A stretch of 58,064 nt of DNA from Salinisphaeraceae bacterium UBA4764 (GCA_002403445.1 DHHU01000072.1:1-58064); one strand, 5' to 3'. Positions 1-58,064 are shown, counted from the stretch's first letter. The notes: generated by a model from the sequence alone, not told the origin. Translations and numbers: made by a program.

Positions 1-348
1 CCATGAATCCGTCCCTGGTACGACGGCGTCTTGATATTGACATCGTGAACACCTCCGGCCATCAGTGTGGCTTAATTGGGTGTCCGCTATCATTGAACCA
101 ACTCATTGCCATTCTTAACCCTATGCGTATCAGCACGGTATAAATGCGCATAGGTTAGAAACCCAATGCCGTTAATAGACAACCCCACGCTATCGCCCCG
201 CTTTTTCTCCAAGGTTTGGTCTCCATCCGTAAACTGAACCGAAACCATTTCAATCACCTCTAAGTTCGTCACACTGGACCTTTTGAATAAGCGGTTATTG
301 TTGGTTGCCGGACGAACCAAGCAACATTGTCGCTGTCGAATTGTTGAT

Positions 349-1908
349 ATGACTCACGAGCGAACCACCGTGTTGAATCGCGCCTCAAAACTGGTAACTA
401 TTGCAGCATCTGGGTTGATACTCGGGCTATTTTCCAATGCCCAGGCTTCCGTGCGGGGCTATGACTTGCCTGATCTCGGCAACCCAAGCGCCCAAGCCAT
501 GTCACCCGCAAAAGCGCATCGAATGGGGGCGCGAATCTATGCCAAGCTAAGATCAAAGCAACTGATCGTGGATGATCCGCAACTTGTAGAATTCATACGG
601 GGCATCGGACAACGACTTCTGGCGCATACAACAAAAAATGGGCAACATGTCACTTACCATGTCATCAATCGATCAGATTTGAACGCATTCACTGTTCCTG
701 GGGGCTATATTGCCGTATTTACTGGGGCAATCGCCTCGAGCAGCAACGAAAGTGAATTAGCTGCAGTCATGGCCCATGAGACGGCCCATGCAACGCAACA
801 TCATGTCGTCCAGCAAATTGCTGCCATGAAAGGGGTGGGGCTGGAACACCTCACTATGATGCTCGTTGGGGCTATTGCCGGGGCCTCGACCGGGAATTAC
901 GGGGCTATCCCAGCGGCAGCTACCGGCAGCATAACCAATATGCAAAAACAACGGGCAAGTTTTTCCCGTTCCGAAGAGGCTGAGGCCGACCGGCTCGGTA
1001 TTCACACCATGACATATGCGCATTTTAATCCGAATGCCATGATCACTCTGCTAAAAAAGCTAAAACGCCAAGAGAATACGAACGGAATCGGCGAGGATAT
1101 GAACGGGATCGGGAATTTGCTCACAGGGTTTTTGTCGGTACCCACTGCAGGCAAACGTATTCCCGATATGGAAGAGCGTATAAACAATCTTCCCAAACTC
1201 AAAGTGCGAACCAGCGCCATTTTTCCCTTGATGAGAGAACGCGCCCGAGTTATCCAATCAAACACACTGAGTCGTCTGAGCAACCATTTTAAGACCAAGC
1301 TTGCTCACGGTGAAGATAACGAAGCCAACGCCTACGGCTATGCGCTGACGCTTATTCGACTGGGCCGTGCCAACCAGGCCATCAATGTCTTGACTCCTTA
1401 TGCTCAAAGTCACCCGAACGAAGCGCCTTGGCAGCTGGCCCTAGCACGTGCCGAAAAGGCCATCGGTCAGAAGCAGGTGGCGCTTACACGATTGAAAAAA
1501 GCCAAAAACAAGTTTGAAAACAACAGTGCGGTCAAACTCGCTTATGCGTCTACGCTGCTTGCATGCAACAAACCCGGTGCCATGCGTGAATTTTTGTTAT
1601 CCAAAGATCAGCTTGTAGAAAACTGGGCCCAGGCCCAAACCTTGCTAGCCAAGGGCGCCCACCAGCAAGGTCGTTTGGGCGAGGCCTATTTCCGCCGGGC
1701 CAAGGCATATGCCATGCGCGATGAATACCCTCGCGCGATCAATCAACTGCGGTCGGTTCTTCAAACAGCCAAACTTAACTCACATAGCAAGTCGAGGTTG
1801 AGCGCATTGCGCACCCAGTTGACACTGACTTGCAATCGGACCTATGGAACTAACGCGTGTCGACAGGCGGTCAAAAAACTCGCCAAGCAAAGCGACTTTG
1901 GCGGTTAA
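349..1908 (+). CDS. bepA: M48-family zinc metalloprotease with C-terminal TPR-like repeats (BepA/YfgC-like periplasmic protease)
   Basis: Lies in the frame of ORF 283-1908. The ATG at 349 precedes a signal-like segment LVTIAASGLILGLFSNAQA. HExxH motif MAHETAHATQHH. The helical repeat-rich C-terminal half fits the BepA architecture. Confidence 0.85.
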   Translation: MTHERTTVLNRASKLVTIAASGLILGLFSNAQASVRGYDLPDLGNPSAQAMSPAKAHRMGARIYAKLRSKQLIVDDPQLVEFIRGIGQRLLAHTTKNGQHVTYHVINRSDLNAFTVPGGYIAVFTGAIASSSNESELAAVMAHETAHATQHHVVQQIAAMKGVGLEHLTMMLVGAIAGASTGNYGAIPAAATGSITNMQKQRASFSRSEEAEADRLGIHTMTYAHFNPNAMITLLKKLKRQENTNGIGEDMNGIGNLLTGFLSVPTAGKRIPDMEERINNLPKLKVRTSAIFPLMRERARVIQSNTLSRLSNHFKTKLAHGEDNEANAYGYALTLIRLGRANQAINVLTPYAQSHPNEAPWQLALARAEKAIGQKQVALTRLKKAKNKFENNSAVKLAYASTLLACNKPGAMREFLLSKDQLVENWAQAQTLLAKGAHQQGRLGEAYFRRAKAYAMRDEYPRAINQLRSVLQTAKLNSHSKSRLSALRTQLTLTCNRTYGTNACRQAVKKLAKQSDFGG

Positions 1909-1918
1909 TAACCCTTGG

Positions 1919-2245
1919 TCATCTGAGTAGGGCGTCTTTGCTGGCGCGACGATTAGCGCCCCCAATACTCGCTTCGGCCACATCAAGTTTTGCCTGACAG
2001 GTCACGCAGTGCTGAACTCCAGGGATGGCCTGCCGACGGGCATCAGGAATTGTCTCGCCGCATTCGACGCAGGTTGTACGCGTCGATGCCGTGCTTCCGA
2101 GATGCGCTCGCGCCGTAGCCACGGCATCGCTAACGGTTTGATCGATCTGTTCTTGAACAGCGCCATCTTTTGCCCAGCCTGATGCCATAACATTCTCCGC
2201 TCGGCGCATGCCAATCGAGGCACTATAACCGACTTCGATAATCAA
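1919..2245 (-). CDS. TraR/DksA-family C4-type zinc-finger protein
   Basis: Four-Cys finger CVECGETIPDARRQAIPGVQHCVTCQ near the C-terminus of a small protein. The TTG at 2245 overlaps the upstream stop (TTGA). In-frame ATGs at 2209 and 2188 are alternative starts. Confidence 0.75.
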   Translation of the reverse strand: MIIEVGYSASIGMRRAENVMASGWAKDGAVQEQIDQTVSDAVATARAHLGSTASTRTTCVECGETIPDARRQAIPGVQHCVTCQAKLDVAEASIGGANRRASKDALLR

Positions 2246-2745
2246 TCGCCATCCGATGACGGCCGGTTGACCTTAGCCTCGCCGCGTTTGTTACCCAACT
2301 GATCCACTAGTTTAACTCGATTATAGTCGCCCTTTGGCGGGCTGAATGCAATACAGCGCGAGTTCAGCGCATCGCTAACGTGGGCATTCAAACCTGGGGC
2401 AGTCCACTTCATTGCTATAGTCAATGTGTTGTTTTTGATGTGGGTATGATCAGGTAATAGTTTAATGTTGTAACCGGACGATGCGCGTTGCCCCATTTCT
2501 GCCACAATTACGCCGTTACCATTAGCCATATCAGGTTTGAACGCACTGAGGTTGCGCTGGGCAATCCACTTGCCAAAAGCCGATGGCGTTGCAAAATAAT
2601 CCACGCTCGACGCCTGCGACGGCGTGCCGCAGTAATCAGTGGAAGCGATAACATGCATGTCGTGCCAATGCCCGCGTGGCAAAAGAGCACATCCCCCCAT
2701 AAGGACAACCACAAACAGACCGGTCAGCAGGCGGATAAACGTCAT
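2242..2745 (-). CDS. Putative lipoprotein, PrcB_C-like domain (tentative)
   Basis: Lipobox-like N-terminus LLTGLFVVVLMGGCALL. The segment VIVAEMGQRASSGYNIKLL...TLTIAMKWTAPG resembles the PrcB C-terminal domain. The family call is from memory only. Confidence 0.6.
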   Translation of the reverse strand: MTFIRLLTGLFVVVLMGGCALLPRGHWHDMHVIASTDYCGTPSQASSVDYFATPSAFGKWIAQRNLSAFKPDMANGNGVIVAEMGQRASSGYNIKLLPDHTHIKNNTLTIAMKWTAPGLNAHVSDALNSRCIAFSPPKGDYNRVKLVDQLGNKRGEAKVNRPSSDGD

Positions 2746-2787
2746 GTATTGGCAACTATTGATAAAGCGGAAATAAAAAAATCTGGA

Positions 2788-3408
2788 TCAGGCGCTTGCT
2801 TGGCGATCGGCGTCAATGTAGCCGTTCGTCACTAGATACTCGACGACATGGTCGACACACTCATCGATTGTACTGGTATCCGTGTTCACAACGACTTCCG
2901 GATATTCCGGTGGTTCATACGGTGCGCTGATACCGGTGAAATTGGGGATATTGCCAGCTCGGGCCTTGGCATAGAGGCCCTTGGGATCGCGCGCTTCGCA
3001 AACCGCCAGTGGTGCGTTAACGAATACTTCGACAAAATCACCCTCGTCCGCGAGAGCACGTGCCATGTCACGATCCTGCCGATAGGGTGAAATAAAGGCA
3101 GTCAGATTGATAATGCCAGCGTCCCGGAACAACCCGGCTACTTCGCCGATGCGCCGTATGTTTTCTATACGATCTTCGGGCGAAAACTCCAGATCACGGC
3201 ACAAACCGGTGCGTACATTGTCACCGTCAAGGCGGTAGGTACGACACCCCATGGCCGCAAGCCGTTCTTCCAAAGCAACCGATAACGTCGATTTACCTGA
3301 ACCCGACAGGCCAGTAAACCAAATCGTCAGTCCGTAATGTCGATTTTGCGCCTCGCGCTGACGCCGATCAACACGGGATTCATGTCGTACTATATTGTCG
3401 CTACTCAT
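2788..3408 (-). CDS. cysC: Adenylyl-sulfate (APS) kinase
   Basis: P-loop [12 protein letters not shown] and full-length resemblance to CysC (LDGDNVR, FISPYR motifs). Confidence 0.9.
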
Positions 3409-3610
3409 TTTGGCCTGTCCGTCATACCGATTTCACCTTACCGTCGGAAGCAGTCCGCCTTATTTAAAGCAAATTATATCGCTTACAACACAATAACGGT
3501 GATACGGCCCGATCAAATGCGTTCGGCTGCATCCAGTAGTCTGGGATAAGCTTAAGAAATGCAAAATTACAGTCACTAAGCAACAATAAAAATATGCAAA
3601 GGTTCGATAC

Positions 3611-5179
3611 ATGAATAAAACGCGGCGCCTAGTGATCGTTCTCGGCGACCAGCTCGACATGGATCTGTCGGCGCTCGACGACTTTTTGCCTGCACGTGAC
3701 ATTGTTTGGATGGCCGAAAATAGCGCCGAAGCTACCCACGTGTGGTGTCATAAAAAACGTTTGGTCTATTTTTTTGCTGCCATGCGGCATCACCGTGACC
3801 GCTTGCGACACCAAGGACTGACTGTTAGCTATCACCAGCTCGAGAGGCTCCCGGCCGAAGACGATGGCAAGGATTTTACTACACTACTGGGCCACGCCAT
3901 CGATACTTTTTTGCCCACCGAACTCGTGATGACCGAGTGCGGGGACAACCGGGTTGCCGAATGCCTAGCTACTGCAGCATCCAATGCCGGACTGACACTG
4001 AATGTCCGCCCCGATCGTCATTTTTATACAAGTCGTGAAGAATTCGCGACTTGGGCGAATGAGAGAAAACGCCTGGTTCTGGAAGACTTCTACCGCGCCA
4101 TGCGCCGGCGACACGACATTCTCATAAAAGATAACGGGCCCTCCGGTGGTGCTTGGAATTTTGACCAATCCAATCGCGAATCATTTGGTAAAGACGGTCC
4201 CAAGCACCTACCCCCGCTCCCACAGTTCGAACCAGACACGGTTACGCGCGAGGTGATCGACATGGTGGCAACCCGATTCGCCGACCATCCCGGTGTACTG
4301 GCGGGGTTTGCTTTGCCAGTCACACGGGAAGATGCCATACGCGCACTGAATGATTTCATAGCCAAGCGTCTGCCCACGTTCGGCCCCTATCAAGATGCGC
4401 TATGGACCGACATGGACTTCGCTTACCATTCGCGCCTCTCAGCCGCCCTGAATGTTCACTTGCTGGACCCGCGCGAATGTGTGAACGCCGCTATTGCAGC
4501 TTACCGCAATGGTGACGCGCCTATTGCCAGTGTAGAGGGGTTTGTGCGGCAGATTCTCGGGTGGCGTGAATTCGTGCGCGGTATTTACTGGCTGTACATG
4601 CCCGCCTACCAAGAGCATAACGCCCTAAACGCCACATTACCCGTACCCGATGCTTACTGGACCGGTCAAACCGACATGGTGTGCGTGAGCCAAGCGATAC
4701 GCAACGTACGCGAGAATGCTTACGCCCATCACATCCAACGGCTGATGGTGCTAGGACTTTTCGCTCAGCTTCTGGGCGTTGCCCCCGGCGCGTTCAACGA
4801 CTGGCATATGGCCATGTACGTCGATGCAATCGACTGGGTTAGCCTACCGAACGCATTAGGGATGAGCCAGTTCGGCGATGGGGGCATTGTTGGTACCAAA
4901 CCCTATTGTGCATCAGGCAACTACATTAACAAGATGAGCAACTACTGTAGGTATTGCCGCTACAATTATAAACAAGCCAGCGGCGAGCAAGCCTGTCCAG
5001 TGACAACACTTTACTGGGACTTTCTCGATCGTCACTACAATCGTTTCAAGGAAAACCCTCGTATGAGGTTTCAAATGAACAATATCCGCCGAAAACGTGA
5101 CGATAATGCAATGATAAAGCCGATTCGCGAGCGTGCAGCGTGGTTGAAGCGAGCGGTACAAATTGGAGATCGTTTCTAG
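3611..5179 (+). CDS. FeS-cluster bacterial cryptochrome/photolyase (FeS-BCP, PhrB/CryB-type, probable (6-4) photolyase; COG3046)
   Basis: 522 aa. The Cys set MVCVSQAIRNV plus YCASGNYINKMSNYCRYCRY...ACPVTTLYWDF matches the four [4Fe-4S] ligand positions of this family. Lies directly upstream of a class I CPD photolyase. Confidence 0.85.
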   Translation: MNKTRRLVIVLGDQLDMDLSALDDFLPARDIVWMAENSAEATHVWCHKKRLVYFFAAMRHHRDRLRHQGLTVSYHQLERLPAEDDGKDFTTLLGHAIDTFLPTELVMTECGDNRVAECLATAASNAGLTLNVRPDRHFYTSREEFATWANERKRLVLEDFYRAMRRRHDILIKDNGPSGGAWNFDQSNRESFGKDGPKHLPPLPQFEPDTVTREVIDMVATRFADHPGVLAGFALPVTREDAIRALNDFIAKRLPTFGPYQDALWTDMDFAYHSRLSAALNVHLLDPRECVNAAIAAYRNGDAPIASVEGFVRQILGWREFVRGIYWLYMPAYQEHNALNATLPVPDAYWTGQTDMVCVSQAIRNVRENAYAHHIQRLMVLGLFAQLLGVAPGAFNDWHMAMYVDAIDWVSLPNALGMSQFGDGGIVGTKPYCASGNYINKMSNYCRYCRYNYKQASGEQACPVTTLYWDFLDRHYNRFKENPRMRFQMNNIRRKRDDNAMIKPIRERAAWLKRAVQIGDRF

Positions 5180-5207
5180 AATTCAATCTCATCCCACTAA
5201 AAAGACG

Positions 5208-6656
5208 ATGTCTCGAACTGCAATCGTATGGTATCGGCGGGATCTTCGTATCGCCGACAATCCTGCACTAGATGCGGCCGTTCGCGGTGCTTACGATCAT
5301 ATCGTGGCGCTTTTTATCGATACCCTGGACGAACTCGGGCGCGAAGCGCCGGGGGCCGCTAGCCAAGTCTGGCTCCATGACGCATTGGCCGCTCTGGCAA
5401 ACGAGCTGACCGGGCTTGGTTCACGTTTGATCTTGCGGCGTGGCGCCGCGCAGCAGGTTTTGAATGATGTAATCCAAGCATCCGGTGCTACGGCGGTTTA
5501 TTGGAATCGGCTGTATGAACCCGCTGTTATCGAGCGCGACAAGAAAATCAAGTCATGGTTGGCTGAGACTGAAGTAGATGCAAGAAGTTTTTGTGCCGAC
5601 GTCGCATTTGAGCCGTGGACAATAAAAACGGGCCAAGGCAACCCTTACAAGGTTTTTACACCGTTCTGGCGGGTGGTCAGAAATCGTTTTGTCGATGCGC
5701 CGCTTACTGCTCCAACAAGGCTTGCCAAGCCACCTGCCGGTCTGCACAGCGAGTCCCTGTCGGCGCTGGGTTTGCTGCCGGCGCATCCCTGGGCCAACAA
5801 GATACACAATGCATGGCACCCAGGCGAAGCCGGTGCACATGAGCGCCTGGAACGGTTTCTCAACCGGACAGCAAAGGATTATAAGACCATGCGTGAACGA
5901 CCGGCACAAAACGGTACTTCCCTGCTCTCGCCGCATTTACATTTCGGTGAGATCGGCCCACGGCAAATCATCCACCGAGTACAAGCATGGCAGCAGCGTA
6001 ATGATCATAGCGACGCTCGCGCCAACGGCGATATGTTTCTCAGCGAGATCGGCTGGCGTGAATTTGGGCGCCACGTGCTATATCACCATCCGCAAACGCC
6101 ACATACGTCGCTGGACGTGCGATTTGCGGATTTCCCGTGGCTCGATGACGAGTGGGCTTTGGATGCCTGGCGACGCGGCCGGACTGGTATTCCGATGGTA
6201 GACGCCGGCATGCGCGAACTCTGGGCCACAGGGATAATGCACAATCGCTTGCGGATGACCGTGGCCTCGTTCTTGACCAAAAACCTGCGTATCGCCTGGC
6301 AACACGGGGAACGATGGTTTTGGGACACGCTGGTCGATGCAGATCTGGGCAGCAACGTGCTGGGCTGGCAGTGGGCGGCTGGCTGTGGCGCTGACGCAGC
6401 ACCGTTTTTTCGCATATTCAATCCGGTGCGCCAAGGCCAAAGATTCGACCCGGACGGCAACTATGTCAAACGCTGGATACCGGAATTGTGCAACATGCCG
6501 GCCAAGCACGTGCATTCACCGTGGGCCGCCCCCCAGTTAGTCCTTGAAACTGCCGGTGTCGTCCTTGGATGGAGTTATCCAAAACCTATTGTGGACTTAA
6601 AGACCTCTCGCCAAGAGGCGCTGGCGGCATTCGAAACCATCAAAAGTGGTAGATAG
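5208..6656 (+). CDS. phr: Deoxyribodipyrimidine (CPD) photolyase, class I
   Basis: The ATG at 5208 gives MSRTAIVWYRRDLRIADNPAL, the canonical photolyase N-terminus. The C-terminal FAD-binding region includes WREF, GWMHNRLRM-like (GIMHNRLRM) and LGWQW. The ORF-track start at 5163 is an upstream TTG. Confidence 0.92.
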   Translation: MSRTAIVWYRRDLRIADNPALDAAVRGAYDHIVALFIDTLDELGREAPGAASQVWLHDALAALANELTGLGSRLILRRGAAQQVLNDVIQASGATAVYWNRLYEPAVIERDKKIKSWLAETEVDARSFCADVAFEPWTIKTGQGNPYKVFTPFWRVVRNRFVDAPLTAPTRLAKPPAGLHSESLSALGLLPAHPWANKIHNAWHPGEAGAHERLERFLNRTAKDYKTMRERPAQNGTSLLSPHLHFGEIGPRQIIHRVQAWQQRNDHSDARANGDMFLSEIGWREFGRHVLYHHPQTPHTSLDVRFADFPWLDDEWALDAWRRGRTGIPMVDAGMRELWATGIMHNRLRMTVASFLTKNLRIAWQHGERWFWDTLVDADLGSNVLGWQWAAGCGADAAPFFRIFNPVRQGQRFDPDGNYVKRWIPELCNMPAKHVHSPWAAPQLVLETAGVVLGWSYPKPIVDLKTSRQEALAAFETIKSGR

Positions 6657-6684
6657 CGCCACGCAAGATCAGACAATAGCCAAG

Positions 6685-7233
6685 TCAGACACAGAGTATC
6701 TCCCGGCGGTAGTGGGCCAACTCAGCGATGGAATCCCGTATGTCATCCATGGCGAGATGAGTGGCGTTTTTCTTGAGGCCATCCAGGGTTGCCGGTGACC
6801 AGCGACGCGCCAGTTCCTTGAGGGTGCTCACGTCGAGATTGCGGTAATGGAAAAACGCTTCCAACTCGGGCATGAGTCGCGCCATGAATCGCCGATCCTG
6901 ACAGATACTATTACCGCACATGGGCGAGGCGCGTGGGGGCACATATTGGCGCAAAAATGCCAGCGTTTGTTCCTCCGCCGCCCGGCAATCATGAGCGCTG
7001 GCGCGCACCCGCTCAGTCAATCCAGATTGGCCGTGTTGACGGGTATTCCACTCGTCCATTTTAGCCAACACGTCGTCCGATTGATGAATAGCCAAAATCG
7101 GTCCCTCCGCAATCGGTTCCAATGCCGAGTCCGTCACCAGCGTGGCAATCTCGATGATTTGGTCGGACGCCGGATCCAGGCCGGTCATTTCCAAATCGAT
7201 CCAAATCAGGTTGTCGTCACTCACGGCCATCAC
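6685..7233 (-). CDS. orn: Oligoribonuclease
   Basis: DEDDh exonuclease motifs [13 protein letters not shown] and [14 protein letters not shown]. Length 182 aa. Confidence 0.92.
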
Positions 7234-7309
7234 TGAACTCGCTTGTTTTACTTGGATTATTTTCGGCGTACGATACGATCAATCAATAAGTTCAAAGGAG
7301 ATCATACCC

Positions 7310-7645
7310 TTGACACAACTAGCTGACCAAAAATGCCAGGCCTGTAGCGCGGATACACCACCCATGACACCTGAAGCCATCAAGGAACGCGCCCATCATC
7401 TCGCCGATCACTGGCAGATCGTGGATAATCAAATACTGCGCGCGGTGTTCGAATTCAAGAACTACTATCACACCCAAGCTTTTGTTAACGCCGTGGCCTG
7501 GATAGCCCACTGCGAACGGCATCATCCGGATATAACGTTCGGCTACAACAAGGCTACCTTGGATTGGTCCACCCACGCCATTGGCGGTCTCTCGGAAAAC
7601 GATTTCATCTGTGCTGCCAAGGTCGATCGATTGAGAACTGACTAG
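7310..7645 (+). CDS. phhB: Pterin-4-alpha-carbinolamine dehydratase (PCD/DCoH)
   Basis: The conserved core FEFKNYYHTQAFVNAVAWIAHCERHHPDITFGYNKATLDWSTH is typical of PCD. The TTG at 7310 is in frame and preceded by AAGGAG (7295-7300). The ORF-track start at 7142 would overlap orn. Confidence 0.8.
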   Translation: MTQLADQKCQACSADTPPMTPEAIKERAHHLADHWQIVDNQILRAVFEFKNYYHTQAFVNAVAWIAHCERHHPDITFGYNKATLDWSTHAIGGLSENDFICAAKVDRLRTD

Positions 7646-8244
7646 ATTGCACTTCGGCCGGCGAATGCCTGGCTGAGTGTGCCCGCGTCGACAGTTTCGA
7701 GATCGCCTCCAACTGGCACGCCCTGGGCAATCCGGCTGATGACCACGCCGGCATTGCGCGCCAAATCCGCGACATATTCTGCGGTCGTCTGGCCTTCGAT
7801 GGTAGCGCTAGTGGCCATAATCAGCTCGTCGATCTGACCGTCTGCGACTTGCTCGGCAAGCCAATCAAGGCCGAGCTCATCAGGCCCAACTCCGTCAATC
7901 GGTGATAAACGGCCCCCCAATACAAAGTAACGACCCTCGTACCCGGTGTTGGTTTCGATGGCGATGACATCAGCCGGACTTTCTACCACACATACCCGGG
8001 CCAAGTGCCGATTCTGGTTGGCGCAGATCGAACACGTGGCCTGCTCGGTCAGCATTCGGCAGGTATCACAGTGCCCCACGCTGGCAATAGCATCGGACAA
8101 CGCCTCGGCGAGCTGTGCACCACCCTGTCGCTCCCCCGCCAGCACGCTAAACGCCATGCGCTGCGCACTTTTTTGCCCAACGCCTGGCAGGATCCGAAGC
8201 GCGCCGATCAGGCGCTCTATTTTGGGCGAAAATCCGTGGCTCAT
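7642..8244 (-). CDS. recR: Recombination protein RecR
   Basis: N-terminal HhH LPGVGQKSAQRMAF, C4 zinc finger CDTC...CSIC, and a Toprim region VVESPADVIAIE. Confidence 0.93.
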   Translation of the reverse strand: MSHGFSPKIERLIGALRILPGVGQKSAQRMAFSVLAGERQGGAQLAEALSDAIASVGHCDTCRMLTEQATCSICANQNRHLARVCVVESPADVIAIETNTGYEGRYFVLGGRLSPIDGVGPDELGLDWLAEQVADGQIDELIMATSATIEGQTTAEYVADLARNAGVVISRIAQGVPVGGDLETVDAGTLSQAFAGRSAI

Positions 8245-8299
8245 CGACCGGTTAAAATACCGACAAGCCGACTTACAAACATACAGCGCACCACTGTCG

Positions 8300-8623
8300 T
8301 CAAAACGGTAAATTCAAGCCGTCCGGCAAGTCCATCCCGCCGGTCATTTCTGACATCTTTTCTTTGCTCGCCGTCTCGACTTTATTGACGGCATCGTTGA
8401 TGGCGGCTGCTACCAGATCTTCAAGAAATTCGTTGGATTCTTCATAAACGCTGGCGTCGATCGTCACATTCTGGACACCGTATTTACCGTTCATCTGAAC
8501 CTTGACCAGTCCCGCGCCTGCGGCGCCGACGATTTCCATTTTCGCCAGTTCTTGCTGGGCTTCCTGCATCTTGCCCTGCATTTCTTGGGCTTGCTGCATC
8601 ATCTTGCCGAGTTGGCCTTTCAT
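8300..8623 (-). CDS. ybaB: YbaB/EbfC nucleoid-associated protein
   Basis: The ATG at 8623 gives MKGQLGKMMQQAQEMQGKMQEAQQELA, typical of YbaB. Sits in the conserved dnaX-ybaB-recR order. Confidence 0.9.
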   Translation of the reverse strand: MKGQLGKMMQQAQEMQGKMQEAQQELAKMEIVGAAGAGLVKVQMNGKYGVQNVTIDASVYEESNEFLEDLVAAAINDAVNKVETASKEKMSEMTGGMDLPDGLNLPF

Positions 8624-8633
8624 TGCATTCTCG

Positions 8634-10397
8634 CTATGGATTGGCCCGACCGTCACGGGCAGGTTTTACGGTTTCGGGGCGCACACTAGCGCCCAGCCTT
8701 TCTTTGAGTTTATTGACGAACGGATCATTTTCAATCGCAGCGCGCGCCGCTTCTCGCGCGCGAGCCTCAGCCTGTTCACGTCGCTTGGCCGGCGTGTCAT
8801 CGCCGATATTCGCTACGCGAATCGACAGTTTTGGCCCACCATCCGGGTCGCCCCAAAACGCTGCCAGCGCTGCGGCCAGTCCATCACGCGCGGTAGCTGA
8901 CAATAGAAAACGCCGTGATTCAGCTAGTATCAAATCCACCCGTTCATGGTCCAAATACTCGCAAACTGCATTGGCAGCCAGTTGTGCGCTCAGTCCGGAA
9001 ACATCAAGACGTGATACCAGCGCATGCCAGTCGGCTGGGACTTTCGATTGTCCGATAAATCCTCGCCCAGTTTGATGTGATACGTCTGCGGTCCAACTTG
9101 CCGATTCGCGTTGCGAAGGCTGTGCTTCTGGACTATTTGGGTCTGATGCCGGCTTGTCGGCGTGACCCGAATCCGATTTTGCTTCGTAGGAGCTATCCAG
9201 CGAATGTGCGTTGGCCTCTGAGACCGGATGGGGCGCAGAGGCGTGTGTCTGAAATGGACCTCTCTCCGCATTATCGCGGCCGACCGGTTCTTGCGTTGCC
9301 GGGTCACGCTCGCCGGGTACAAAAGCGAGCATGCGTAAAACGGTCATGCGCGCCCCGACGAGCGGATCAGGCGCAAAACTCAGGTGGCGAATGCCTGCCA
9401 CGGCGATGTCATAAAAGATCTGGACGGCTTTCGGGTCGGACCTCTCGGCCATCGCCTGCCAAGATTCATCCGATTCATCGACGCATGTTCCCACAATCTG
9501 GATTGTGGCAATCCGTTGCCAGGCTGTGGCGATGGCATCAAGTACGTAGTGGACATCAATGCCATCCGCGTACAGATCGTCAAGGGCCTGCATTGCCGCC
9601 CTAGAATCGGCATCGATGATCGCCCCCACCAGCGTCTGAATACGATCACCAGCCACCGAGCCGAGCATTTGATCAACAGTTTCGCCATCCAGTCGCCCGC
9701 CGCCAAACGCCAAACCCTGGTCAACCAGTGACAGCGCATCGCGCATGCTGCCATCGGCCGCTCGCGCGATCTGCAAAAGCGCGGTATCGTCCACCGAGAG
9801 CGATTCCTCTTTGGCCACGTGCCGCAATTGCTCGGCGATCTGCGGCACAGGCAGGCGTTTGAGGGGAAATTGCAGACACCGCGACAGGATTGTTACCGGA
9901 ATTTTTTCAGGCTCAGTCGTTGCCAGAACGAATTCAACGCCGGGCGGCGGTTCCTCGAAGGTCTTGAGCAACGCGTTGAAGGAATGCTTAGTAAGCATAT
10001 GTACCTCGTCGATGAGATACACCTTGGTGCGCCCGACAGTCGGTGCATAGGCAACGTTGTCCATCAGCGCGCGCGTGTCGTCAACCCCCGTGCGAGATGC
10101 GGCGTCGACTTCGATAAGATCCACAAATCGGCCTGAATCGATTTCTCGGCATGTTGCGCACGCCGAAGCATCGTCGCGGCACGGCTGGCTCGACACGCCG
10201 TGTTCGCAATTCAGGCATTTAGCAATAATCCGCGCCAGAGTGGTCTTGCCTACTCCTCGCGTGCCTGAAAACAACAGCGCATGGTGCAGTTGGTCGTGGT
10301 CCAGTGCATAGGACAGGGCCCGTACAACATGCGCTTGACCGACTAAATCTTCAAAGCGGCGTGGCCGCCAGGCTCGGGCCAGCGGTTGAAAACTCAT
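8634..10397 (-). CDS. dnaX: DNA polymerase III subunit tau/gamma
   Basis: The ATG at 10397 gives MSFQPLARAWRPRRFEDLVGQ. Walker A GTRGVGKTTLARI, zinc module CxxC...CxxC, and SRC motif TILSRC. Confidence 0.93.
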   Translation of the reverse strand: MSFQPLARAWRPRRFEDLVGQAHVVRALSYALDHDQLHHALLFSGTRGVGKTTLARIIAKCLNCEHGVSSQPCRDDASACATCREIDSGRFVDLIEVDAASRTGVDDTRALMDNVAYAPTVGRTKVYLIDEVHMLTKHSFNALLKTFEEPPPGVEFVLATTEPEKIPVTILSRCLQFPLKRLPVPQIAEQLRHVAKEESLSVDDTALLQIARAADGSMRDALSLVDQGLAFGGGRLDGETVDQMLGSVAGDRIQTLVGAIIDADSRAAMQALDDLYADGIDVHYVLDAIATAWQRIATIQIVGTCVDESDESWQAMAERSDPKAVQIFYDIAVAGIRHLSFAPDPLVGARMTVLRMLAFVPGERDPATQEPVGRDNAERGPFQTHASAPHPVSEANAHSLDSSYEAKSDSGHADKPASDPNSPEAQPSQRESASWTADVSHQTGRGFIGQSKVPADWHALVSRLDVSGLSAQLAANAVCEYLDHERVDLILAESRRFLLSATARDGLAAALAAFWGDPDGGPKLSIRVANIGDDTPAKRREQAEARAREAARAAIENDPFVNKLKERLGASVRPETVKPARDGRANP

Positions 10398-10517
10398 GTC
10401 TCTTGATGAAAAACCTTGGCCGCGCGCAGTCGAACAACCGAAAACACCGGCCAAACCGGCGTCATGACGAAGTCTGCTACGCATTTGAACATGGCTTTAT
10501 CCTGAGAACCTGGGAGA

Positions 10518-10633
10518 GGGTGGCGGCCTACGTCAGCAAAACTCCGGCGCCCGAAGTCACCGCTACCGCTGCTCCCTTCCGGGCCTGACGGGGTTTACGG
10601 CTGTTCGTCGCGGAGGCACCGACGCAGGCCACC
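10518..10633 (-). ncRNA. ffs: Signal recognition particle RNA (4.5S RNA)
   Basis: The minus-strand read contains GUCAGGCCCGGAAGGGAGCAGC, the conserved domain IV motif (E. coli GUCAGGUCCGGAAGGAAGCAGC). The 5' GGUGGCCUGCGUC pairs with the 3' GACGUAGGCCGCCACC to close a rod of about 116 nt. Position upstream of dnaX matches many gammaproteobacteria. Confidence 0.85.
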
Positions 10634-10869
10634 TTTGGAGACTATATTCTAGCAACCCAGAACGCTTCGAGGTCGAAACCGTCGGAACATGGTGGCGGGT
10701 CTGATCGCCGCGGTGCCGCACTTCGATCGGGTCTTCATGCCGAGCTTTTGCTGCCTAAGCGATTACTGCCTTATGAGCGATCAAAACTTCTCGCAAAATC
10801 GATTTGAAATTAACACGCAGGTGATTATCCCATGTGGCAGCCATTGCCAACCGACATGATAAGTAAGGG

Positions 10870-11965
10870 TCAAATAGGAAGCGTCAGCAGTGTCACGATC
10901 AGAAATGGCGCAGTCAACACCAAACCGACTTTGATGTACTGACCCCAGCCGATGTGATGGCTCTTTCCGTCCAGCACATGCAGGCCAAAAACAAGGGGGC
11001 CTGGCTATCGGTCAGGGTAAATTTTTGGCCCCAGATTGGTTGTGGTGATATTGGCATAGACCATGAGCTTTCGCGTTAGCTCCGGAACATGGGCAAGTTT
11101 GAGGGCCAGCACATCGACAAGCGTCGATGGCAGGTTGTTCATGAAGGAATCGAGGGCTGCCGGCAGAATACCGGCACCAAGCGTGGCGGCAATAAAGTTC
11201 GGCTGTCCCAGCCAAGTAAGTGTAGAGGCATCTTAATCCATAAGCTCGGCACTGCCCGTTACCAAGAGGTACATTACGCGGAACTTCGCCGAGCCGTGAA
11301 TCGCGGCAGCGAGCATATCAAGCACCTATACAAGTCACGAAGGACAAATACAGACCAAATGCCAGCCACATCAGGCCGAGCGTGGTAACCATCGGGGCCC
11401 CATCCACAGCGACCATGACCGACACGTACTGATCGAACGTGACCTCGAAAAATTTGCGCTAATGATGCCCACGAGATTAGAAGTCACCAAGGGCAGACTC
11501 GCCATATCTGCCATGAAACCGGTGGCGATGATTAAATCCAGTCCCGCCGTCCTGGGGAACTCTAGTCTGATTAGTTTGGCCGCCTTGATCGGCGTAAGTC
11601 GCAATGCTGCGCCATCGTTGGTATAAACACTGCGATCACCATGCCCAACAGTTCGAGTAGCGGCAACAGCAGGCGCCCGCAACCACTGAGCGCGCGAGAT
11701 GCCGTACCGGTTCGGTAACAAACTGGCTTCGTCGAGAATCAGCGAAACGATGATCAGGGCGAAGACCGTGAAAATCGCGTCCTAAACGATGTGCCACACT
11801 ACCCGAAATCAGCCCAGTCCACCACACCAGAAGCCAGTGCTACACCTGCGCCTCCAAATGCGATCCAACCGATGCCAGAATACTTCGGCTGCCATATGAC
11901 CAGCACAGCGTTACGATGAAGACTTGCAGCACGAGCGCGGCGAGAACTCCAGAAGCTAAAGCAAT
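10870..11965 (-). pseudogene. arsB: arsB-type arsenite efflux permease, disrupted by multiple frameshifts and stops
   Basis: ArsB-like segments are spread over three minus-strand frames: VLVIWQPKYSGIGWIAFGGAGVALASGVV, DAIFTVFALIIVSLILDEASLF, TNDGAALRLTPIKAA, ATGFMADMASLPLVTSNLVGIISANF, and the C-terminal GWGQYIKVGLVLTAPFLIVTLLTLPI followed by a stop at 10870. No single ORF spans them. Confidence 0.75.
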
Positions 11966-12472
11966 TCAGTGCGCTACTTGATTGACATATTTGGCAGTGG
12001 CTGCTGAGTTTACTCTGCCTTCGAGGAAGTGCTGCCACGGAGGATCGCCCCAGACGTACCTATGTCGGGTGAATGTCAGGGGTTATTGGCGCCGCTCGAG
12101 CCCAGACGGCACAGCGACTGATCCCTTATGCAGCAGTTACCATTAATCCGCTGAGAAGCTTGGGCACCGAGGCCTGATTGGCAAGAGAGTGCCTACCTTC
12201 CAGCGGCCCGTCGCATACCGCTGGTTGACGGCATTATGCCTAAGGCTATCGCCGGCACCTGGCGTCACCGTCAGCCTTATGCCTGCGGCTATCCATGGCC
12301 GTCCCATTTGCCGAACTTGACCATACGCCACCAAATTCCAAAGTCCCAACCTATGACGGCATGCCAAGGGGTGCAGGGCCTACGCGACGAAACGCTCAAT
12401 CGCATGCATTGCAGGCTTATATCGAATACCGCCGACATTCCTAGCCACTACCACTGCGGAATCATCCCCCCT

Positions 12473-13363
12473 TCAGGACTGGATAAGATCGCTCGACGAA
12501 CGCGCCAACAATTCAGTAATCAGCGGATTGGCAAACTGGCGCCGGACGCTGATGGCATAGAACTGTTCGTGGACATTGGGTAGATGCGCGTATTCAACCA
12601 AGGTCCCATCGGCGATTTCGTCACGCACCACGACTGGCGGTAAAATCGCTACAGCGGACGAGTCACGCGCCAACAAACGCAGCATCGCCATGTCGTCGAC
12701 TTCGGCCAACACATGAGGTTGAATCTCCCATTGTTCGAACAGCATATCGATTGCGATACGCACATCGCTGTGCTCACCAGGCAAGAGCACGCGAGCGTTA
12801 ACCAGATCATCGGGAAGTTGGAATGGAGTTGACCGTGGCCTGCCGAGTATGCTGACGGCCTGGCGGGCAATACGCCGACTCCGCCATGGCGTTTCAGCAC
12901 CACGCGGCACATCAGTGTTCGACAACACCAGATCGAGCCGATGGGTCGACAATTGCCCCAGCAAATCGTCGAGTCGGCCGGATTGCAATACCAGCGTCAC
13001 ATCCCCGCGGTCCATCAACGGAGCGATAAAACCTTCTTGAAAATTACGCGACAATGTGGCCATGGCGCCAATACGCAACGTTTGCCGCTGAGGGCCAAGC
13101 CCGTCACGCAGCACGGCCATGAGTTCATCACCACGATTGAAGATGGGCTCGGCATAAGCCAGAGCCACACGCCCAGCCTCGGTCAGCTCCAACCGCCTGC
13201 CAACGCGGTGGAACAACGCCTGACCGAAACTCGCCTCGAGTTGCCGAATCTGGCTCGACAACGCCGATTGTGAGACATGCAAGCGTTCGGCTGTTTCCGT
13301 GAGGTTGCCATGGATGGCCACTCGCCAAAAATAATAGAGGTGACGATAATTAAGCTGAGCCAT
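12473..13363 (-). CDS. LysR-family transcriptional regulator (NhaR-like N-terminus), divergent from dabBA
   Basis: The HTH region MAQLNYRHLYYFWRVAIHGNLTETAERLHVSQSALSSQIRQLE resembles NhaR-type LTTRs. Length 296 aa, with a substrate-binding domain. Confidence 0.88.
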   Translation of the reverse strand: MAQLNYRHLYYFWRVAIHGNLTETAERLHVSQSALSSQIRQLEASFGQALFHRVGRRLELTEAGRVALAYAEPIFNRGDELMAVLRDGLGPQRQTLRIGAMATLSRNFQEGFIAPLMDRGDVTLVLQSGRLDDLLGQLSTHRLDLVLSNTDVPRGAETPWRSRRIARQAVSILGRPRSTPFQLPDDLVNARVLLPGEHSDVRIAIDMLFEQWEIQPHVLAEVDDMAMLRLLARDSSAVAILPPVVVRDEIADGTLVEYAHLPNVHEQFYAISVRRQFANPLITELLARSSSDLIQS

Positions 13364-13459
13364 TGTTCTAAAAAAAAGAACGATTAAGCAGATAATAACT
13401 ATTTTTAATTAACGATCAATGCCGCTTACCCTAATGCCGCTATTCAATGCCGTACTGTC
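13364..13459. promoter_or_regulatory. AT-rich divergent control region between the LysR gene and dabB, with candidate LTTR box
   Basis: A 96-bp AT-rich spacer. It contains TTA-N9-TAA (13384-13398, fitting the generic T-N11-A LTTR motif) and the palindrome TTAATTAA (13405-13412). No promoter elements were verified. Confidence 0.3.
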
Positions 13460-15094
13460 ATGCCCATATTAGAACTCGTTACGGTCTGTCTGATCGCCGC
13501 TACGCCGTTTTGTTATCTGTTGGCCATGGCCTGTAGTTTAGCGCCGGTTAACAGCCGCATGGCCTCGTGGCCGCTAACACTCGGTCTGGCTGGCGCGGTG
13601 TTGGTTTCTGCGTTGCTTGCCAGCGCCATCACATTGTTTGCAGGTCCGTCACAAGCATTTGTCGCCACATTTCCCGGTATCGATCTTGAAGGCCTGGCGC
13701 CCAGTGTCCGCGTCGACGCACTGACACTTGCCATGCTGTCACTCATCGGTTACATCGGGATCGTGATCCTGATGTACTCGCGTCGCTATCTGGCGGGCGA
13801 CCCAGGCAAGGTCGATCCGCGCAGGCGTATGTATCGTCGCTGGTTCTCGGCTACCTTGGCCAGTGTCACGACACTGGTCATAACCAACCAGCTGTGGCTA
13901 CTCGCCCTAGCCTGGATTGCCACCAGCCTGTGTCTACATAAGCTATTGGCCTATTATGACCAGCGCCCGCAGGCCTTGTTGGCTGCACACAAGAAGTTTT
14001 TGAGCAGCCGATTAACTGACACTTTCATCTTAATCGGCGTTTTCCTCATTGGTCGACACTTTGGAACGTTCGAGATTAACGCCGTCTTTGCCACTGCTGC
14101 CCAAACACCGTGGACAGTAACGCTGACCATCGCCTGTGCACTACTGGCCTGTGCCGCCATCCTGAAATGCGCGCAACTCCCGTTCCACGGCTGGTTGATT
14201 CAGGTGATGGAAGCCCCGACCCCCGTCTCCGCACTACTCCATGCCGGTATCGTCAACATCGGCGGTTTCTTGATGATTCGTTTCGCTCCGCTGATGGCGC
14301 CTGCCACATTTGCGCAGACCCTGCTAATCATTGCCGGCACCACGACTGCTGTAACCGCCGGGTTGATCATGTCGACCCGCGTCAGCATCAAGGTGATGCT
14401 GGCTTGGTCGACTTGCGCGCAGATGGGCTTTATGTTGCTGGAATGCGGGCTCGGACTTTACGGCCTGGCACTACTTCACTTGTTGGCCCACTCGCTCTAC
14501 AAGGCGCATTCATTCCTGACTGCGGGAGAAATGGCCGCTATCTCGGCGCGCCGGGCCCGGACGCCAGCAGTTGGCCAATCGGTTATTTCAGGCTTCGGCT
14601 GGGGCCTGGTATCCGTTAGCGCTGGGTTTCTGGCAGTCGTGGTGTTCATATGGCCCCAAATCACAGGTGGGCACCCGGCTGTAGTGGTCGTCGTCATTGG
14701 GGCCCTGGCTACTCTGGCCGGCGACGCGCTGGGAGCAAACAGGCTGTTGTGGCGACGCGTAATCGGAGCTGGCGTAGCCATTGCTTTGCTCTACGCATTC
14801 TGGTCGGCGTTGTTTAGTTTCCTTGAACCGACCCGGCCGCCACAAGATATCGCCGGCGCCGAAATCGGCGTAGCTATCGCGTTCGCTGGGCTATTCGCCT
14901 TGCGAGCGATTACAGGCAATAAACACGGCGCCCGACACCTACGTTGGTTACATCCGCACGTCTACGGCGGTTTTTATCTCGACCAGTTGTTTACCCGTCT
15001 TACACTCGTGATCTGGCCGCCAAGGCTGCGGCAACGACCTCAGTCGACGACATCTCCATTCTCAGCGGTCACACCACCCGAGCCCGAAGCATGA
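13460..15094 (+). CDS. dabB: DabB: proton-conducting membrane subunit of NuoL/MrpA type (PF00361-like), inorganic-carbon pump component
   Basis: 544-aa polytopic membrane protein with NuoL/NdhF-like motifs (WLIQVMEAPTPVSALLHAGIVNIGGFLMIRF, HLLAHSLYKAHSFL). No other complex I genes are nearby. Its stop overlaps the start of a DUF2309 gene (ATGA at 15091-15094). Confidence 0.85.
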   Translation: MPILELVTVCLIAATPFCYLLAMACSLAPVNSRMASWPLTLGLAGAVLVSALLASAITLFAGPSQAFVATFPGIDLEGLAPSVRVDALTLAMLSLIGYIGIVILMYSRRYLAGDPGKVDPRRRMYRRWFSATLASVTTLVITNQLWLLALAWIATSLCLHKLLAYYDQRPQALLAAHKKFLSSRLTDTFILIGVFLIGRHFGTFEINAVFATAAQTPWTVTLTIACALLACAAILKCAQLPFHGWLIQVMEAPTPVSALLHAGIVNIGGFLMIRFAPLMAPATFAQTLLIIAGTTTAVTAGLIMSTRVSIKVMLAWSTCAQMGFMLLECGLGLYGLALLHLLAHSLYKAHSFLTAGEMAAISARRARTPAVGQSVISGFGWGLVSVSAGFLAVVVFIWPQITGGHPAVVVVVIGALATLAGDALGANRLLWRRVIGAGVAIALLYAFWSALFSFLEPTRPPQDIAGAEIGVAIAFAGLFALRAITGNKHGARHLRWLHPHVYGGFYLDQLFTRLTLVIWPPRLRQRPQSTTSPFSAVTPPEPEA

Positions 15095-17583
15095 TTGATT
15101 CAAAGCAGCTTTGTCCTGAAACTATCCAAAGTTCTGTTAAAACAGCATGCGGACAGATTGCGCCGACCTGGCCACTGGATCGACAGGTGGCCGTCAACCC
15201 GCTCTGGCAACTGATTGATCGTCCCATAAGTCAGGCGGCCTCAATCTTAGCCGCTCGCGGAGGCGCGCGCGTCGTGCCCGATCGGAGTTATTTTCTGGAG
15301 CAATGGGAAAGAGGCCGCATACAGCGGGCCGATCTCGAGGCCGCGCGCAGCGAAGCCGGCATCGAAACAGGCGTTGATGAACTCTTGGCCAGTCTGGACC
15401 TAAAACCGGCAAGCGACCGACTGCAGCTGGTGGCCGATGTGCTCGATGCCGATCGTGATCTAACCCATCGGACAGCCTGGCGCGATGAGATCACGCATCA
15501 AATCAGTCAGCTTTGCGCGTCTGAGTTCGACCTCGGTCAAGGGGATTGGCCGGTAAGTCACCAGAAAAGTCTCTATCCAGCCTGGCAATACAATGTGGCA
15601 CGGGATCGTGGCATCCCGATTCTCATGGGCGAACCCGGTTTGCAGCAACATTTTCACCAGTTGCCCCCAGATGCCGATGCGCTGATTTTCGAGGCAGTGG
15701 AATTCATGAAAATTCCAGACGAATGCCTCGAAGCCTATTTACACGCTTTACTGTTGAGCATAAATGGCTGGGCGTCGTGGTGTGCCTATCTAGGCTGGCA
15801 GGCCAGCCTGGAGGCCAAAAATGACGCTAATCTGCACGAACTTTTGGCGGTTCGACTGGCTTGGGATCGAGTGCTATATGAACACGTAGCTACCGATGCG
15901 CAGCGGCATGCTTGGCACACGGATTTATTGCGCACTGATCGTCTTACGGCGCACCATCATCACGATCAGCAGATCGACTGGATCTGGCAGCGCGCCCTTG
16001 AAATGGGCTATCAGAAAACACTAGTGTCGCAGTTATCGCGTATCGATACGCCCCGTGCGATGCAAGATCGGCCTCCAAGCTTCCAGGCGGCGTTTTGCAT
16101 CGACGTACGCTCCGAGGTCTTTCGACGCTGTCTCGAGCATGTTGCAGGCAACGACGTCCAAACCTTGGGTTTTGCCGGGTTTTTCGGCGCGCCTATCGCC
16201 TATCAGCCCCACGGTCTTAGCCACGAGCAGCCGCAACTTCCGGGCCTCTTGGCTCCGAGTCTGACAGCCATTGAAACCCCGACGCGCGCCGCCGAGTCAG
16301 GCGCCGATACACTCGGGACCCTTGCCCGCCTGCGCCTTGGGGCAAAAGAACTGAGTCGTCGTTTTCGCTGGGGCCCGACGTCGACGTTTTCTTATGTTGA
16401 ATCGATGGGACTGTTCTATGCCTTCAAATTGTTCGTCGATGGGTTTTTGAAAAATCACGCCGACCATACCGATAACGGCCTCAATGAGGCCGAACGCCAG
16501 AAGTTGCAACTCGAGCTCGCACACGGCCCTACCGCGCTCTCGACCGAAGAGAAAACCGAACTCGCGGCCAGCATTCTGGCGGGCTTATCACTCACTCGAG
16601 ATTTTGCTCCGATCGTTTTGCTTGTTGGCCACGCGAGTGCCACGCGCAACAATCCGAAAGCGTCGACACTCGACTGCGGGGCCTGCTGCGGCCGCTCCGG
16701 CGAAGTCAACGCCCGCGTAGTGGCGAGACTGCTCAACGAGGCCGATGTCCGCGCCTCACTTGCGGCTAAGCATGACATTCGCATTGGCGACGATACTCAG
16801 TTCGTGGGGGGACTTCACAACACCACGACCGACGCGGTGTCACTATTTGATGTCGATGGTCTGGATAGCCGACAAACGCAAATGCTCGCGCAGGTGAAAC
16901 ACTGGCTCGAAGAGGCGCGCGTCGAGACCAACGCCGAACGTCTGCCCTGGCTTGATGAGATTCGTCAGCCCCGGCGCCATCAGAATGCCGGGGATATTCT
17001 GGCCCGACGAGGTAACGACTGGTCACAAGTCCGACCCGAATGGGGGCTGACCGGCAACGCCAGCCTGATCATCGCACCCCGTGCACGCACCCGCGAGCTG
17101 AATTTCGGAGGCCGAACTTTTTTGCACGACTATAACGAGGCCGAGGATCCTGATGGCAGTGTGCTGGAGACAATCCTGACCGCTCCCATGGTGGTGGCAC
17201 ACTGGATCAATTTTCAGTACTACGCCTCTACCGTTGACAACACCTTTTATGGCAGTGGGAACAAAACATTGCACAATGTCGCCGGCGGCCACATCGCGGT
17301 TTTCGAGGGCAACGGAGGTGATATGCGCATTGGCCTGTCGCTGCAATCACTCCACGACGGCGAGAAATGGATTCATGAACCACTGCGCCTAAGTGTCTTC
17401 GTTCAGGCATCGACACAGGCTATCGACCAAATCATGGCATCGCATGATAGCGTTCGTTATCTAGCCACTAACAAATGGTTATTTCTGTACGCCATAGGTG
17501 ACCCCGGTGAACCGATCCATCGTTTCATAGGCAGCGGCTGGCAGCCGATCGATGCCGAGAGCCACGCATCAGCCGAAGCCTGA
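15091..17583 (+). CDS. dabA: DabA: DUF2309/PF10070 protein, beta-carbonic-anhydrase-like subunit of the DAB inorganic-carbon pump
   Basis: 830 aa from the ATG at 15091 (MIDSKQLCPE...WPLDRQVAVNPLW). Candidate Zn ligands sit in the motifs AAFCIDVRSE (Cys336/Asp338, codon 16096-16098) and LLVGHASATRNNPKASTLDCGACCG (His514 at 16630-16632, Cys529). The His-to-Cys spacing of 15 matches my recollection of H. neapolitanus DabA2. Confidence 0.88.
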   Translation: MIDSKQLCPETIQSSVKTACGQIAPTWPLDRQVAVNPLWQLIDRPISQAASILAARGGARVVPDRSYFLEQWERGRIQRADLEAARSEAGIETGVDELLASLDLKPASDRLQLVADVLDADRDLTHRTAWRDEITHQISQLCASEFDLGQGDWPVSHQKSLYPAWQYNVARDRGIPILMGEPGLQQHFHQLPPDADALIFEAVEFMKIPDECLEAYLHALLLSINGWASWCAYLGWQASLEAKNDANLHELLAVRLAWDRVLYEHVATDAQRHAWHTDLLRTDRLTAHHHHDQQIDWIWQRALEMGYQKTLVSQLSRIDTPRAMQDRPPSFQAAFCIDVRSEVFRRCLEHVAGNDVQTLGFAGFFGAPIAYQPHGLSHEQPQLPGLLAPSLTAIETPTRAAESGADTLGTLARLRLGAKELSRRFRWGPTSTFSYVESMGLFYAFKLFVDGFLKNHADHTDNGLNEAERQKLQLELAHGPTALSTEEKTELAASILAGLSLTRDFAPIVLLVGHASATRNNPKASTLDCGACCGRSGEVNARVVARLLNEADVRASLAAKHDIRIGDDTQFVGGLHNTTTDAVSLFDVDGLDSRQTQMLAQVKHWLEEARVETNAERLPWLDEIRQPRRHQNAGDILARRGNDWSQVRPEWGLTGNASLIIAPRARTRELNFGGRTFLHDYNEAEDPDGSVLETILTAPMVVAHWINFQYYASTVDNTFYGSGNKTLHNVAGGHIAVFEGNGGDMRIGLSLQSLHDGEKWIHEPLRLSVFVQASTQAIDQIMASHDSVRYLATNKWLFLYAIGDPGEPIHRFIGSGWQPIDAESHASAEA

Positions 17584-17811
17584 CAACTGGGTGAAACCAA
17601 TCTTTGAAGCGTGCAGATAAACGCAACGCAGCCACACTAAACAACTAAGCCCTGGATCATGAATGCCAGTGCCACCATACCGTATTAATCCGCTATTAAT
17701 TACTGAGAAGCCGGTTGCTCAACCGGGTGAAACTGCGGGATTGCGCCTGTGGCTGACTACATCACTTCCCGCATATCGCAACGTCTTCAGAGACCATCCG
17801 ATGCAGGCTCG

Positions 17812-19626
17812 TCAACCTTTACCGGCCTCTGAGGGGATTGTGGAATAAATCGTCTCGTCACGTTCGAACTGATCCTCCAGTTCTTCGATCGCTTCGCGAT
17901 CCAGCCGCGCCAGACGCTCTGCGTCGTCGGCCAATCGATAATACTCCCGAAGCCGACCTTCATCATATTGTCTAAATGTGCGGGCGGTGCGCTCGACTTC
18001 TTCATTGCCAAACCCGAGCGCACGCATGACATCACCGGCCAATGCCACGCTCGATAGAAATGTCTCGCGGTGGAATATCGTCACGCCGCGTTCCAGTAAT
18101 TGATAGCTGTGACGCCTGTCGCGGGCGCGCGCAACGATCTTCAAGTGTGGGAAATGGGTTTGCACCATGTGAATCGTGTTCAAAGATACGTCGGCGTCGG
18201 CTACCGCGAGAACTAGCACGCGTGCGCGATCGGCGTGCGCCGCCCGGAGCATCTCGACACGTGATGCATCGCCATAGTAAACCTCGGCACCGAATCGCCG
18301 CACGAAATTGACCTGTTCCGGATTGATTTCCAATGCCGTAAAGCCAATCCGCTTGGCGCGCAGAAGTCGAGCGATTGTACTGCCAAAACGCCCGAACCCA
18401 GCGATGATAACCGCATGTTCTGATTCAACTGGGGTCTCGTAAGCCTGTTTCGTCTCTATTGGGTTCAGACGTTCGTTGATCCAGGCACTGGCCTTGACCG
18501 AGAACGGCGTCAGCACCATCGAAAGCGTCACGGTGGCGATCAACAGGTCGGCCTCGGGCCGTGGTAGCAGGCGATCAGCCACTGCCGTTGATAGAATCAC
18601 GAAAGCGAATTCACCACCTTGGCTCAGATAGGCCCCTAGATTCCGGGTTGCGCGCCAGTCGAGACCCTGGCGGCGCCCGAGAAATACCAATATGATGGTT
18701 TTCAAGATCATAAGAGCAAAGGTCAAACCCAACAGGGCAACTGGCCGGCTGATGAACAGGCCCAGATTGATCGACATGCCAACGGCAATGAAAAACAGGC
18801 CTAGCAGTAGATCTTTGAACGGGTCGACGTTGGCTTCGAGTTCGTGCCGATATTCCGAATCGGCCAGCAGCACGCCCGCTACGAATGCTCCCAGCGCCAG
18901 GGATACACCAGTGGCTTCCATGATGGCCGAGGTGCCAACCACGATCAGCAGCGTCATGGCAATGAATATCTCTTGCATGCGCGTGGCCGCAATCACTCGC
19001 AACACCGGCTTCAAGACATAGTGACCGCCCATCACCAGCGCAGCAATCACGAGTGTTGCAGTTGCGGTCTTTTCCAGACCGCCTAAGATCGTGAACTTGG
19101 ACTGGCCAGCCGACAGCAAGGGCAACAACGCCAGAATCGGGATAACCGCCAGATCTTGAAACAAGAGGATAGAAAAAGCGGCCCGACCGTGGCGCGATGC
19201 CAGCTCGCCCCGTTCGGCGAGCATCTGGATTGCAAACGCTGTCGACGACAGCGCCAGCGACATCCCGGCCACAAATGACGCCGCAGGCGACAGTGACAAT
19301 GTCCAACCGACGACGACAGCCAGTACGAGACTCGTCAGAGCCATCTGCAGACCGCCCAGGCCGAGTATTGTACGGCGAAGCGCCCAAAGGCGTTTGGGCT
19401 GCATCTCCAAACCGATAATGAACAACAAAAACACAACGCCGAACTCAGCGAAATGCAGCACTTGATCGACCTGGCCGATCAAGCCCAGTACCCAAGGCCC
19501 GATCACTACACCGGCCACCAGATAGCCCAGTACCGACCCCAGCTTGAGGCGTTGGGCAATAGTTACGGCAATCACAGCGGCGCCAAGATAGATGGCAATA
19601 CGGGTAAGTGATGTATCCATGTTCAA
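17812..19626 (-). CDS. kefB: Glutathione-regulated K+ efflux / CPA2 monovalent cation:proton antiporter with C-terminal RCK (TrkA-N) domain
   Basis: The N-terminal half has about 12 TM segments. It is followed by a Rossmann motif VIIAGFGRFG and a KTN/RCK domain. Length 604 aa, typical of KefB/KefC. Confidence 0.88.
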   Translation of the reverse strand: MNMDTSLTRIAIYLGAAVIAVTIAQRLKLGSVLGYLVAGVVIGPWVLGLIGQVDQVLHFAEFGVVFLLFIIGLEMQPKRLWALRRTILGLGGLQMALTSLVLAVVVGWTLSLSPAASFVAGMSLALSSTAFAIQMLAERGELASRHGRAAFSILLFQDLAVIPILALLPLLSAGQSKFTILGGLEKTATATLVIAALVMGGHYVLKPVLRVIAATRMQEIFIAMTLLIVVGTSAIMEATGVSLALGAFVAGVLLADSEYRHELEANVDPFKDLLLGLFFIAVGMSINLGLFISRPVALLGLTFALMILKTIILVFLGRRQGLDWRATRNLGAYLSQGGEFAFVILSTAVADRLLPRPEADLLIATVTLSMVLTPFSVKASAWINERLNPIETKQAYETPVESEHAVIIAGFGRFGSTIARLLRAKRIGFTALEINPEQVNFVRRFGAEVYYGDASRVEMLRAAHADRARVLVLAVADADVSLNTIHMVQTHFPHLKIVARARDRRHSYQLLERGVTIFHRETFLSSVALAGDVMRALGFGNEEVERTARTFRQYDEGRLREYYRLADDAERLARLDREAIEELEDQFERDETIYSTIPSEAGKG

Positions 19627-19856
19627 GGAATCTTTATTCGCCGCATGAGGTCCCTGGCCTGTTGGGCGGACCAGTGCGAGCTACAAAAACACTTAACCCG
19701 GAACAACTGATGCAAGGACTGTATGCGGGGTAAACCAAACCCGATCATAGCGAATAAAGACTGTTTAAATCACGATAATCAAAAGCGCATTCCCGGGTAT
19801 TGGTCTTTTTTATAGAGGCCTAGTGCAATCAATATGCATGCATCACCTTTTGTCGC

Positions 19857-20407
19857 CTATTCGGCTTCACTATGTTGTGGGTGATAGGTCATCCAGGTGC
19901 GCCTTTCGTAAATTGCGCGACCAAATGCAGCTAGAGCATAGCGAATGGCCTGTCACTCTTCTGGCCAGACCAAATCACAGAAGCAATGCTGTGCTAATGC
20001 ACGGATTGAGGATAATCAATCGCTTCAACGTAGGCCAGCGGCTGATAAAAAACGGCTGAAGCTTATAATTGTCGCGACCAACCCTAGCGGCGGCGACGAT
20101 TTCATCGAAGTCGACATCGGTACAAAACTGGCGAATCGCCCGGCAACCCCGTATCTGATCCGCTGAGCGAAACAGAATGCTTGTAGACGTCATATCCGCT
20201 CACGCCCTTGGCGCATCCAAGATAAGGGGCAATACGGGATACAGCACCGAACATCACTTGGATCGACACACGCCAAAATATGTCAACAACCCGGCCAAGA
20301 CATCTGTCTCTATTGCTCTTTGAACAGAAGCTATCAGCCCAGTAACAGACGTTCAGGGCGAACGACACCCGCCTGACTGAAAGTATTCCAAGTGCGTTGG
20401 GCGTCAA
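19857..20407 (-). pseudogene. Possible decayed gene of unrecognised family
   Basis: Protein-like stretches occur in three minus-strand frames, separated by stops or frameshifts: ADQIRGCRAIRQFCTDVDFDEIVAAARVGRDNYK, AVFYQPLAYVEAIDYPQSV, and QAIRYALAAFGRAIYERRTWMTYHPQHSEAE followed by a stop. There is no intact ORF over about 100 aa in an 850-bp gap. Confidence 0.25.
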
Positions 20408-20473
20408 AGCCCAAACTGAACGCCCCTTGCCAGTTCTGAACTGATTTTGGGCTTCTTAGCTTCACTGAGGCGA

Positions 20474-20824
20474 TCAATCGGAGCCAAGATGGAAAAACTC
20501 AACTGCCCGGCGGACACAGAAAACCTTGATGTTTTGTTCATGCACAGCTTCCAGAAGCTCATCAGCTAAGTCATCATCCACGATGAACATGAGTTCCTCG
20601 GGTTCATCGGTCAACTCAAAGAAATGTGCCGAATGCCTATGCTTATCCGTTCCCACGCTTTCGCTGTCCATGCGACGCGTATATCGATAGATACCGTGGG
20701 TCTTGGCTAGATCAACAATGGCGTCGAGGCTCATCTGTCCTTTGTGTCGATATGAACGCGGTGCCATGAAAATCAGTTCGAATCCTTGCATTGGAGGATT
20801 GTCTATACTGCAGAAACATGACAT
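20474..20824 (-). CDS. DUF190 (UPF0166) PII-like fold protein
   Basis: By eye it aligns along its length with DUF190 proteins. For example RHKGQMSLDAIVDLAKTHGI...HRHSAHFFELTDEPEELMFIVDDDLADELLEAV compares with TM0021-type KHSGKPLFEYLV...[25 protein letters not shown]. The start is uncertain (ATG at 20824 or 20791). Confidence 0.6.
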   Translation of the reverse strand: MSCFCSIDNPPMQGFELIFMAPRSYRHKGQMSLDAIVDLAKTHGIYRYTRRMDSESVGTDKHRHSAHFFELTDEPEELMFIVDDDLADELLEAVHEQNIKVFCVRRAVEFFHLGSD

Positions 20825-20997
20825 CAGAGTACGCCGGAATCGTACCCATGACCATCACCCGTTTCGCTTAAGCCAACGATCCGGAAACGTTTACCGAATC
20901 ATTCTTTGCATAGTCTCGCGTTCTTCAATCCGACAGCTGTTGTTGTTTAAGTTAGATTCAGCCCAGTTGGTAGTGTCACAATAGGTATTTATTTATC

Positions 20998-21561
20998 TTG
21001 ATTCTCATTCGGGCCCACTGGTTTCGAATTGTGAATTACACCGCTATCGACTCTCGTGTGAGTAAATTAACCTTACCCGTCGAACGTTATCTAGCCCAAG
21101 CAATCGAGCAACGCTCGCCGGGCCCTGTCGCCTGGGTCGATCCCAGTAGACGGACCCCGATTTCGGGACTTGAAATAGTCAGTAAAGCCGATTGCCAGAT
21201 TAACTCACTGGACCCGCCCGATATTCCGGCCAGCACTACCGGCCAATCCACACCCTTCGAATTGGCCGTTGTAATCGATCCTGCGGCGGAGTACACGCGC
21301 CACGAGGCCGAGCGACTCCTGGCTTACTTTCGGGATTTTGGCGCCCGCGCTGTGCTGGTTCTGGAACAACAGGCCACCACCACACTCGGTGGCACCTCCG
21401 CCTATATCGCGCTGGGTTTCAAGCGGGCTCGCGGGAGTGAAACGCTGGACGCCAATTATTGTCTCTACGAATTCGATATACACAACTACAAGCCGGTTCC
21501 CAGCTGGCTCAATTCCAAAAACTGGGCTAACCCCGAACAATGGGGCAAGACTCGTTGGTAA
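20998..21561 (+). CDS. Conserved hypothetical protein with Trp-rich C-terminal motif
   Basis: 187-aa ORF with a distinctive C-terminus, YEFDIHNYKPVPSWLNSKNWANPEQWGKTRW. I believe this recurs in a proteobacterial DUF family (possibly DUF6231, unverified). The start is uncertain (TTG at 20998, GTG at 21058). Confidence 0.55.
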   Translation: MILIRAHWFRIVNYTAIDSRVSKLTLPVERYLAQAIEQRSPGPVAWVDPSRRTPISGLEIVSKADCQINSLDPPDIPASTTGQSTPFELAVVIDPAAEYTRHEAERLLAYFRDFGARAVLVLEQQATTTLGGTSAYIALGFKRARGSETLDANYCLYEFDIHNYKPVPSWLNSKNWANPEQWGKTRW

Positions 21562-21564
21562 ATC

Positions 21565-22500
21565 TCAAGCCTCTGGCAGCACCACTGATCTGCGAGGCAC
21601 GGTCGCTAAGTTCCAGTGATCGATTGCCCACTCGAGCACTGGCTTAGGCGAAGAGTGGCGCAGTCTATTCGGCGGTTGCTGGCCCAGCAACTCGAGGCAA
21701 CGCCAGATTTGCCTCCCTGGTTCTCGGGTTGACAAGGCTGTCGCTCCCGTGCTTTTGCCGAGCTTTCCCCCTGTGGACGTCTTGATCAGCGGGATATGTG
21801 CGCTCGACACTGCTGGCAACCCCAGTGCTTGTCTCAACCAGGCCTGACGCGGTGCGGAAGTCAGCAAGTCAGCCCCGCGCACGACATCAGTAATGCCCTG
21901 TGCCGCATCATCAACCACAGTCGCCAACTGATACGAGGCGATACGGTCGCGACGCCGCACCACGAAATCCCCCACATCTCGTCCCAGATTTTGAGTGTAT
22001 TCACCCAACACGCGATCGCTGACCCCAAACAAATCGTGCGGAACTTTAGCCCGAACTGACCGGCCGGCGACATCATGCAAGCCGCGATCGCGACACGTGC
22101 CGGGATACATCGGGCCTTCGAGTCCCATCGGGCCGCCTTGCGACTCAGCCCGAGTGCAACCACATACAAACCCCTGCCCAGTGGTCAACAAGTCAGCCAC
22201 CGCTTGTCGATGAGCATCCCGTCGAGAGCTCTGGTACATCACGGGCGCATCCCAGTGCAGCCCGAAATGTTTTAAGGTTGCCATAAGTAGACGGTCGCAG
22301 TCCGGTACGACACGCGGCGTATCCAGATCATCAATACGCAATCGCCAATAGCCGCCCGCCGCACGGGCGTCCAAAAAACTGGCCACCGCAGCCAACAACG
22401 ATCCGAAGTGCATCGGCCCCGTCGGGGATGGAGCAAAACGGCCCACGATTTTAGTTGGACTCAATGTCTCAGACAGTGCGCTCAATCGACGGCTGCACAT
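21565..22500 (-). CDS. gluQ: tRNA glutamyl-Q(34) synthetase (GluQRS/YadB)
   Basis: Truncated GluRS-like catalytic domain: GRFAPSPTGPMHFGSLLAA (HIGH-type), LRIDDLDTPR, and KLGKS in place of KMSKS. The 311-aa length means no anticodon-binding domain. Confidence 0.9.
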   Translation of the reverse strand: MCSRRLSALSETLSPTKIVGRFAPSPTGPMHFGSLLAAVASFLDARAAGGYWRLRIDDLDTPRVVPDCDRLLMATLKHFGLHWDAPVMYQSSRRDAHRQAVADLLTTGQGFVCGCTRAESQGGPMGLEGPMYPGTCRDRGLHDVAGRSVRAKVPHDLFGVSDRVLGEYTQNLGRDVGDFVVRRRDRIASYQLATVVDDAAQGITDVVRGADLLTSAPRQAWLRQALGLPAVSSAHIPLIKTSTGGKLGKSTGATALSTREPGRQIWRCLELLGQQPPNRLRHSSPKPVLEWAIDHWNLATVPRRSVVLPEA

Positions 22501-22661
22501 ATCTTTAGGAGCGAATTCTCAGGGCAAGACTCAAACTTTAGACTTCGACTCAGATCGGGCGAGAACGGAGCCAATGCTTGGCACGACGCTGTCATTAAGT
22601 TAAAAACCATCAACCAATCATGAGCGCGCTTTAACAAAACAGTGACTGAAGGCTCTCTTTG

Positions 22662-23849
22662 TCATAGCGCGGGCTTTTCCACCCTTGGCGATGTTTGCAT
22701 CCCCAATCGCATTGCCAATTCCGCTCCCACCTTGGGCCAGGCGAATCGCTCGGCGTGTTGGCGAACCATCTTAGGGCTTAAGGGGTTGTCCAGAGCACGA
22801 CAGATACTCTTAACCATTCCACGCACATCGCCGGGTGAGATCAAATAACCCGATTCACCCTCGGCAACGGCATCGATAACGCCACCGGTAGCATAGGCGA
22901 TTGTCGGCAAACCGAAAGCGGCAGCCTCGACCGCAACCATACCGAAACCCTCGGGGTCGTCTGGTATTTGCTGAACGGGAAATACGTGCAAATCGGCTGC
23001 CCGATAGATTGCTCCGAGTTCATCCCAATCTTTCACTGCTCCAACGAAATGCAAGTGTGCGCCGACGCCGCTGGCCTCTGCCGCAGTCTGAATCTGAGCC
23101 GGGGTCTGTAGGTCGGCTTGCAGCGCATCGTCCGGCGCATTACCGACAATCACGAATTTTATTTGTGGTTGATCGACGACGACACTCGGTAATATGTCAC
23201 GCACAAATTCCAGCAATCCTTTGCGAGCGGTCAGGCGGCCGACACTCAGGAGTATTGGGCCGATTTCTAGGCCCCGGGATCGTCGAAAATCTCTAGCAGC
23301 CATTGGGCTTAATGCCTCAGCCGGCAATGTAACCCCGGGTGGGACGATATGAATCTTTTGTTCTGATATACCCGCTTTAATTGCCAGTTTTTTGGTGGCA
23401 TTGCTATTGACTACGACACAGTCCATACGACGAATTAGGGGCAACCAGACTGCACGATAAAGCGGCTGATCCACGACAATATCCAAACCATGCAGATACA
23501 CCGCGGCTTGCGTTCGTTTCAGGCGGGCCGTCAGCCATGCTAATGGTGCTGTGAGTCCGCTGCCGGCCAGCACGCATGTCGGTCGATCTTTGCTGGCAAC
23601 GATCAGCGCGCGTAGCCCCGCCCCCATCAAAAAACGCCAAAGTGGTCGCAGCGCGACTTCATAAAGGTGCACCTCGCGCGGCGCCAAGGTTCTTGCGCCT
23701 GCCGGGCCGACAATATTGACCTGACCGTAGCGCGAAAGCTGGTCGGCGATATGCCAGTTCAAACGCTCCATGCCGCCGATCAACGGTGGCAGATTACGGG
23801 TAATGAGCAGAACGGATGGGAGAGGCCGGGATTTTTTAGCGATGACCAT
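22662..23849 (-). CDS. Glycosyltransferase family 4 (GT-B, RfaG-like)
   Basis: C-terminal GT1/GT4 signature PEGFGMVAVEAAAFGLPTIAYATGGVIDAV...GYLI (E-x7-E region). Length 395 aa. Confidence 0.85.
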   Translation of the reverse strand: MVIAKKSRPLPSVLLITRNLPPLIGGMERLNWHIADQLSRYGQVNIVGPAGARTLAPREVHLYEVALRPLWRFLMGAGLRALIVASKDRPTCVLAGSGLTAPLAWLTARLKRTQAAVYLHGLDIVVDQPLYRAVWLPLIRRMDCVVVNSNATKKLAIKAGISEQKIHIVPPGVTLPAEALSPMAARDFRRSRGLEIGPILLSVGRLTARKGLLEFVRDILPSVVVDQPQIKFVIVGNAPDDALQADLQTPAQIQTAAEASGVGAHLHFVGAVKDWDELGAIYRAADLHVFPVQQIPDDPEGFGMVAVEAAAFGLPTIAYATGGVIDAVAEGESGYLISPGDVRGMVKSICRALDNPLSPKMVRQHAERFAWPKVGAELAMRLGMQTSPRVEKPAL

Positions 23850-24365
23850 GAGTCATGTCCCAGATAAATTTTTGTTTTCTGACGACGATATGCTTAATTC
23901 CAAAAACTTGCAGCATAAGGACGGCCGTCTGTCTCCCGAACCCGACTCGGAAATTAGTAAGCGATCCATGTAACTTAAACTGACATTGGAAAATGCTTCA
24001 ATTCTGGAACAGAATTAAATCATCTCGCTGACCCCAATCGCGCAACGCTACTGATCCTGCGTAGCAGCATCAGTAAAACGAGCCTTGTGGTCGGTGGTCG
24101 GAATCCTTCTTGAAATTTAAAGCACACTGGTATGTGGGCGAGGAGAACTGCGCCGAGTGTAGTCACTGCTTTTTTGGCCGATTGCCCGCTATGTTCGCGA
24201 TCCGGAAAACGTTCCGACCATAGACTGCTTATCAGCCCAACACCATGAGCGGGCAAGTCAGGCCGGATTCGACCGACTCGAGTTTAATTCGCTTGTGGAT
24301 CGTGCGGCTGAGCCCAAAGATGGGAGTAGCGCATAACCAATTGATTACAACGATCTACGTAGGGG

Positions 24366-25694
24366 TTAATGCAGTTTCAAATTCGGCCGCAGAACACTAT
24401 TGAGACGATCAACGATCATTTTTAGAAGCGTATTGAAAGTGCCGTGAATTGTGCGCTGATGCATCCGATAGAGGGAGACGTAAAACCATTTCGCTAAGCG
24501 GCCTTCCACGAACAAATGGCCTTTTGACGCGGAGGCCATAAGATTGCCCACAGCATCGAAGTGCGAGAGTGAAATCAGTGATCCAAAATCACGATAGTGG
24601 AATGGTTTAAGTGGCTTGCCGGCGAGCTCGGCCCGAATATTTGTGTATAACGTTGACGCCATTTGATGCGCGGCTTGTGCACGTGGCGGCACAGTTTTGT
24701 CGTCGTCACCCTGAGGACAGGCGGCACAATCACCAATCGCAAATATGCGCTTGTCGTCAACGCTTTGAAGTGTTTGATTCACTTTGATGCGATTATTGGG
24801 CGCCGTGGACAGCCCGAGTTGCGTGAGCACATCCGCGCCGCGTACACCGGCAGCCCAAACCGTCAAATCTGCATCGATGCGCCCACCACCGGCTGTATCG
24901 AATCCATAGTGGTCAGCATGTGTAATTTTGGTCTCGAGATGAATCTCGATGCCCATTGCGTCCAGTTGTTTGTAGATTGCGCGGCCGATACGTTCCGGCA
25001 ACGCAGGTAACAACCGGGGCGCGGCCTCGATTAAATGCACGTTCAACTGGTCTCGACCGATTGAGGAATACCCGTAGCTTGCAAGCATTTGAGTCGCGCC
25101 GAGTAATTCAGCGGACAACTCAACACCCGTTGCGCCTCCACCGACGATGGCGATCGACAATCGAGGATGATTGTGGGTATCGCCGTGGCCGTAGCGCAGA
25201 AATTTGTTCAACATGGCCCGACGAAAAATTTCGGCCTGCCTCGCGCTATCCAGAAAATAACAATGATCGGCAACGCCGGGAGTCCCAAAATCATTGGAAA
25301 TACTCCCGAGAGACAGCACCAGATAATCGTAACCAATGCGACGCTCACCTAAGACTTCGTTGCCGTCATCATCTCGGAGTGGTGCCAACTTCACCTCGCG
25401 CTTGTCACGATTAAGGCCGGCCATGGTGCCCAGTTGATAATTGTATCCATATTGAGCGCCATGCCCTTGATAAGCCGTTTCGTCGAGGCTCTGGTCGAGC
25501 ACACCGGTGGCGATTTCGTGCAGCAGCGGCTTCCAGATATGGGTTGAATCCCGGTCGACCAGGATTACGTTAGCCTTGCCGCGCCGACCTAGCCGTTTAC
25601 CCAGTTTAGAAACCAGTTCTAGCCCGCCAGCGCCGCCGCCAACAACAACGATTTTTGCACTATCCGTCATATATACTGCCTTGATAGAAGCCAA
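24366..25694 (-). CDS. ndh: Type II NADH:quinone oxidoreductase (NDH-2)
   Basis: Two dinucleotide-binding motifs, KIVVVGGGAGGLE and IAIVGGGATGVELS. IFAIGDCA motif. Length 442 aa. Confidence 0.88.
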   Translation of the reverse strand: MASIKAVYMTDSAKIVVVGGGAGGLELVSKLGKRLGRRGKANVILVDRDSTHIWKPLLHEIATGVLDQSLDETAYQGHGAQYGYNYQLGTMAGLNRDKREVKLAPLRDDDGNEVLGERRIGYDYLVLSLGSISNDFGTPGVADHCYFLDSARQAEIFRRAMLNKFLRYGHGDTHNHPRLSIAIVGGGATGVELSAELLGATQMLASYGYSSIGRDQLNVHLIEAAPRLLPALPERIGRAIYKQLDAMGIEIHLETKITHADHYGFDTAGGGRIDADLTVWAAGVRGADVLTQLGLSTAPNNRIKVNQTLQSVDDKRIFAIGDCAACPQGDDDKTVPPRAQAAHQMASTLYTNIRAELAGKPLKPFHYRDFGSLISLSHFDAVGNLMASASKGHLFVEGRLAKWFYVSLYRMHQRTIHGTFNTLLKMIVDRLNSVLRPNLKLH

Positions 25695-25934
25695 AATTAT
25701 ATTTGGCAGGCCAACCGCTCGCTTATCGCCCGAGGCGTCGATTCTGCCACCAGAGGCTGTATTCTACTTGGTTGGGCACATTAAATTGGAATCGTGTGTA
25801 TGATGCCCGGGAGAAAAATTTACGATCCCTTGAGTCCTTTGGATTAACCTTGAGGCGATCGGAAGCGGTCGAACGTGACTTTGCCTGTTCAAAGGACGCA
25901 AAGCCGGCGATTACCGCGGGCATAATCACACGCC

Positions 25935-27749
25935 CTAGAGCATTTCCTCCCACGAGCGGCTAAGGCGTAAGGCCGCATTGATGATACCCACCATACTGTA
26001 GGTCTGCGGAAAATTTCCCCAGAGTTCGCCCGTGTCAGGATCGATATCCTCCGATAACAGGCCCAAGGCGTTGCGATTGGCCAACATATTCTCGAACAGA
26101 CGGTTGGCTTCGGCGCGCTGACCGGTCGCGGCGAGTGCTTCGATATACCAGAAGGTGCAGATGTTGAAGGCGTTTTCCGGTTCACCAAAGTCGTCTTGGG
26201 CCGCATAGCGAAACAGATAGTCACCACGTCGCAGAACGCGACCCACGGCTTCTACCGTTCCCAAAAAGCGCGGATCGTCGGGTGGCAGAAACCCCAGCTC
26301 GTTCATTAACAACAGGCTGGCGTCAATGTCGCGGCCCTCGAAGGATTCGACGAAGCTGTTTTGTTCCTCGTTCCAGCCGCGCCGGCAAATGACATCGTGT
26401 ATTTCACGGGCCGCGTCGCGCCAACGCTCGGCGTCGGCCTCGAGCTGCAACTCGGCAGCAATACGGGCCAGCCGATCACATGCGACCCAGCACAAAAGTG
26501 CCGAGTGAGTGTGAACGCGGGTACGTCCCCGATATTCCCAAATGCCGGCGTCGGGCGTCAGATAGTTGGCGTAGGCTTTTTCCCCGAGGGGTTCCAGCTG
26601 ACGAAATAACGATACATCGCCCGGCCGCGGTAACCGCCGATCGAAAAATATCTGAGTGGCCGCCAGAATGACGCTGCCATAGACATCGTGCTGAATCTGA
26701 CGGTAGGCATCGTTGCCGACCCGAACGGGGGCTGTGTTGCGGTAGCCCGTGAGATGGGTCACATGCCATTCGTCCAGCCTGCTTTCACCGGTCACGCCGT
26801 AGACGGGTTGAAGTTGACCGTCGTCGCTGTCGGCGACACAGTCCAGAATAAATCGGATATAGTCTTCCATCGAACGCGTGGCCCCCAAGCGGTTCAGCGC
26901 ACGTACCACGAAATAGGCGTCGCGTAACCAGCAATGCCGGTAATCCCAGTTGCGCTCGGTGCCAGCCGCCTCGGGGATGGACGTAGTCAGAGCAGCGACC
27001 ACGGCGCCGGTTTCAGCGTAGCTCGAAAGCTTCAGGGTAATGGCGGCCCGGATGACGGCCTGTTGCCAATCATAGGGGATCGACAGGCTGCGCACCCATT
27101 GACGCCAGGAATCGCGGGTGCGCTCCAGGAAAGACCGAGCCAACGTAGCCGGCGATTCGGTCAAGGATTCATCCGGCCCGAATATCAACGTCTGCGTTCC
27201 AACCAATCCGAACGCGCGCTCTTCAAGAATCCTGCTGACTGGAATATCCGTGGTGAGTCGAAGCGACTGTTCGTCGGTTAAATACCGGATATGATGGGAA
27301 CCCCGGGTCATACGCGGCTGCTCACTGCCCCAGTTGCAGACCGGGCGCAACCGGATACGCACGCGGGGTGAACCGGCTTCGACGCTGACCTGGCGCACCA
27401 GTGCTATTGGTCGGTAGTTACGGTCGTATTGCTCGAATCCGGGCGCAAAATCGATGACGGATACTTGGCCGCCATGGGCGTCCTGGAGGCGCGTCTGCAG
27501 GATTGCGGTGTTGTGCAAATAGCACTGCGTACTCGATACACAATCCTCCAATTCCACGGCGTAATACCCACGATCGGTTTCATCGATCAAACGTGAAAAC
27601 AGCGGATCGCCGGCAAAGCCGGGGAAACAGCCCCAGACGATGCGTGCGCGCTCGTCGACCAGTGCAGCCACCTGACCGTTGCCGATCAAGCCAATATTGA
27701 GGGAACTGGTCACCCCGTACCCAGTGTCGTCGTCAGTGTACGAAGCCAT
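25935..27749 (-). CDS. Glycoside hydrolase family 15 protein (glucoamylase/trehalase-like)
   Basis: 604 aa with GH15-type (alpha/alpha)6 motifs (WDYRHCWLRDA, GIWEYRG, LLSEDIDP...GNFPQTYSMVG). Lies in an apparent operon with otsB. Confidence 0.85.
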   Translation of the reverse strand: MASYTDDDTGYGVTSSLNIGLIGNGQVAALVDERARIVWGCFPGFAGDPLFSRLIDETDRGYYAVELEDCVSSTQCYLHNTAILQTRLQDAHGGQVSVIDFAPGFEQYDRNYRPIALVRQVSVEAGSPRVRIRLRPVCNWGSEQPRMTRGSHHIRYLTDEQSLRLTTDIPVSRILEERAFGLVGTQTLIFGPDESLTESPATLARSFLERTRDSWRQWVRSLSIPYDWQQAVIRAAITLKLSSYAETGAVVAALTTSIPEAAGTERNWDYRHCWLRDAYFVVRALNRLGATRSMEDYIRFILDCVADSDDGQLQPVYGVTGESRLDEWHVTHLTGYRNTAPVRVGNDAYRQIQHDVYGSVILAATQIFFDRRLPRPGDVSLFRQLEPLGEKAYANYLTPDAGIWEYRGRTRVHTHSALLCWVACDRLARIAAELQLEADAERWRDAAREIHDVICRRGWNEEQNSFVESFEGRDIDASLLLMNELGFLPPDDPRFLGTVEAVGRVLRRGDYLFRYAAQDDFGEPENAFNICTFWYIEALAATGQRAEANRLFENMLANRNALGLLSEDIDPDTGELWGNFPQTYSMVGIINAALRLSRSWEEML

Positions 27750-28462
27750 TGATGTACCTCGTCGACGTTGGCGAGACCATATTTCGCCAACGTTTGTTGA
27801 TGCGTGTCGTCGCCGACTCGAATGCCGAAACCCTTCAAGGCATTGACCGCGCGAAAACCGTCTTCGTCGGTTAGATCATCGCCAACGAATACCGGAATCC
27901 GGCCCGTGAACGGCGTATCGGCCATAAACGTTTCTATAGCGGTGCCCTTGTTACAGCCAACGGGTTTGAGTTCCAGTACAGACTTTCCGGCAACAGTCTC
28001 CAACTCATTGGGGAACTGCTTCACGATTTGGCTGGCGAAAGCGCGCACGCGCTTTGCCATTCCCGGTGCATTACGATAATGAAGGGCTATGCCGGATATC
28101 TTATCTTCAACATAGACACCGGGATGATCATGCGCCAAAGCGCGGGCCTGCACAGCGGCACGCTCGAGCGCCCTCAATTGGTCCGGTGCCCGTAGAACCC
28201 GCCCATCGGCCGCGCGGACCTGCTGGCCATGAAGGCCGGCTACGGCCAAGGCGTTGGCCCCTAAAAGGCGTTCAATGTTTTCGATAGAACGGCCGCTTAC
28301 CAAGGCTAGCGCACCGTTCAACACTTCGGCCACTTGATGTAGGCTGTTGACAAGACCAAAAACCGGCTGAACATGATCAGGGTGATCGGCTAAGTGAATC
28401 AAGGTTCCATCGACGTCCAAAAAAAGGGCCCAGTTCGAGCTGGGCTCGGGAAGATGTTGCAT
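27710..28462 (-). CDS. otsB: Trehalose-6-phosphate phosphatase
   Basis: The ATG at 28462 gives [31 protein letters not shown], which aligns with the E. coli OtsB N-terminus and HAD motif I. ALALVSGRS is motif II and GDDLTDE is motif IV. The ORF-track start at 28717 is an antisense-overlap extension. Confidence 0.85.
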   Translation of the reverse strand: MQHLPEPSSNWALFLDVDGTLIHLADHPDHVQPVFGLVNSLHQVAEVLNGALALVSGRSIENIERLLGANALAVAGLHGQQVRAADGRVLRAPDQLRALERAAVQARALAHDHPGVYVEDKISGIALHYRNAPGMAKRVRAFASQIVKQFPNELETVAGKSVLELKPVGCNKGTAIETFMADTPFTGRIPVFVGDDLTDEDGFRAVNALKGFGIRVGDDTHQQTLAKYGLANVDEVHQWLRTLTTTLGTG

Positions 28463-29945
28463 GACAGCTGAAGATAACCGTGAAACGCCGCTAAGCCAAC
28501 CCCGCTCCCACGGAATCATTATGGTTTCAAACCGGCTGCCGGTTTCGCTCAAGCGCAATGAAAACGGTGCCTGGCGGGCTGAACCGGCCTCGGGCGGGCT
28601 GATTGCAGCACTCAATCCGGTCATGCGCGAACGTGGTGGCGTCTGGATCGGCTGGCCCGGCGTGGCCGAGTCAAACACGGAAACATTGCAGGAAGCTCTC
28701 GACGAGGCGTATCGCACGAATGTCGATTACCGGCTGGATCCGGTTGCGCTGTCGGAGACCGAAATTCAAGAATTCTACGAAGGCTTTTCCAACCAGATCA
28801 TCTGGCCGCTGTTTCATAACCAGCTCTATGCCTGCAACTTTGATCCGGCATTCTGGCGCACCTACCAGACCGTCAACCAACGCTTTGCCGAGCGTGTGTG
28901 TGATGCGGCCGAGGCAGAAGATTTCATCTGGATCCATGACTATCATCTAATCAACGTCGCGGCCGGTCTACACGAACTGGGCGTCGACAATCGTATTGGC
29001 TTCTTTTTGCATATTCCGTTTCCGACGGTGGACATTTTTATCAATCTACCGTGGTGGCGCGATATGCTGTATTCATTGCTGGCATACGATTTTATCGGGC
29101 TACAGACAAAATCCGATCGTGATAATTTCATCGCCTGTATTGGCGCAATGTTCGACAGCGTTGTGCAAACGCAGAGCTCCGATTGCATCAGCCTGACGAT
29201 CGAAGATGACACGCTGCCCGAGCGTTTACGCTACGTGGGAGTCGGCGCATTAGCCATTAGCATCGACTATCCTGAGGTAACGAAAGCCGCCGGTGGCGAA
29301 GACGCCGAGTCGTTTAAGCGCACTTATCGCAAGATGTGGAGCGCGCGGCAAATTGTGTTAGGAGTCGACCGACTCGACTACACCAAGGGCCTGCCGCGCA
29401 AGTTCGAAGCCTTCCGCAATGCACTCCAGCGTTACCCCGAGCTTCGCTCCAATATTTCACTTGATCAACACGTTATTCCCTCGCGCGAGCAAGTTCCACA
29501 GTATGCCGAACAAAAAATGGAAATCGAACGGCTTGTCGGCGAAATCAACGGTGAATTAACCGAACCCGGCTGGGTACCGATTCACTACATTTTTCATCGC
29601 ATGACACCGGCCGAACTGATGGCCTACTACCGCGTCGCCGATATTGCGCTGATCACACCTTTGAAAGATGGCATGAACCTGGTCGCCAAAGAGTATTGCG
29701 CAGCCAAAGTCGATGAAACCGGCGTTTTAATTCTAAGTGAATTCGCGGGCGTGGCAGATGAGTTCGGCAGTAACGCGTTGCTGGTCAACCCCAACGATAT
29801 CGAAGCCATGGCCGACCGGATTGTGGAAGCCTACCGGATGACCGAAGATGAACGCTCAAGGCGGATGCGGCCGATGCGCAAACAGGTGCGTGACAACGAC
29901 GCGTTCAAATGGGTCGATCGTTTCCTGGCCGCTGCCGATGCCTAG
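28461..29945 (+). CDS. otsA: Alpha,alpha-trehalose-phosphate synthase (GT20)
   Basis: MVSNRLP...ASGGLIAAL aligns with E. coli OtsA VVVSNRIAPP...SAGGLAVG, and GT20 motifs run throughout. The start is either the ATG at 28461 or the ATG at 28521 (MVSNRLP). Confidence 0.9.
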
Positions 29946-29970
29946 CGTTAAAAAAATCGCGCGTGCAGTT

Positions 29971-32492
<2,522 letters not shown>

Positions 32493-32529
32493 TATGTTCC
32501 TGCTTTGAGCCGTAATTAGAGTGTGGTTT

Positions 32530-32718
32530 TCAAGTGATGAACTGCAAGGCAACCAGCCCAGTAACCACTAACGCACCGCCGAAAAGACGAATGCGCGATG
32601 TATCAGCTTCGGTTAATTGCGCCAGTGTCTCACGCCACCGTACCGGCGCCAGCAGCGGCATCAAGCCTTCAATTACGCATACGAGCGCCAGCGCTCGAAA
32701 TAAATCGGTCCATTCCAC
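32530..32718 (-). CDS. yjeT: DUF2065 small membrane protein (YjeT-like)
   Basis: 62-aa two-TM protein (ALALVCVIEGLMPLLAP...FGGALVVTGLVALQFI) immediately downstream of hflC, as in E. coli. Confidence 0.75.
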   Translation of the reverse strand: MEWTDLFRALALVCVIEGLMPLLAPVRWRETLAQLTEADTSRIRLFGGALVVTGLVALQFIT

Positions 32719-32724
32719 GCTTGA

Positions 32725-33639
32725 CTACGGTTTATTAGACGCAGAAGTGGCCTGATTCGAGGCACTAGGTTTCGGTGATACCGGGGACGGATTGAAATAT
32801 TTGAACAGTTGCCCTGTCGGCCGCAATAGTAGTAAATCACCCGAGCCAATATTATTGCGATACACCTTCAGACTTCGATAGAAATTGTAGAAACTCGGAT
32901 TTTTCTGGTAAGCCTTGGCGTAAATTTTGGCTGCCTTTGCATCTCCGGCACCTTTGAGTTTTTGGGCCTTCCGATAAGCCTTAGCCAGAATCTCAGTTTT
33001 AGCGCGCCGCGCATCGGCCCGAATTTCTTGGCCGGCCGCATCGCCCTGGGCACGTAGAGCCTTGATCACTTCTTGGCGTTTCGAACGCATGCGCTCGTAC
33101 ACCGACTGGCTGACCTGTTTAGGCAAGTTCATTTTCATGATACGCACATCTTTGACATACATGCCGTATTTCTTAGCGTCTTTGTTCACTTGAACCTGAA
33201 CCGCCGCCAGAATCTGATTGCGCTGACTGCCCACGGCTTGCTCGATCGTACGCTTGGAAAATGCTGATAAAAGATCGTTTTTGATCAAATCGGTTAACAA
33301 ACCCTGCGCGTTTTGTGAGGTGCCGTGCGTCGACAAGTAAAACTGAACGGTGTCATTAATGCGCCACTTAACGTAATAATTAACCGAGAGGTTTTTGTTC
33401 TCGGAAGTTAGGACGCGCTTGATGTTGCCGGTCAAAGACCTCAGTCGCTTATCAAACTCATGAACATGCTGAATGAACGGTTTTTTAAAATGTAGCCCCG
33501 GCTGGTAATTCGTACCGACAATGTTGCCCATCTGCACCAGTACAACTCTTTCTCGGGGCGTAACGACGAAATACGAATTATAGGCGATGACTATCGCGAT
33601 CAGAGCGATAATCAGGCCACCGATCTGTTTACCCGTCAT
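32725..33639 (-). CDS. hflC: FtsH protease modulator HflC (SPFH/band-7)
   Basis: N-terminal TM followed by an SPFH domain. The ATGA overlap with the hflK stop fits the conserved hflK-hflC pairing. Confidence 0.9.
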   Translation of the reverse strand: MTGKQIGGLIIALIAIVIAYNSYFVVTPRERVVLVQMGNIVGTNYQPGLHFKKPFIQHVHEFDKRLRSLTGNIKRVLTSENKNLSVNYYVKWRINDTVQFYLSTHGTSQNAQGLLTDLIKNDLLSAFSKRTIEQAVGSQRNQILAAVQVQVNKDAKKYGMYVKDVRIMKMNLPKQVSQSVYERMRSKRQEVIKALRAQGDAAGQEIRADARRAKTEILAKAYRKAQKLKGAGDAKAAKIYAKAYQKNPSFYNFYRSLKVYRNNIGSGDLLLLRPTGQLFKYFNPSPVSPKPSASNQATSASNKP

Positions 33640-35090
33640 CGGTTGCGATTCCGGTTTCGAAGATTATTGTTCATCAATTGACTCGCCGACTCACTGCTCC
33701 CCGACGATGAATTGCTACCGCTCTGAGACTGAGAATTAGACTGTGAATGAGTCTGAGAATGAGACTTTGACTGAGATTTAGACTGTGACTTCGAGTTGCC
33801 ATTGCTCGACCCACCGTTGCTGCCAAACTCATCCTTGTTGGCCTCTTTGGCGGCCTGTCGGTTTTTCTCACCCGCTGTTTCGCTCGACAAAATCTGCTTC
33901 AAGGGCAGATAGTTCATTGAACTCTGCCCCCCGCTGTTGAGAATCATATGGCTATTGCCCAGCACGGTGCCCATTGTCTGAAGATAGAGGCGTTCATGCG
34001 TGACAGCCGGTGCCTTCTGATATTGTTTATCGAGTTTGGCAAAGCGCGCTGCATCACCCTTGGCACGTTGCACTTTGCGCTGTTTGTAAGCTTTAGCCTT
34101 GGCCACGCGCTGGGCTTTTTCACCCTTAGCTCGTGCGACCAGAGAACGCGCATAGGCTCGAGCCTTGTTTTTCTTGCTGACTTTTTGTTCACGCGCCTTG
34201 ATAGCTTCCTCGAATGCGTGTTGCACCTGTTCCGGGGGCTGGGCATATTTGACATTGACCGCAACGATATCAATCCCGGTTTCATACTTGTTCAGCCGAT
34301 ATTGCATCAGTTTGCGGATATTGCTGTGCAAAGTCGCGCGTGATCGATTGGTGATCTGAGGTTGTTGATGCACGTGCTTCTTGATTTGATGCACGACTTT
34401 TTTGTTCATGCCAGACAACGGCGACTTTTTATGTTGTTTCTTTTTCTTGTGCTTTTTTAGATTAACTTTCTTGCCGGTCTCATTCTTGAGACGCTTAACA
34501 GCTACGCCTTCCTGTATGACTTGGTTCATGCTGCTGTTGCCCACGACTTCACGTACCGACGAGCGCAGCACTTGCAACACTGTGGCATCCGGCCCTCGCA
34601 CGCGGAATAGATAGTGCATGGCGTTGGACACGCGGTATTGCACTGCCACTTCCACGTCAACATAGTTTTCGTGCTTGGTCAGCATTACCGCGCGGTTACT
34701 TGCGCTGCGGACTTTTTGCGTATCGACCTTGAAGACACTATCGATTGGATACGGCAACCGCCAATGCCAGCCGGGACCAGAAGTATGCGTGTAAGCCCCG
34801 AAACGCAAGAGAACACCTTTTTCACCGGGCTGGACGACATACAACCCAGTCAGGAGCCAGATTACCAACCCGATACCAATAATACCGAGCAACAAAGCGC
34901 CACTTAAGCCCGGTGATCCGTTGCCACCGCCATTATTGGAATTGCGGCCTCCACCGGTACCACGGGTCAACTTATCGCGAATACGGCGCCAGATTTCGTC
35001 CAGATCGGGTGGGCCGCCGCCGCTATTATTCCCGCCACCGCCGGACCAGGGGTTTTTGTTACCCCCGCCGCCAGGCTCGTTCCAAGCCAT
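33636..35090 (-). CDS. hflK: FtsH protease modulator HflK (SPFH/band-7) with atypical Lys-rich insertion and Ser-rich tail
   Basis: Gly/Asn-rich N-terminus, one TM, and an SPFH domain (VVQPGEKGVLLRFG..., ERLYLQTMGTVLGN). Its start overlaps the hflX stop (TAATG). Confidence 0.9.
   Translation of the reverse strand: MAWNEPGGGGNKNPWSGGGGNNSGGGPPDLDEIWRRIRDKLTRGTGGGRNSNNGGGNGSPGLSGALLLGIIGIGLVIWLLTGLYVVQPGEKGVLLRFGAYTHTSGPGWHWRLPYPIDSVFKVDTQKVRSASNRAVMLTKHENYVDVEVAVQYRVSNAMHYLFRVRGPDATVLQVLRSSVREVVGNSSMNQVIQEGVAVKRLKNETGKKVNLKKHKKKKQHKKSPLSGMNKKVVHQIKKHVHQQPQITNRSRATLHSNIRKLMQYRLNKYETGIDIVAVNVKYAQPPEQVQHAFEEAIKAREQKVSKKNKARAYARSLVARAKGEKAQRVAKAKAYKQRKVQRAKGDAARFAKLDKQYQKAPAVTHERLYLQTMGTVLGNSHMILNSGGQSSMNYLPLKQILSSETAGEKNRQAAKEANKDEFGSNGGSSNGNSKSQSKSQSKSHSQTHSQSNSQSQSGSNSSSGSSESASQLMNNNLRNRNRNR
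33717..33797 (-). repeat. Imperfect hexanucleotide (TCN-CAG/AAR) coding repeat inside the hflK 3' end
   Basis: Encodes SKSQSKSQSKSHSQTHSQSNSQSQSG. The plus strand reads ctgagactgagaattagactgtgaatgagtctgagaatgagactttgactgagatttagactgtgac. Confidence 0.7.
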
Positions 35091-36523
35091 TAATTAATAT
35101 CCTGCCTAATGTGGGCTGTAATTCTATCGGCCGCCCCGCGCCCTGTCGAACCACCTACTGTCGAATCAGCCTTACAACCCCCCTCATCGTAACGATCATC
35201 GGTCCGCTTAGGGTCTTGAACCCCAAAACCACGATCATTGGAGACTCGCAATTTTCGGAGAGAAGTTCCGGCATGTTCCGCTGCGCGTTCCAGATCACGC
35301 TGCGAGGCCGTGACTTCGAGAGTTAGGTTGCCATCTGGCGTCAACGTTTCGGTCTCGACGTGGCCCAGTTGATAGATTTCCGACCTGAGCCGACCGGCAC
35401 TCGCTGGAATTTCGACACGGGCAAACCTCACGTCCGGACGGCATCGACGTGCCAACGCATCGCGTAGAGCTTCGAGTCCGCTGCCAGAAATAGCCGACAC
35501 ATAAGCCTTTACCGGTTGCCCGGCAGCGTCGTTTTCGATTGCCGGCTCACGACCCGGAATTTGGTCAATCTTGTTGTAGACAGTCATCACTGGGATATCA
35601 CCGGCGCCGATTTCGTCCAGTACTGCGTCGACTTCACGCATTTGATCACGCCGCTCGGGGTTGGCGGCGTCTACCACGTGGAGCAACAAATCCGCTTCGC
35701 GGGTTTGTTCGAGGGTTGATCGGAATGCAGCGATCAACTCGTGCGGCAAATCGCGGATGAATCCAACAGTATCGCTTACGATCAGGGGTTCACCCAATGT
35801 CACCGGCATCCGCCGCAACATGGGGTCGAGCGTCGCGAAAAGTTTGTCTGCGGTAAACGCGGTGGTGTCAGTCAAGGCATTGAACAAAGTGGACTTTCCT
35901 GCGTTGGTGTAGCCGACCATCGACACGAGCGGATTGCTCACTTGACGACGCGCGGAGGCACTCTGGTCCCGCTGCACACGTACTTTGTCTAGTCGTTTCT
36001 GGAGTAGTGCAATACGATCGGCAACCAAACGCCGATCCACTTCCAGCTGGGTTTCACCCGGTCCGCGCAGGCCAATACCACCTTTTTGCCGCTCTAGATG
36101 CGACCAGCCCCGAACCAACCGAGTGGCTAGATGCCGCAGTTGCGCCAGCTCAACCTGCAACTTGCCTTCATGGGAACGGGCCCGACGCGAAAAAATATCG
36201 AGAATCAGGCCCGAACGATCAAGTACCCGGGCGCCTAGGCGCTTCTCTAGGTTGCGTTCTTGGCTAGGTGTCAAATCGTGGTTGAATACAGCGAGAGCCG
36301 CGTTGTTTTCCTGTATCGCAGACGCAATTTCGTCGGCTTTGCCCCCACCAACAAAATACCGCGGATCCGGTGTCAAACGGCTGCCACCAATATGCGCCCG
36401 GACGTCAGCGTCAGCCGAACGCACCAGTTCACGGAATTCTCTATCGGCTTCGGCGTAGGCTCGGTCGCCAAACGCCAAATGGACAATTACGGCGGTTTGT
36501 CCGCTCGCCGGACGCTCAAACAC
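35090..36523 (-). CDS. hflX: Ribosome-associated GTPase HflX
   Basis: G1 motif GYTNAGKSTLFNALT, G3 motif DTVGF, and an N-terminal HflX domain. Sits in hfq-hflX-hflK order. The roughly 45-aa C-terminal tail is not recognisably conserved. Confidence 0.92.
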   Translation of the reverse strand: MFERPASGQTAVIVHLAFGDRAYAEADREFRELVRSADADVRAHIGGSRLTPDPRYFVGGGKADEIASAIQENNAALAVFNHDLTPSQERNLEKRLGARVLDRSGLILDIFSRRARSHEGKLQVELAQLRHLATRLVRGWSHLERQKGGIGLRGPGETQLEVDRRLVADRIALLQKRLDKVRVQRDQSASARRQVSNPLVSMVGYTNAGKSTLFNALTDTTAFTADKLFATLDPMLRRMPVTLGEPLIVSDTVGFIRDLPHELIAAFRSTLEQTREADLLLHVVDAANPERRDQMREVDAVLDEIGAGDIPVMTVYNKIDQIPGREPAIENDAAGQPVKAYVSAISGSGLEALRDALARRCRPDVRFARVEIPASAGRLRSEIYQLGHVETETLTPDGNLTLEVTASQRDLERAAEHAGTSLRKLRVSNDRGFGVQDPKRTDDRYDEGGCKADSTVGGSTGRGAADRITAHIRQDIN

Positions 36524-36549
36524 GGCGCAGCAACTGATTCATCAAATGT

Positions 36550-36804
36550 TCAGCGCAGCTCGTGATCGGCCGAAAGTTCGGCACCATCAGTTTCCATACG
36601 GACATTACGCGCTGGAACGATGGTCGATATCGCGTGCTTGTAGACCATCTGACTGACTTCATTGCGCAGCAATACGACGAATGAATCAAATGATTCGATC
36701 TGCCCCTGCAACTTGATGCCATTGACCAAGTATATCGAAACCTGGACGCGCTCTTTGCGCAATGTATTGAGAAACGGTTCTTGTAGGGACTGGACTTTCG
36801 CCAT
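36550..36804 (-). CDS. hfq: RNA chaperone Hfq
   Basis: The ATG at 36804 gives [46 protein letters not shown], which is near-identical to the canonical Hfq Sm1/Sm2 motifs. Confidence 0.96.
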
Positions 36805-36868
36805 GCTGCAGCTCCTTGAAAACATTTACTCGCTAAATAATACCGCGTCTTGGGAGTTAACCTATTAT

Positions 36869-37828
36869 TTAACGAAAAGAAAAACGATCAATCGACTCAA
36901 TCACCCGCTTTCGATTGCCGGCACACCCGCTATGCAACCAGATCGCATCTTTCTGGGCTCGTAGCCATGTCAATTGGCGCTTAGCCAATTGACGTGTTGC
37001 TGTTTTAGCACGTTCAACCCCTTCGGTTATCGATAGGTTATCTGCCACCACCGGCCAGAGTTGCCGATATCCGACAGCCCTGGCAGCTGCGTTGTTCTCA
37101 GAGATCTTCGGATTTTCCACCAGCCTTTCAACCTCTTGTAAAAAATTATTTGCCATCATCTGCATCAATCGTTGATTAATCCGCTCATGCAGCGCTGCTC
37201 GACTGTCAGGAGCGATAACAATCTTGCAGTGTCGGTTGCCTAGTATGGATCCCGATTCAGTGGATCGAGTCGAAGCTCGCAAGCTGCTCGGTGGCCGACC
37301 TGTGACACGTACTATCTCCAAAGCGCGCTCGATACGTTGTTGATCGTTGGGATGGATCTGGCGGGCGCGCAGTTCGTCGAGTTCCGCCAGTTGGGCGTGC
37401 AGTGCGGGCCAACCAAGGCGCGCCGCCTCTGATTGAATCTCGGCGCGTATGGCTGGATCGCGTCCTGGCAAATCACTCAAACCGAATTCAAGCGCGCGAA
37501 AATATAGGGCGGTGCCTCCGGTTAGAATCATCGGCCGGCCGGCCGCGCGCAGACGTTTGATTTCAGCTTGCGCATCGTTGCAAAACTCCGCAGCCGAATA
37601 GTCCTGCCAAGGCTCACGTATGTCGATAAGGGAATGCGGAACACGACTGCGTGTAGAGATAGCAGGCTTGGCTGTTCCGATGTCCATGCCGCGATAGACC
37701 ATCGCCGAGTCGACAGAGATGATTTCGGCGTTCAATGTCTGGGCCACCTGTACGGCCAGCTCACTCTTCCCCGAGGCGGTGGGCCCCAGCAGAAAAATGA
37801 CTGGCGGTTCCTGATTCCAGCTGCTCAT
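36869..37828 (-). CDS. miaA: tRNA dimethylallyltransferase
   Basis: P-loop LLGPTASGKSELAV and the DSAMVYRGMDIGTAKP motif. ATGA overlap with the mutL stop. Confidence 0.93.
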   Translation of the reverse strand: MSSWNQEPPVIFLLGPTASGKSELAVQVAQTLNAEIISVDSAMVYRGMDIGTAKPAISTRSRVPHSLIDIREPWQDYSAAEFCNDAQAEIKRLRAAGRPMILTGGTALYFRALEFGLSDLPGRDPAIRAEIQSEAARLGWPALHAQLAELDELRARQIHPNDQQRIERALEIVRVTGRPPSSLRASTRSTESGSILGNRHCKIVIAPDSRAALHERINQRLMQMMANNFLQEVERLVENPKISENNAAARAVGYRQLWPVVADNLSITEGVERAKTATRQLAKRQLTWLRAQKDAIWLHSGCAGNRKRVIESIDRFSFR

Positions 37829-39672
37829 CGACCGCGCATAAAAAGCCGATCCAGTCCCGTGCGGTCGACTTGCACCCAGCTGGGCCGGCCGTGATTACAG
37901 TGACCTGCGTGATGGGTGTGAGCCATGTCACGAAGCAGCTGATTCATTTCGACAAGCGTCAGTCGACGGCCAGCCTTGATCGCGGCTTTGCACCCCATAT
38001 CGGCAAGCACACCGTCGACGGCGTCACGCACATGTCGATCCACGTTTTCGGCGCCGCCGGCTACCCCATCGACAGTCAATTGACTGATTAAGTCTTGGGC
38101 CAAGCTAAGATAATCCTGCTCCGCCAAAAGTCTGGGTACGGTAGTAATGCGGGCTTCATCGGGGCCACTGGGCATTATTTCAAAACCGAGGGAGGCCAAC
38201 GTACTGGCATGTTGCTCCAATAGCTCGGTGGTGCCGGGCGCTAAATCGATCGAAGCAGGCATCAAGAGTCGCGACGAGGCCAACGCACCGCAAGAATATT
38301 CGGCCTTGAGCTTTTCATAGATGATGCGTTCATGTGCCGCGTGCATGTCGACCACAACCAAGCCGTCATCGTTTTCAGCAAGAATAAACAGGTCGTGAAG
38401 CTGCCCCAGCGCGTGTCCGAGTGTATCGTCACTCGTTGTGACGCGCGCCTTGATCGCAGACTCCTCGGCCACCCCGCTTGGTTGTGCTGGCATTTGAAAG
38501 CAATATTGGGCGATGTAAGCATCTGATGCGGATTGTGAAGCCGAAATGCCATTCGGCCGGCTATTGCCAGTCTGATTTGAGGCATCGGCTTTGAGTACCG
38601 CCGAATGGCCGGAGACACGCCCGCTCAGCTTCGATCGCTCGGTTACCGGCAAATCGGTGGTTCGTGCGTCGTTGACCACATTATCGCTGCCGGCCAGCGC
38701 ACGCCCGACGCTGCGGCGGACAAATTCATGCACGAGGCGACTGGAACGGAAACGGATTTCCGATTTGGCGGGGTGAGCGTTGACGTCGACCGACGCCGGA
38801 TCCAAGTCAAGATACAAGATGAAAGCAGGATGGCGCTGGCTATGCAGCAAATCCCGATAAGCCTCACCTACGGCGTGATTGATCAACGGGTCTCGCACCG
38901 GTCGATCATTGACAAAACAATACTGCAGGTCGCGACTGGCCCGGGTCAGCCCAGGTGTGGCGAGCCAACCAGACAGACGCATACCGTCAACGTATTCATC
39001 CAGCGCAACGGCATATTGCATGAACGCCGACCCCAAGATCTCGGCAGCTCGTGCTTTCGCAGCCGAACCATCCGAAGCCGGCGCTAAGGATAACCGAGTC
39101 CGGCCGTCGTGGATAAGCCGAAACCCCACGTCGAAGCGCGACAGCGCCAGTTGATTGAACACCCGCCTTACGTGACGGAATTCGGTTGCGGGTGTCTTTA
39201 GAAATTTGCGCCGGGCCGGCACCCGGCTAAACAAATCCAGCACCTCACAGCGCGTCCCCGGTTCGAGTCCAGCTGGGCGAATGGCATCAGGTGCGCTCGC
39301 CTCTATCGTGGCTCCCCGACGGGCATCTGGCGGTCGCGAACTCAGACGTACGCCGGCGACGCTAGCTATACTGGCCAGCGCTTCTCCCCGAAATCCCAAC
39401 GTGGGTACCGCCTCAAGTGCAGACAGACTGTCGATCTTGCTGGTGGCGTGACGCGTGAGCGCAAGCCTGAGCTCGGATGCACCGATACCCCACCCGTCAT
39501 CGCTGACGCCGATATATCGAAGACCGCCCTGCTCGATTTCTACACGAATCGATGTGGCCTCGGCGTCAAGACTATTTTCCATCAATTCCTTGACCACCGA
39601 GGCTGGCCGTTCGATGACCTCACCCGCAGCAATCTGGCTGATTAACGGGTCGTCCAGGTAATGAATCGACAT
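37825..39672 (-). CDS. mutL: DNA mismatch repair endonuclease/ATPase MutL
   Basis: The ATG at 39672 gives MSIHYLDDPLISQIAAGEVIERPASVVKELMENSLDA, the GHKL ATPase motif I. The C-terminal dimerisation domain is present. Confidence 0.93.
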   Translation of the reverse strand: MSIHYLDDPLISQIAAGEVIERPASVVKELMENSLDAEATSIRVEIEQGGLRYIGVSDDGWGIGASELRLALTRHATSKIDSLSALEAVPTLGFRGEALASIASVAGVRLSSRPPDARRGATIEASAPDAIRPAGLEPGTRCEVLDLFSRVPARRKFLKTPATEFRHVRRVFNQLALSRFDVGFRLIHDGRTRLSLAPASDGSAAKARAAEILGSAFMQYAVALDEYVDGMRLSGWLATPGLTRASRDLQYCFVNDRPVRDPLINHAVGEAYRDLLHSQRHPAFILYLDLDPASVDVNAHPAKSEIRFRSSRLVHEFVRRSVGRALAGSDNVVNDARTTDLPVTERSKLSGRVSGHSAVLKADASNQTGNSRPNGISASQSASDAYIAQYCFQMPAQPSGVAEESAIKARVTTSDDTLGHALGQLHDLFILAENDDGLVVVDMHAAHERIIYEKLKAEYSCGALASSRLLMPASIDLAPGTTELLEQHASTLASLGFEIMPSGPDEARITTVPRLLAEQDYLSLAQDLISQLTVDGVAGGAENVDRHVRDAVDGVLADMGCKAAIKAGRRLTLVEMNQLLRDMAHTHHAGHCNHGRPSWVQVDRTGLDRLFMRGR

Positions 39673-39763
39673 GTATCCCAATAAATAGCAAAAGGGTTGA
39701 ACTACAAGTATAACGATCGGTGTTTTCTTGACTCATTCAAAAAAACAACGGACAATTTTGCTC

Positions 39764-40189
39764 ATGTCAAATTACGGCTACACCGTTAACTTATTGCACC
39801 AGAATGGTTTGCGGGCGACGGTGCCTCGTCAATGGGTCCTGGCATGGTTGGTTGACCATCCGCACGCAACGGCTGAACAGGTCTATTACGGGACATGCGA
39901 ACAGCTCGGTTCGATTTCTAAGCAAGCCGTGTACGACGTACTGGCTGATTGTATGAATGTCCAACTGGTTCGCCAAATCAAACCATCCGGTCATCCGGCA
40001 CGCTTTGAGCGGCGTACCGGCGACAATCATCATCACATGGTATGTCGCGGTTGCGGTCTCATTCATGATGTCGACTGTGTGCGGGGTGCCAAACCCTGTC
40101 TGACGCCTGACCACGATCACGATTTCACCATTGATGAAGCCGAAGTCGTGTTCTGGGGTCTCTGCCCAACCTGTGTGCAAAGCGCGTGA
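39764..40189 (+). CDS. Fur-family metalloregulator (FurA/PerR-like) upstream of katG
   Basis: A winged-helix N-terminus, a His-rich stretch GDNHHHMVC, and two CxxC pairs (CRGCG, CPTC) are typical of the Fur family. The ATG at 39764 is used; the ORF-track start at 39728 is TTG. Confidence 0.8.
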   Translation: MSNYGYTVNLLHQNGLRATVPRQWVLAWLVDHPHATAEQVYYGTCEQLGSISKQAVYDVLADCMNVQLVRQIKPSGHPARFERRTGDNHHHMVCRGCGLIHDVDCVRGAKPCLTPDHDHDFTIDEAEVVFWGLCPTCVQSA

Positions 40190-40273
40190 TGGCTCGCCAT
40201 CCCCACACTCCGGATCAGCCTCCCACAACTCCACTACAACCCCAAGTTAAGTCAAAACATAGAGGATAGACCG

Positions 40274-42523
40274 ATGGACGATTACACACCTTCTCAAGAC
40301 GAAAGTCAGTGCCCCATTCGCGGAACGCGTGTTGGTGGTGCGATTGGTTCCGAGCCGACCCTGGAGCACTGGTGGCCCAATCGGCTTAAAGTTGAATTGC
40401 TGCATCGGGATCCGCCCGAAGCAGACCCCTTCGACGAAAATTTCGATTACGCCAAGGCCTTTAGTCAGCTCAATCTGGCCGAAGTCAAAAAGGATATCAA
40501 GGATTTTCTGACGACCTCGCAACCCTGGTGGCCCTCAGATTACGGCAACTACGGACCGCAGATGATCCGCATGGCTTGGCACGCCGCGGGTACCTACCGT
40601 ATCGCAGACGGTCGTGGGGGTGCCGGACAGGCCATGCAGCGATTCGCGCCGATCAATTCCTGGGACGATAACGGCAACACTGACAAATCACGGCGTTTAC
40701 TTTGGCCCATTAAGAAAAAATACGGCGCATCCCTTTCTTGGGCGGATCTGATGATTCTAACCGGCAACTGTGCCCTTGAAATCATGGGCTTCAAGACCTT
40801 TGGTTTCGGCGGGGGACGCATCGACGCTTGGGAGCCGGACACCGCCACTTATTGGGGGCCGGAAGGCTGGAATGAAGGCCAGATGGTGACGCGCGACAAA
40901 CGCTGGGAAGGTGAAGTCGACGAAGAACATTACGACCTCGAAAATCCGCTTGGCGCATCGCATCAGGCCCTGATTTATGTCAACCCGGAAGGCCCGAACG
41001 GCCAAGGCAATCCAGAACATTCCGCCCGTGACATTCGCATCACCTTCGGTCGGATGGCCATGAATGACGAGGAAACCGTGGCGTTGATTGCCGGCGGCCA
41101 CGCGTTTGGCAAATGTCACGGTATGGTTGACCCAAACAAGGTCGGTCCAGCCCCGGAAGGCGCGCCGATCGAAGCCATGGGGCTCGGTTGGCAGAACACC
41201 GAAGGCACGGGGTTTGCTGAATACACCATGACCAGCGGTATCGAAGGGGCCTGGACGCCGGAACCTACCCAATGGGACAACTCCTATCTGGAGACACTGT
41301 TTGAATACGAATGGGTCCAAACCCAAAGCCCGGTAGGCGCTGTGCAGTGGACTCCGAAGGATGCAGAAGCGCCGAAAACACCGGACGCGCATCAGGAAGG
41401 TGTCTGGCATCCGCTGATGATGCTGACGTCTGACATCGCCCTAAAGGTCGACCCCTCATATCGTGAGATCTGCAAGCGATTCCTGGCCGACTTCGACTAC
41501 TTCTCCGACGCTTTCGCTCGGGCCTGGTTCAAATTGACTCACCGCGACATGGGCCCGAAGAATCGCTACGTAGGTCCGGAAGTACCGGATGAAGACCTCA
41601 TCTGGCAGGATCCGATACCGGCCTGTGACCATGAACTCGTCAATGGAAGCGACATTGCTGATCTTAAGTCGAAGATCCTGGCTACTGGTCTGTCTGTTTC
41701 AGATCTGGTTGGTGTCGCTTGGAGTTCAGCCTCGACTTATCGCGATTCCGACAAACGCGGCGGTGCCAACGGCGCCCGGATCCGCTTGCAACCCCAAAAA
41801 GATTGGGCAGTTAATGATCCAGCACAGATCGACAAAGTTGTGAAAACGCTTGAAGGCGTCATGCACGAGTTCAATAACGCGCAGTCAGGCGATAAAAAAG
41901 TGTCACTGGCCGATTTAATCGTGCTCGGCGGTTGTACGGCGGTCGAAAAATCCGCCAACGACGCAGGCGTAAACGTAACGGTTCCGTTCACACCGGGGCG
42001 CATGGACGCCACGCCAGAGCAAACCGACGTAGAGAGTTTCAACTGGCTCAAGCCCTCGGTTGATGGGTTCCGGAATCATCAGAATCCGGACATGCGCTAC
42101 CATGTCTCGCCAGAACAGATCTTTATGGACAAGGCAGCGCTCTTAACACTGACCGCTCCCGAATGGACGGCGCTAGTCGGTGGTCTGCGTGTTCTGGATG
42201 CCAACACAGGTGGCGCACAACAAGGCGTGTTTACCGATCGCCCGGGAATTTTGAGCAACGACTTCTTTACCAATCTGACGTCAATGGACTACTACTGGCA
42301 CAAGGCTGATGAAGACGGCATGGCATTTGAACTTCGCGATCGGGAAACCGATGCCGTCAAGTTCACTGCCACGCGTTGTGATCTAATCTTTGGCGCCAAC
42401 ACCCAGTTGCGTCAGATTTCCGAAGTTTATGCAGCCGACGACGGCCACGAAAAACTGGTTCACGACTTCGTGGCGGCCTGGAACAAGGTAATGATGCTTG
42501 ACCGATTCGAAGTTCAGGCCTGA
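40274..42523 (+). CDS. katG: Catalase-peroxidase
   Basis: 749 aa. Distal haem motif [13 protein letters not shown] and proximal motif [10 protein letters not shown]. Two-domain KatG architecture. GAGG lies about 10 nt upstream of the ATG. Confidence 0.96.
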
Positions 42524-42558
42524 CACCGCGGACACCTTCCACGTCAATTTGCATAAAA

Positions 42559-42592
42559 AACCCGGCGTCCTTCTTGGGCGCTGGGTTTTTAT
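42559..42592. terminator. Bidirectional rho-independent terminator between convergent katG and lpdA
   Basis: A 9-bp stem AACCCGGCG / CGCTGGGTT (one G-U pair) is flanked by an A-tract 5' and TTTTTAT 3', so both strands read a hairpin followed by a U-tract. Confidence 0.7.
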
Positions 42593-42680
42593 ATGATTTT
42601 AATTACAGAATAATAAGGCTGTCTCATTCGGAAGCCCAATAATAAGGCTATTTTGAACTGCAAGCTTGTAGCTGGCAGTA

Positions 42681-44147
42681 TCAACCGCGTTTTTTTGGAG
42701 GCGGAAAGTGGATCGGCCGACCATCAACCGCCAGCGCGGCCTCGTGTACGGTTTCCCCTAATGTCGGATGGCCGTGAATAATACGGGCAATATCTTCGCT
42801 GGCTGCGCGGTATTCCATGGCAACAACGATTTCCTGAACAAGTTCCGAGACATTGGGTCCAATCATGTGAGCGCCCAATATCTCGTCAGTTTCAGCGTGC
42901 GCCAGAATTTTGACAAAACCGGTTTGGTTACCTAGCGCTTTGGCACGCCCGTTGGCGGCAAACGGAATCTGCCCACTGCGATAATCGATGCCGCTGGCCT
43001 TGAGATCGGTCTCGCTATCGCCCACCCAAGCCATTTCCGGTTCAGTGTAGACCACCGATGGGATCGTACGATAATTGACGTGCGGTAGCTGACCAGCCAA
43101 TCGCTCAGCAACGGCAACCCCTTCTTCCATTCCCTTGTGGGCGAGCATCGGGTTGCCCACGACATCACCGACGGCATATATGCCAGGCAGACTCGATCTG
43201 AAGTCATCACCGACATCTATACATCCGCGATCGTCAAGTTCGATTGGAACCTCATCGGCAAGAAGATCGGCAGTATGGGGCTTCCGTCCTATCGCAACTA
43301 CAACCCGATCAAACGTCTGGCTTTGGGTCTCACCGGCCGATTCATAAGTCACCTCAACACCAGTAGTGCCGGCTTCCACGCCAGTTACACGAGCGCCTAG
43401 TCGTATGTCGAGTCCCCGATTCCTGAACTGTTTCAAGCCCTCCTCGGCGATTCCCCGGTCTGCAATAGGCATGAATTTGTCAACAGCTTCCAATAAGGTA
43501 ACGTCGGCGCCGAGACGGGACCAGACGCTACCCAGCTCAACTCCAATATAACCGGCACCGATTACGCCAAGACGGTCCGGCACTTCAGTCATTGCCAGCG
43601 CTCCGCGAGAATCCAGAACACGGTCACCGTCAAACGGCGCGATGCTCAGCTCCGTCGGCTCTGATCCGGTAGCGATCACGATATTGTCGGCCGTAATCTC
43701 GCTTACTTCGCCATCGTTCGGTTGAAAACTAACACGGCCCTGGCCATGAATCCGTGCCGAGCCGGCAAGCCGAGTCACGCCATTGGCTTTGAACAAGCTG
43801 CCGATACCGCCAGTTAATTCATTGACGATGTCGGTCTTTCTTTTTTGCATTGCCGCCAGATCCAGGCTGACCTGCTCGATCTGAATACCATGACGCTCGA
43901 ACTCGCTATTGGCGCGCTCGAATAATTCACTCGACTCGAGCAAAGCCTTTGATGGAATACAGCCGGCATTGAGACATGTTCCACCAAGCGAAGACTTGCC
44001 CTCGGGATTCAGCCATTTATCAATACAGGCAGCCGCCAGGCCGAGCTGGGCCGCGCGGATGGCGCAGCTATAACCGGCTGGACCGGCCCCGATGACGATA
44101 ACGTCGTAATGATCACTCATGACACTTGATTCCTGACTCGCGGACAC
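42681..44147 (-). CDS. lpdA: Dihydrolipoyl dehydrogenase (E3)
   Basis: FAD motif DVIVIGAGPAGYSCA and redox disulfide GGTCLNAGCIPSK. C-terminal HAHPT-like motif (HGHPTLGE). Confidence 0.93.
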   Translation of the reverse strand: MSASQESSVMSDHYDVIVIGAGPAGYSCAIRAAQLGLAAACIDKWLNPEGKSSLGGTCLNAGCIPSKALLESSELFERANSEFERHGIQIEQVSLDLAAMQKRKTDIVNELTGGIGSLFKANGVTRLAGSARIHGQGRVSFQPNDGEVSEITADNIVIATGSEPTELSIAPFDGDRVLDSRGALAMTEVPDRLGVIGAGYIGVELGSVWSRLGADVTLLEAVDKFMPIADRGIAEEGLKQFRNRGLDIRLGARVTGVEAGTTGVEVTYESAGETQSQTFDRVVVAIGRKPHTADLLADEVPIELDDRGCIDVGDDFRSSLPGIYAVGDVVGNPMLAHKGMEEGVAVAERLAGQLPHVNYRTIPSVVYTEPEMAWVGDSETDLKASGIDYRSGQIPFAANGRAKALGNQTGFVKILAHAETDEILGAHMIGPNVSELVQEIVVAMEYRAASEDIARIIHGHPTLGETVHEAALAVDGRPIHFPPPKKRG

Positions 44148-44191
44148 GACGCGGTAACGCCGTAGCCCATGATTTTAATTTTAGGTCAACC

Positions 44192-45511
44192 TCAGATCTG
44201 GAGCAGCAGACGCGCCGGATCTTCGAGCTGTTCCTTGATCGTGCGTAGGAACAAAACAGCGTCGCGTCCGTCGATAAGCCGATGGTCGTAAGAAAGCGCC
44301 AGCATCATGATTGGTCGCACCTGTATTTCGCCATCGACCACGACAGCACGCTCCCGGGTGGCGTGCATGCCGAGAATCGCCGCTTGGGGTGGGTTGATGA
44401 TGGGCGTCGACAAATACGAACCGAAAATGCCGCCATTAGTGATCGTAAAAGTGCCACCGGTCAATTCATCAATACCAATCTTGCCCTCTTGGGCCCGTTG
44501 GCCGAAGTCTTGGATGCCAGACTCGATCTGAGCGAACGATAAGGCATCTGCGTCACGCAAAATCGGCACCAGCAGTCCGCGCGGTGACGACACGGCCAAA
44601 CCAATATCATAATACCCATGATAGACAATATCGTCGCCGTCTATGGATGCGTTAACCCCGGGATATCGTTTCAAGGCTTCGACAGCTGCCGTAACGAAAA
44701 ACGACATGAAGCCTAGCTTGACTTCCTTTTCTTTTTGAAACTGTTCCTTATAGCGGTTGCGAACGGCCATGACCGCCGACATATCCAATTCATTGAAGGT
44801 GGTCAGCATGGCCGTGTTCTGACTCGCATCGAGCAGACGCTCGGCAATCCGTTTGCGGATGCGGGTCATCGGCACACGCTGTTCATTACGCTCGCCACCG
44901 CTTATTTCGAATGCGCTTTGTTCAGCCTTGGCTTCGCTTTTACCAGCCGACGCGGTAGACCGTGTATCCGGTGCGCCCGAAGGCGTGTCTTGACTCAATG
45001 GGGCCTGGCTTGAGCCCCGGCCCCGGTCAGCGACTGCCTGATTGGCATCATCCTTGGTGATTCGGCCTTCTCTGCCGGTGCCATCGACTTGGTTTGTTTC
45101 AACTCCGCCTTCGTTCAGAATCTTGCGTGCAGCGGGGCTGGCTACGTCACTGCGATCGCCACTACTCGATGTTGCTTCACCGGCGGTCTCGGATTGGCGG
45201 GTATCCGCGGATGATTCCGAAGATTGAGAGGAATCGCCGGCATCCGGTTTAGATCCGGAATCGGCGGCACGCGCTTCGGAATCAACGACAGCCAATACGT
45301 CCCCTGCATGGACCGTATCACCGGAGGAGGCCCGGATTTCGGTAATCACGCCATCATCCGGCGAAGGTGTTTCAAGTACGACCTTGTCAGTTTCAAGATC
45401 GATCAGATTTTCGTCACGTTCGACGGAATCACCAACGTTTTTCTGCCACTCACCGACAGTGGCTTCGGAAACCGATTCCGGTAGTTCTGGGACTTTGACT
45501 TCTGTGGCCAT
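44192..45511 (-). CDS. sucB: 2-oxoglutarate dehydrogenase E2 (dihydrolipoyllysine-residue succinyltransferase)
   Basis: Lipoyl domain LETDKVVLE, an Ala/Ser/Pro-rich linker, and a catalytic domain with DHRLIDG. Confidence 0.93.
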
Positions 45512-45569
45512 GTGATGAGGTCCTGGTAGATCGTTTTCGGGTTGATTCAGCCTTGACTTGCAAAAAACG

Positions 45570-48509
45570 TCAGGCGGTTTTGGTTTCAGTGTTCGGTCTC
45601 ACGCCACTTTTTTTGCCACGTGGGTCGGCCCTGACCGTCCCGCGATCAATCAGTGGCTCGCCACCAGTCAGTGCAGCATCAACCACAGCGTTTTGTTGTT
45701 TAACATGTAGTTTGTGATAACCGACTGCGGTGGTTGCCGCGCCGGGACGTGTTGCATACAGCAACGCGTGCTGATCGCCTAGAGGGGATTGCAACCGGTG
45801 CTTAATCTGATACCAGGCGCCTTGGTTTTCCGGCTCTTCCTGACACCAGACGATTTCTGAAGCGTTGGGATAAGCAGCGATCGCAGAAGCGTACTCCTCG
45901 GCCGGGAAGGGATAGAGTTGTTCGATACGGACCAGTGCTACGTTGTCAATCTCCCGCTCCTCTCGCGCCTTATACAAATCGAAAAACACTTTGCCACTGC
46001 AAAAGACAACGCGTTCGATTTTGTCACTATCAAGTTCAGCTGGGTCATCGATAACGAACTGGAATCTACCCTGCGACAAATCCTCAAGAGAAGATGTTGA
46101 CATCGGGTGACGCAGCAAGCTCTTGGGCGTAAGAACGATGAGTGGCATACGCAAATTACGTATCATCTGCAACCGCAGCAGATGAAACCACTGCGCGGGT
46201 GTAGAGGGAACCACTACGAGCATATGCCGCTCGGCGCAGAGTTGAAGGAAGCGCTCGAGCCGCGCCGAGGAATGTTCGGGCCCCTGTCCTTCATAGCCGT
46301 GCGGAAGAAACATGGTCAACGAACAGAGCCGCCCCCACTTGGCATAACCGCTGGCGATGAACTGGTCGATGATAACTTGAGCACCGTTGACGAAGTCGCC
46401 AAATTGGGCTTCCCAGATCGTTAGAGTGTCGGGATCGGTAGTGGCATACCCGTATTCAAACCCGACCACGCCGGCTTCGGAAAGCAGGGTGTCATTAACA
46501 GTAAAAGCCCACGGGTCGTTGCTATTGATCTGTTGAAGCGGTACGTGCTGTTTGCCAGTCGACTGGTCGTAGAGAATGGAATGTCGATGAAAGAACGTCC
46601 CACGACCTGAGTCTTGACCCGAAAGCCGCACCCGGTATCCATCTTCAATAAGAGTCGCATAAGCCACGTGTTCGGCAAACCCCCAATCGATACGCGATTC
46701 TCCGACAGCCATTTTGCGGCGATCGTCAATGATCCGCTGGGTTCGTTTATGTAATGAAAAGTCTTCCGGCAGGTCATGCATCCGATCGGCTACGCTCTGA
46801 ATTCGTTCGATCGGAACGTTGGTCTCAACTACATGCGACCATTTACCTGATGCGAAGCGTTTCCAATCGACGGTGTAGTCATTGCCGATTAAACCAAGCG
46901 TGGTTCGGTAGATATGTTTATTCTGGTCAAGCCCAGATCGATATTCATCCAGAAATGTCTTGCCTGCATCTTCTTCGATCACGCCTTCGGCTTCGAGACG
47001 CCGAGCATAGAGTTTGCGTGTCGTGGGCAAATTGCGAATGGCCTGATACATTAGAGGCTGGGTTACGGCGGGCTCGTCGGCTTCGTTATGGCCTTGACGC
47101 CGATAGCAGACCATGTCCACTAGCACATCCTTTCCGAAAGTCTCACGGAAATCCATGGCCAAACGTGTGGCATAAACCACGGCTTCAGTATCGTCACCGT
47201 TAACGTGGAAAACAGGCGCCTCAAGGATTTTGGCTACATCGGTGGCATACCGCGAAGATCTCGATGCGCGTTCATCCCCCAGTTCAATCGGATCATTCAT
47301 AGTGAAACCGATTTGGTTATTGAGCACGAAGTGCACAGTCCCGCCGGTTGCATAACCTTCAGCCTGCGATAACTGCAACGTTTCCATGACAATGCCCTGC
47401 CCGGCGAACGAAGCATCGCCATGAATCAATACCGGCAGGATGGTTTCACCGTCGTCGTCGCCACGCAGAGCTTGGCGTGCCCTCACCGAGCCTTGAACGA
47501 CAGGGTTGACCGCTTCAAGGTGCGATGGATTGAATGCAAGAGTGAGGTGAACGCGCTCGTTGTCAAATTCTATATCGGTCGAAAAACCGAGGTGATATTT
47601 AACATCACCGGACATTTCAATGTCGTTGATGTCGTAATCGTCTTCAAACTCGGCAAATAGTTCTTCAGGTGATTTACCGAGGACATTGAGCAAAACGTTC
47701 AAGCGCCCACGGTGGGCCATACCCACCACAATCTCATCGATATGATGGCGAGCCGACGAACGTATCAACTCGTCAAGCGCCGGAATCGTGCTGTCTGCAC
47801 CCTCTAGGGAGAATCGTTTCTGGCCGACATACTTGGTGTGCAAGTAGCGCTCGATGCCTTCAGCCGCGGTTAGCTGCCGCAAAATCTCGCGTTTTTCGTC
47901 ATCGTCGAACAAGGTCTTGCCGACCGAGGATTCAATCCGCCGCTGTATCCAGCGTTTTTGATCGGTGTCGGTCAGATGCATGTACTCACTGCCCAGCGTC
48001 GAAGTGTAAGCGCGTTGGCAGAAATCGATGATTTCATCCAAGCGCATTTCATCACTGGGTGCGAAGAGCGAGCCAACGTTAAAAGTGGTTGACATATCTG
48101 ACTCGTCGAGCCCGTGGAACGACGGTTTAAGGTCCTCAATTTGCGCCGGCTGGGCCAACCCAAGTGGATCGACATCAGCTACTTGATGACCCCGAACACG
48201 GTAATAATTGATCAGGCGCAAGACTGCTGCCTGTTTTTGGGCAGCCAATGCCGACATGCCGGTATTGCTACCAGTTGAGGCGCCTTGAGCTGCGGTTGCG
48301 CCAGTGTCAATAAATGAGTCGCGGATCGGACCGTGCGGCACATCAGTCTTGCTGTCGCCTGAAGTGAGTTTTTGAAAATAGTCGCGCCATGCCTGGTCAA
48401 CAGACGCCGGATCGCGAAGATACTGCTCGTAATACGCCTCGACGTAGGCCGCATTGGCGCCGAACAGGGCTGAGCTGGCTATGAACTTGTCGTTAAGCTC
48501 GTTCTTCAT
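45570..48509 (-). CDS. sucA: 2-oxoglutarate dehydrogenase E1 component
   Basis: The ATG at 48509 gives [31 protein letters not shown], the canonical SucA N-terminus. ThDP-binding region GDASFAGQG. About 979 aa. Confidence 0.94.
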
Positions 48510-48607
48510 AAGTCGGCGCGGTAGTACAAAATGCTTGAGCCCGCCGGTTGCGGCCTCGTTATACGACAAATTATAACAAACCCCGTTGCTCAAGCACGGC
48601 AGCGAGA

Positions 48608-49486
48608 CTAGTCGAGGGTGGCGGCAAACTTTTTCAAATAATCACGAAAATCATCACCGATCTCGTCATGACGCAACCCCATTTCTACGTTGGCTTGCAA
48701 ATAGCCAAGTTTATTGCCGCAGTCATAGCGCGTACCGTCGAACTCGTAGGCCAACACGGTTTGTTCGGTCATCAGCGTACGGATAGCGTCGGTCAGTTGG
48801 ATTTCACCTCCAGCACCAACACCGGTCTTGTCAAGCAATCTGAAAATTCTCGGCGTTAGGATGTAGCGTCCGACTACAGCTAGATTCGAAGGCGCTTCAC
48901 TAGGGTCAGGTTTTTCCACAATGTTCTCGATTTCGGAGACACCCGCTTCAATTTCGCGTACTTGAACAATGCCGTATTTGTGGGTTTCGGATTCTGGAAC
49001 TCGTTGTACGGCAATCACACTGGTGCCGAATTGTTGGTAAACGCGGTGCATCTGTGCCATGACAGGCTGAAACCCGTTAGCAATGAGGTCATCCGCCAAG
49101 ATGATCGAAAAATCCTGATCGCCCACAGCTGGCAAAGCACAGCGTATGGCATGACCCAGCCCTTTTTGCTCGGATTGGCGAATATAAACACAGCTGATGC
49201 CTTCCGGAAGAACGTCATGGACGGCGGCCAGCAGTTCTTCCTTGCCATCTTCCCGCAGCACCGACTCCAGTTCGTAGTCCCGGTCGAAGTGATCCATGAT
49301 CGAGTTTTTGGTGTGACTCGTTATAAACACCATTTCCTCCGCCCCCGCAGCGATAGCTTCCTTAACCGCATACTGAACCAGCGGTTTGTCGACCACCGGT
49401 AAAATTTCTTTAGCGCTGGCCTTGGTCGCTGGCAAAAAACGGGTGCCTAGACCGGCAACAGGGAAAACGGCTTTACGAATCAACAT
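48608..49486 (-). CDS. galU: UTP--glucose-1-phosphate uridylyltransferase
   Basis: The ATG at 49486 is preceded by GGAGGAG. The N-terminus MLIRKAVFPVAGLGTRFLPATKASAKEILPVVDKP is the GalU signature. Confidence 0.93.
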   Translation of the reverse strand: MLIRKAVFPVAGLGTRFLPATKASAKEILPVVDKPLVQYAVKEAIAAGAEEMVFITSHTKNSIMDHFDRDYELESVLREDGKEELLAAVHDVLPEGISCVYIRQSEQKGLGHAIRCALPAVGDQDFSIILADDLIANGFQPVMAQMHRVYQQFGTSVIAVQRVPESETHKYGIVQVREIEAGVSEIENIVEKPDPSEAPSNLAVVGRYILTPRIFRLLDKTGVGAGGEIQLTDAIRTLMTEQTVLAYEFDGTRYDCGNKLGYLQANVEMGLRHDEIGDDFRDYLKKFAATLD

Positions 49487-50399
49487 GGTTTGTCTCCTCC
49501 ATAGATTCAAAAACAGTGCGCGGCAAAACTCGATAGCGTCCAGAAAGATGGACGGTTTGCGTTGTTCGGTTAACCAGCCCAAATGCCATGTCATCTGAGA
49601 CACTGTCATCTACAACAAATTCGCGCTTGGCTGGTAATGGCACCGGTTTCTTGAATGAGATGCTCATTTCAACGGCTTCTTGTCCAAGCATCGGATCCAG
49701 CGCAGCCGCAGCCCGGGCCTGTAGCCACATGCCGGTGGCGATTGGCCGTTTAAAGCCAAAAAGTCGCGCCGGTAGACGGCCTAGATGAATAGGGTTGTAA
49801 TCTCCAGCAATTCGGGCATAACGACGCCCCAGATTGGCTGGCATCGACCAATGTTCTATAGTCGGGATTTTAAGTTCCGGCGATGGTTCACCACCGCGTC
49901 GATTGTTACGTTGGTGGTGACCCCTTAGTCGCGCCCACATTGTAGACCGCTCACTCCAGACCAGCGCTTGGCCGCTGTTCTCCGCGTAAAACCGGGTATC
50001 AATGTCAAACGTCCAACCCGATTCGAGCTCTCGCCAATTCTGGATTTCTACCCGGACATTCAAGGGCTCATCAAAACGAATAGTCCGGTAGCGGCGAATC
50101 CGATTGTGGGTGTGAATCAGCCCGAGGAGGCTCAAGGGAAATTCCCGATGAGTCATGATCGCCATCTGCAAACCAAACGCTAATACATGGGGATAGGTCA
50201 GTGCGATGGCTCGCTCATCGCCATAGCCGCAAAGTGCGTCGTATTCGGCAACGCGGCGATGATCGATTGCCGCCCCCATTAAGAACCCACGGGCATTTTC
50301 GGGCGTCGCCATTTTTCGACGGCCTCGCAACACATTGCGGAGAGCGGCGCCGTAGGCACGCCATATGGCCGGGGGATATGTATATTCCAGATCAATCAC
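49473..50399 (-). CDS. MaoC-like double hot-dog fold (acyl dehydratase family) protein
   Basis: The C-terminal hot-dog has a hydratase-like motif IAGDYNPIHL...FGFKRPIATGMW. The 308-aa length is consistent with a fused double hot-dog. Its 3' end overlaps the galU start by 14 nt. Confidence 0.72.
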   Translation of the reverse strand: MIDLEYTYPPAIWRAYGAALRNVLRGRRKMATPENARGFLMGAAIDHRRVAEYDALCGYGDERAIALTYPHVLAFGLQMAIMTHREFPLSLLGLIHTHNRIRRYRTIRFDEPLNVRVEIQNWRELESGWTFDIDTRFYAENSGQALVWSERSTMWARLRGHHQRNNRRGGEPSPELKIPTIEHWSMPANLGRRYARIAGDYNPIHLGRLPARLFGFKRPIATGMWLQARAAAALDPMLGQEAVEMSISFKKPVPLPAKREFVVDDSVSDDMAFGLVNRTTQTVHLSGRYRVLPRTVFESMEETNHVDS

Positions 50400-50517
50400 G
50401 AGTATGGCGCATCCTAAGACAGTAGAGCATTAAGTAGAGCCCTAATGTAAGTCACCGGCCAAACTTTATAAAACGCCGGTACCTCGAGTGGCGCGTTAAG
50501 AGAGATCGGATATAGAG

Positions 50518-50604
50518 TGGTGCCCGGAGCCGGACTCGAACCGGCACGATCTTTCGATCGAGGGATTTTAAGTCCCTTGCGTCTACCTTTTCCGCCATCC
50601 GGGC
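50518..50604 (-). tRNA. leuZ: tRNA-Leu (anticodon UAA), class II with long variable arm
   Basis: The minus strand reads GCCCGGA...AGGGA-CUUAAAA-UCCCU, then variable arm CGAUCGAAAGAUCG, T-arm GCCGGUUCGAGUCCGGC, acceptor UCCGGGC and CCA. Length 87 nt. Confidence 0.92.
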
Positions 50605-50644
50605 CGGATAGCGATTTTAGCAACGGGATTGCAAGCAATGCCGG

Positions 50645-50718
50645 TGGAGGCCAGGCCCGGAATCGAACCGAGGTCCGCGGCTTTGCAGGCCGCTGCATCA
50701 CCACTCTGCCACCTGGCC
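50645..50718 (-). tRNA. cysT: tRNA-Cys (anticodon GCA)
   Basis: The minus strand reads GGCCAGG UG GCAGAGUGGUGAUGC, then GCGGC-CUGCAAA-GCCGC, a T-arm with GGUUCGAUUCC, and CCUGGCC-U-CCA. Length 74 nt. Confidence 0.92.
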
Positions 50719-50769
50719 GTCGAGCGTCCGAAACAACAAACCCCGGCGTTGGCCGGGGTTAGAGCGATC

Positions 50770-50844
50770 TGGAGCGGGAAACGAGATTCGAACTCGCGAC
50801 CCCAACCTTGGCAAGGTTGTGCTCTACCGCTGAGCTATTCCCGC
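50770..50844 (-). tRNA. glyW: tRNA-Gly (anticodon GCC)
   Basis: The minus strand reads GCGGGAA UA GCUCAGCGGUAGAGC A CAACC-UUGCCAA-GGUUG, then a T-arm GCGAGUUCGAAUCUCGU, and UUCCCGC-U-CCA. Length 75 nt. Confidence 0.92.
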
Positions 50845-50886
50845 GCAGCTACATACCCTATCGAAAAATACCAGTGTGTCAACCCG

Positions 50887-51435
50887 CTACTCCATAATTA
50901 AATGCGGCCATGCCTGGCGCAGGTAGTTGATCATGGAGACAAGAGTTAACACCGCCGAGCTAGCGAGGAGAACAATTCCTGCCGTGTACCATTTGCCGCC
51001 AGTGCCCAAATTAAACAGCATGATGAAAATCGCGACCATTTGAACTGCCGTCTTGTACTTGCCGATGCGTCCCACTGATACGATTCCGCGGTTGCCGAGT
51101 TCAGCCATCCACTCGCGTAGTGCCGAAATCGTTAATTCCCGCCCAACAATGATGGTAGCCGAGAGAGCCACGTAATAGTGAGGGTCGCGATAAACCAGCA
51201 TGACCAGAACGGCACAGACCACCAGCTTGTCGGCAACCGGATCAAGAAAAGCTCCGAACGCCGAGGCTTGATTCCAGCGGCGCGCGAGATGTCCATCGAG
51301 CCAGTCTGTTATCAGCGCAATGCCAAACAGTGCCGCCGAAGCTTGGCTGTAGCCAGCGGCCGGAACGAAAATAAGGCCGACAACAAAAGGAATAAGCGCC
51401 AAGCGGAATACAGTCAGCCAGGTCGGCAGATTCAA
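50887..51435 (-). CDS. pgsA: CDP-diacylglycerol--glycerol-3-phosphate 3-phosphatidyltransferase
   Basis: CDP-alcohol phosphotransferase motif DWLDGHLARRWNQASAFGAFLDPVADK. The in-frame TTG at 51435 gives (M)NLPTWLTVFRLALIPF, aligning with E. coli MQFNIPTLLTLFRV. The ORF track extends to 51558, overlapping uvrC. Confidence 0.87.
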   Translation of the reverse strand: MNLPTWLTVFRLALIPFVVGLIFVPAAGYSQASAALFGIALITDWLDGHLARRWNQASAFGAFLDPVADKLVVCAVLVMLVYRDPHYYVALSATIIVGRELTISALREWMAELGNRGIVSVGRIGKYKTAVQMVAIFIMLFNLGTGGKWYTAGIVLLASSAVLTLVSMINYLRQAWPHLIME

Positions 51436-51481
51436 ATTGACCCGCCTGCCACGTACGAGTTCATCGTTGTCAGTTTCAAAG

Positions 51482-53305
51482 CTATCCCGCCGGGTGGAAA
51501 TGATCGTAAATTCGAGAGGCCATGTTGCCACTGATGCCTTCGACACGCTTGAGCTCATTGACGCCCGCGCGCGCTACCTGACGTGGCCCCCCAAAACTTT
51601 GCAGCAGATTCTTCCGTCGCTTCGGGCCCAGTCCTTCAATATCTTCCAGTGTTGACGATTGGCGAGCTTTACCGCGCTGGGCCCGATGGCCAGCAATGGC
51701 GAACCGATGCGCTTCGTCACGCACTTGCTGGATCAAATGCAGTGCGGCCGAATCAGCCGGCAGTGAAATGGGCGATTGGTAACCGGGGCGCAGGAGTTGC
51801 TCTGCGCCCGGTTTGCGGCTCGGTCCCTTGGCTACCGCGACAACTGCAAGATCATGAATGTTCAGGTGATCGAGAACTTCCAGGGTCACCCTGAGTTGGC
51901 CGCGGCCGCCGTCGATCAATAATAGGTTCGGCATTCTCGCTTCACCCGCATTGACGCGCTCAAAGCGGCGCTCCAAGGCCTGACGCATGGCGGCATAATC
52001 ATCGCCCGGCTCGATGCCCTTGATGTTGAAACGCCGATAGGCCGATTTGTCTGGGGTTCCATTTTCAAACACCACACAAGAAGCTACTGTCCTTTCACCC
52101 TGGGTATGGCTGATGTCGAAACAGGCGATGTGCACCGGCGGCGCATCCAGTGACAACGCGTCGCGCAGTGCGTTCAATTGTTTTTCCACGCCGGCCCGAG
52201 TGGCGAGCTGTGCCGAGAGTGACTGAGCCGCGGTCTGGCACGTGTTGTCCAGCCAACGTCGTCGATCGCCGCGGACACGGTTTTTAATCAAGACGTTGCG
52301 TTCAGCTCGCTGGCTCAGGCTTTCCGCCAGAAGGTCGACGTCGGCCGGCATTGGGCTCACCAAGACTTCCGGTGGCGGCCGGCGGTCGAGGTAGTACTGG
52401 CTCAGGAAGGCAGCGACGACGGATTCCCGATCGGCCTCGGCCGGAACATGGGGAAAGAAACTACGGTGACCGAGATTATTGCCGCCCCGTACCGTCGTGA
52501 CTACGACTGCGGCTGTTTCGGCTTCAAGCGAAGTCGCGACAATATCGAAATCGCCTCGTCCGCCGACACTTTGGCTTTGTGCCTGCAGGCGCCGAACCGA
52601 AGCAATACGGCTGCGGAGTTCGGCTGCTGTTTCAAAATCCAGCCGGGCCGAGGCAGCTTCCATATCGGCGATCAGACGTTCGATCAATTGTTCATTGCGA
52701 CCAGATAATAATGCGACGGCATTGTCGACGTCACGCGCGTATTCGGATTTGCTTATATAGCCCACACACGGTGCCGAGCAGCGCTTGATCTGATATTGCA
52801 AACATGGCCGCGTCCGGTTTTCGAAATAGCTGTCGCGGCAATTTCGGAGTTTGAATAATCGGGTCAAGGTGTCTTGCGTCTGGCGCACCGATCCGGAACT
52901 CGGGAATGGACCGAAATATTGGCCTTTGCGTTTCTGTGCACCCCGGTGGTAGACCACGCGTGGGAATTCGTTATCCCCCGTGATAAGCAAATACGGATAG
53001 CTCTTGTCGTCATTGAGATAGACGTTGTAGCGCGGTCGATGGCGTTTGATTAGCGTTGATTCCAGCACCAGCGCTTCGTCTTCGGTATGGGTGATAGTCA
53101 CTTGGACGTCGGCCACGTGATCGAGCATGGCCTCGGTACGTGCGTGGCCCGACGCGCGCAGAAAGTAGCTCGAGACGCGTTTTTTCAGGTTCTTTGCCTT
53201 GCCGACATAAAGAACCTCTCCATGCTCATCGAACATGCGGTACACGCCCGGCCGGGTCGTCAATTGTTTGACGTAGGCCACCGGATCGAACTGCGCTTGG
53301 CTCAT
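51482..53305 (-). CDS. uvrC: Excinuclease ABC subunit C
   Basis: GIY-YIG N-terminus PGVYRMFDEHGEVLYVGKAKNLKKRVSSYF, a UVR domain, an endonuclease V-like domain, and a C-terminal (HhH)2. Confidence 0.95.
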   Translation of the reverse strand: MSQAQFDPVAYVKQLTTRPGVYRMFDEHGEVLYVGKAKNLKKRVSSYFLRASGHARTEAMLDHVADVQVTITHTEDEALVLESTLIKRHRPRYNVYLNDDKSYPYLLITGDNEFPRVVYHRGAQKRKGQYFGPFPSSGSVRQTQDTLTRLFKLRNCRDSYFENRTRPCLQYQIKRCSAPCVGYISKSEYARDVDNAVALLSGRNEQLIERLIADMEAASARLDFETAAELRSRIASVRRLQAQSQSVGGRGDFDIVATSLEAETAAVVVTTVRGGNNLGHRSFFPHVPAEADRESVVAAFLSQYYLDRRPPPEVLVSPMPADVDLLAESLSQRAERNVLIKNRVRGDRRRWLDNTCQTAAQSLSAQLATRAGVEKQLNALRDALSLDAPPVHIACFDISHTQGERTVASCVVFENGTPDKSAYRRFNIKGIEPGDDYAAMRQALERRFERVNAGEARMPNLLLIDGGRGQLRVTLEVLDHLNIHDLAVVAVAKGPSRKPGAEQLLRPGYQSPISLPADSAALHLIQQVRDEAHRFAIAGHRAQRGKARQSSTLEDIEGLGPKRRKNLLQSFGGPRQVARAGVNELKRVEGISGNMASRIYDHFHPAG

Positions 53306-53361
53306 AAAGTGATCATGGCGGCAATTTATCCAACAACAAGTGCCAATAGCGACTCGCGCTG

Positions 53362-53844
53362 CTAGTCGAACTCGGCCTGAGTGGGCGACACGACGGCTCC
53401 GTCGAGGTCAGCATAGAGCCAATCACCTGGATCGAAGACCACACCACCAAATACAAGCGGCACGTCCCGTTCACCGTCGGTCTTGGCATCGGCGGCGCGC
53501 GGATGGACGTTCAACGCCTTAACCACAATCTCAAGCTGTGACAACTGCTCAGCGTCTCGAACACAGCCGTACACCACAATGCCGGCCCAGTCATTGGCCA
53601 AAGCAGTCTCGGCCACGTCGGAACCAATCGCTGCGCAGCGTTCAGAGCCACCGGCATCAATCACTAACACCTGACCATCACCTGGTTCTTGAACTACAGT
53701 GGGCACCAGTGCGCCGTGCTCAAACGTTCGCAACGTCACCATCGGGCCGGCGCACTCGAGTACTGCACCGAAATCAGTGAATAGCGGCTCCACTACATGG
53801 GCCTCACGGCCAAGTTTGTCGCAGATGGTGCCGGTAATCGCCAT
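53362..53844 (-). CDS. rraA: RraA family protein (regulator of RNase E activity / HMG aldolase fold)
   Basis: Aligns by eye along its full length with E. coli RraA (ICD...VVEPLFTDFG...VLVIDAGGS...WAGIVVYGCVRD...FGGVVFDPGDWLYAD). Confidence 0.87.
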   Translation of the reverse strand: MAITGTICDKLGREAHVVEPLFTDFGAVLECAGPMVTLRTFEHGALVPTVVQEPGDGQVLVIDAGGSERCAAIGSDVAETALANDWAGIVVYGCVRDAEQLSQLEIVVKALNVHPRAADAKTDGERDVPLVFGGVVFDPGDWLYADLDGAVVSPTQAEFD

Positions 53845-53856
53845 AGCGCATTCCTT

Positions 53857-54384
53857 CTAACTCATGTTCCTATTGCCGGTAGCGGATCGACCACGCAACA
53901 TGGTCACAGTCGACGCTACAGCCAACACAGCAAAATAAATCGCACTCCAGGTCGGCAGCTTCAAGCCAAGAAAACTCCCTTTTACATTCGCACAGCTGGC
54001 ATCACCACGCAGAACCAGTACAACGACATCATGCAACGGCATCATGTGAATGAGCGTGCCGAGACTAGGGGCGCAGGCTGGAACGGCACTAGGTGTTAGC
54101 TGCATGATATAAACTTGACGTAGTGCAATCGCCACTCCAATAAGTGCCACCATTCCTGCCAAGCCGGCATAGATGCGCGCAGCCAATTGACTTGGACCGT
54201 GAATCAACGCAATCAGGCAGACCGTTCCGAAACTGGCTGCCACCATCCGCTGAAAAATACACAGCGGACAGGGTTCCAGCCCGGCAAAGTATTGAAGGCT
54301 ATAGGCTAGCCCCAATGCAGCTATCGCAGTTATGAGCCCACATGCAGCAATACGTCGGTTGCTTATCCGCCTAGATGGAAGCAT
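53857..54384 (-). CDS. dsbB: Disulfide bond formation protein B
   Basis: Four-TM protein with the first periplasmic-loop motif LEPCPLCIFQRM (CxxC) and a second Cys pair in loop 2. Confidence 0.85.
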   Translation of the reverse strand: MLPSRRISNRRIAACGLITAIAALGLAYSLQYFAGLEPCPLCIFQRMVAASFGTVCLIALIHGPSQLAARIYAGLAGMVALIGVAIALRQVYIMQLTPSAVPACAPSLGTLIHMMPLHDVVVLVLRGDASCANVKGSFLGLKLPTWSAIYFAVLAVASTVTMLRGRSATGNRNMS

Positions 54385-54493
54385 AAAGACAGACGTTAGA
54401 GTCTTGTACGTCTCAACGCAATATATGTTGCGTCATTATGTATTCGGATTATCGCAAGTAACTTAGTTTGTCTATTCATTTTAGAGGTCAGTC

Positions 54494-54955
54494 ATGAGCA
54501 GCCCCCCCTCGGACAACACGGAGTCGGAGATTCTGCGTTATCAACGTCGACTGGTAGATCTGGCGTTACAGCGCACGCGCCAATCGGCTGAACGCTGTTA
54601 CCAGAATGCCGAGCGTACCCTCTCAGTATGGATCCGTACTGCCCTCGGTTTGATGGTGTTCGGTATTGCCATCGACCGATTTGGTCTTGTTTTTCGAAAT
54701 ATGCCCAAATCCATCAACGGCGTGCAGACCTATCCAGAAGCGCTTTCCAAGACGGTTGCAGTGGCGCTGGTTGGGGGTGGCGTTCTGGTTGCAGTTGTCA
54801 GCGGCATTCGATTTTATGCTTACGCTCGCCTCTATTCCCGCGACTACCCTATACCTGCGCTACACCAACCCACGTTGACGAGCTTTTTCGCGATGATGGT
54901 TGCATGTTTTGGGTTGTTTCTATTTTCCATCATGCTGTTTTTTATTGGTTTATAG
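54494..54955 (+). CDS. DUF202 (YidH-like) inner-membrane protein
   Basis: Three predicted TM helices follow the motif ERTLSVWIRTALGLMVFGIAIDRF, characteristic of DUF202. Confidence 0.65.
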   Translation: MSSPPSDNTESEILRYQRRLVDLALQRTRQSAERCYQNAERTLSVWIRTALGLMVFGIAIDRFGLVFRNMPKSINGVQTYPEALSKTVAVALVGGGVLVAVVSGIRFYAYARLYSRDYPIPALHQPTLTSFFAMMVACFGLFLFSIMLFFIGL

Positions 54956-55154
54956 AATATTGTCCTGCAAACCGCACAGCGCATAGTGGGTGCCTGCGCC
55001 TCAGCCTGAACATTTTTAAGCATAAACGTAAGGTGTCAATTAAAATAATTATAGACCCACTAAGCACTTAGAAGTCATTGTTGCGGCAGTGACAATATGT
55101 GCTAGTTTTAATCTATATATGAGCACGCTTTGGCTGGTATAAATTGGTATAAGC

Positions 55155-56882
55155 ATGGCCATCGAGAGGAATGAACTTAAACAACCCTCGTTGGGAGGGC
55201 TGGGACAACGCCTCGTCAACGTTGGTGCACTTAAACCCGAATATGTCGCCGAGGCCCAACACCACGCCAGCCGTGCAGGCAAATCTCTGGTCTCGTACCT
55301 AGCTCACGAAAAAATCATCGACCCCTTGGTGCTGGCCGAAGCGGCTAGTGAAGAATTCGCCACACCGGTGCTTGACCTCAACACTTTCGACCTCGCTGGC
55401 TATGCGCCGCTGGATGAAGTTTCCGATTCACTAATCCGCAAGCTGCGCGCACTGCCGCTGTACCGTCGAGCCAAGACCCTCTACGTCGCCATCTGTGACC
55501 CCATGAACCAGCAGGTTCTTGACGAGTTCAAATTCAATACTGGTTACAAGGTCTTGCCGATAGTCGTCGAATACGACAAACTCGAACGCGTACTAGACAG
55601 CGAATCCAGCGCAATCGACAGCGCTGTTGAGGGGCTGTCGAAACTCTCCTCAAACAGTACTCAGCTCGAAGAGGAGGATGAAGACCTCGACGACATTGAC
55701 CACGATCAGGAAGACGGGCCGGTGGTGCAGTTCGTCCACAAAGTCTTGCGCGATGCAATCAAACGCGGTGCCTCCGATATACATTTCGAACCATATGAAA
55801 GAACCTACCGTGTTCGCGTACGTAAGGACGGCGTATTAAGAGAGCTGAACAAGAACCCACCGGCTGATATCGGCAACCGTCTGGGGGCTCGACTTAAAGT
55901 CATGGCACGTCTGGATCTCGCAGAGCGCCGCGTACCGCAGGACGGCCGACTCAAACTGAGATTGTCGCGCAATAGCGAAATCGACTTCCGTGTTTCAACC
56001 TGCCCTACTCTCCACGGTGAGAAAGTTGTACTGCGTATTCTCGATCCGGCCTCGGCCCGCATGGGAATCGAACAACTCGGCTACGAGGACGACCAGCGTC
56101 AACTTTTCGAAGAGACAATACACAGGCCATACGGCATGGTACTTGTCACTGGGCCTACCGGTAGCGGCAAGACCGTGTCCCTGTACACAGCACTGAACAT
56201 ACTCAACACCGAAGACCGCAATATCTCGACGGCAGAAGATCCGGCAGAAATCAACTTGGCCGGCATCAACCAAGTCAACGTACATCCAAGGGTTGGCTTG
56301 ACGTTTCCGGTTTGCCTTCGGGCTTTCCTGCGGCAGGATCCCGACGTAATAATGGTTGGTGAAATCCGGGATCTAGAAACAGCAGAAATTGCCGTCAAGG
56401 CAGCCCAGACCGGGCATATGGTGCTATCGACGCTCCATACCAACAATGCGCCACAAACACTTAGCCGTCTCGTTAACATGGGCGTCGCCGGCTACAACAT
56501 CGCCTCAACGGTATCGCTAATCATCGCTCAGCGCCTGGCCCGCAAATTGTGTCGACACTGCAAGCAGCCAGCTGATATACCTAAGTACGCATTGTTAGAA
56601 GAAGGGTTTTCAGAGGATGAACTGGATTCACTCAAGCTTTATGAAGCGAACCGCGATGGCTGTGACCACTGCTCAAATGGCTACAACGGGCGGATCGGCA
56701 TCTACGAAACATTGCCCTTATCAGAAGACATGGGCAGATTGATCATGGAAGGTGGCACCGGTCATGACCTCGAGAAAAAAGCCCGAGCCGAAGGCGTGTT
56801 GAGCCTGCACCAGGCCGGCTTGAAAAAAGTACGTGCTGGGGTTTTGGATCTAGCCGAGGTCAAACGCGTCACGATTGACTGA
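55155..56882 (+). CDS. pilB: Type IV pilus assembly (extension) ATPase PilB
   Basis: N-terminal GSPII/T2SSE_N domain, Walker A GPTGSGKT, Asp/His boxes, and a tetra-Cys motif CRHC...CDHC. The 575-aa length is similar to P. aeruginosa PilB. Confidence 0.9.
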   Translation: MAIERNELKQPSLGGLGQRLVNVGALKPEYVAEAQHHASRAGKSLVSYLAHEKIIDPLVLAEAASEEFATPVLDLNTFDLAGYAPLDEVSDSLIRKLRALPLYRRAKTLYVAICDPMNQQVLDEFKFNTGYKVLPIVVEYDKLERVLDSESSAIDSAVEGLSKLSSNSTQLEEEDEDLDDIDHDQEDGPVVQFVHKVLRDAIKRGASDIHFEPYERTYRVRVRKDGVLRELNKNPPADIGNRLGARLKVMARLDLAERRVPQDGRLKLRLSRNSEIDFRVSTCPTLHGEKVVLRILDPASARMGIEQLGYEDDQRQLFEETIHRPYGMVLVTGPTGSGKTVSLYTALNILNTEDRNISTAEDPAEINLAGINQVNVHPRVGLTFPVCLRAFLRQDPDVIMVGEIRDLETAEIAVKAAQTGHMVLSTLHTNNAPQTLSRLVNMGVAGYNIASTVSLIIAQRLARKLCRHCKQPADIPKYALLEEGFSEDELDSLKLYEANRDGCDHCSNGYNGRIGIYETLPLSEDMGRLIMEGGTGHDLEKKARAEGVLSLHQAGLKKVRAGVLDLAEVKRVTID

Positions 56883-56995
56883 TCCACTGAAGTCAGAACC
56901 AATCGAATGCTAATTCCACGAACGCTAATACAGAGACGCAACGCAGGCCGATTGCCAAACCTTAGGGTTGATCTAACAATCCAAAGAGCTTGATC

Positions 56996-57034
56996 GATAC
57001 CTGCAGCCATTCCGGCTGCAGGTATCAGTTTTTT
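56996..57034 (+). terminator. Rho-independent terminator after pilB (hairpin shared with convergent clpA 3' end)
   Basis: A perfect 13-bp stem GATACCTGCAGCC / GGCTGCAGGTATC with loop ATTCC, followed by AGTTTTTT. The T-tract overlaps the clpA stop codon (57033-57035). Confidence 0.78.
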
Positions 57035-58064
57035 AAGCCTGCTCAACAGGCTGGGATTCAGCGATATCCAAGGACAGCTCGTCGTTATCACTGACACTGA
57101 CAATCACGCGACCACCGTTCGCTAAGCGGCCAAACAAGAGTTCCTCGGCGAGCGGTTTCTTGATGTTGTCCTGAATTACGCGGTTCATGGGTCTGGCGCC
57201 CATCTTAGCGTCATAACCGTGACGCGCCAACCATTCACGCGCATCCTGCTGCACTTGCAATTCCACGCCACGGGTCTCGAGCTGGGTTTCAAGTTGCACC
57301 ACGAATTTATCCACCACTTGATTGATCACCTCACCCGACAATGGCGCGAACTCTATAATTGAATCCAACCGGTTGCGGAACTCCGGTGTAAAGTCACGTC
57401 GAATCGCTTCGAGGCTGTCACTAGCGTTATTGCTTGGATTGAAACCAATACCTCGGCGATCCATCTCTTCCGCGCCGGCGTTGGTGGTCATGACCAGCAC
57501 GACATTACGGAAATCGGCTTCACGCCCATTATTATCAGTCAATGTGCCGTGATCCATGACCTGCAACAAAAGATTGAAGATATCGGGATGCGCTTTTTCG
57601 ATTTCGTCAAGCAACACAACCGAATGCGGCTGTTTGTTGACAGCTTCGGTCAATAGTCCACCTTGGTCATAGCCGACGTAGCCCGGCGGCGCGCCAATCA
57701 AGCGCGAGACGGTGTGACGCTCCATATATTCCGACATATCGAAACGGATCAGTTCTACACCCAAGTGCAACGCCAGTTGACGGGTGACCTCGGTCTTGCC
57801 AACACCAGTCGGGCCAGCAAACAGGAACGAACCGATTGGCCGATCCTGACTATCCAGACCTGAACGCGACATCTTGATAGCGCTGGCTAGCGACGACACG
57901 GCTTCGTCCTGACCGTAAATAACCAATTTAAGATCCCGCTCGAGTGTGCGCAACGTGTCACGATCATCTCGCGTAATGGTGCGCGTTGGTATCCGAGCAA
58001 TTCGTGAAACCATATCCTCGATGTCGCGGACTTGCACGGTCTTGCGTCGTTTGCCAGACGGCCT
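57033..58064 (-). CDS. clpA: ATP-dependent Clp protease ATP-binding subunit ClpA (C-terminal D2 part; 5' end outside the window)
   Basis: Near-colinear with the E. coli ClpA D2 domain: VSRIARIP...GSFLFAGPTGVGKTEVTRQLA...LIRFDMSEYMERHTVSRLIGAPPGYVGYDQGG...GARPMNRVIQDNIKKPLAEELLFG. The frame stays open to the window edge. Confidence 0.92.
   Translation of the reverse strand, partial: RPSGKRRKTVQVRDIEDMVSRIARIPTRTITRDDRDTLRTLERDLKLVIYGQDEAVSSLASAIKMSRSGLDSQDRPIGSFLFAGPTGVGKTEVTRQLALHLGVELIRFDMSEYMERHTVSRLIGAPPGYVGYDQGGLLTEAVNKQPHSVVLLDEIEKAHPDIFNLLLQVMDHGTLTDNNGREADFRNVVLVMTTNAGAEEMDRRGIGFNPSNNASDSLEAIRRDFTPEFRNRLDSIIEFAPLSGEVINQVVDKFVVQLETQLETRGVELQVQQDAREWLARHGYDAKMGARPMNRVIQDNIKKPLAEELLFGRLANGGRVIVSVSDNDELSLDIAESQPVEQA

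Follow-up and report, generated by a model that had tools for sequence, protein, structure and literature searches.

The locus described in our study lies within a stretch of 58,064 nucleotides, the whole of which was analyzed and is called the window here, and it consists of three genes arranged around a divergent control region. The first gene, lysR (12473-13363, minus strand), is an open reading frame of 296 amino acids that encodes a LysR-type transcriptional regulator (LTTR). A 96-bp AT-rich control region (13364-13459; 65.6% AT, compared with 45.4% for the window overall) separates it from dabB (13460-15094, plus strand; 544 aa), whose product is, by homology, the NuoL-like proton-conducting membrane subunit of a DAB complex. 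Direct reading of the sequence places an ATGA stop/start overlap at 15091-15094 of the plus strand, between dabB and dabA (15091-17583, plus strand; 830 aa), the latter encoding a beta-carbonic-anhydrase-like catalytic subunit with a predicted membrane-inserting finger motif. Our ORF and sequence checks thereby reproduce, coordinate for coordinate, the divergent regulator, the 96-bp spacer, the overlapping genes and the protein sizes given in an earlier description of this DNA, hereafter the sequence-only reading. The overlap, which is predicted to couple the translation of the two genes, is matched by dabB/dabA overlaps of 4-8 nt in relatives. It should be considered that a TTG codon at 14944 opens the longest reading frame for dabA (879 aa); the ATG at 15091 was preferred because the independent JGI gene call selects it, the PF10070 profile begins at residue 16, and the overlaps of relatives are similar. 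No terminator was found after dabA. Just beyond the 3' end of lysR, on the side away from dabB, there is a frameshifted remnant of an arsB-type permease.

A Pfam search matched DabA to PF10070 from end to end (profile positions 1-747 of 747; 830.1 bits with a cut-off of 25; E = 2.6e-249), and its best match in the PDB is 9rd0_A, the DabA2 chain of H. neapolitanus determined by cryo-EM (E = 3.5e-170), to which it is identical at 336 of 783 aligned positions (~43%). The ligand motifs singled out in the sequence-only reading are present as described, AAFCIDVR providing C336 and D338 and VGHAS...LDCGACCG providing H514 and C529, which are spaced 15 residues apart. These four residues align exactly with C351, D353, H524, and C539 of DabA2, and R340 falls, column for column, on R355. 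With the PF10070 hit and this alignment, neither of the sequence-level grounds named in the sequence-only reading for rejecting its DAB assignment came true, and that assignment is supported. It has been reported that C351, D353, H524, and C539 build the zinc site and the Asp-Arg dyad of DabA2 (bioRxiv 10.64898/2026.03.13.711513). For both subunits, the residues that we checked are those named in the DAB structure papers; in DabA all 21 are kept, including the zinc site, tunnel residues, and the Glu of the membrane finger, and in 12 diverse homologs the residues checked, those of the zinc site and dyad among them, are invariant. L653 occupies the position at which beta-carbonic anhydrases (beta-CA) have a bicarbonate-stabilizing Gln or His. 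In addition, the three DAB-specific motifs, defined as the lid GxxGFFG, NNPxxxxLDCGACxG, and DWxxxRPEWGL, are found as GFAGFFG (360), NNPKASTLDCGACCG (520), and DWSQVRPEWGL (643). To call DabA a soluble protein, as had been done, is too simple: the solved homolog puts a helix-loop-helix finger into the membrane, the corresponding segment aligns here free of gaps, and E437 within FSYVES matches E444, the essential finger Glu of DabA2. We accordingly expect a membrane-inserting finger in DabA.

The membrane subunit, DabB, matches PF00361 (E = 1.8e-41, 143 bits) as well as PF00662, and its best PDB match is 9rd0_B, the DabB2 chain (E = 4.2e-73, covering residues 41-542), which lies 36 orders of magnitude ahead of the NuoL or ND5 chains (E = 2.5e-37 or weaker); of the first 382 positions aligned with DabB2, ~43% are identical. 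Complex I NuoL and the Mrp antiporter subunit MrpA, which are encoded with other nuo or mrp subunits and have a long lateral helix and a C-terminal extension (~610 aa for NuoL, ~800 aa for MrpA), were considered and rejected as identities for this 544-aa protein, for which the ORFs scanned in 58 kb held no companion nuo or mrp genes. The NuoL model scores 219 on DabB (cut-off 556) and the MrpA model 140 (cut-off 937). The NCBIfam model NF006029, named 'NuoL', does pass (456, cut-off 380), and appears to be a DabB-type family carrying a legacy name. All eight proton-path and ion-pair residues that we checked are kept, I153, R184, D187, K236, H261, H340, H344, and K348 corresponding to I151, R182, D185, K235, H260, H339, H343, and K347 of DabB2; D187-K236 is the Lys-Asp ion pair, and I153 replaces Glu144 of NuoL. 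These residues bear on the original COGNAT hypothesis (PMC5700660), according to which an exergonic YbcC/DabA reaction would drive ion export through the NuoL-like subunit and generate membrane potential, a sense that fits the name of MpsAB, 'membrane potential-generating system'. We give this reversed sense hardly any credence, since published uptake is CCCP-sensitive, catalysis strictly needs the DabB proton residue H260, the purified complex has been reported not to hydrate CO2 when a gradient is lacking, and the proton residues of DAB are all kept in the DabB of the window.

As regards subtype, no candidate ORF for the small subunit DabC was found between or after dabB and dabA, short overlapping frames aside, and the JGI calls agree; there is no Pfam model for DabC, and its absence here means the lack of any candidate small membrane ORF. 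Together with the dabB-then-dabA order, this points to a DAB2-type two-subunit complex. The NNP motif of DabA reads NNPKAST (within NNPKASTLDCGACCG), with DabA2-type substitutions at the YESA positions. When every ORF of at least 150 aa, together with a handful of shorter ORFs, was scanned against Pfam, the 58-kb window yielded no second PF00361 gene and no complex I, Mrp, RuBisCO, carboxysome, or carbonic anhydrase genes, carboxysome shell genes being small (~100 aa); within that range, the earlier statements that dabB lacks complex I or Mrp neighbors and that RuBisCO and carboxysome genes are absent hold. The window does contain sucA-sucB-lpd (2-oxoglutarate dehydrogenase).

The presence of sucAB-lpd and the lack of RuBisCO in the window suggest that the likeliest role is to supply bicarbonate to carboxylases at low CO2, the likeliest host of such a role being a heterotroph or a facultative autotroph; DABs in heterotrophs and halophiles with no RuBisCO nearby are well documented. 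Alternatively, the same mechanism could feed an autotrophic CO2-concentrating mechanism, with RuBisCO, and perhaps carboxysome genes, elsewhere in the genome and LysR belonging to a low-CO2 regulon. DabA is indeed most frequent in genomes with Form I RuBisCO, the relative S. hydrothermalis is described as facultatively autotrophic, and the closest solved LTTR to the window's LysR is 5y2v, a cyanobacterial 'Rubisco operon transcriptional regulator'. However, the match to 5y2v is weak (58 bits), which makes it a lead rather than a sign of orthology, RuBisCO is absent from many DabA genomes, and the module lies amid housekeeping or unrelated genes in every relative examined. Added to the lack of RuBisCO and carboxysome genes among the scanned ORFs, sucA-sucB-lpd also speaks against this alternative, as obligate autotrophs usually lack these genes, and we consider it unlikely while still granting it some weight.

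The regulator contains PF00126 (HTH_1, E = 1e-22) and PF03466 (LysR_substrate, E = 8e-18), is divergent from its presumed target operon, and has a T-N11-A dyad in the shared spacer, which are the sequence features expected of an LTTR. Its best NCBIfam match is NhaR (NF008284), followed by CynR. The label 'NhaR-like' is therefore apt as the name of the nearest family, but membership in NhaR was rejected, given a score of 143.5 bits against an equivalog cut-off of 219 and the lack of an adjacent nhaA. This relationship matters for a reading in which the pair acts as the authors of S. aureus MpsAB propose for that system, that is, as a Na+-coupled bicarbonate transporter or cation translocator, with a regulator responding, in a salt-adapted host, to Na+ or alkaline pH. 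The Pfam pair is the same in MpsAB, which has been reported, unlike DAB2, to complement a Na+-transporter-deficient strain, NhaR is the nearest curated family of the regulator, and among named organisms the closest relatives come from Salinisphaera, Halomonas, Vreelandella, and similar salt-adapted taxa. Against this reading, no sequence marker of Na+ coupling exists, to our knowledge, in the DAB family. The proton-path residues of DabB2/NuoL and the zinc and CO2-tunnel architecture of DabA2 are all kept, which favors CO2 hydration over bicarbonate transport, and the sub-threshold NhaR score, with CynR next, argues against a Na+-responsive regulator. We hold this reading to be improbable.

The link between LysR and dabBA was examined through conservation. 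LysR, a spacer of about 96 bp, dabB, and dabA recur together in Salinisphaera sp. LB1, S. hydrothermalis, and one metagenome relative, where the flanks are unrelated; by gene calls, the spacers of the two Salinisphaera genomes and the metagenome relative measure 96-97 bp. Of the 66 informative loci in a genome survey covering many phyla, 49 had an orthologous LysR (230-640 bits) lying divergently upstream of dabB, and LysR divergence correlated with DabA divergence (Spearman 0.54, p = 1e-4). The module's conservation amid unrelated flanks and this survey support the earlier proposal of a dedicated LTTR, and LysR is probably the dedicated regulator of dabBA.

Within the spacer we identified an operator-like dyad, GTTCTAAAAAAAAGAAC (GTTCT-N7-AGAAC, an LTTR box of the T-N11-A type), at 13365-13381; 1 nt separates it from the start codon of lysR, and its center lies 87 nt before the ATG of dabB. 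It has a single match in the window, which by itself is not significant; its arms, however, are invariant in the four-way alignment of spacers. At least nine of the ten positions are present in 16 of 45 independent LysR-bearing loci, compared with 0.2 expected from shuffles, and at the same threshold the dyad occurs in 17 of the 50 loci outside the LysR-less group and in none of the 17 LysR-less loci. That only about a third of LysR-bearing loci reach 9/10 implies an operator consensus looser than the one written here, or one that varies from clade to clade. The present work adds the conserved dyad and the finding that LysR-less loci lack it. It is also conceivable that LysR is adjacent by chance, or was formerly the regulator of the decayed arsB-type permease, and does not control dabBA; LTTRs are abundant, unrelated neighbors are common, and the frameshifted arsB remnant does sit beside the 3' end of lysR. 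We judge this very improbable, because the relatives all lack the arsB remnant and yet keep LysR, spacer, and dabBA together, the ortholog is divergent from dabB in the 49 surveyed loci across phyla, the dyad co-occurs with LysR and is missing where LysR is, and the same association was reported independently by COGNAT (PMC5700660).

Two further elements may contribute to control. One is a second conserved AT block, ATAACTATTTTTAATTAAC (13395-13413), where the four closest spacers, once aligned, show a cluster of invariant columns (56-73); it may be an activation-binding site or the -35 region of the promoter that serves dabB. A consensus scan also returned a sigma-70-like match facing lysR (TTGATC-16-TATTAT; 13392-13419, minus strand; 9 of 12 positions), from which the dyad would fall within the leader of lysR, an arrangement usual for autorepression. 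Promoter assignments were made here by consensus matching alone.

Based on family membership, residue conservation, gene architecture, and the co-conservation of regulator and operator, we consider it very probable that the locus is an intact and ordinary two-subunit vectorial carbonic anhydrase of the DAB2 type, controlled by LysR, that traps CO2 as bicarbonate. For this locus, we infer proton coupling, the direction of regulation, the effector, and the physiological role, and take the mechanism by homology from the complexes of H. neapolitanus DAB2 and T. albus DAB1, DabA being just ~43% identical to the characterized DabA2. DabB would lie within the membrane with DabA on its cytoplasmic face, and CO2 diffusing into the cell would pass through a hydrophobic tunnel to a buried Cys2-His-water zinc site (C336, H514, and C529, with the D338-R340 dyad). 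Proton flow down its gradient through the NuoL-like channel of DabB (K236, H261, H340, H344, K348) is proposed to gate hydration to bicarbonate, and the DabA finger (E437) together with the NNP...LDCGAC and DW...RPEWGL loops may connect channel and active site, so that the reaction would run one way and bicarbonate would accumulate in the cytoplasm. LysR most likely binds the GTTCT-N7-AGAAC dyad beside its own start codon, and would repress itself and activate dabBA upon some signal tied to inorganic-carbon supply. Consistent with a role of this kind, most DAB homologs screened rescue carbonic-anhydrase-free E. coli (bioRxiv 10.64898/2026.05.01.722082), and inorganic-carbon uptake by DAB homologs is CCCP-sensitive.

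A broader idea, which we put forward tentatively and hold somewhat less likely to be right than wrong, is that LysR, its GTTCT-N7-AGAAC operator, and dabBA form a self-contained and widespread three-gene cassette whose LTTR senses inorganic-carbon status directly, as CO2/bicarbonate or a carboxylation-linked metabolite. Loci of this composition occur in Gammaproteobacteria, Burkholderiales, Myxococcota, Planctomycetota, Gemmatimonadales, and Acidimicrobiales MAGs. If the idea is correct, then outside cyanobacteria the LTTR would be the first CO2-responsive transcription switch to be defined for a DAB pump, and the cassette would be a portable low-CO2-inducible part for engineering.

The locus belongs to the known DabB/DabA family and, as had been stated, is not formally new. 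The sequence-only reading also called its coupling mechanism, stoichiometry, and regulation poorly understood; this remains true of regulation, while the coupling mechanism and a 1:1 stoichiometry have been addressed in 2026 by cryo-EM of DAB2 (Lo et al. 2026, bioRxiv 10.64898/2026.03.13.711513, published as Nat Commun PMC13144422; PDB 9rd0, 9rd8, 9rd9) and of DAB1 from Thermocrinis albus and H. neapolitanus (Phillips et al. 2026, bioRxiv 10.64898/2026.05.01.722082). With H. neapolitanus DAB2 (see also Desmarais et al., bioRxiv 10.1101/476713), the locus shares a two-gene dabB-then-dabA operon, the lack of DabC, and full-length alignment. In DabA the zinc ligands and the finger Glu are identical, as are the Asp-Arg dyad, the residues at the tunnel bottleneck, and the Leu that stands where beta-CA have Gln or His; in DabB so are the proton path, the Lys-Asp ion pair, and the Ile that replaces NuoL Glu144. 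The locus differs from DAB2 in its divergent N-terminal helical domain, in having 2-oxoglutarate dehydrogenase and no RuBisCO or carboxysome nearby, and in its adjoining divergent LysR; in H. neapolitanus, those LysR genes for which a high-CO2-requiring phenotype is given are shown in a genomic context apart from DAB2. DAB1 is alike in its buried beta-CA-like active site, its lid G-x-(A/G)-GFFG, its DW(xxx)RPEWGL motif, and its NuoL-like DabB, but it requires the third small membrane subunit DabC, for which the window locus has no ORF, and strictly keeps NNPYESALDCGACGG where the window's DabA reads the DabA2-type NNPKASTLDCGACCG.

The divergent LysR-DAB arrangement was already described by COGNAT in 2017 as 'clade A', a nuoL homolog followed by ybcC (COG3002) with a reverse LysR (COG0583) at the 5' end (PMC5700660); that paper precedes the functional assignment and describes no operator, the dyad being added here. 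S. aureus MpsAB and B. subtilis NdhF-MpsB(YbcC) are heterotroph systems with the same Pfam pair that are reported to supply bicarbonate at atmospheric CO2 and to be functionally interchangeable with carbonic anhydrase (PMC6689103; bioRxiv 10.64898/2026.09.08.750065). These Firmicute operons are without LysR, the B. subtilis operon includes the canonical beta-CA canC, and a Na+ link and bicarbonate transport have been argued for in MpsAB; they are likened to the window pair by Pfam domains and function alone. The cyanobacterial NDH-1 MS/MS' systems (NdhF3/D3/CupA) differ in two respects: CupA has no relationship to DabA, and their energy coupling, within NDH-1, is redox-linked. They are alike by function, coupling a NuoL/NdhF-type subunit to a vectorial CO2-hydrating protein, and these CO2-uptake systems are under LTTR control (NdhR/CcmR).

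The two genes at the centre of this locus encode an intact DAB system, formed by the NuoL-like membrane subunit DabB and the beta-carbonic-anhydrase-like subunit DabA. DabA matched PF10070 with 830 bits (E = 2.6e-249) and covered all 747 profile positions, and DabB matched PF00361 together with PF00662, so that both proteins fall in the families to which the sequence-only reading, which had proposed a LysR-regulated DabB/DabA pump, had referred them. For both, the best PDB matches come from the cryo-EM structure of Halothiobacillus neapolitanus DAB2 reported in 2026 (9rd0; PMC13144422): DabA2 (9rd0_A) for DabA, with E = 3.5e-170 over query residues 15-820, and DabB2 (9rd0_B) for DabB, with E = 4.2e-73 over residues 41-542. 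Against DabB, all the NuoL/ND5 chains of complex I gave E-values of 2.5e-37 or weaker, and the MrpA chains gave 1.8e-22 or weaker. On the side of annotation, DabB scores 456 bits with the NCBIfam equivalog NF006029 ('NADH-quinone oxidoreductase subunit L'), above the cut-off of 380, while it falls short of the cut-offs of the true NuoL models; consequently, annotation pipelines that use NF006029 would call DabB a NuoL, and the title of this model appears to be an outdated misnomer for the DabB family.

The functional residues described in the two structure papers (Lo et al. 2026, PMC13144422, for DAB2; Phillips et al. 2026, bioRxiv 10.64898/2026.05.01.722082, for DAB1) were mapped by means of HMMER alignments, using a script checked against the translation. 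All 21 positions considered in DabA are identical: the zinc ligands C336, H514 and C529; the D338-R340 dyad and S341; the water-network residues H576 and D581; L653, which stands where canonical beta-carbonic anhydrases have a bicarbonate-stabilising Gln or His; the CO2-tunnel residues F361, A362, F364, H679, V691, I695, A698 and P699; the exit-gate residues L621, R648 and W651; and the essential Glu of the finger motif, E437. The alignment with DabA2 showed the four ligand assignments first made without it (C336, D338, H514 and C529) to be exactly correct. The eight positions considered in DabB are identical as well, namely I153, which occupies the position of NuoL Glu144, R184, the D187-K236 ion pair, H261 (the counterpart of the essential H260), and the TM11 triad H340, H344 and K348. 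In addition, DabA carries the three DAB-specific motifs (GFAGFFG, NNPKASTLDCGACCG and DWSQVRPEWGL), and the functional positions are invariant across 12 aligned homologs of 44-57% identity. A Na+-linked behaviour of the MpsAB type is disfavoured for this pair, as the catalytic and tunnel architecture of DabA2 and the proton path of DabB2 are completely conserved.

By homology, the locus would encode a proton-gradient-driven vectorial carbonic anhydrase, in which we infer protons to be the coupling ion. CO2 would reach the buried zinc site of DabA through a hydrophobic tunnel, and the DabA finger and two conserved loops would relay to the active site the effect of protons passing through the NuoL-like half-channels of DabB. 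This relay is proposed to gate both substrate entry and product release, which would make hydration effectively irreversible and allow bicarbonate to accumulate. The pre-2018 idea that such pairs form an energy-generating complex is contradicted by the published functional work on homologs. It is important to note that the view of coupling and stoichiometry as poorly understood, held in the sequence-only reading, is outdated as of 2026, since cryo-EM studies now address the mechanism and a 1:1 complex has been published.

The lysR-family ORF (12473-13363, minus strand, 296 aa) is separated by a spacer of 96 bp (13364-13459), with 65.6% AT against 45.4% in the window, from dabB (13460-15094, plus strand, 544 aa), whose stop codon overlaps the start of dabA (15091-17583, plus strand, 830 aa) in an ATGA. 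The ORF list and the raw sequence thus agree with the earlier description of the genes, the spacer and the overlap. The longest possible dabA ORF begins at TTG 14944; the ATG at 15091 is favoured by the independent gene call on a JGI metagenome contig matching the window (3300011368, Ga0119950_10003), by the Pfam profile, which matches from residue 16, and by the overlaps of 4-8 nt at the same junction in relatives. The ATGA overlap would favour co-translation and approximately equimolar synthesis of the subunits, in agreement with the published 1:1 complex. According to the DAB structure and function papers, DAB1 operons also encode DabC, a small membrane protein that is required as a third subunit where present, and DAB2 operons do not have it. 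Between or 3' of dabB and dabA we found no candidate ORF for DabC, only short overlapping frames; this, the dabB-dabA gene order, and the DabA2-type substitutions at the YESA positions of the NNP motif of DabA establish the pair as a DAB2-type heterodimer. A consensus scan identified no terminator 3' of dabA. A signal of horizontal transfer was considered and rejected: the GC content across the module (lysR, spacer, dabB and dabA) is 0.55-0.59, the same as in its flanks, and therefore offers no compositional evidence of recent acquisition. Elsewhere, GC dips to 0.489 at 20000-20999, from values of about 0.55-0.58 in the adjoining intervals, in a stretch with only small unannotated gene calls (73 and 105 aa) upstream of a DUF6231 gene.

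Pfam scans of all window ORFs of at least 150 aa, and of several smaller ones, describe an ordinary chromosomal neighbourhood, with genes for an M48 peptidase, APS kinase, two photolyase-family proteins, RNase T, RecR, YbaB and DnaX, the SRP RNA, GluQRS and three tRNAs, together with purA, hflXKC, miaA, mutL, uvrC, a T2SS ATPase gene and clpB. Among these ORFs there are no genes for RuBisCO, carboxysomes, canonical carbonic anhydrase, complex I or Mrp, which agrees with the earlier statements that RuBisCO and carboxysome genes are absent within 58 kb and that no other complex I or Mrp genes lie nearby. A KefB/KefC-type K+/H+ antiporter gene (Na_H_Exchanger and TrkA_N; 17812-19626, minus strand) converges with dabA at a distance of 228 bp; a connection with the module is unlikely, because no such gene adjoins dabBA in Salinisphaera or the other relatives. 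Obligate chemolithoautotrophs usually lack 2-oxoglutarate dehydrogenase, and the presence here of a complete sucA-sucB-lpd set for its E1, E2 and E3 components (42681-48593, minus strand) argues against obligate autotrophy, so that the host of this DAB system is probably a heterotroph or a facultative autotroph. The system may alternatively serve autotrophic CO2 concentration with components encoded elsewhere in the genome, a question that concerns its physiology, not its mechanism.

Several other features of the window were recorded. The ORF-poor stretch of 1.85 kb from the SRP RNA to lysR is filled by a decayed arsB-type permease gene (PF02040; about 10860-12065, minus strand), recognised in three collinear fragments (11799-12038, 11371-11721 and 11005-11142) that correspond to positions 10-43, 105-166 and 333-375 of the profile and are spread over at least two frames; assembly frameshifts are a less likely cause of the frame breaks, and the remnant is absent beside the module in relatives. 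At 39728-42523, a Fur-family regulator gene (PF01475, 153 aa) directly precedes katG (catalase-peroxidase, 749 aa), both on the plus strand, and the pair has the appearance of a PerR-like regulator of the peroxide response with its target. In a trehalose cluster (25935-29945), otsB and a GH15 glucoamylase/trehalase-like gene occupy the minus strand, and otsA runs divergently from them on the plus strand. At their longest, the otsB and otsA ORFs share about 250 bp, which means that one or both must in reality start further downstream. Beside the APS kinase gene, a 167-aa ORF (2242-2745, minus strand) has no Pfam match even at E = 0.01.

The LysR protein contains the HTH_1 and LysR_substrate domains. 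Its nearest curated family is NhaR, followed by CynR, and its 143.5 bits against a cut-off of 219 indicate resemblance to NhaR without membership, which limits the earlier 'NhaR-like' label accordingly. The closest solved LysR-type transcriptional regulator (LTTR), 5y2v, 'Rubisco operon transcriptional regulator', reaches only 58 bits. The same divergent arrangement, with a LysR of 296-305 aa placed 96-97 bp from dabB-dabA, recurs in Salinisphaera sp. LB1, in S. hydrothermalis and in a third metagenome, where all the other flanking genes differ. We also scanned one genome per GTDB species; the resulting score-ranked matches, at least 80 further loci outside the window's own contig and the Salinisphaera genomes, are a sample and not a census. 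Among the matches listed, 66 loci have the gene order dabB-dabA and 1.1 kb or more of sequence upstream, and a divergent LysR is present at 49 of them; all but one of these regulators score 230-640 bits against the window LysR, and the LysR scores correlate with those of DabA (Spearman 0.54, p = 1e-4). The exception, in Undibacterium sp. (L013:3214-4164), lies divergently upstream of dabB but reaches only 31 bits, like an unrelated LTTR, and may be a non-orthologous replacement of the regulator at the same position. These comparative data contradict the possibility that the LysR gene is adjacent by chance or controls the neighbouring arsB remnant. The association of LysR with dabBA is already published and is no novelty: the COGNAT paper (PMC5700660, 2017) describes a reverse-oriented LysR 5' of nuoL-like/ybcC pairs as 'clade A'. 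The PII (GlnB) genes 3' of dabA of its 'clade B' were found at none of the 86 loci examined, so that this sample has no bearing on that clade.

Alignment of the four closest control regions revealed two conserved blocks: a perfect dyad, GTTCT-N7-AGAAC, at 13365-13381, which lies 1 nt from the lysR start codon with its centre 87 nt upstream of the dabB ATG, and, at 13395-13413, a block rich in conserved AT positions. LTTR recognition sites typically take a T-N11-A form, as this dyad does. Among the matches listed, 16 of the 45 independent LysR-bearing loci have it at 9/10 positions or better (perfect in 9), against a mean of 0.2 matches and a maximum of 2 in shuffled spacers; matching loci include Myxococcota, Planctomycetota, Alteromonadaceae, Alcanivorax, Halomonas and Methyloversatilis. 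Scanning the 220 nt upstream of dabB without regard to strand found it, at the same threshold, at 17 of the 50 loci outside the LysR-less set and at 0 of the 17 LysR-less loci among the matches listed. Within the window the dyad occurs once; about 1.2 occurrences are expected by chance, so this uniqueness is no evidence and the argument rests on conservation across loci. On the minus strand, with a promoter-like consensus match at 13419-13392, the dyad would come to lie within the lysR leader, as is usual for LTTRs that repress their own gene. By consensus, no sigma-70 promoter for dabB was identified within the spacer, and two plus-strand promoter-like matches were not adopted, both being within the lysR coding region. 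We infer that the LTTR probably represses its own gene and activates dabBA on a signal related to inorganic-carbon supply. We found no paper characterising a DAB-associated LysR or its site in the literature searched, and a B. subtilis study (bioRxiv 10.64898/2026.09.08.750065) describes the regulation of such systems as still to be explored. The earlier assessment of this regulation as poorly understood still holds.

Among energy-coupled machines for CO2 capture, DAB pumps are some of the simplest known, and they are engineering candidates for CO2-concentrating mechanisms in crops and industrial microbes. Earlier publications cover the DAB family and its structure, the presence of such systems in heterotrophs and halophiles, and the LysR neighbourhood; our finding is correct but ordinary, and its new elements are a candidate operator for the LTTR associated with DAB genes and a divergent, intact DAB2-type member whose lineage is poorly sampled. 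Sampling of the host lineage is very sparse: when about 15 billion proteins are clustered at 90% identity, DabA, DabB, LysR and SucB (44192-45511) each fall in a singleton cluster, and they are known from one long contig; the DabA next in rank shares only 61% identity, and the closest named DabA proteins, from Salinisphaera, share 56-58%. The locus changes nothing on mechanism and its value is regulatory, since the control of DAB/MpsAB genes is explicitly open in the literature and a co-conserved LTTR with a candidate operator provides a testable handle on it. Compared with the solved DAB2 of H. neapolitanus, the homolog in the window is about 43% identical and keeps every functional residue checked.
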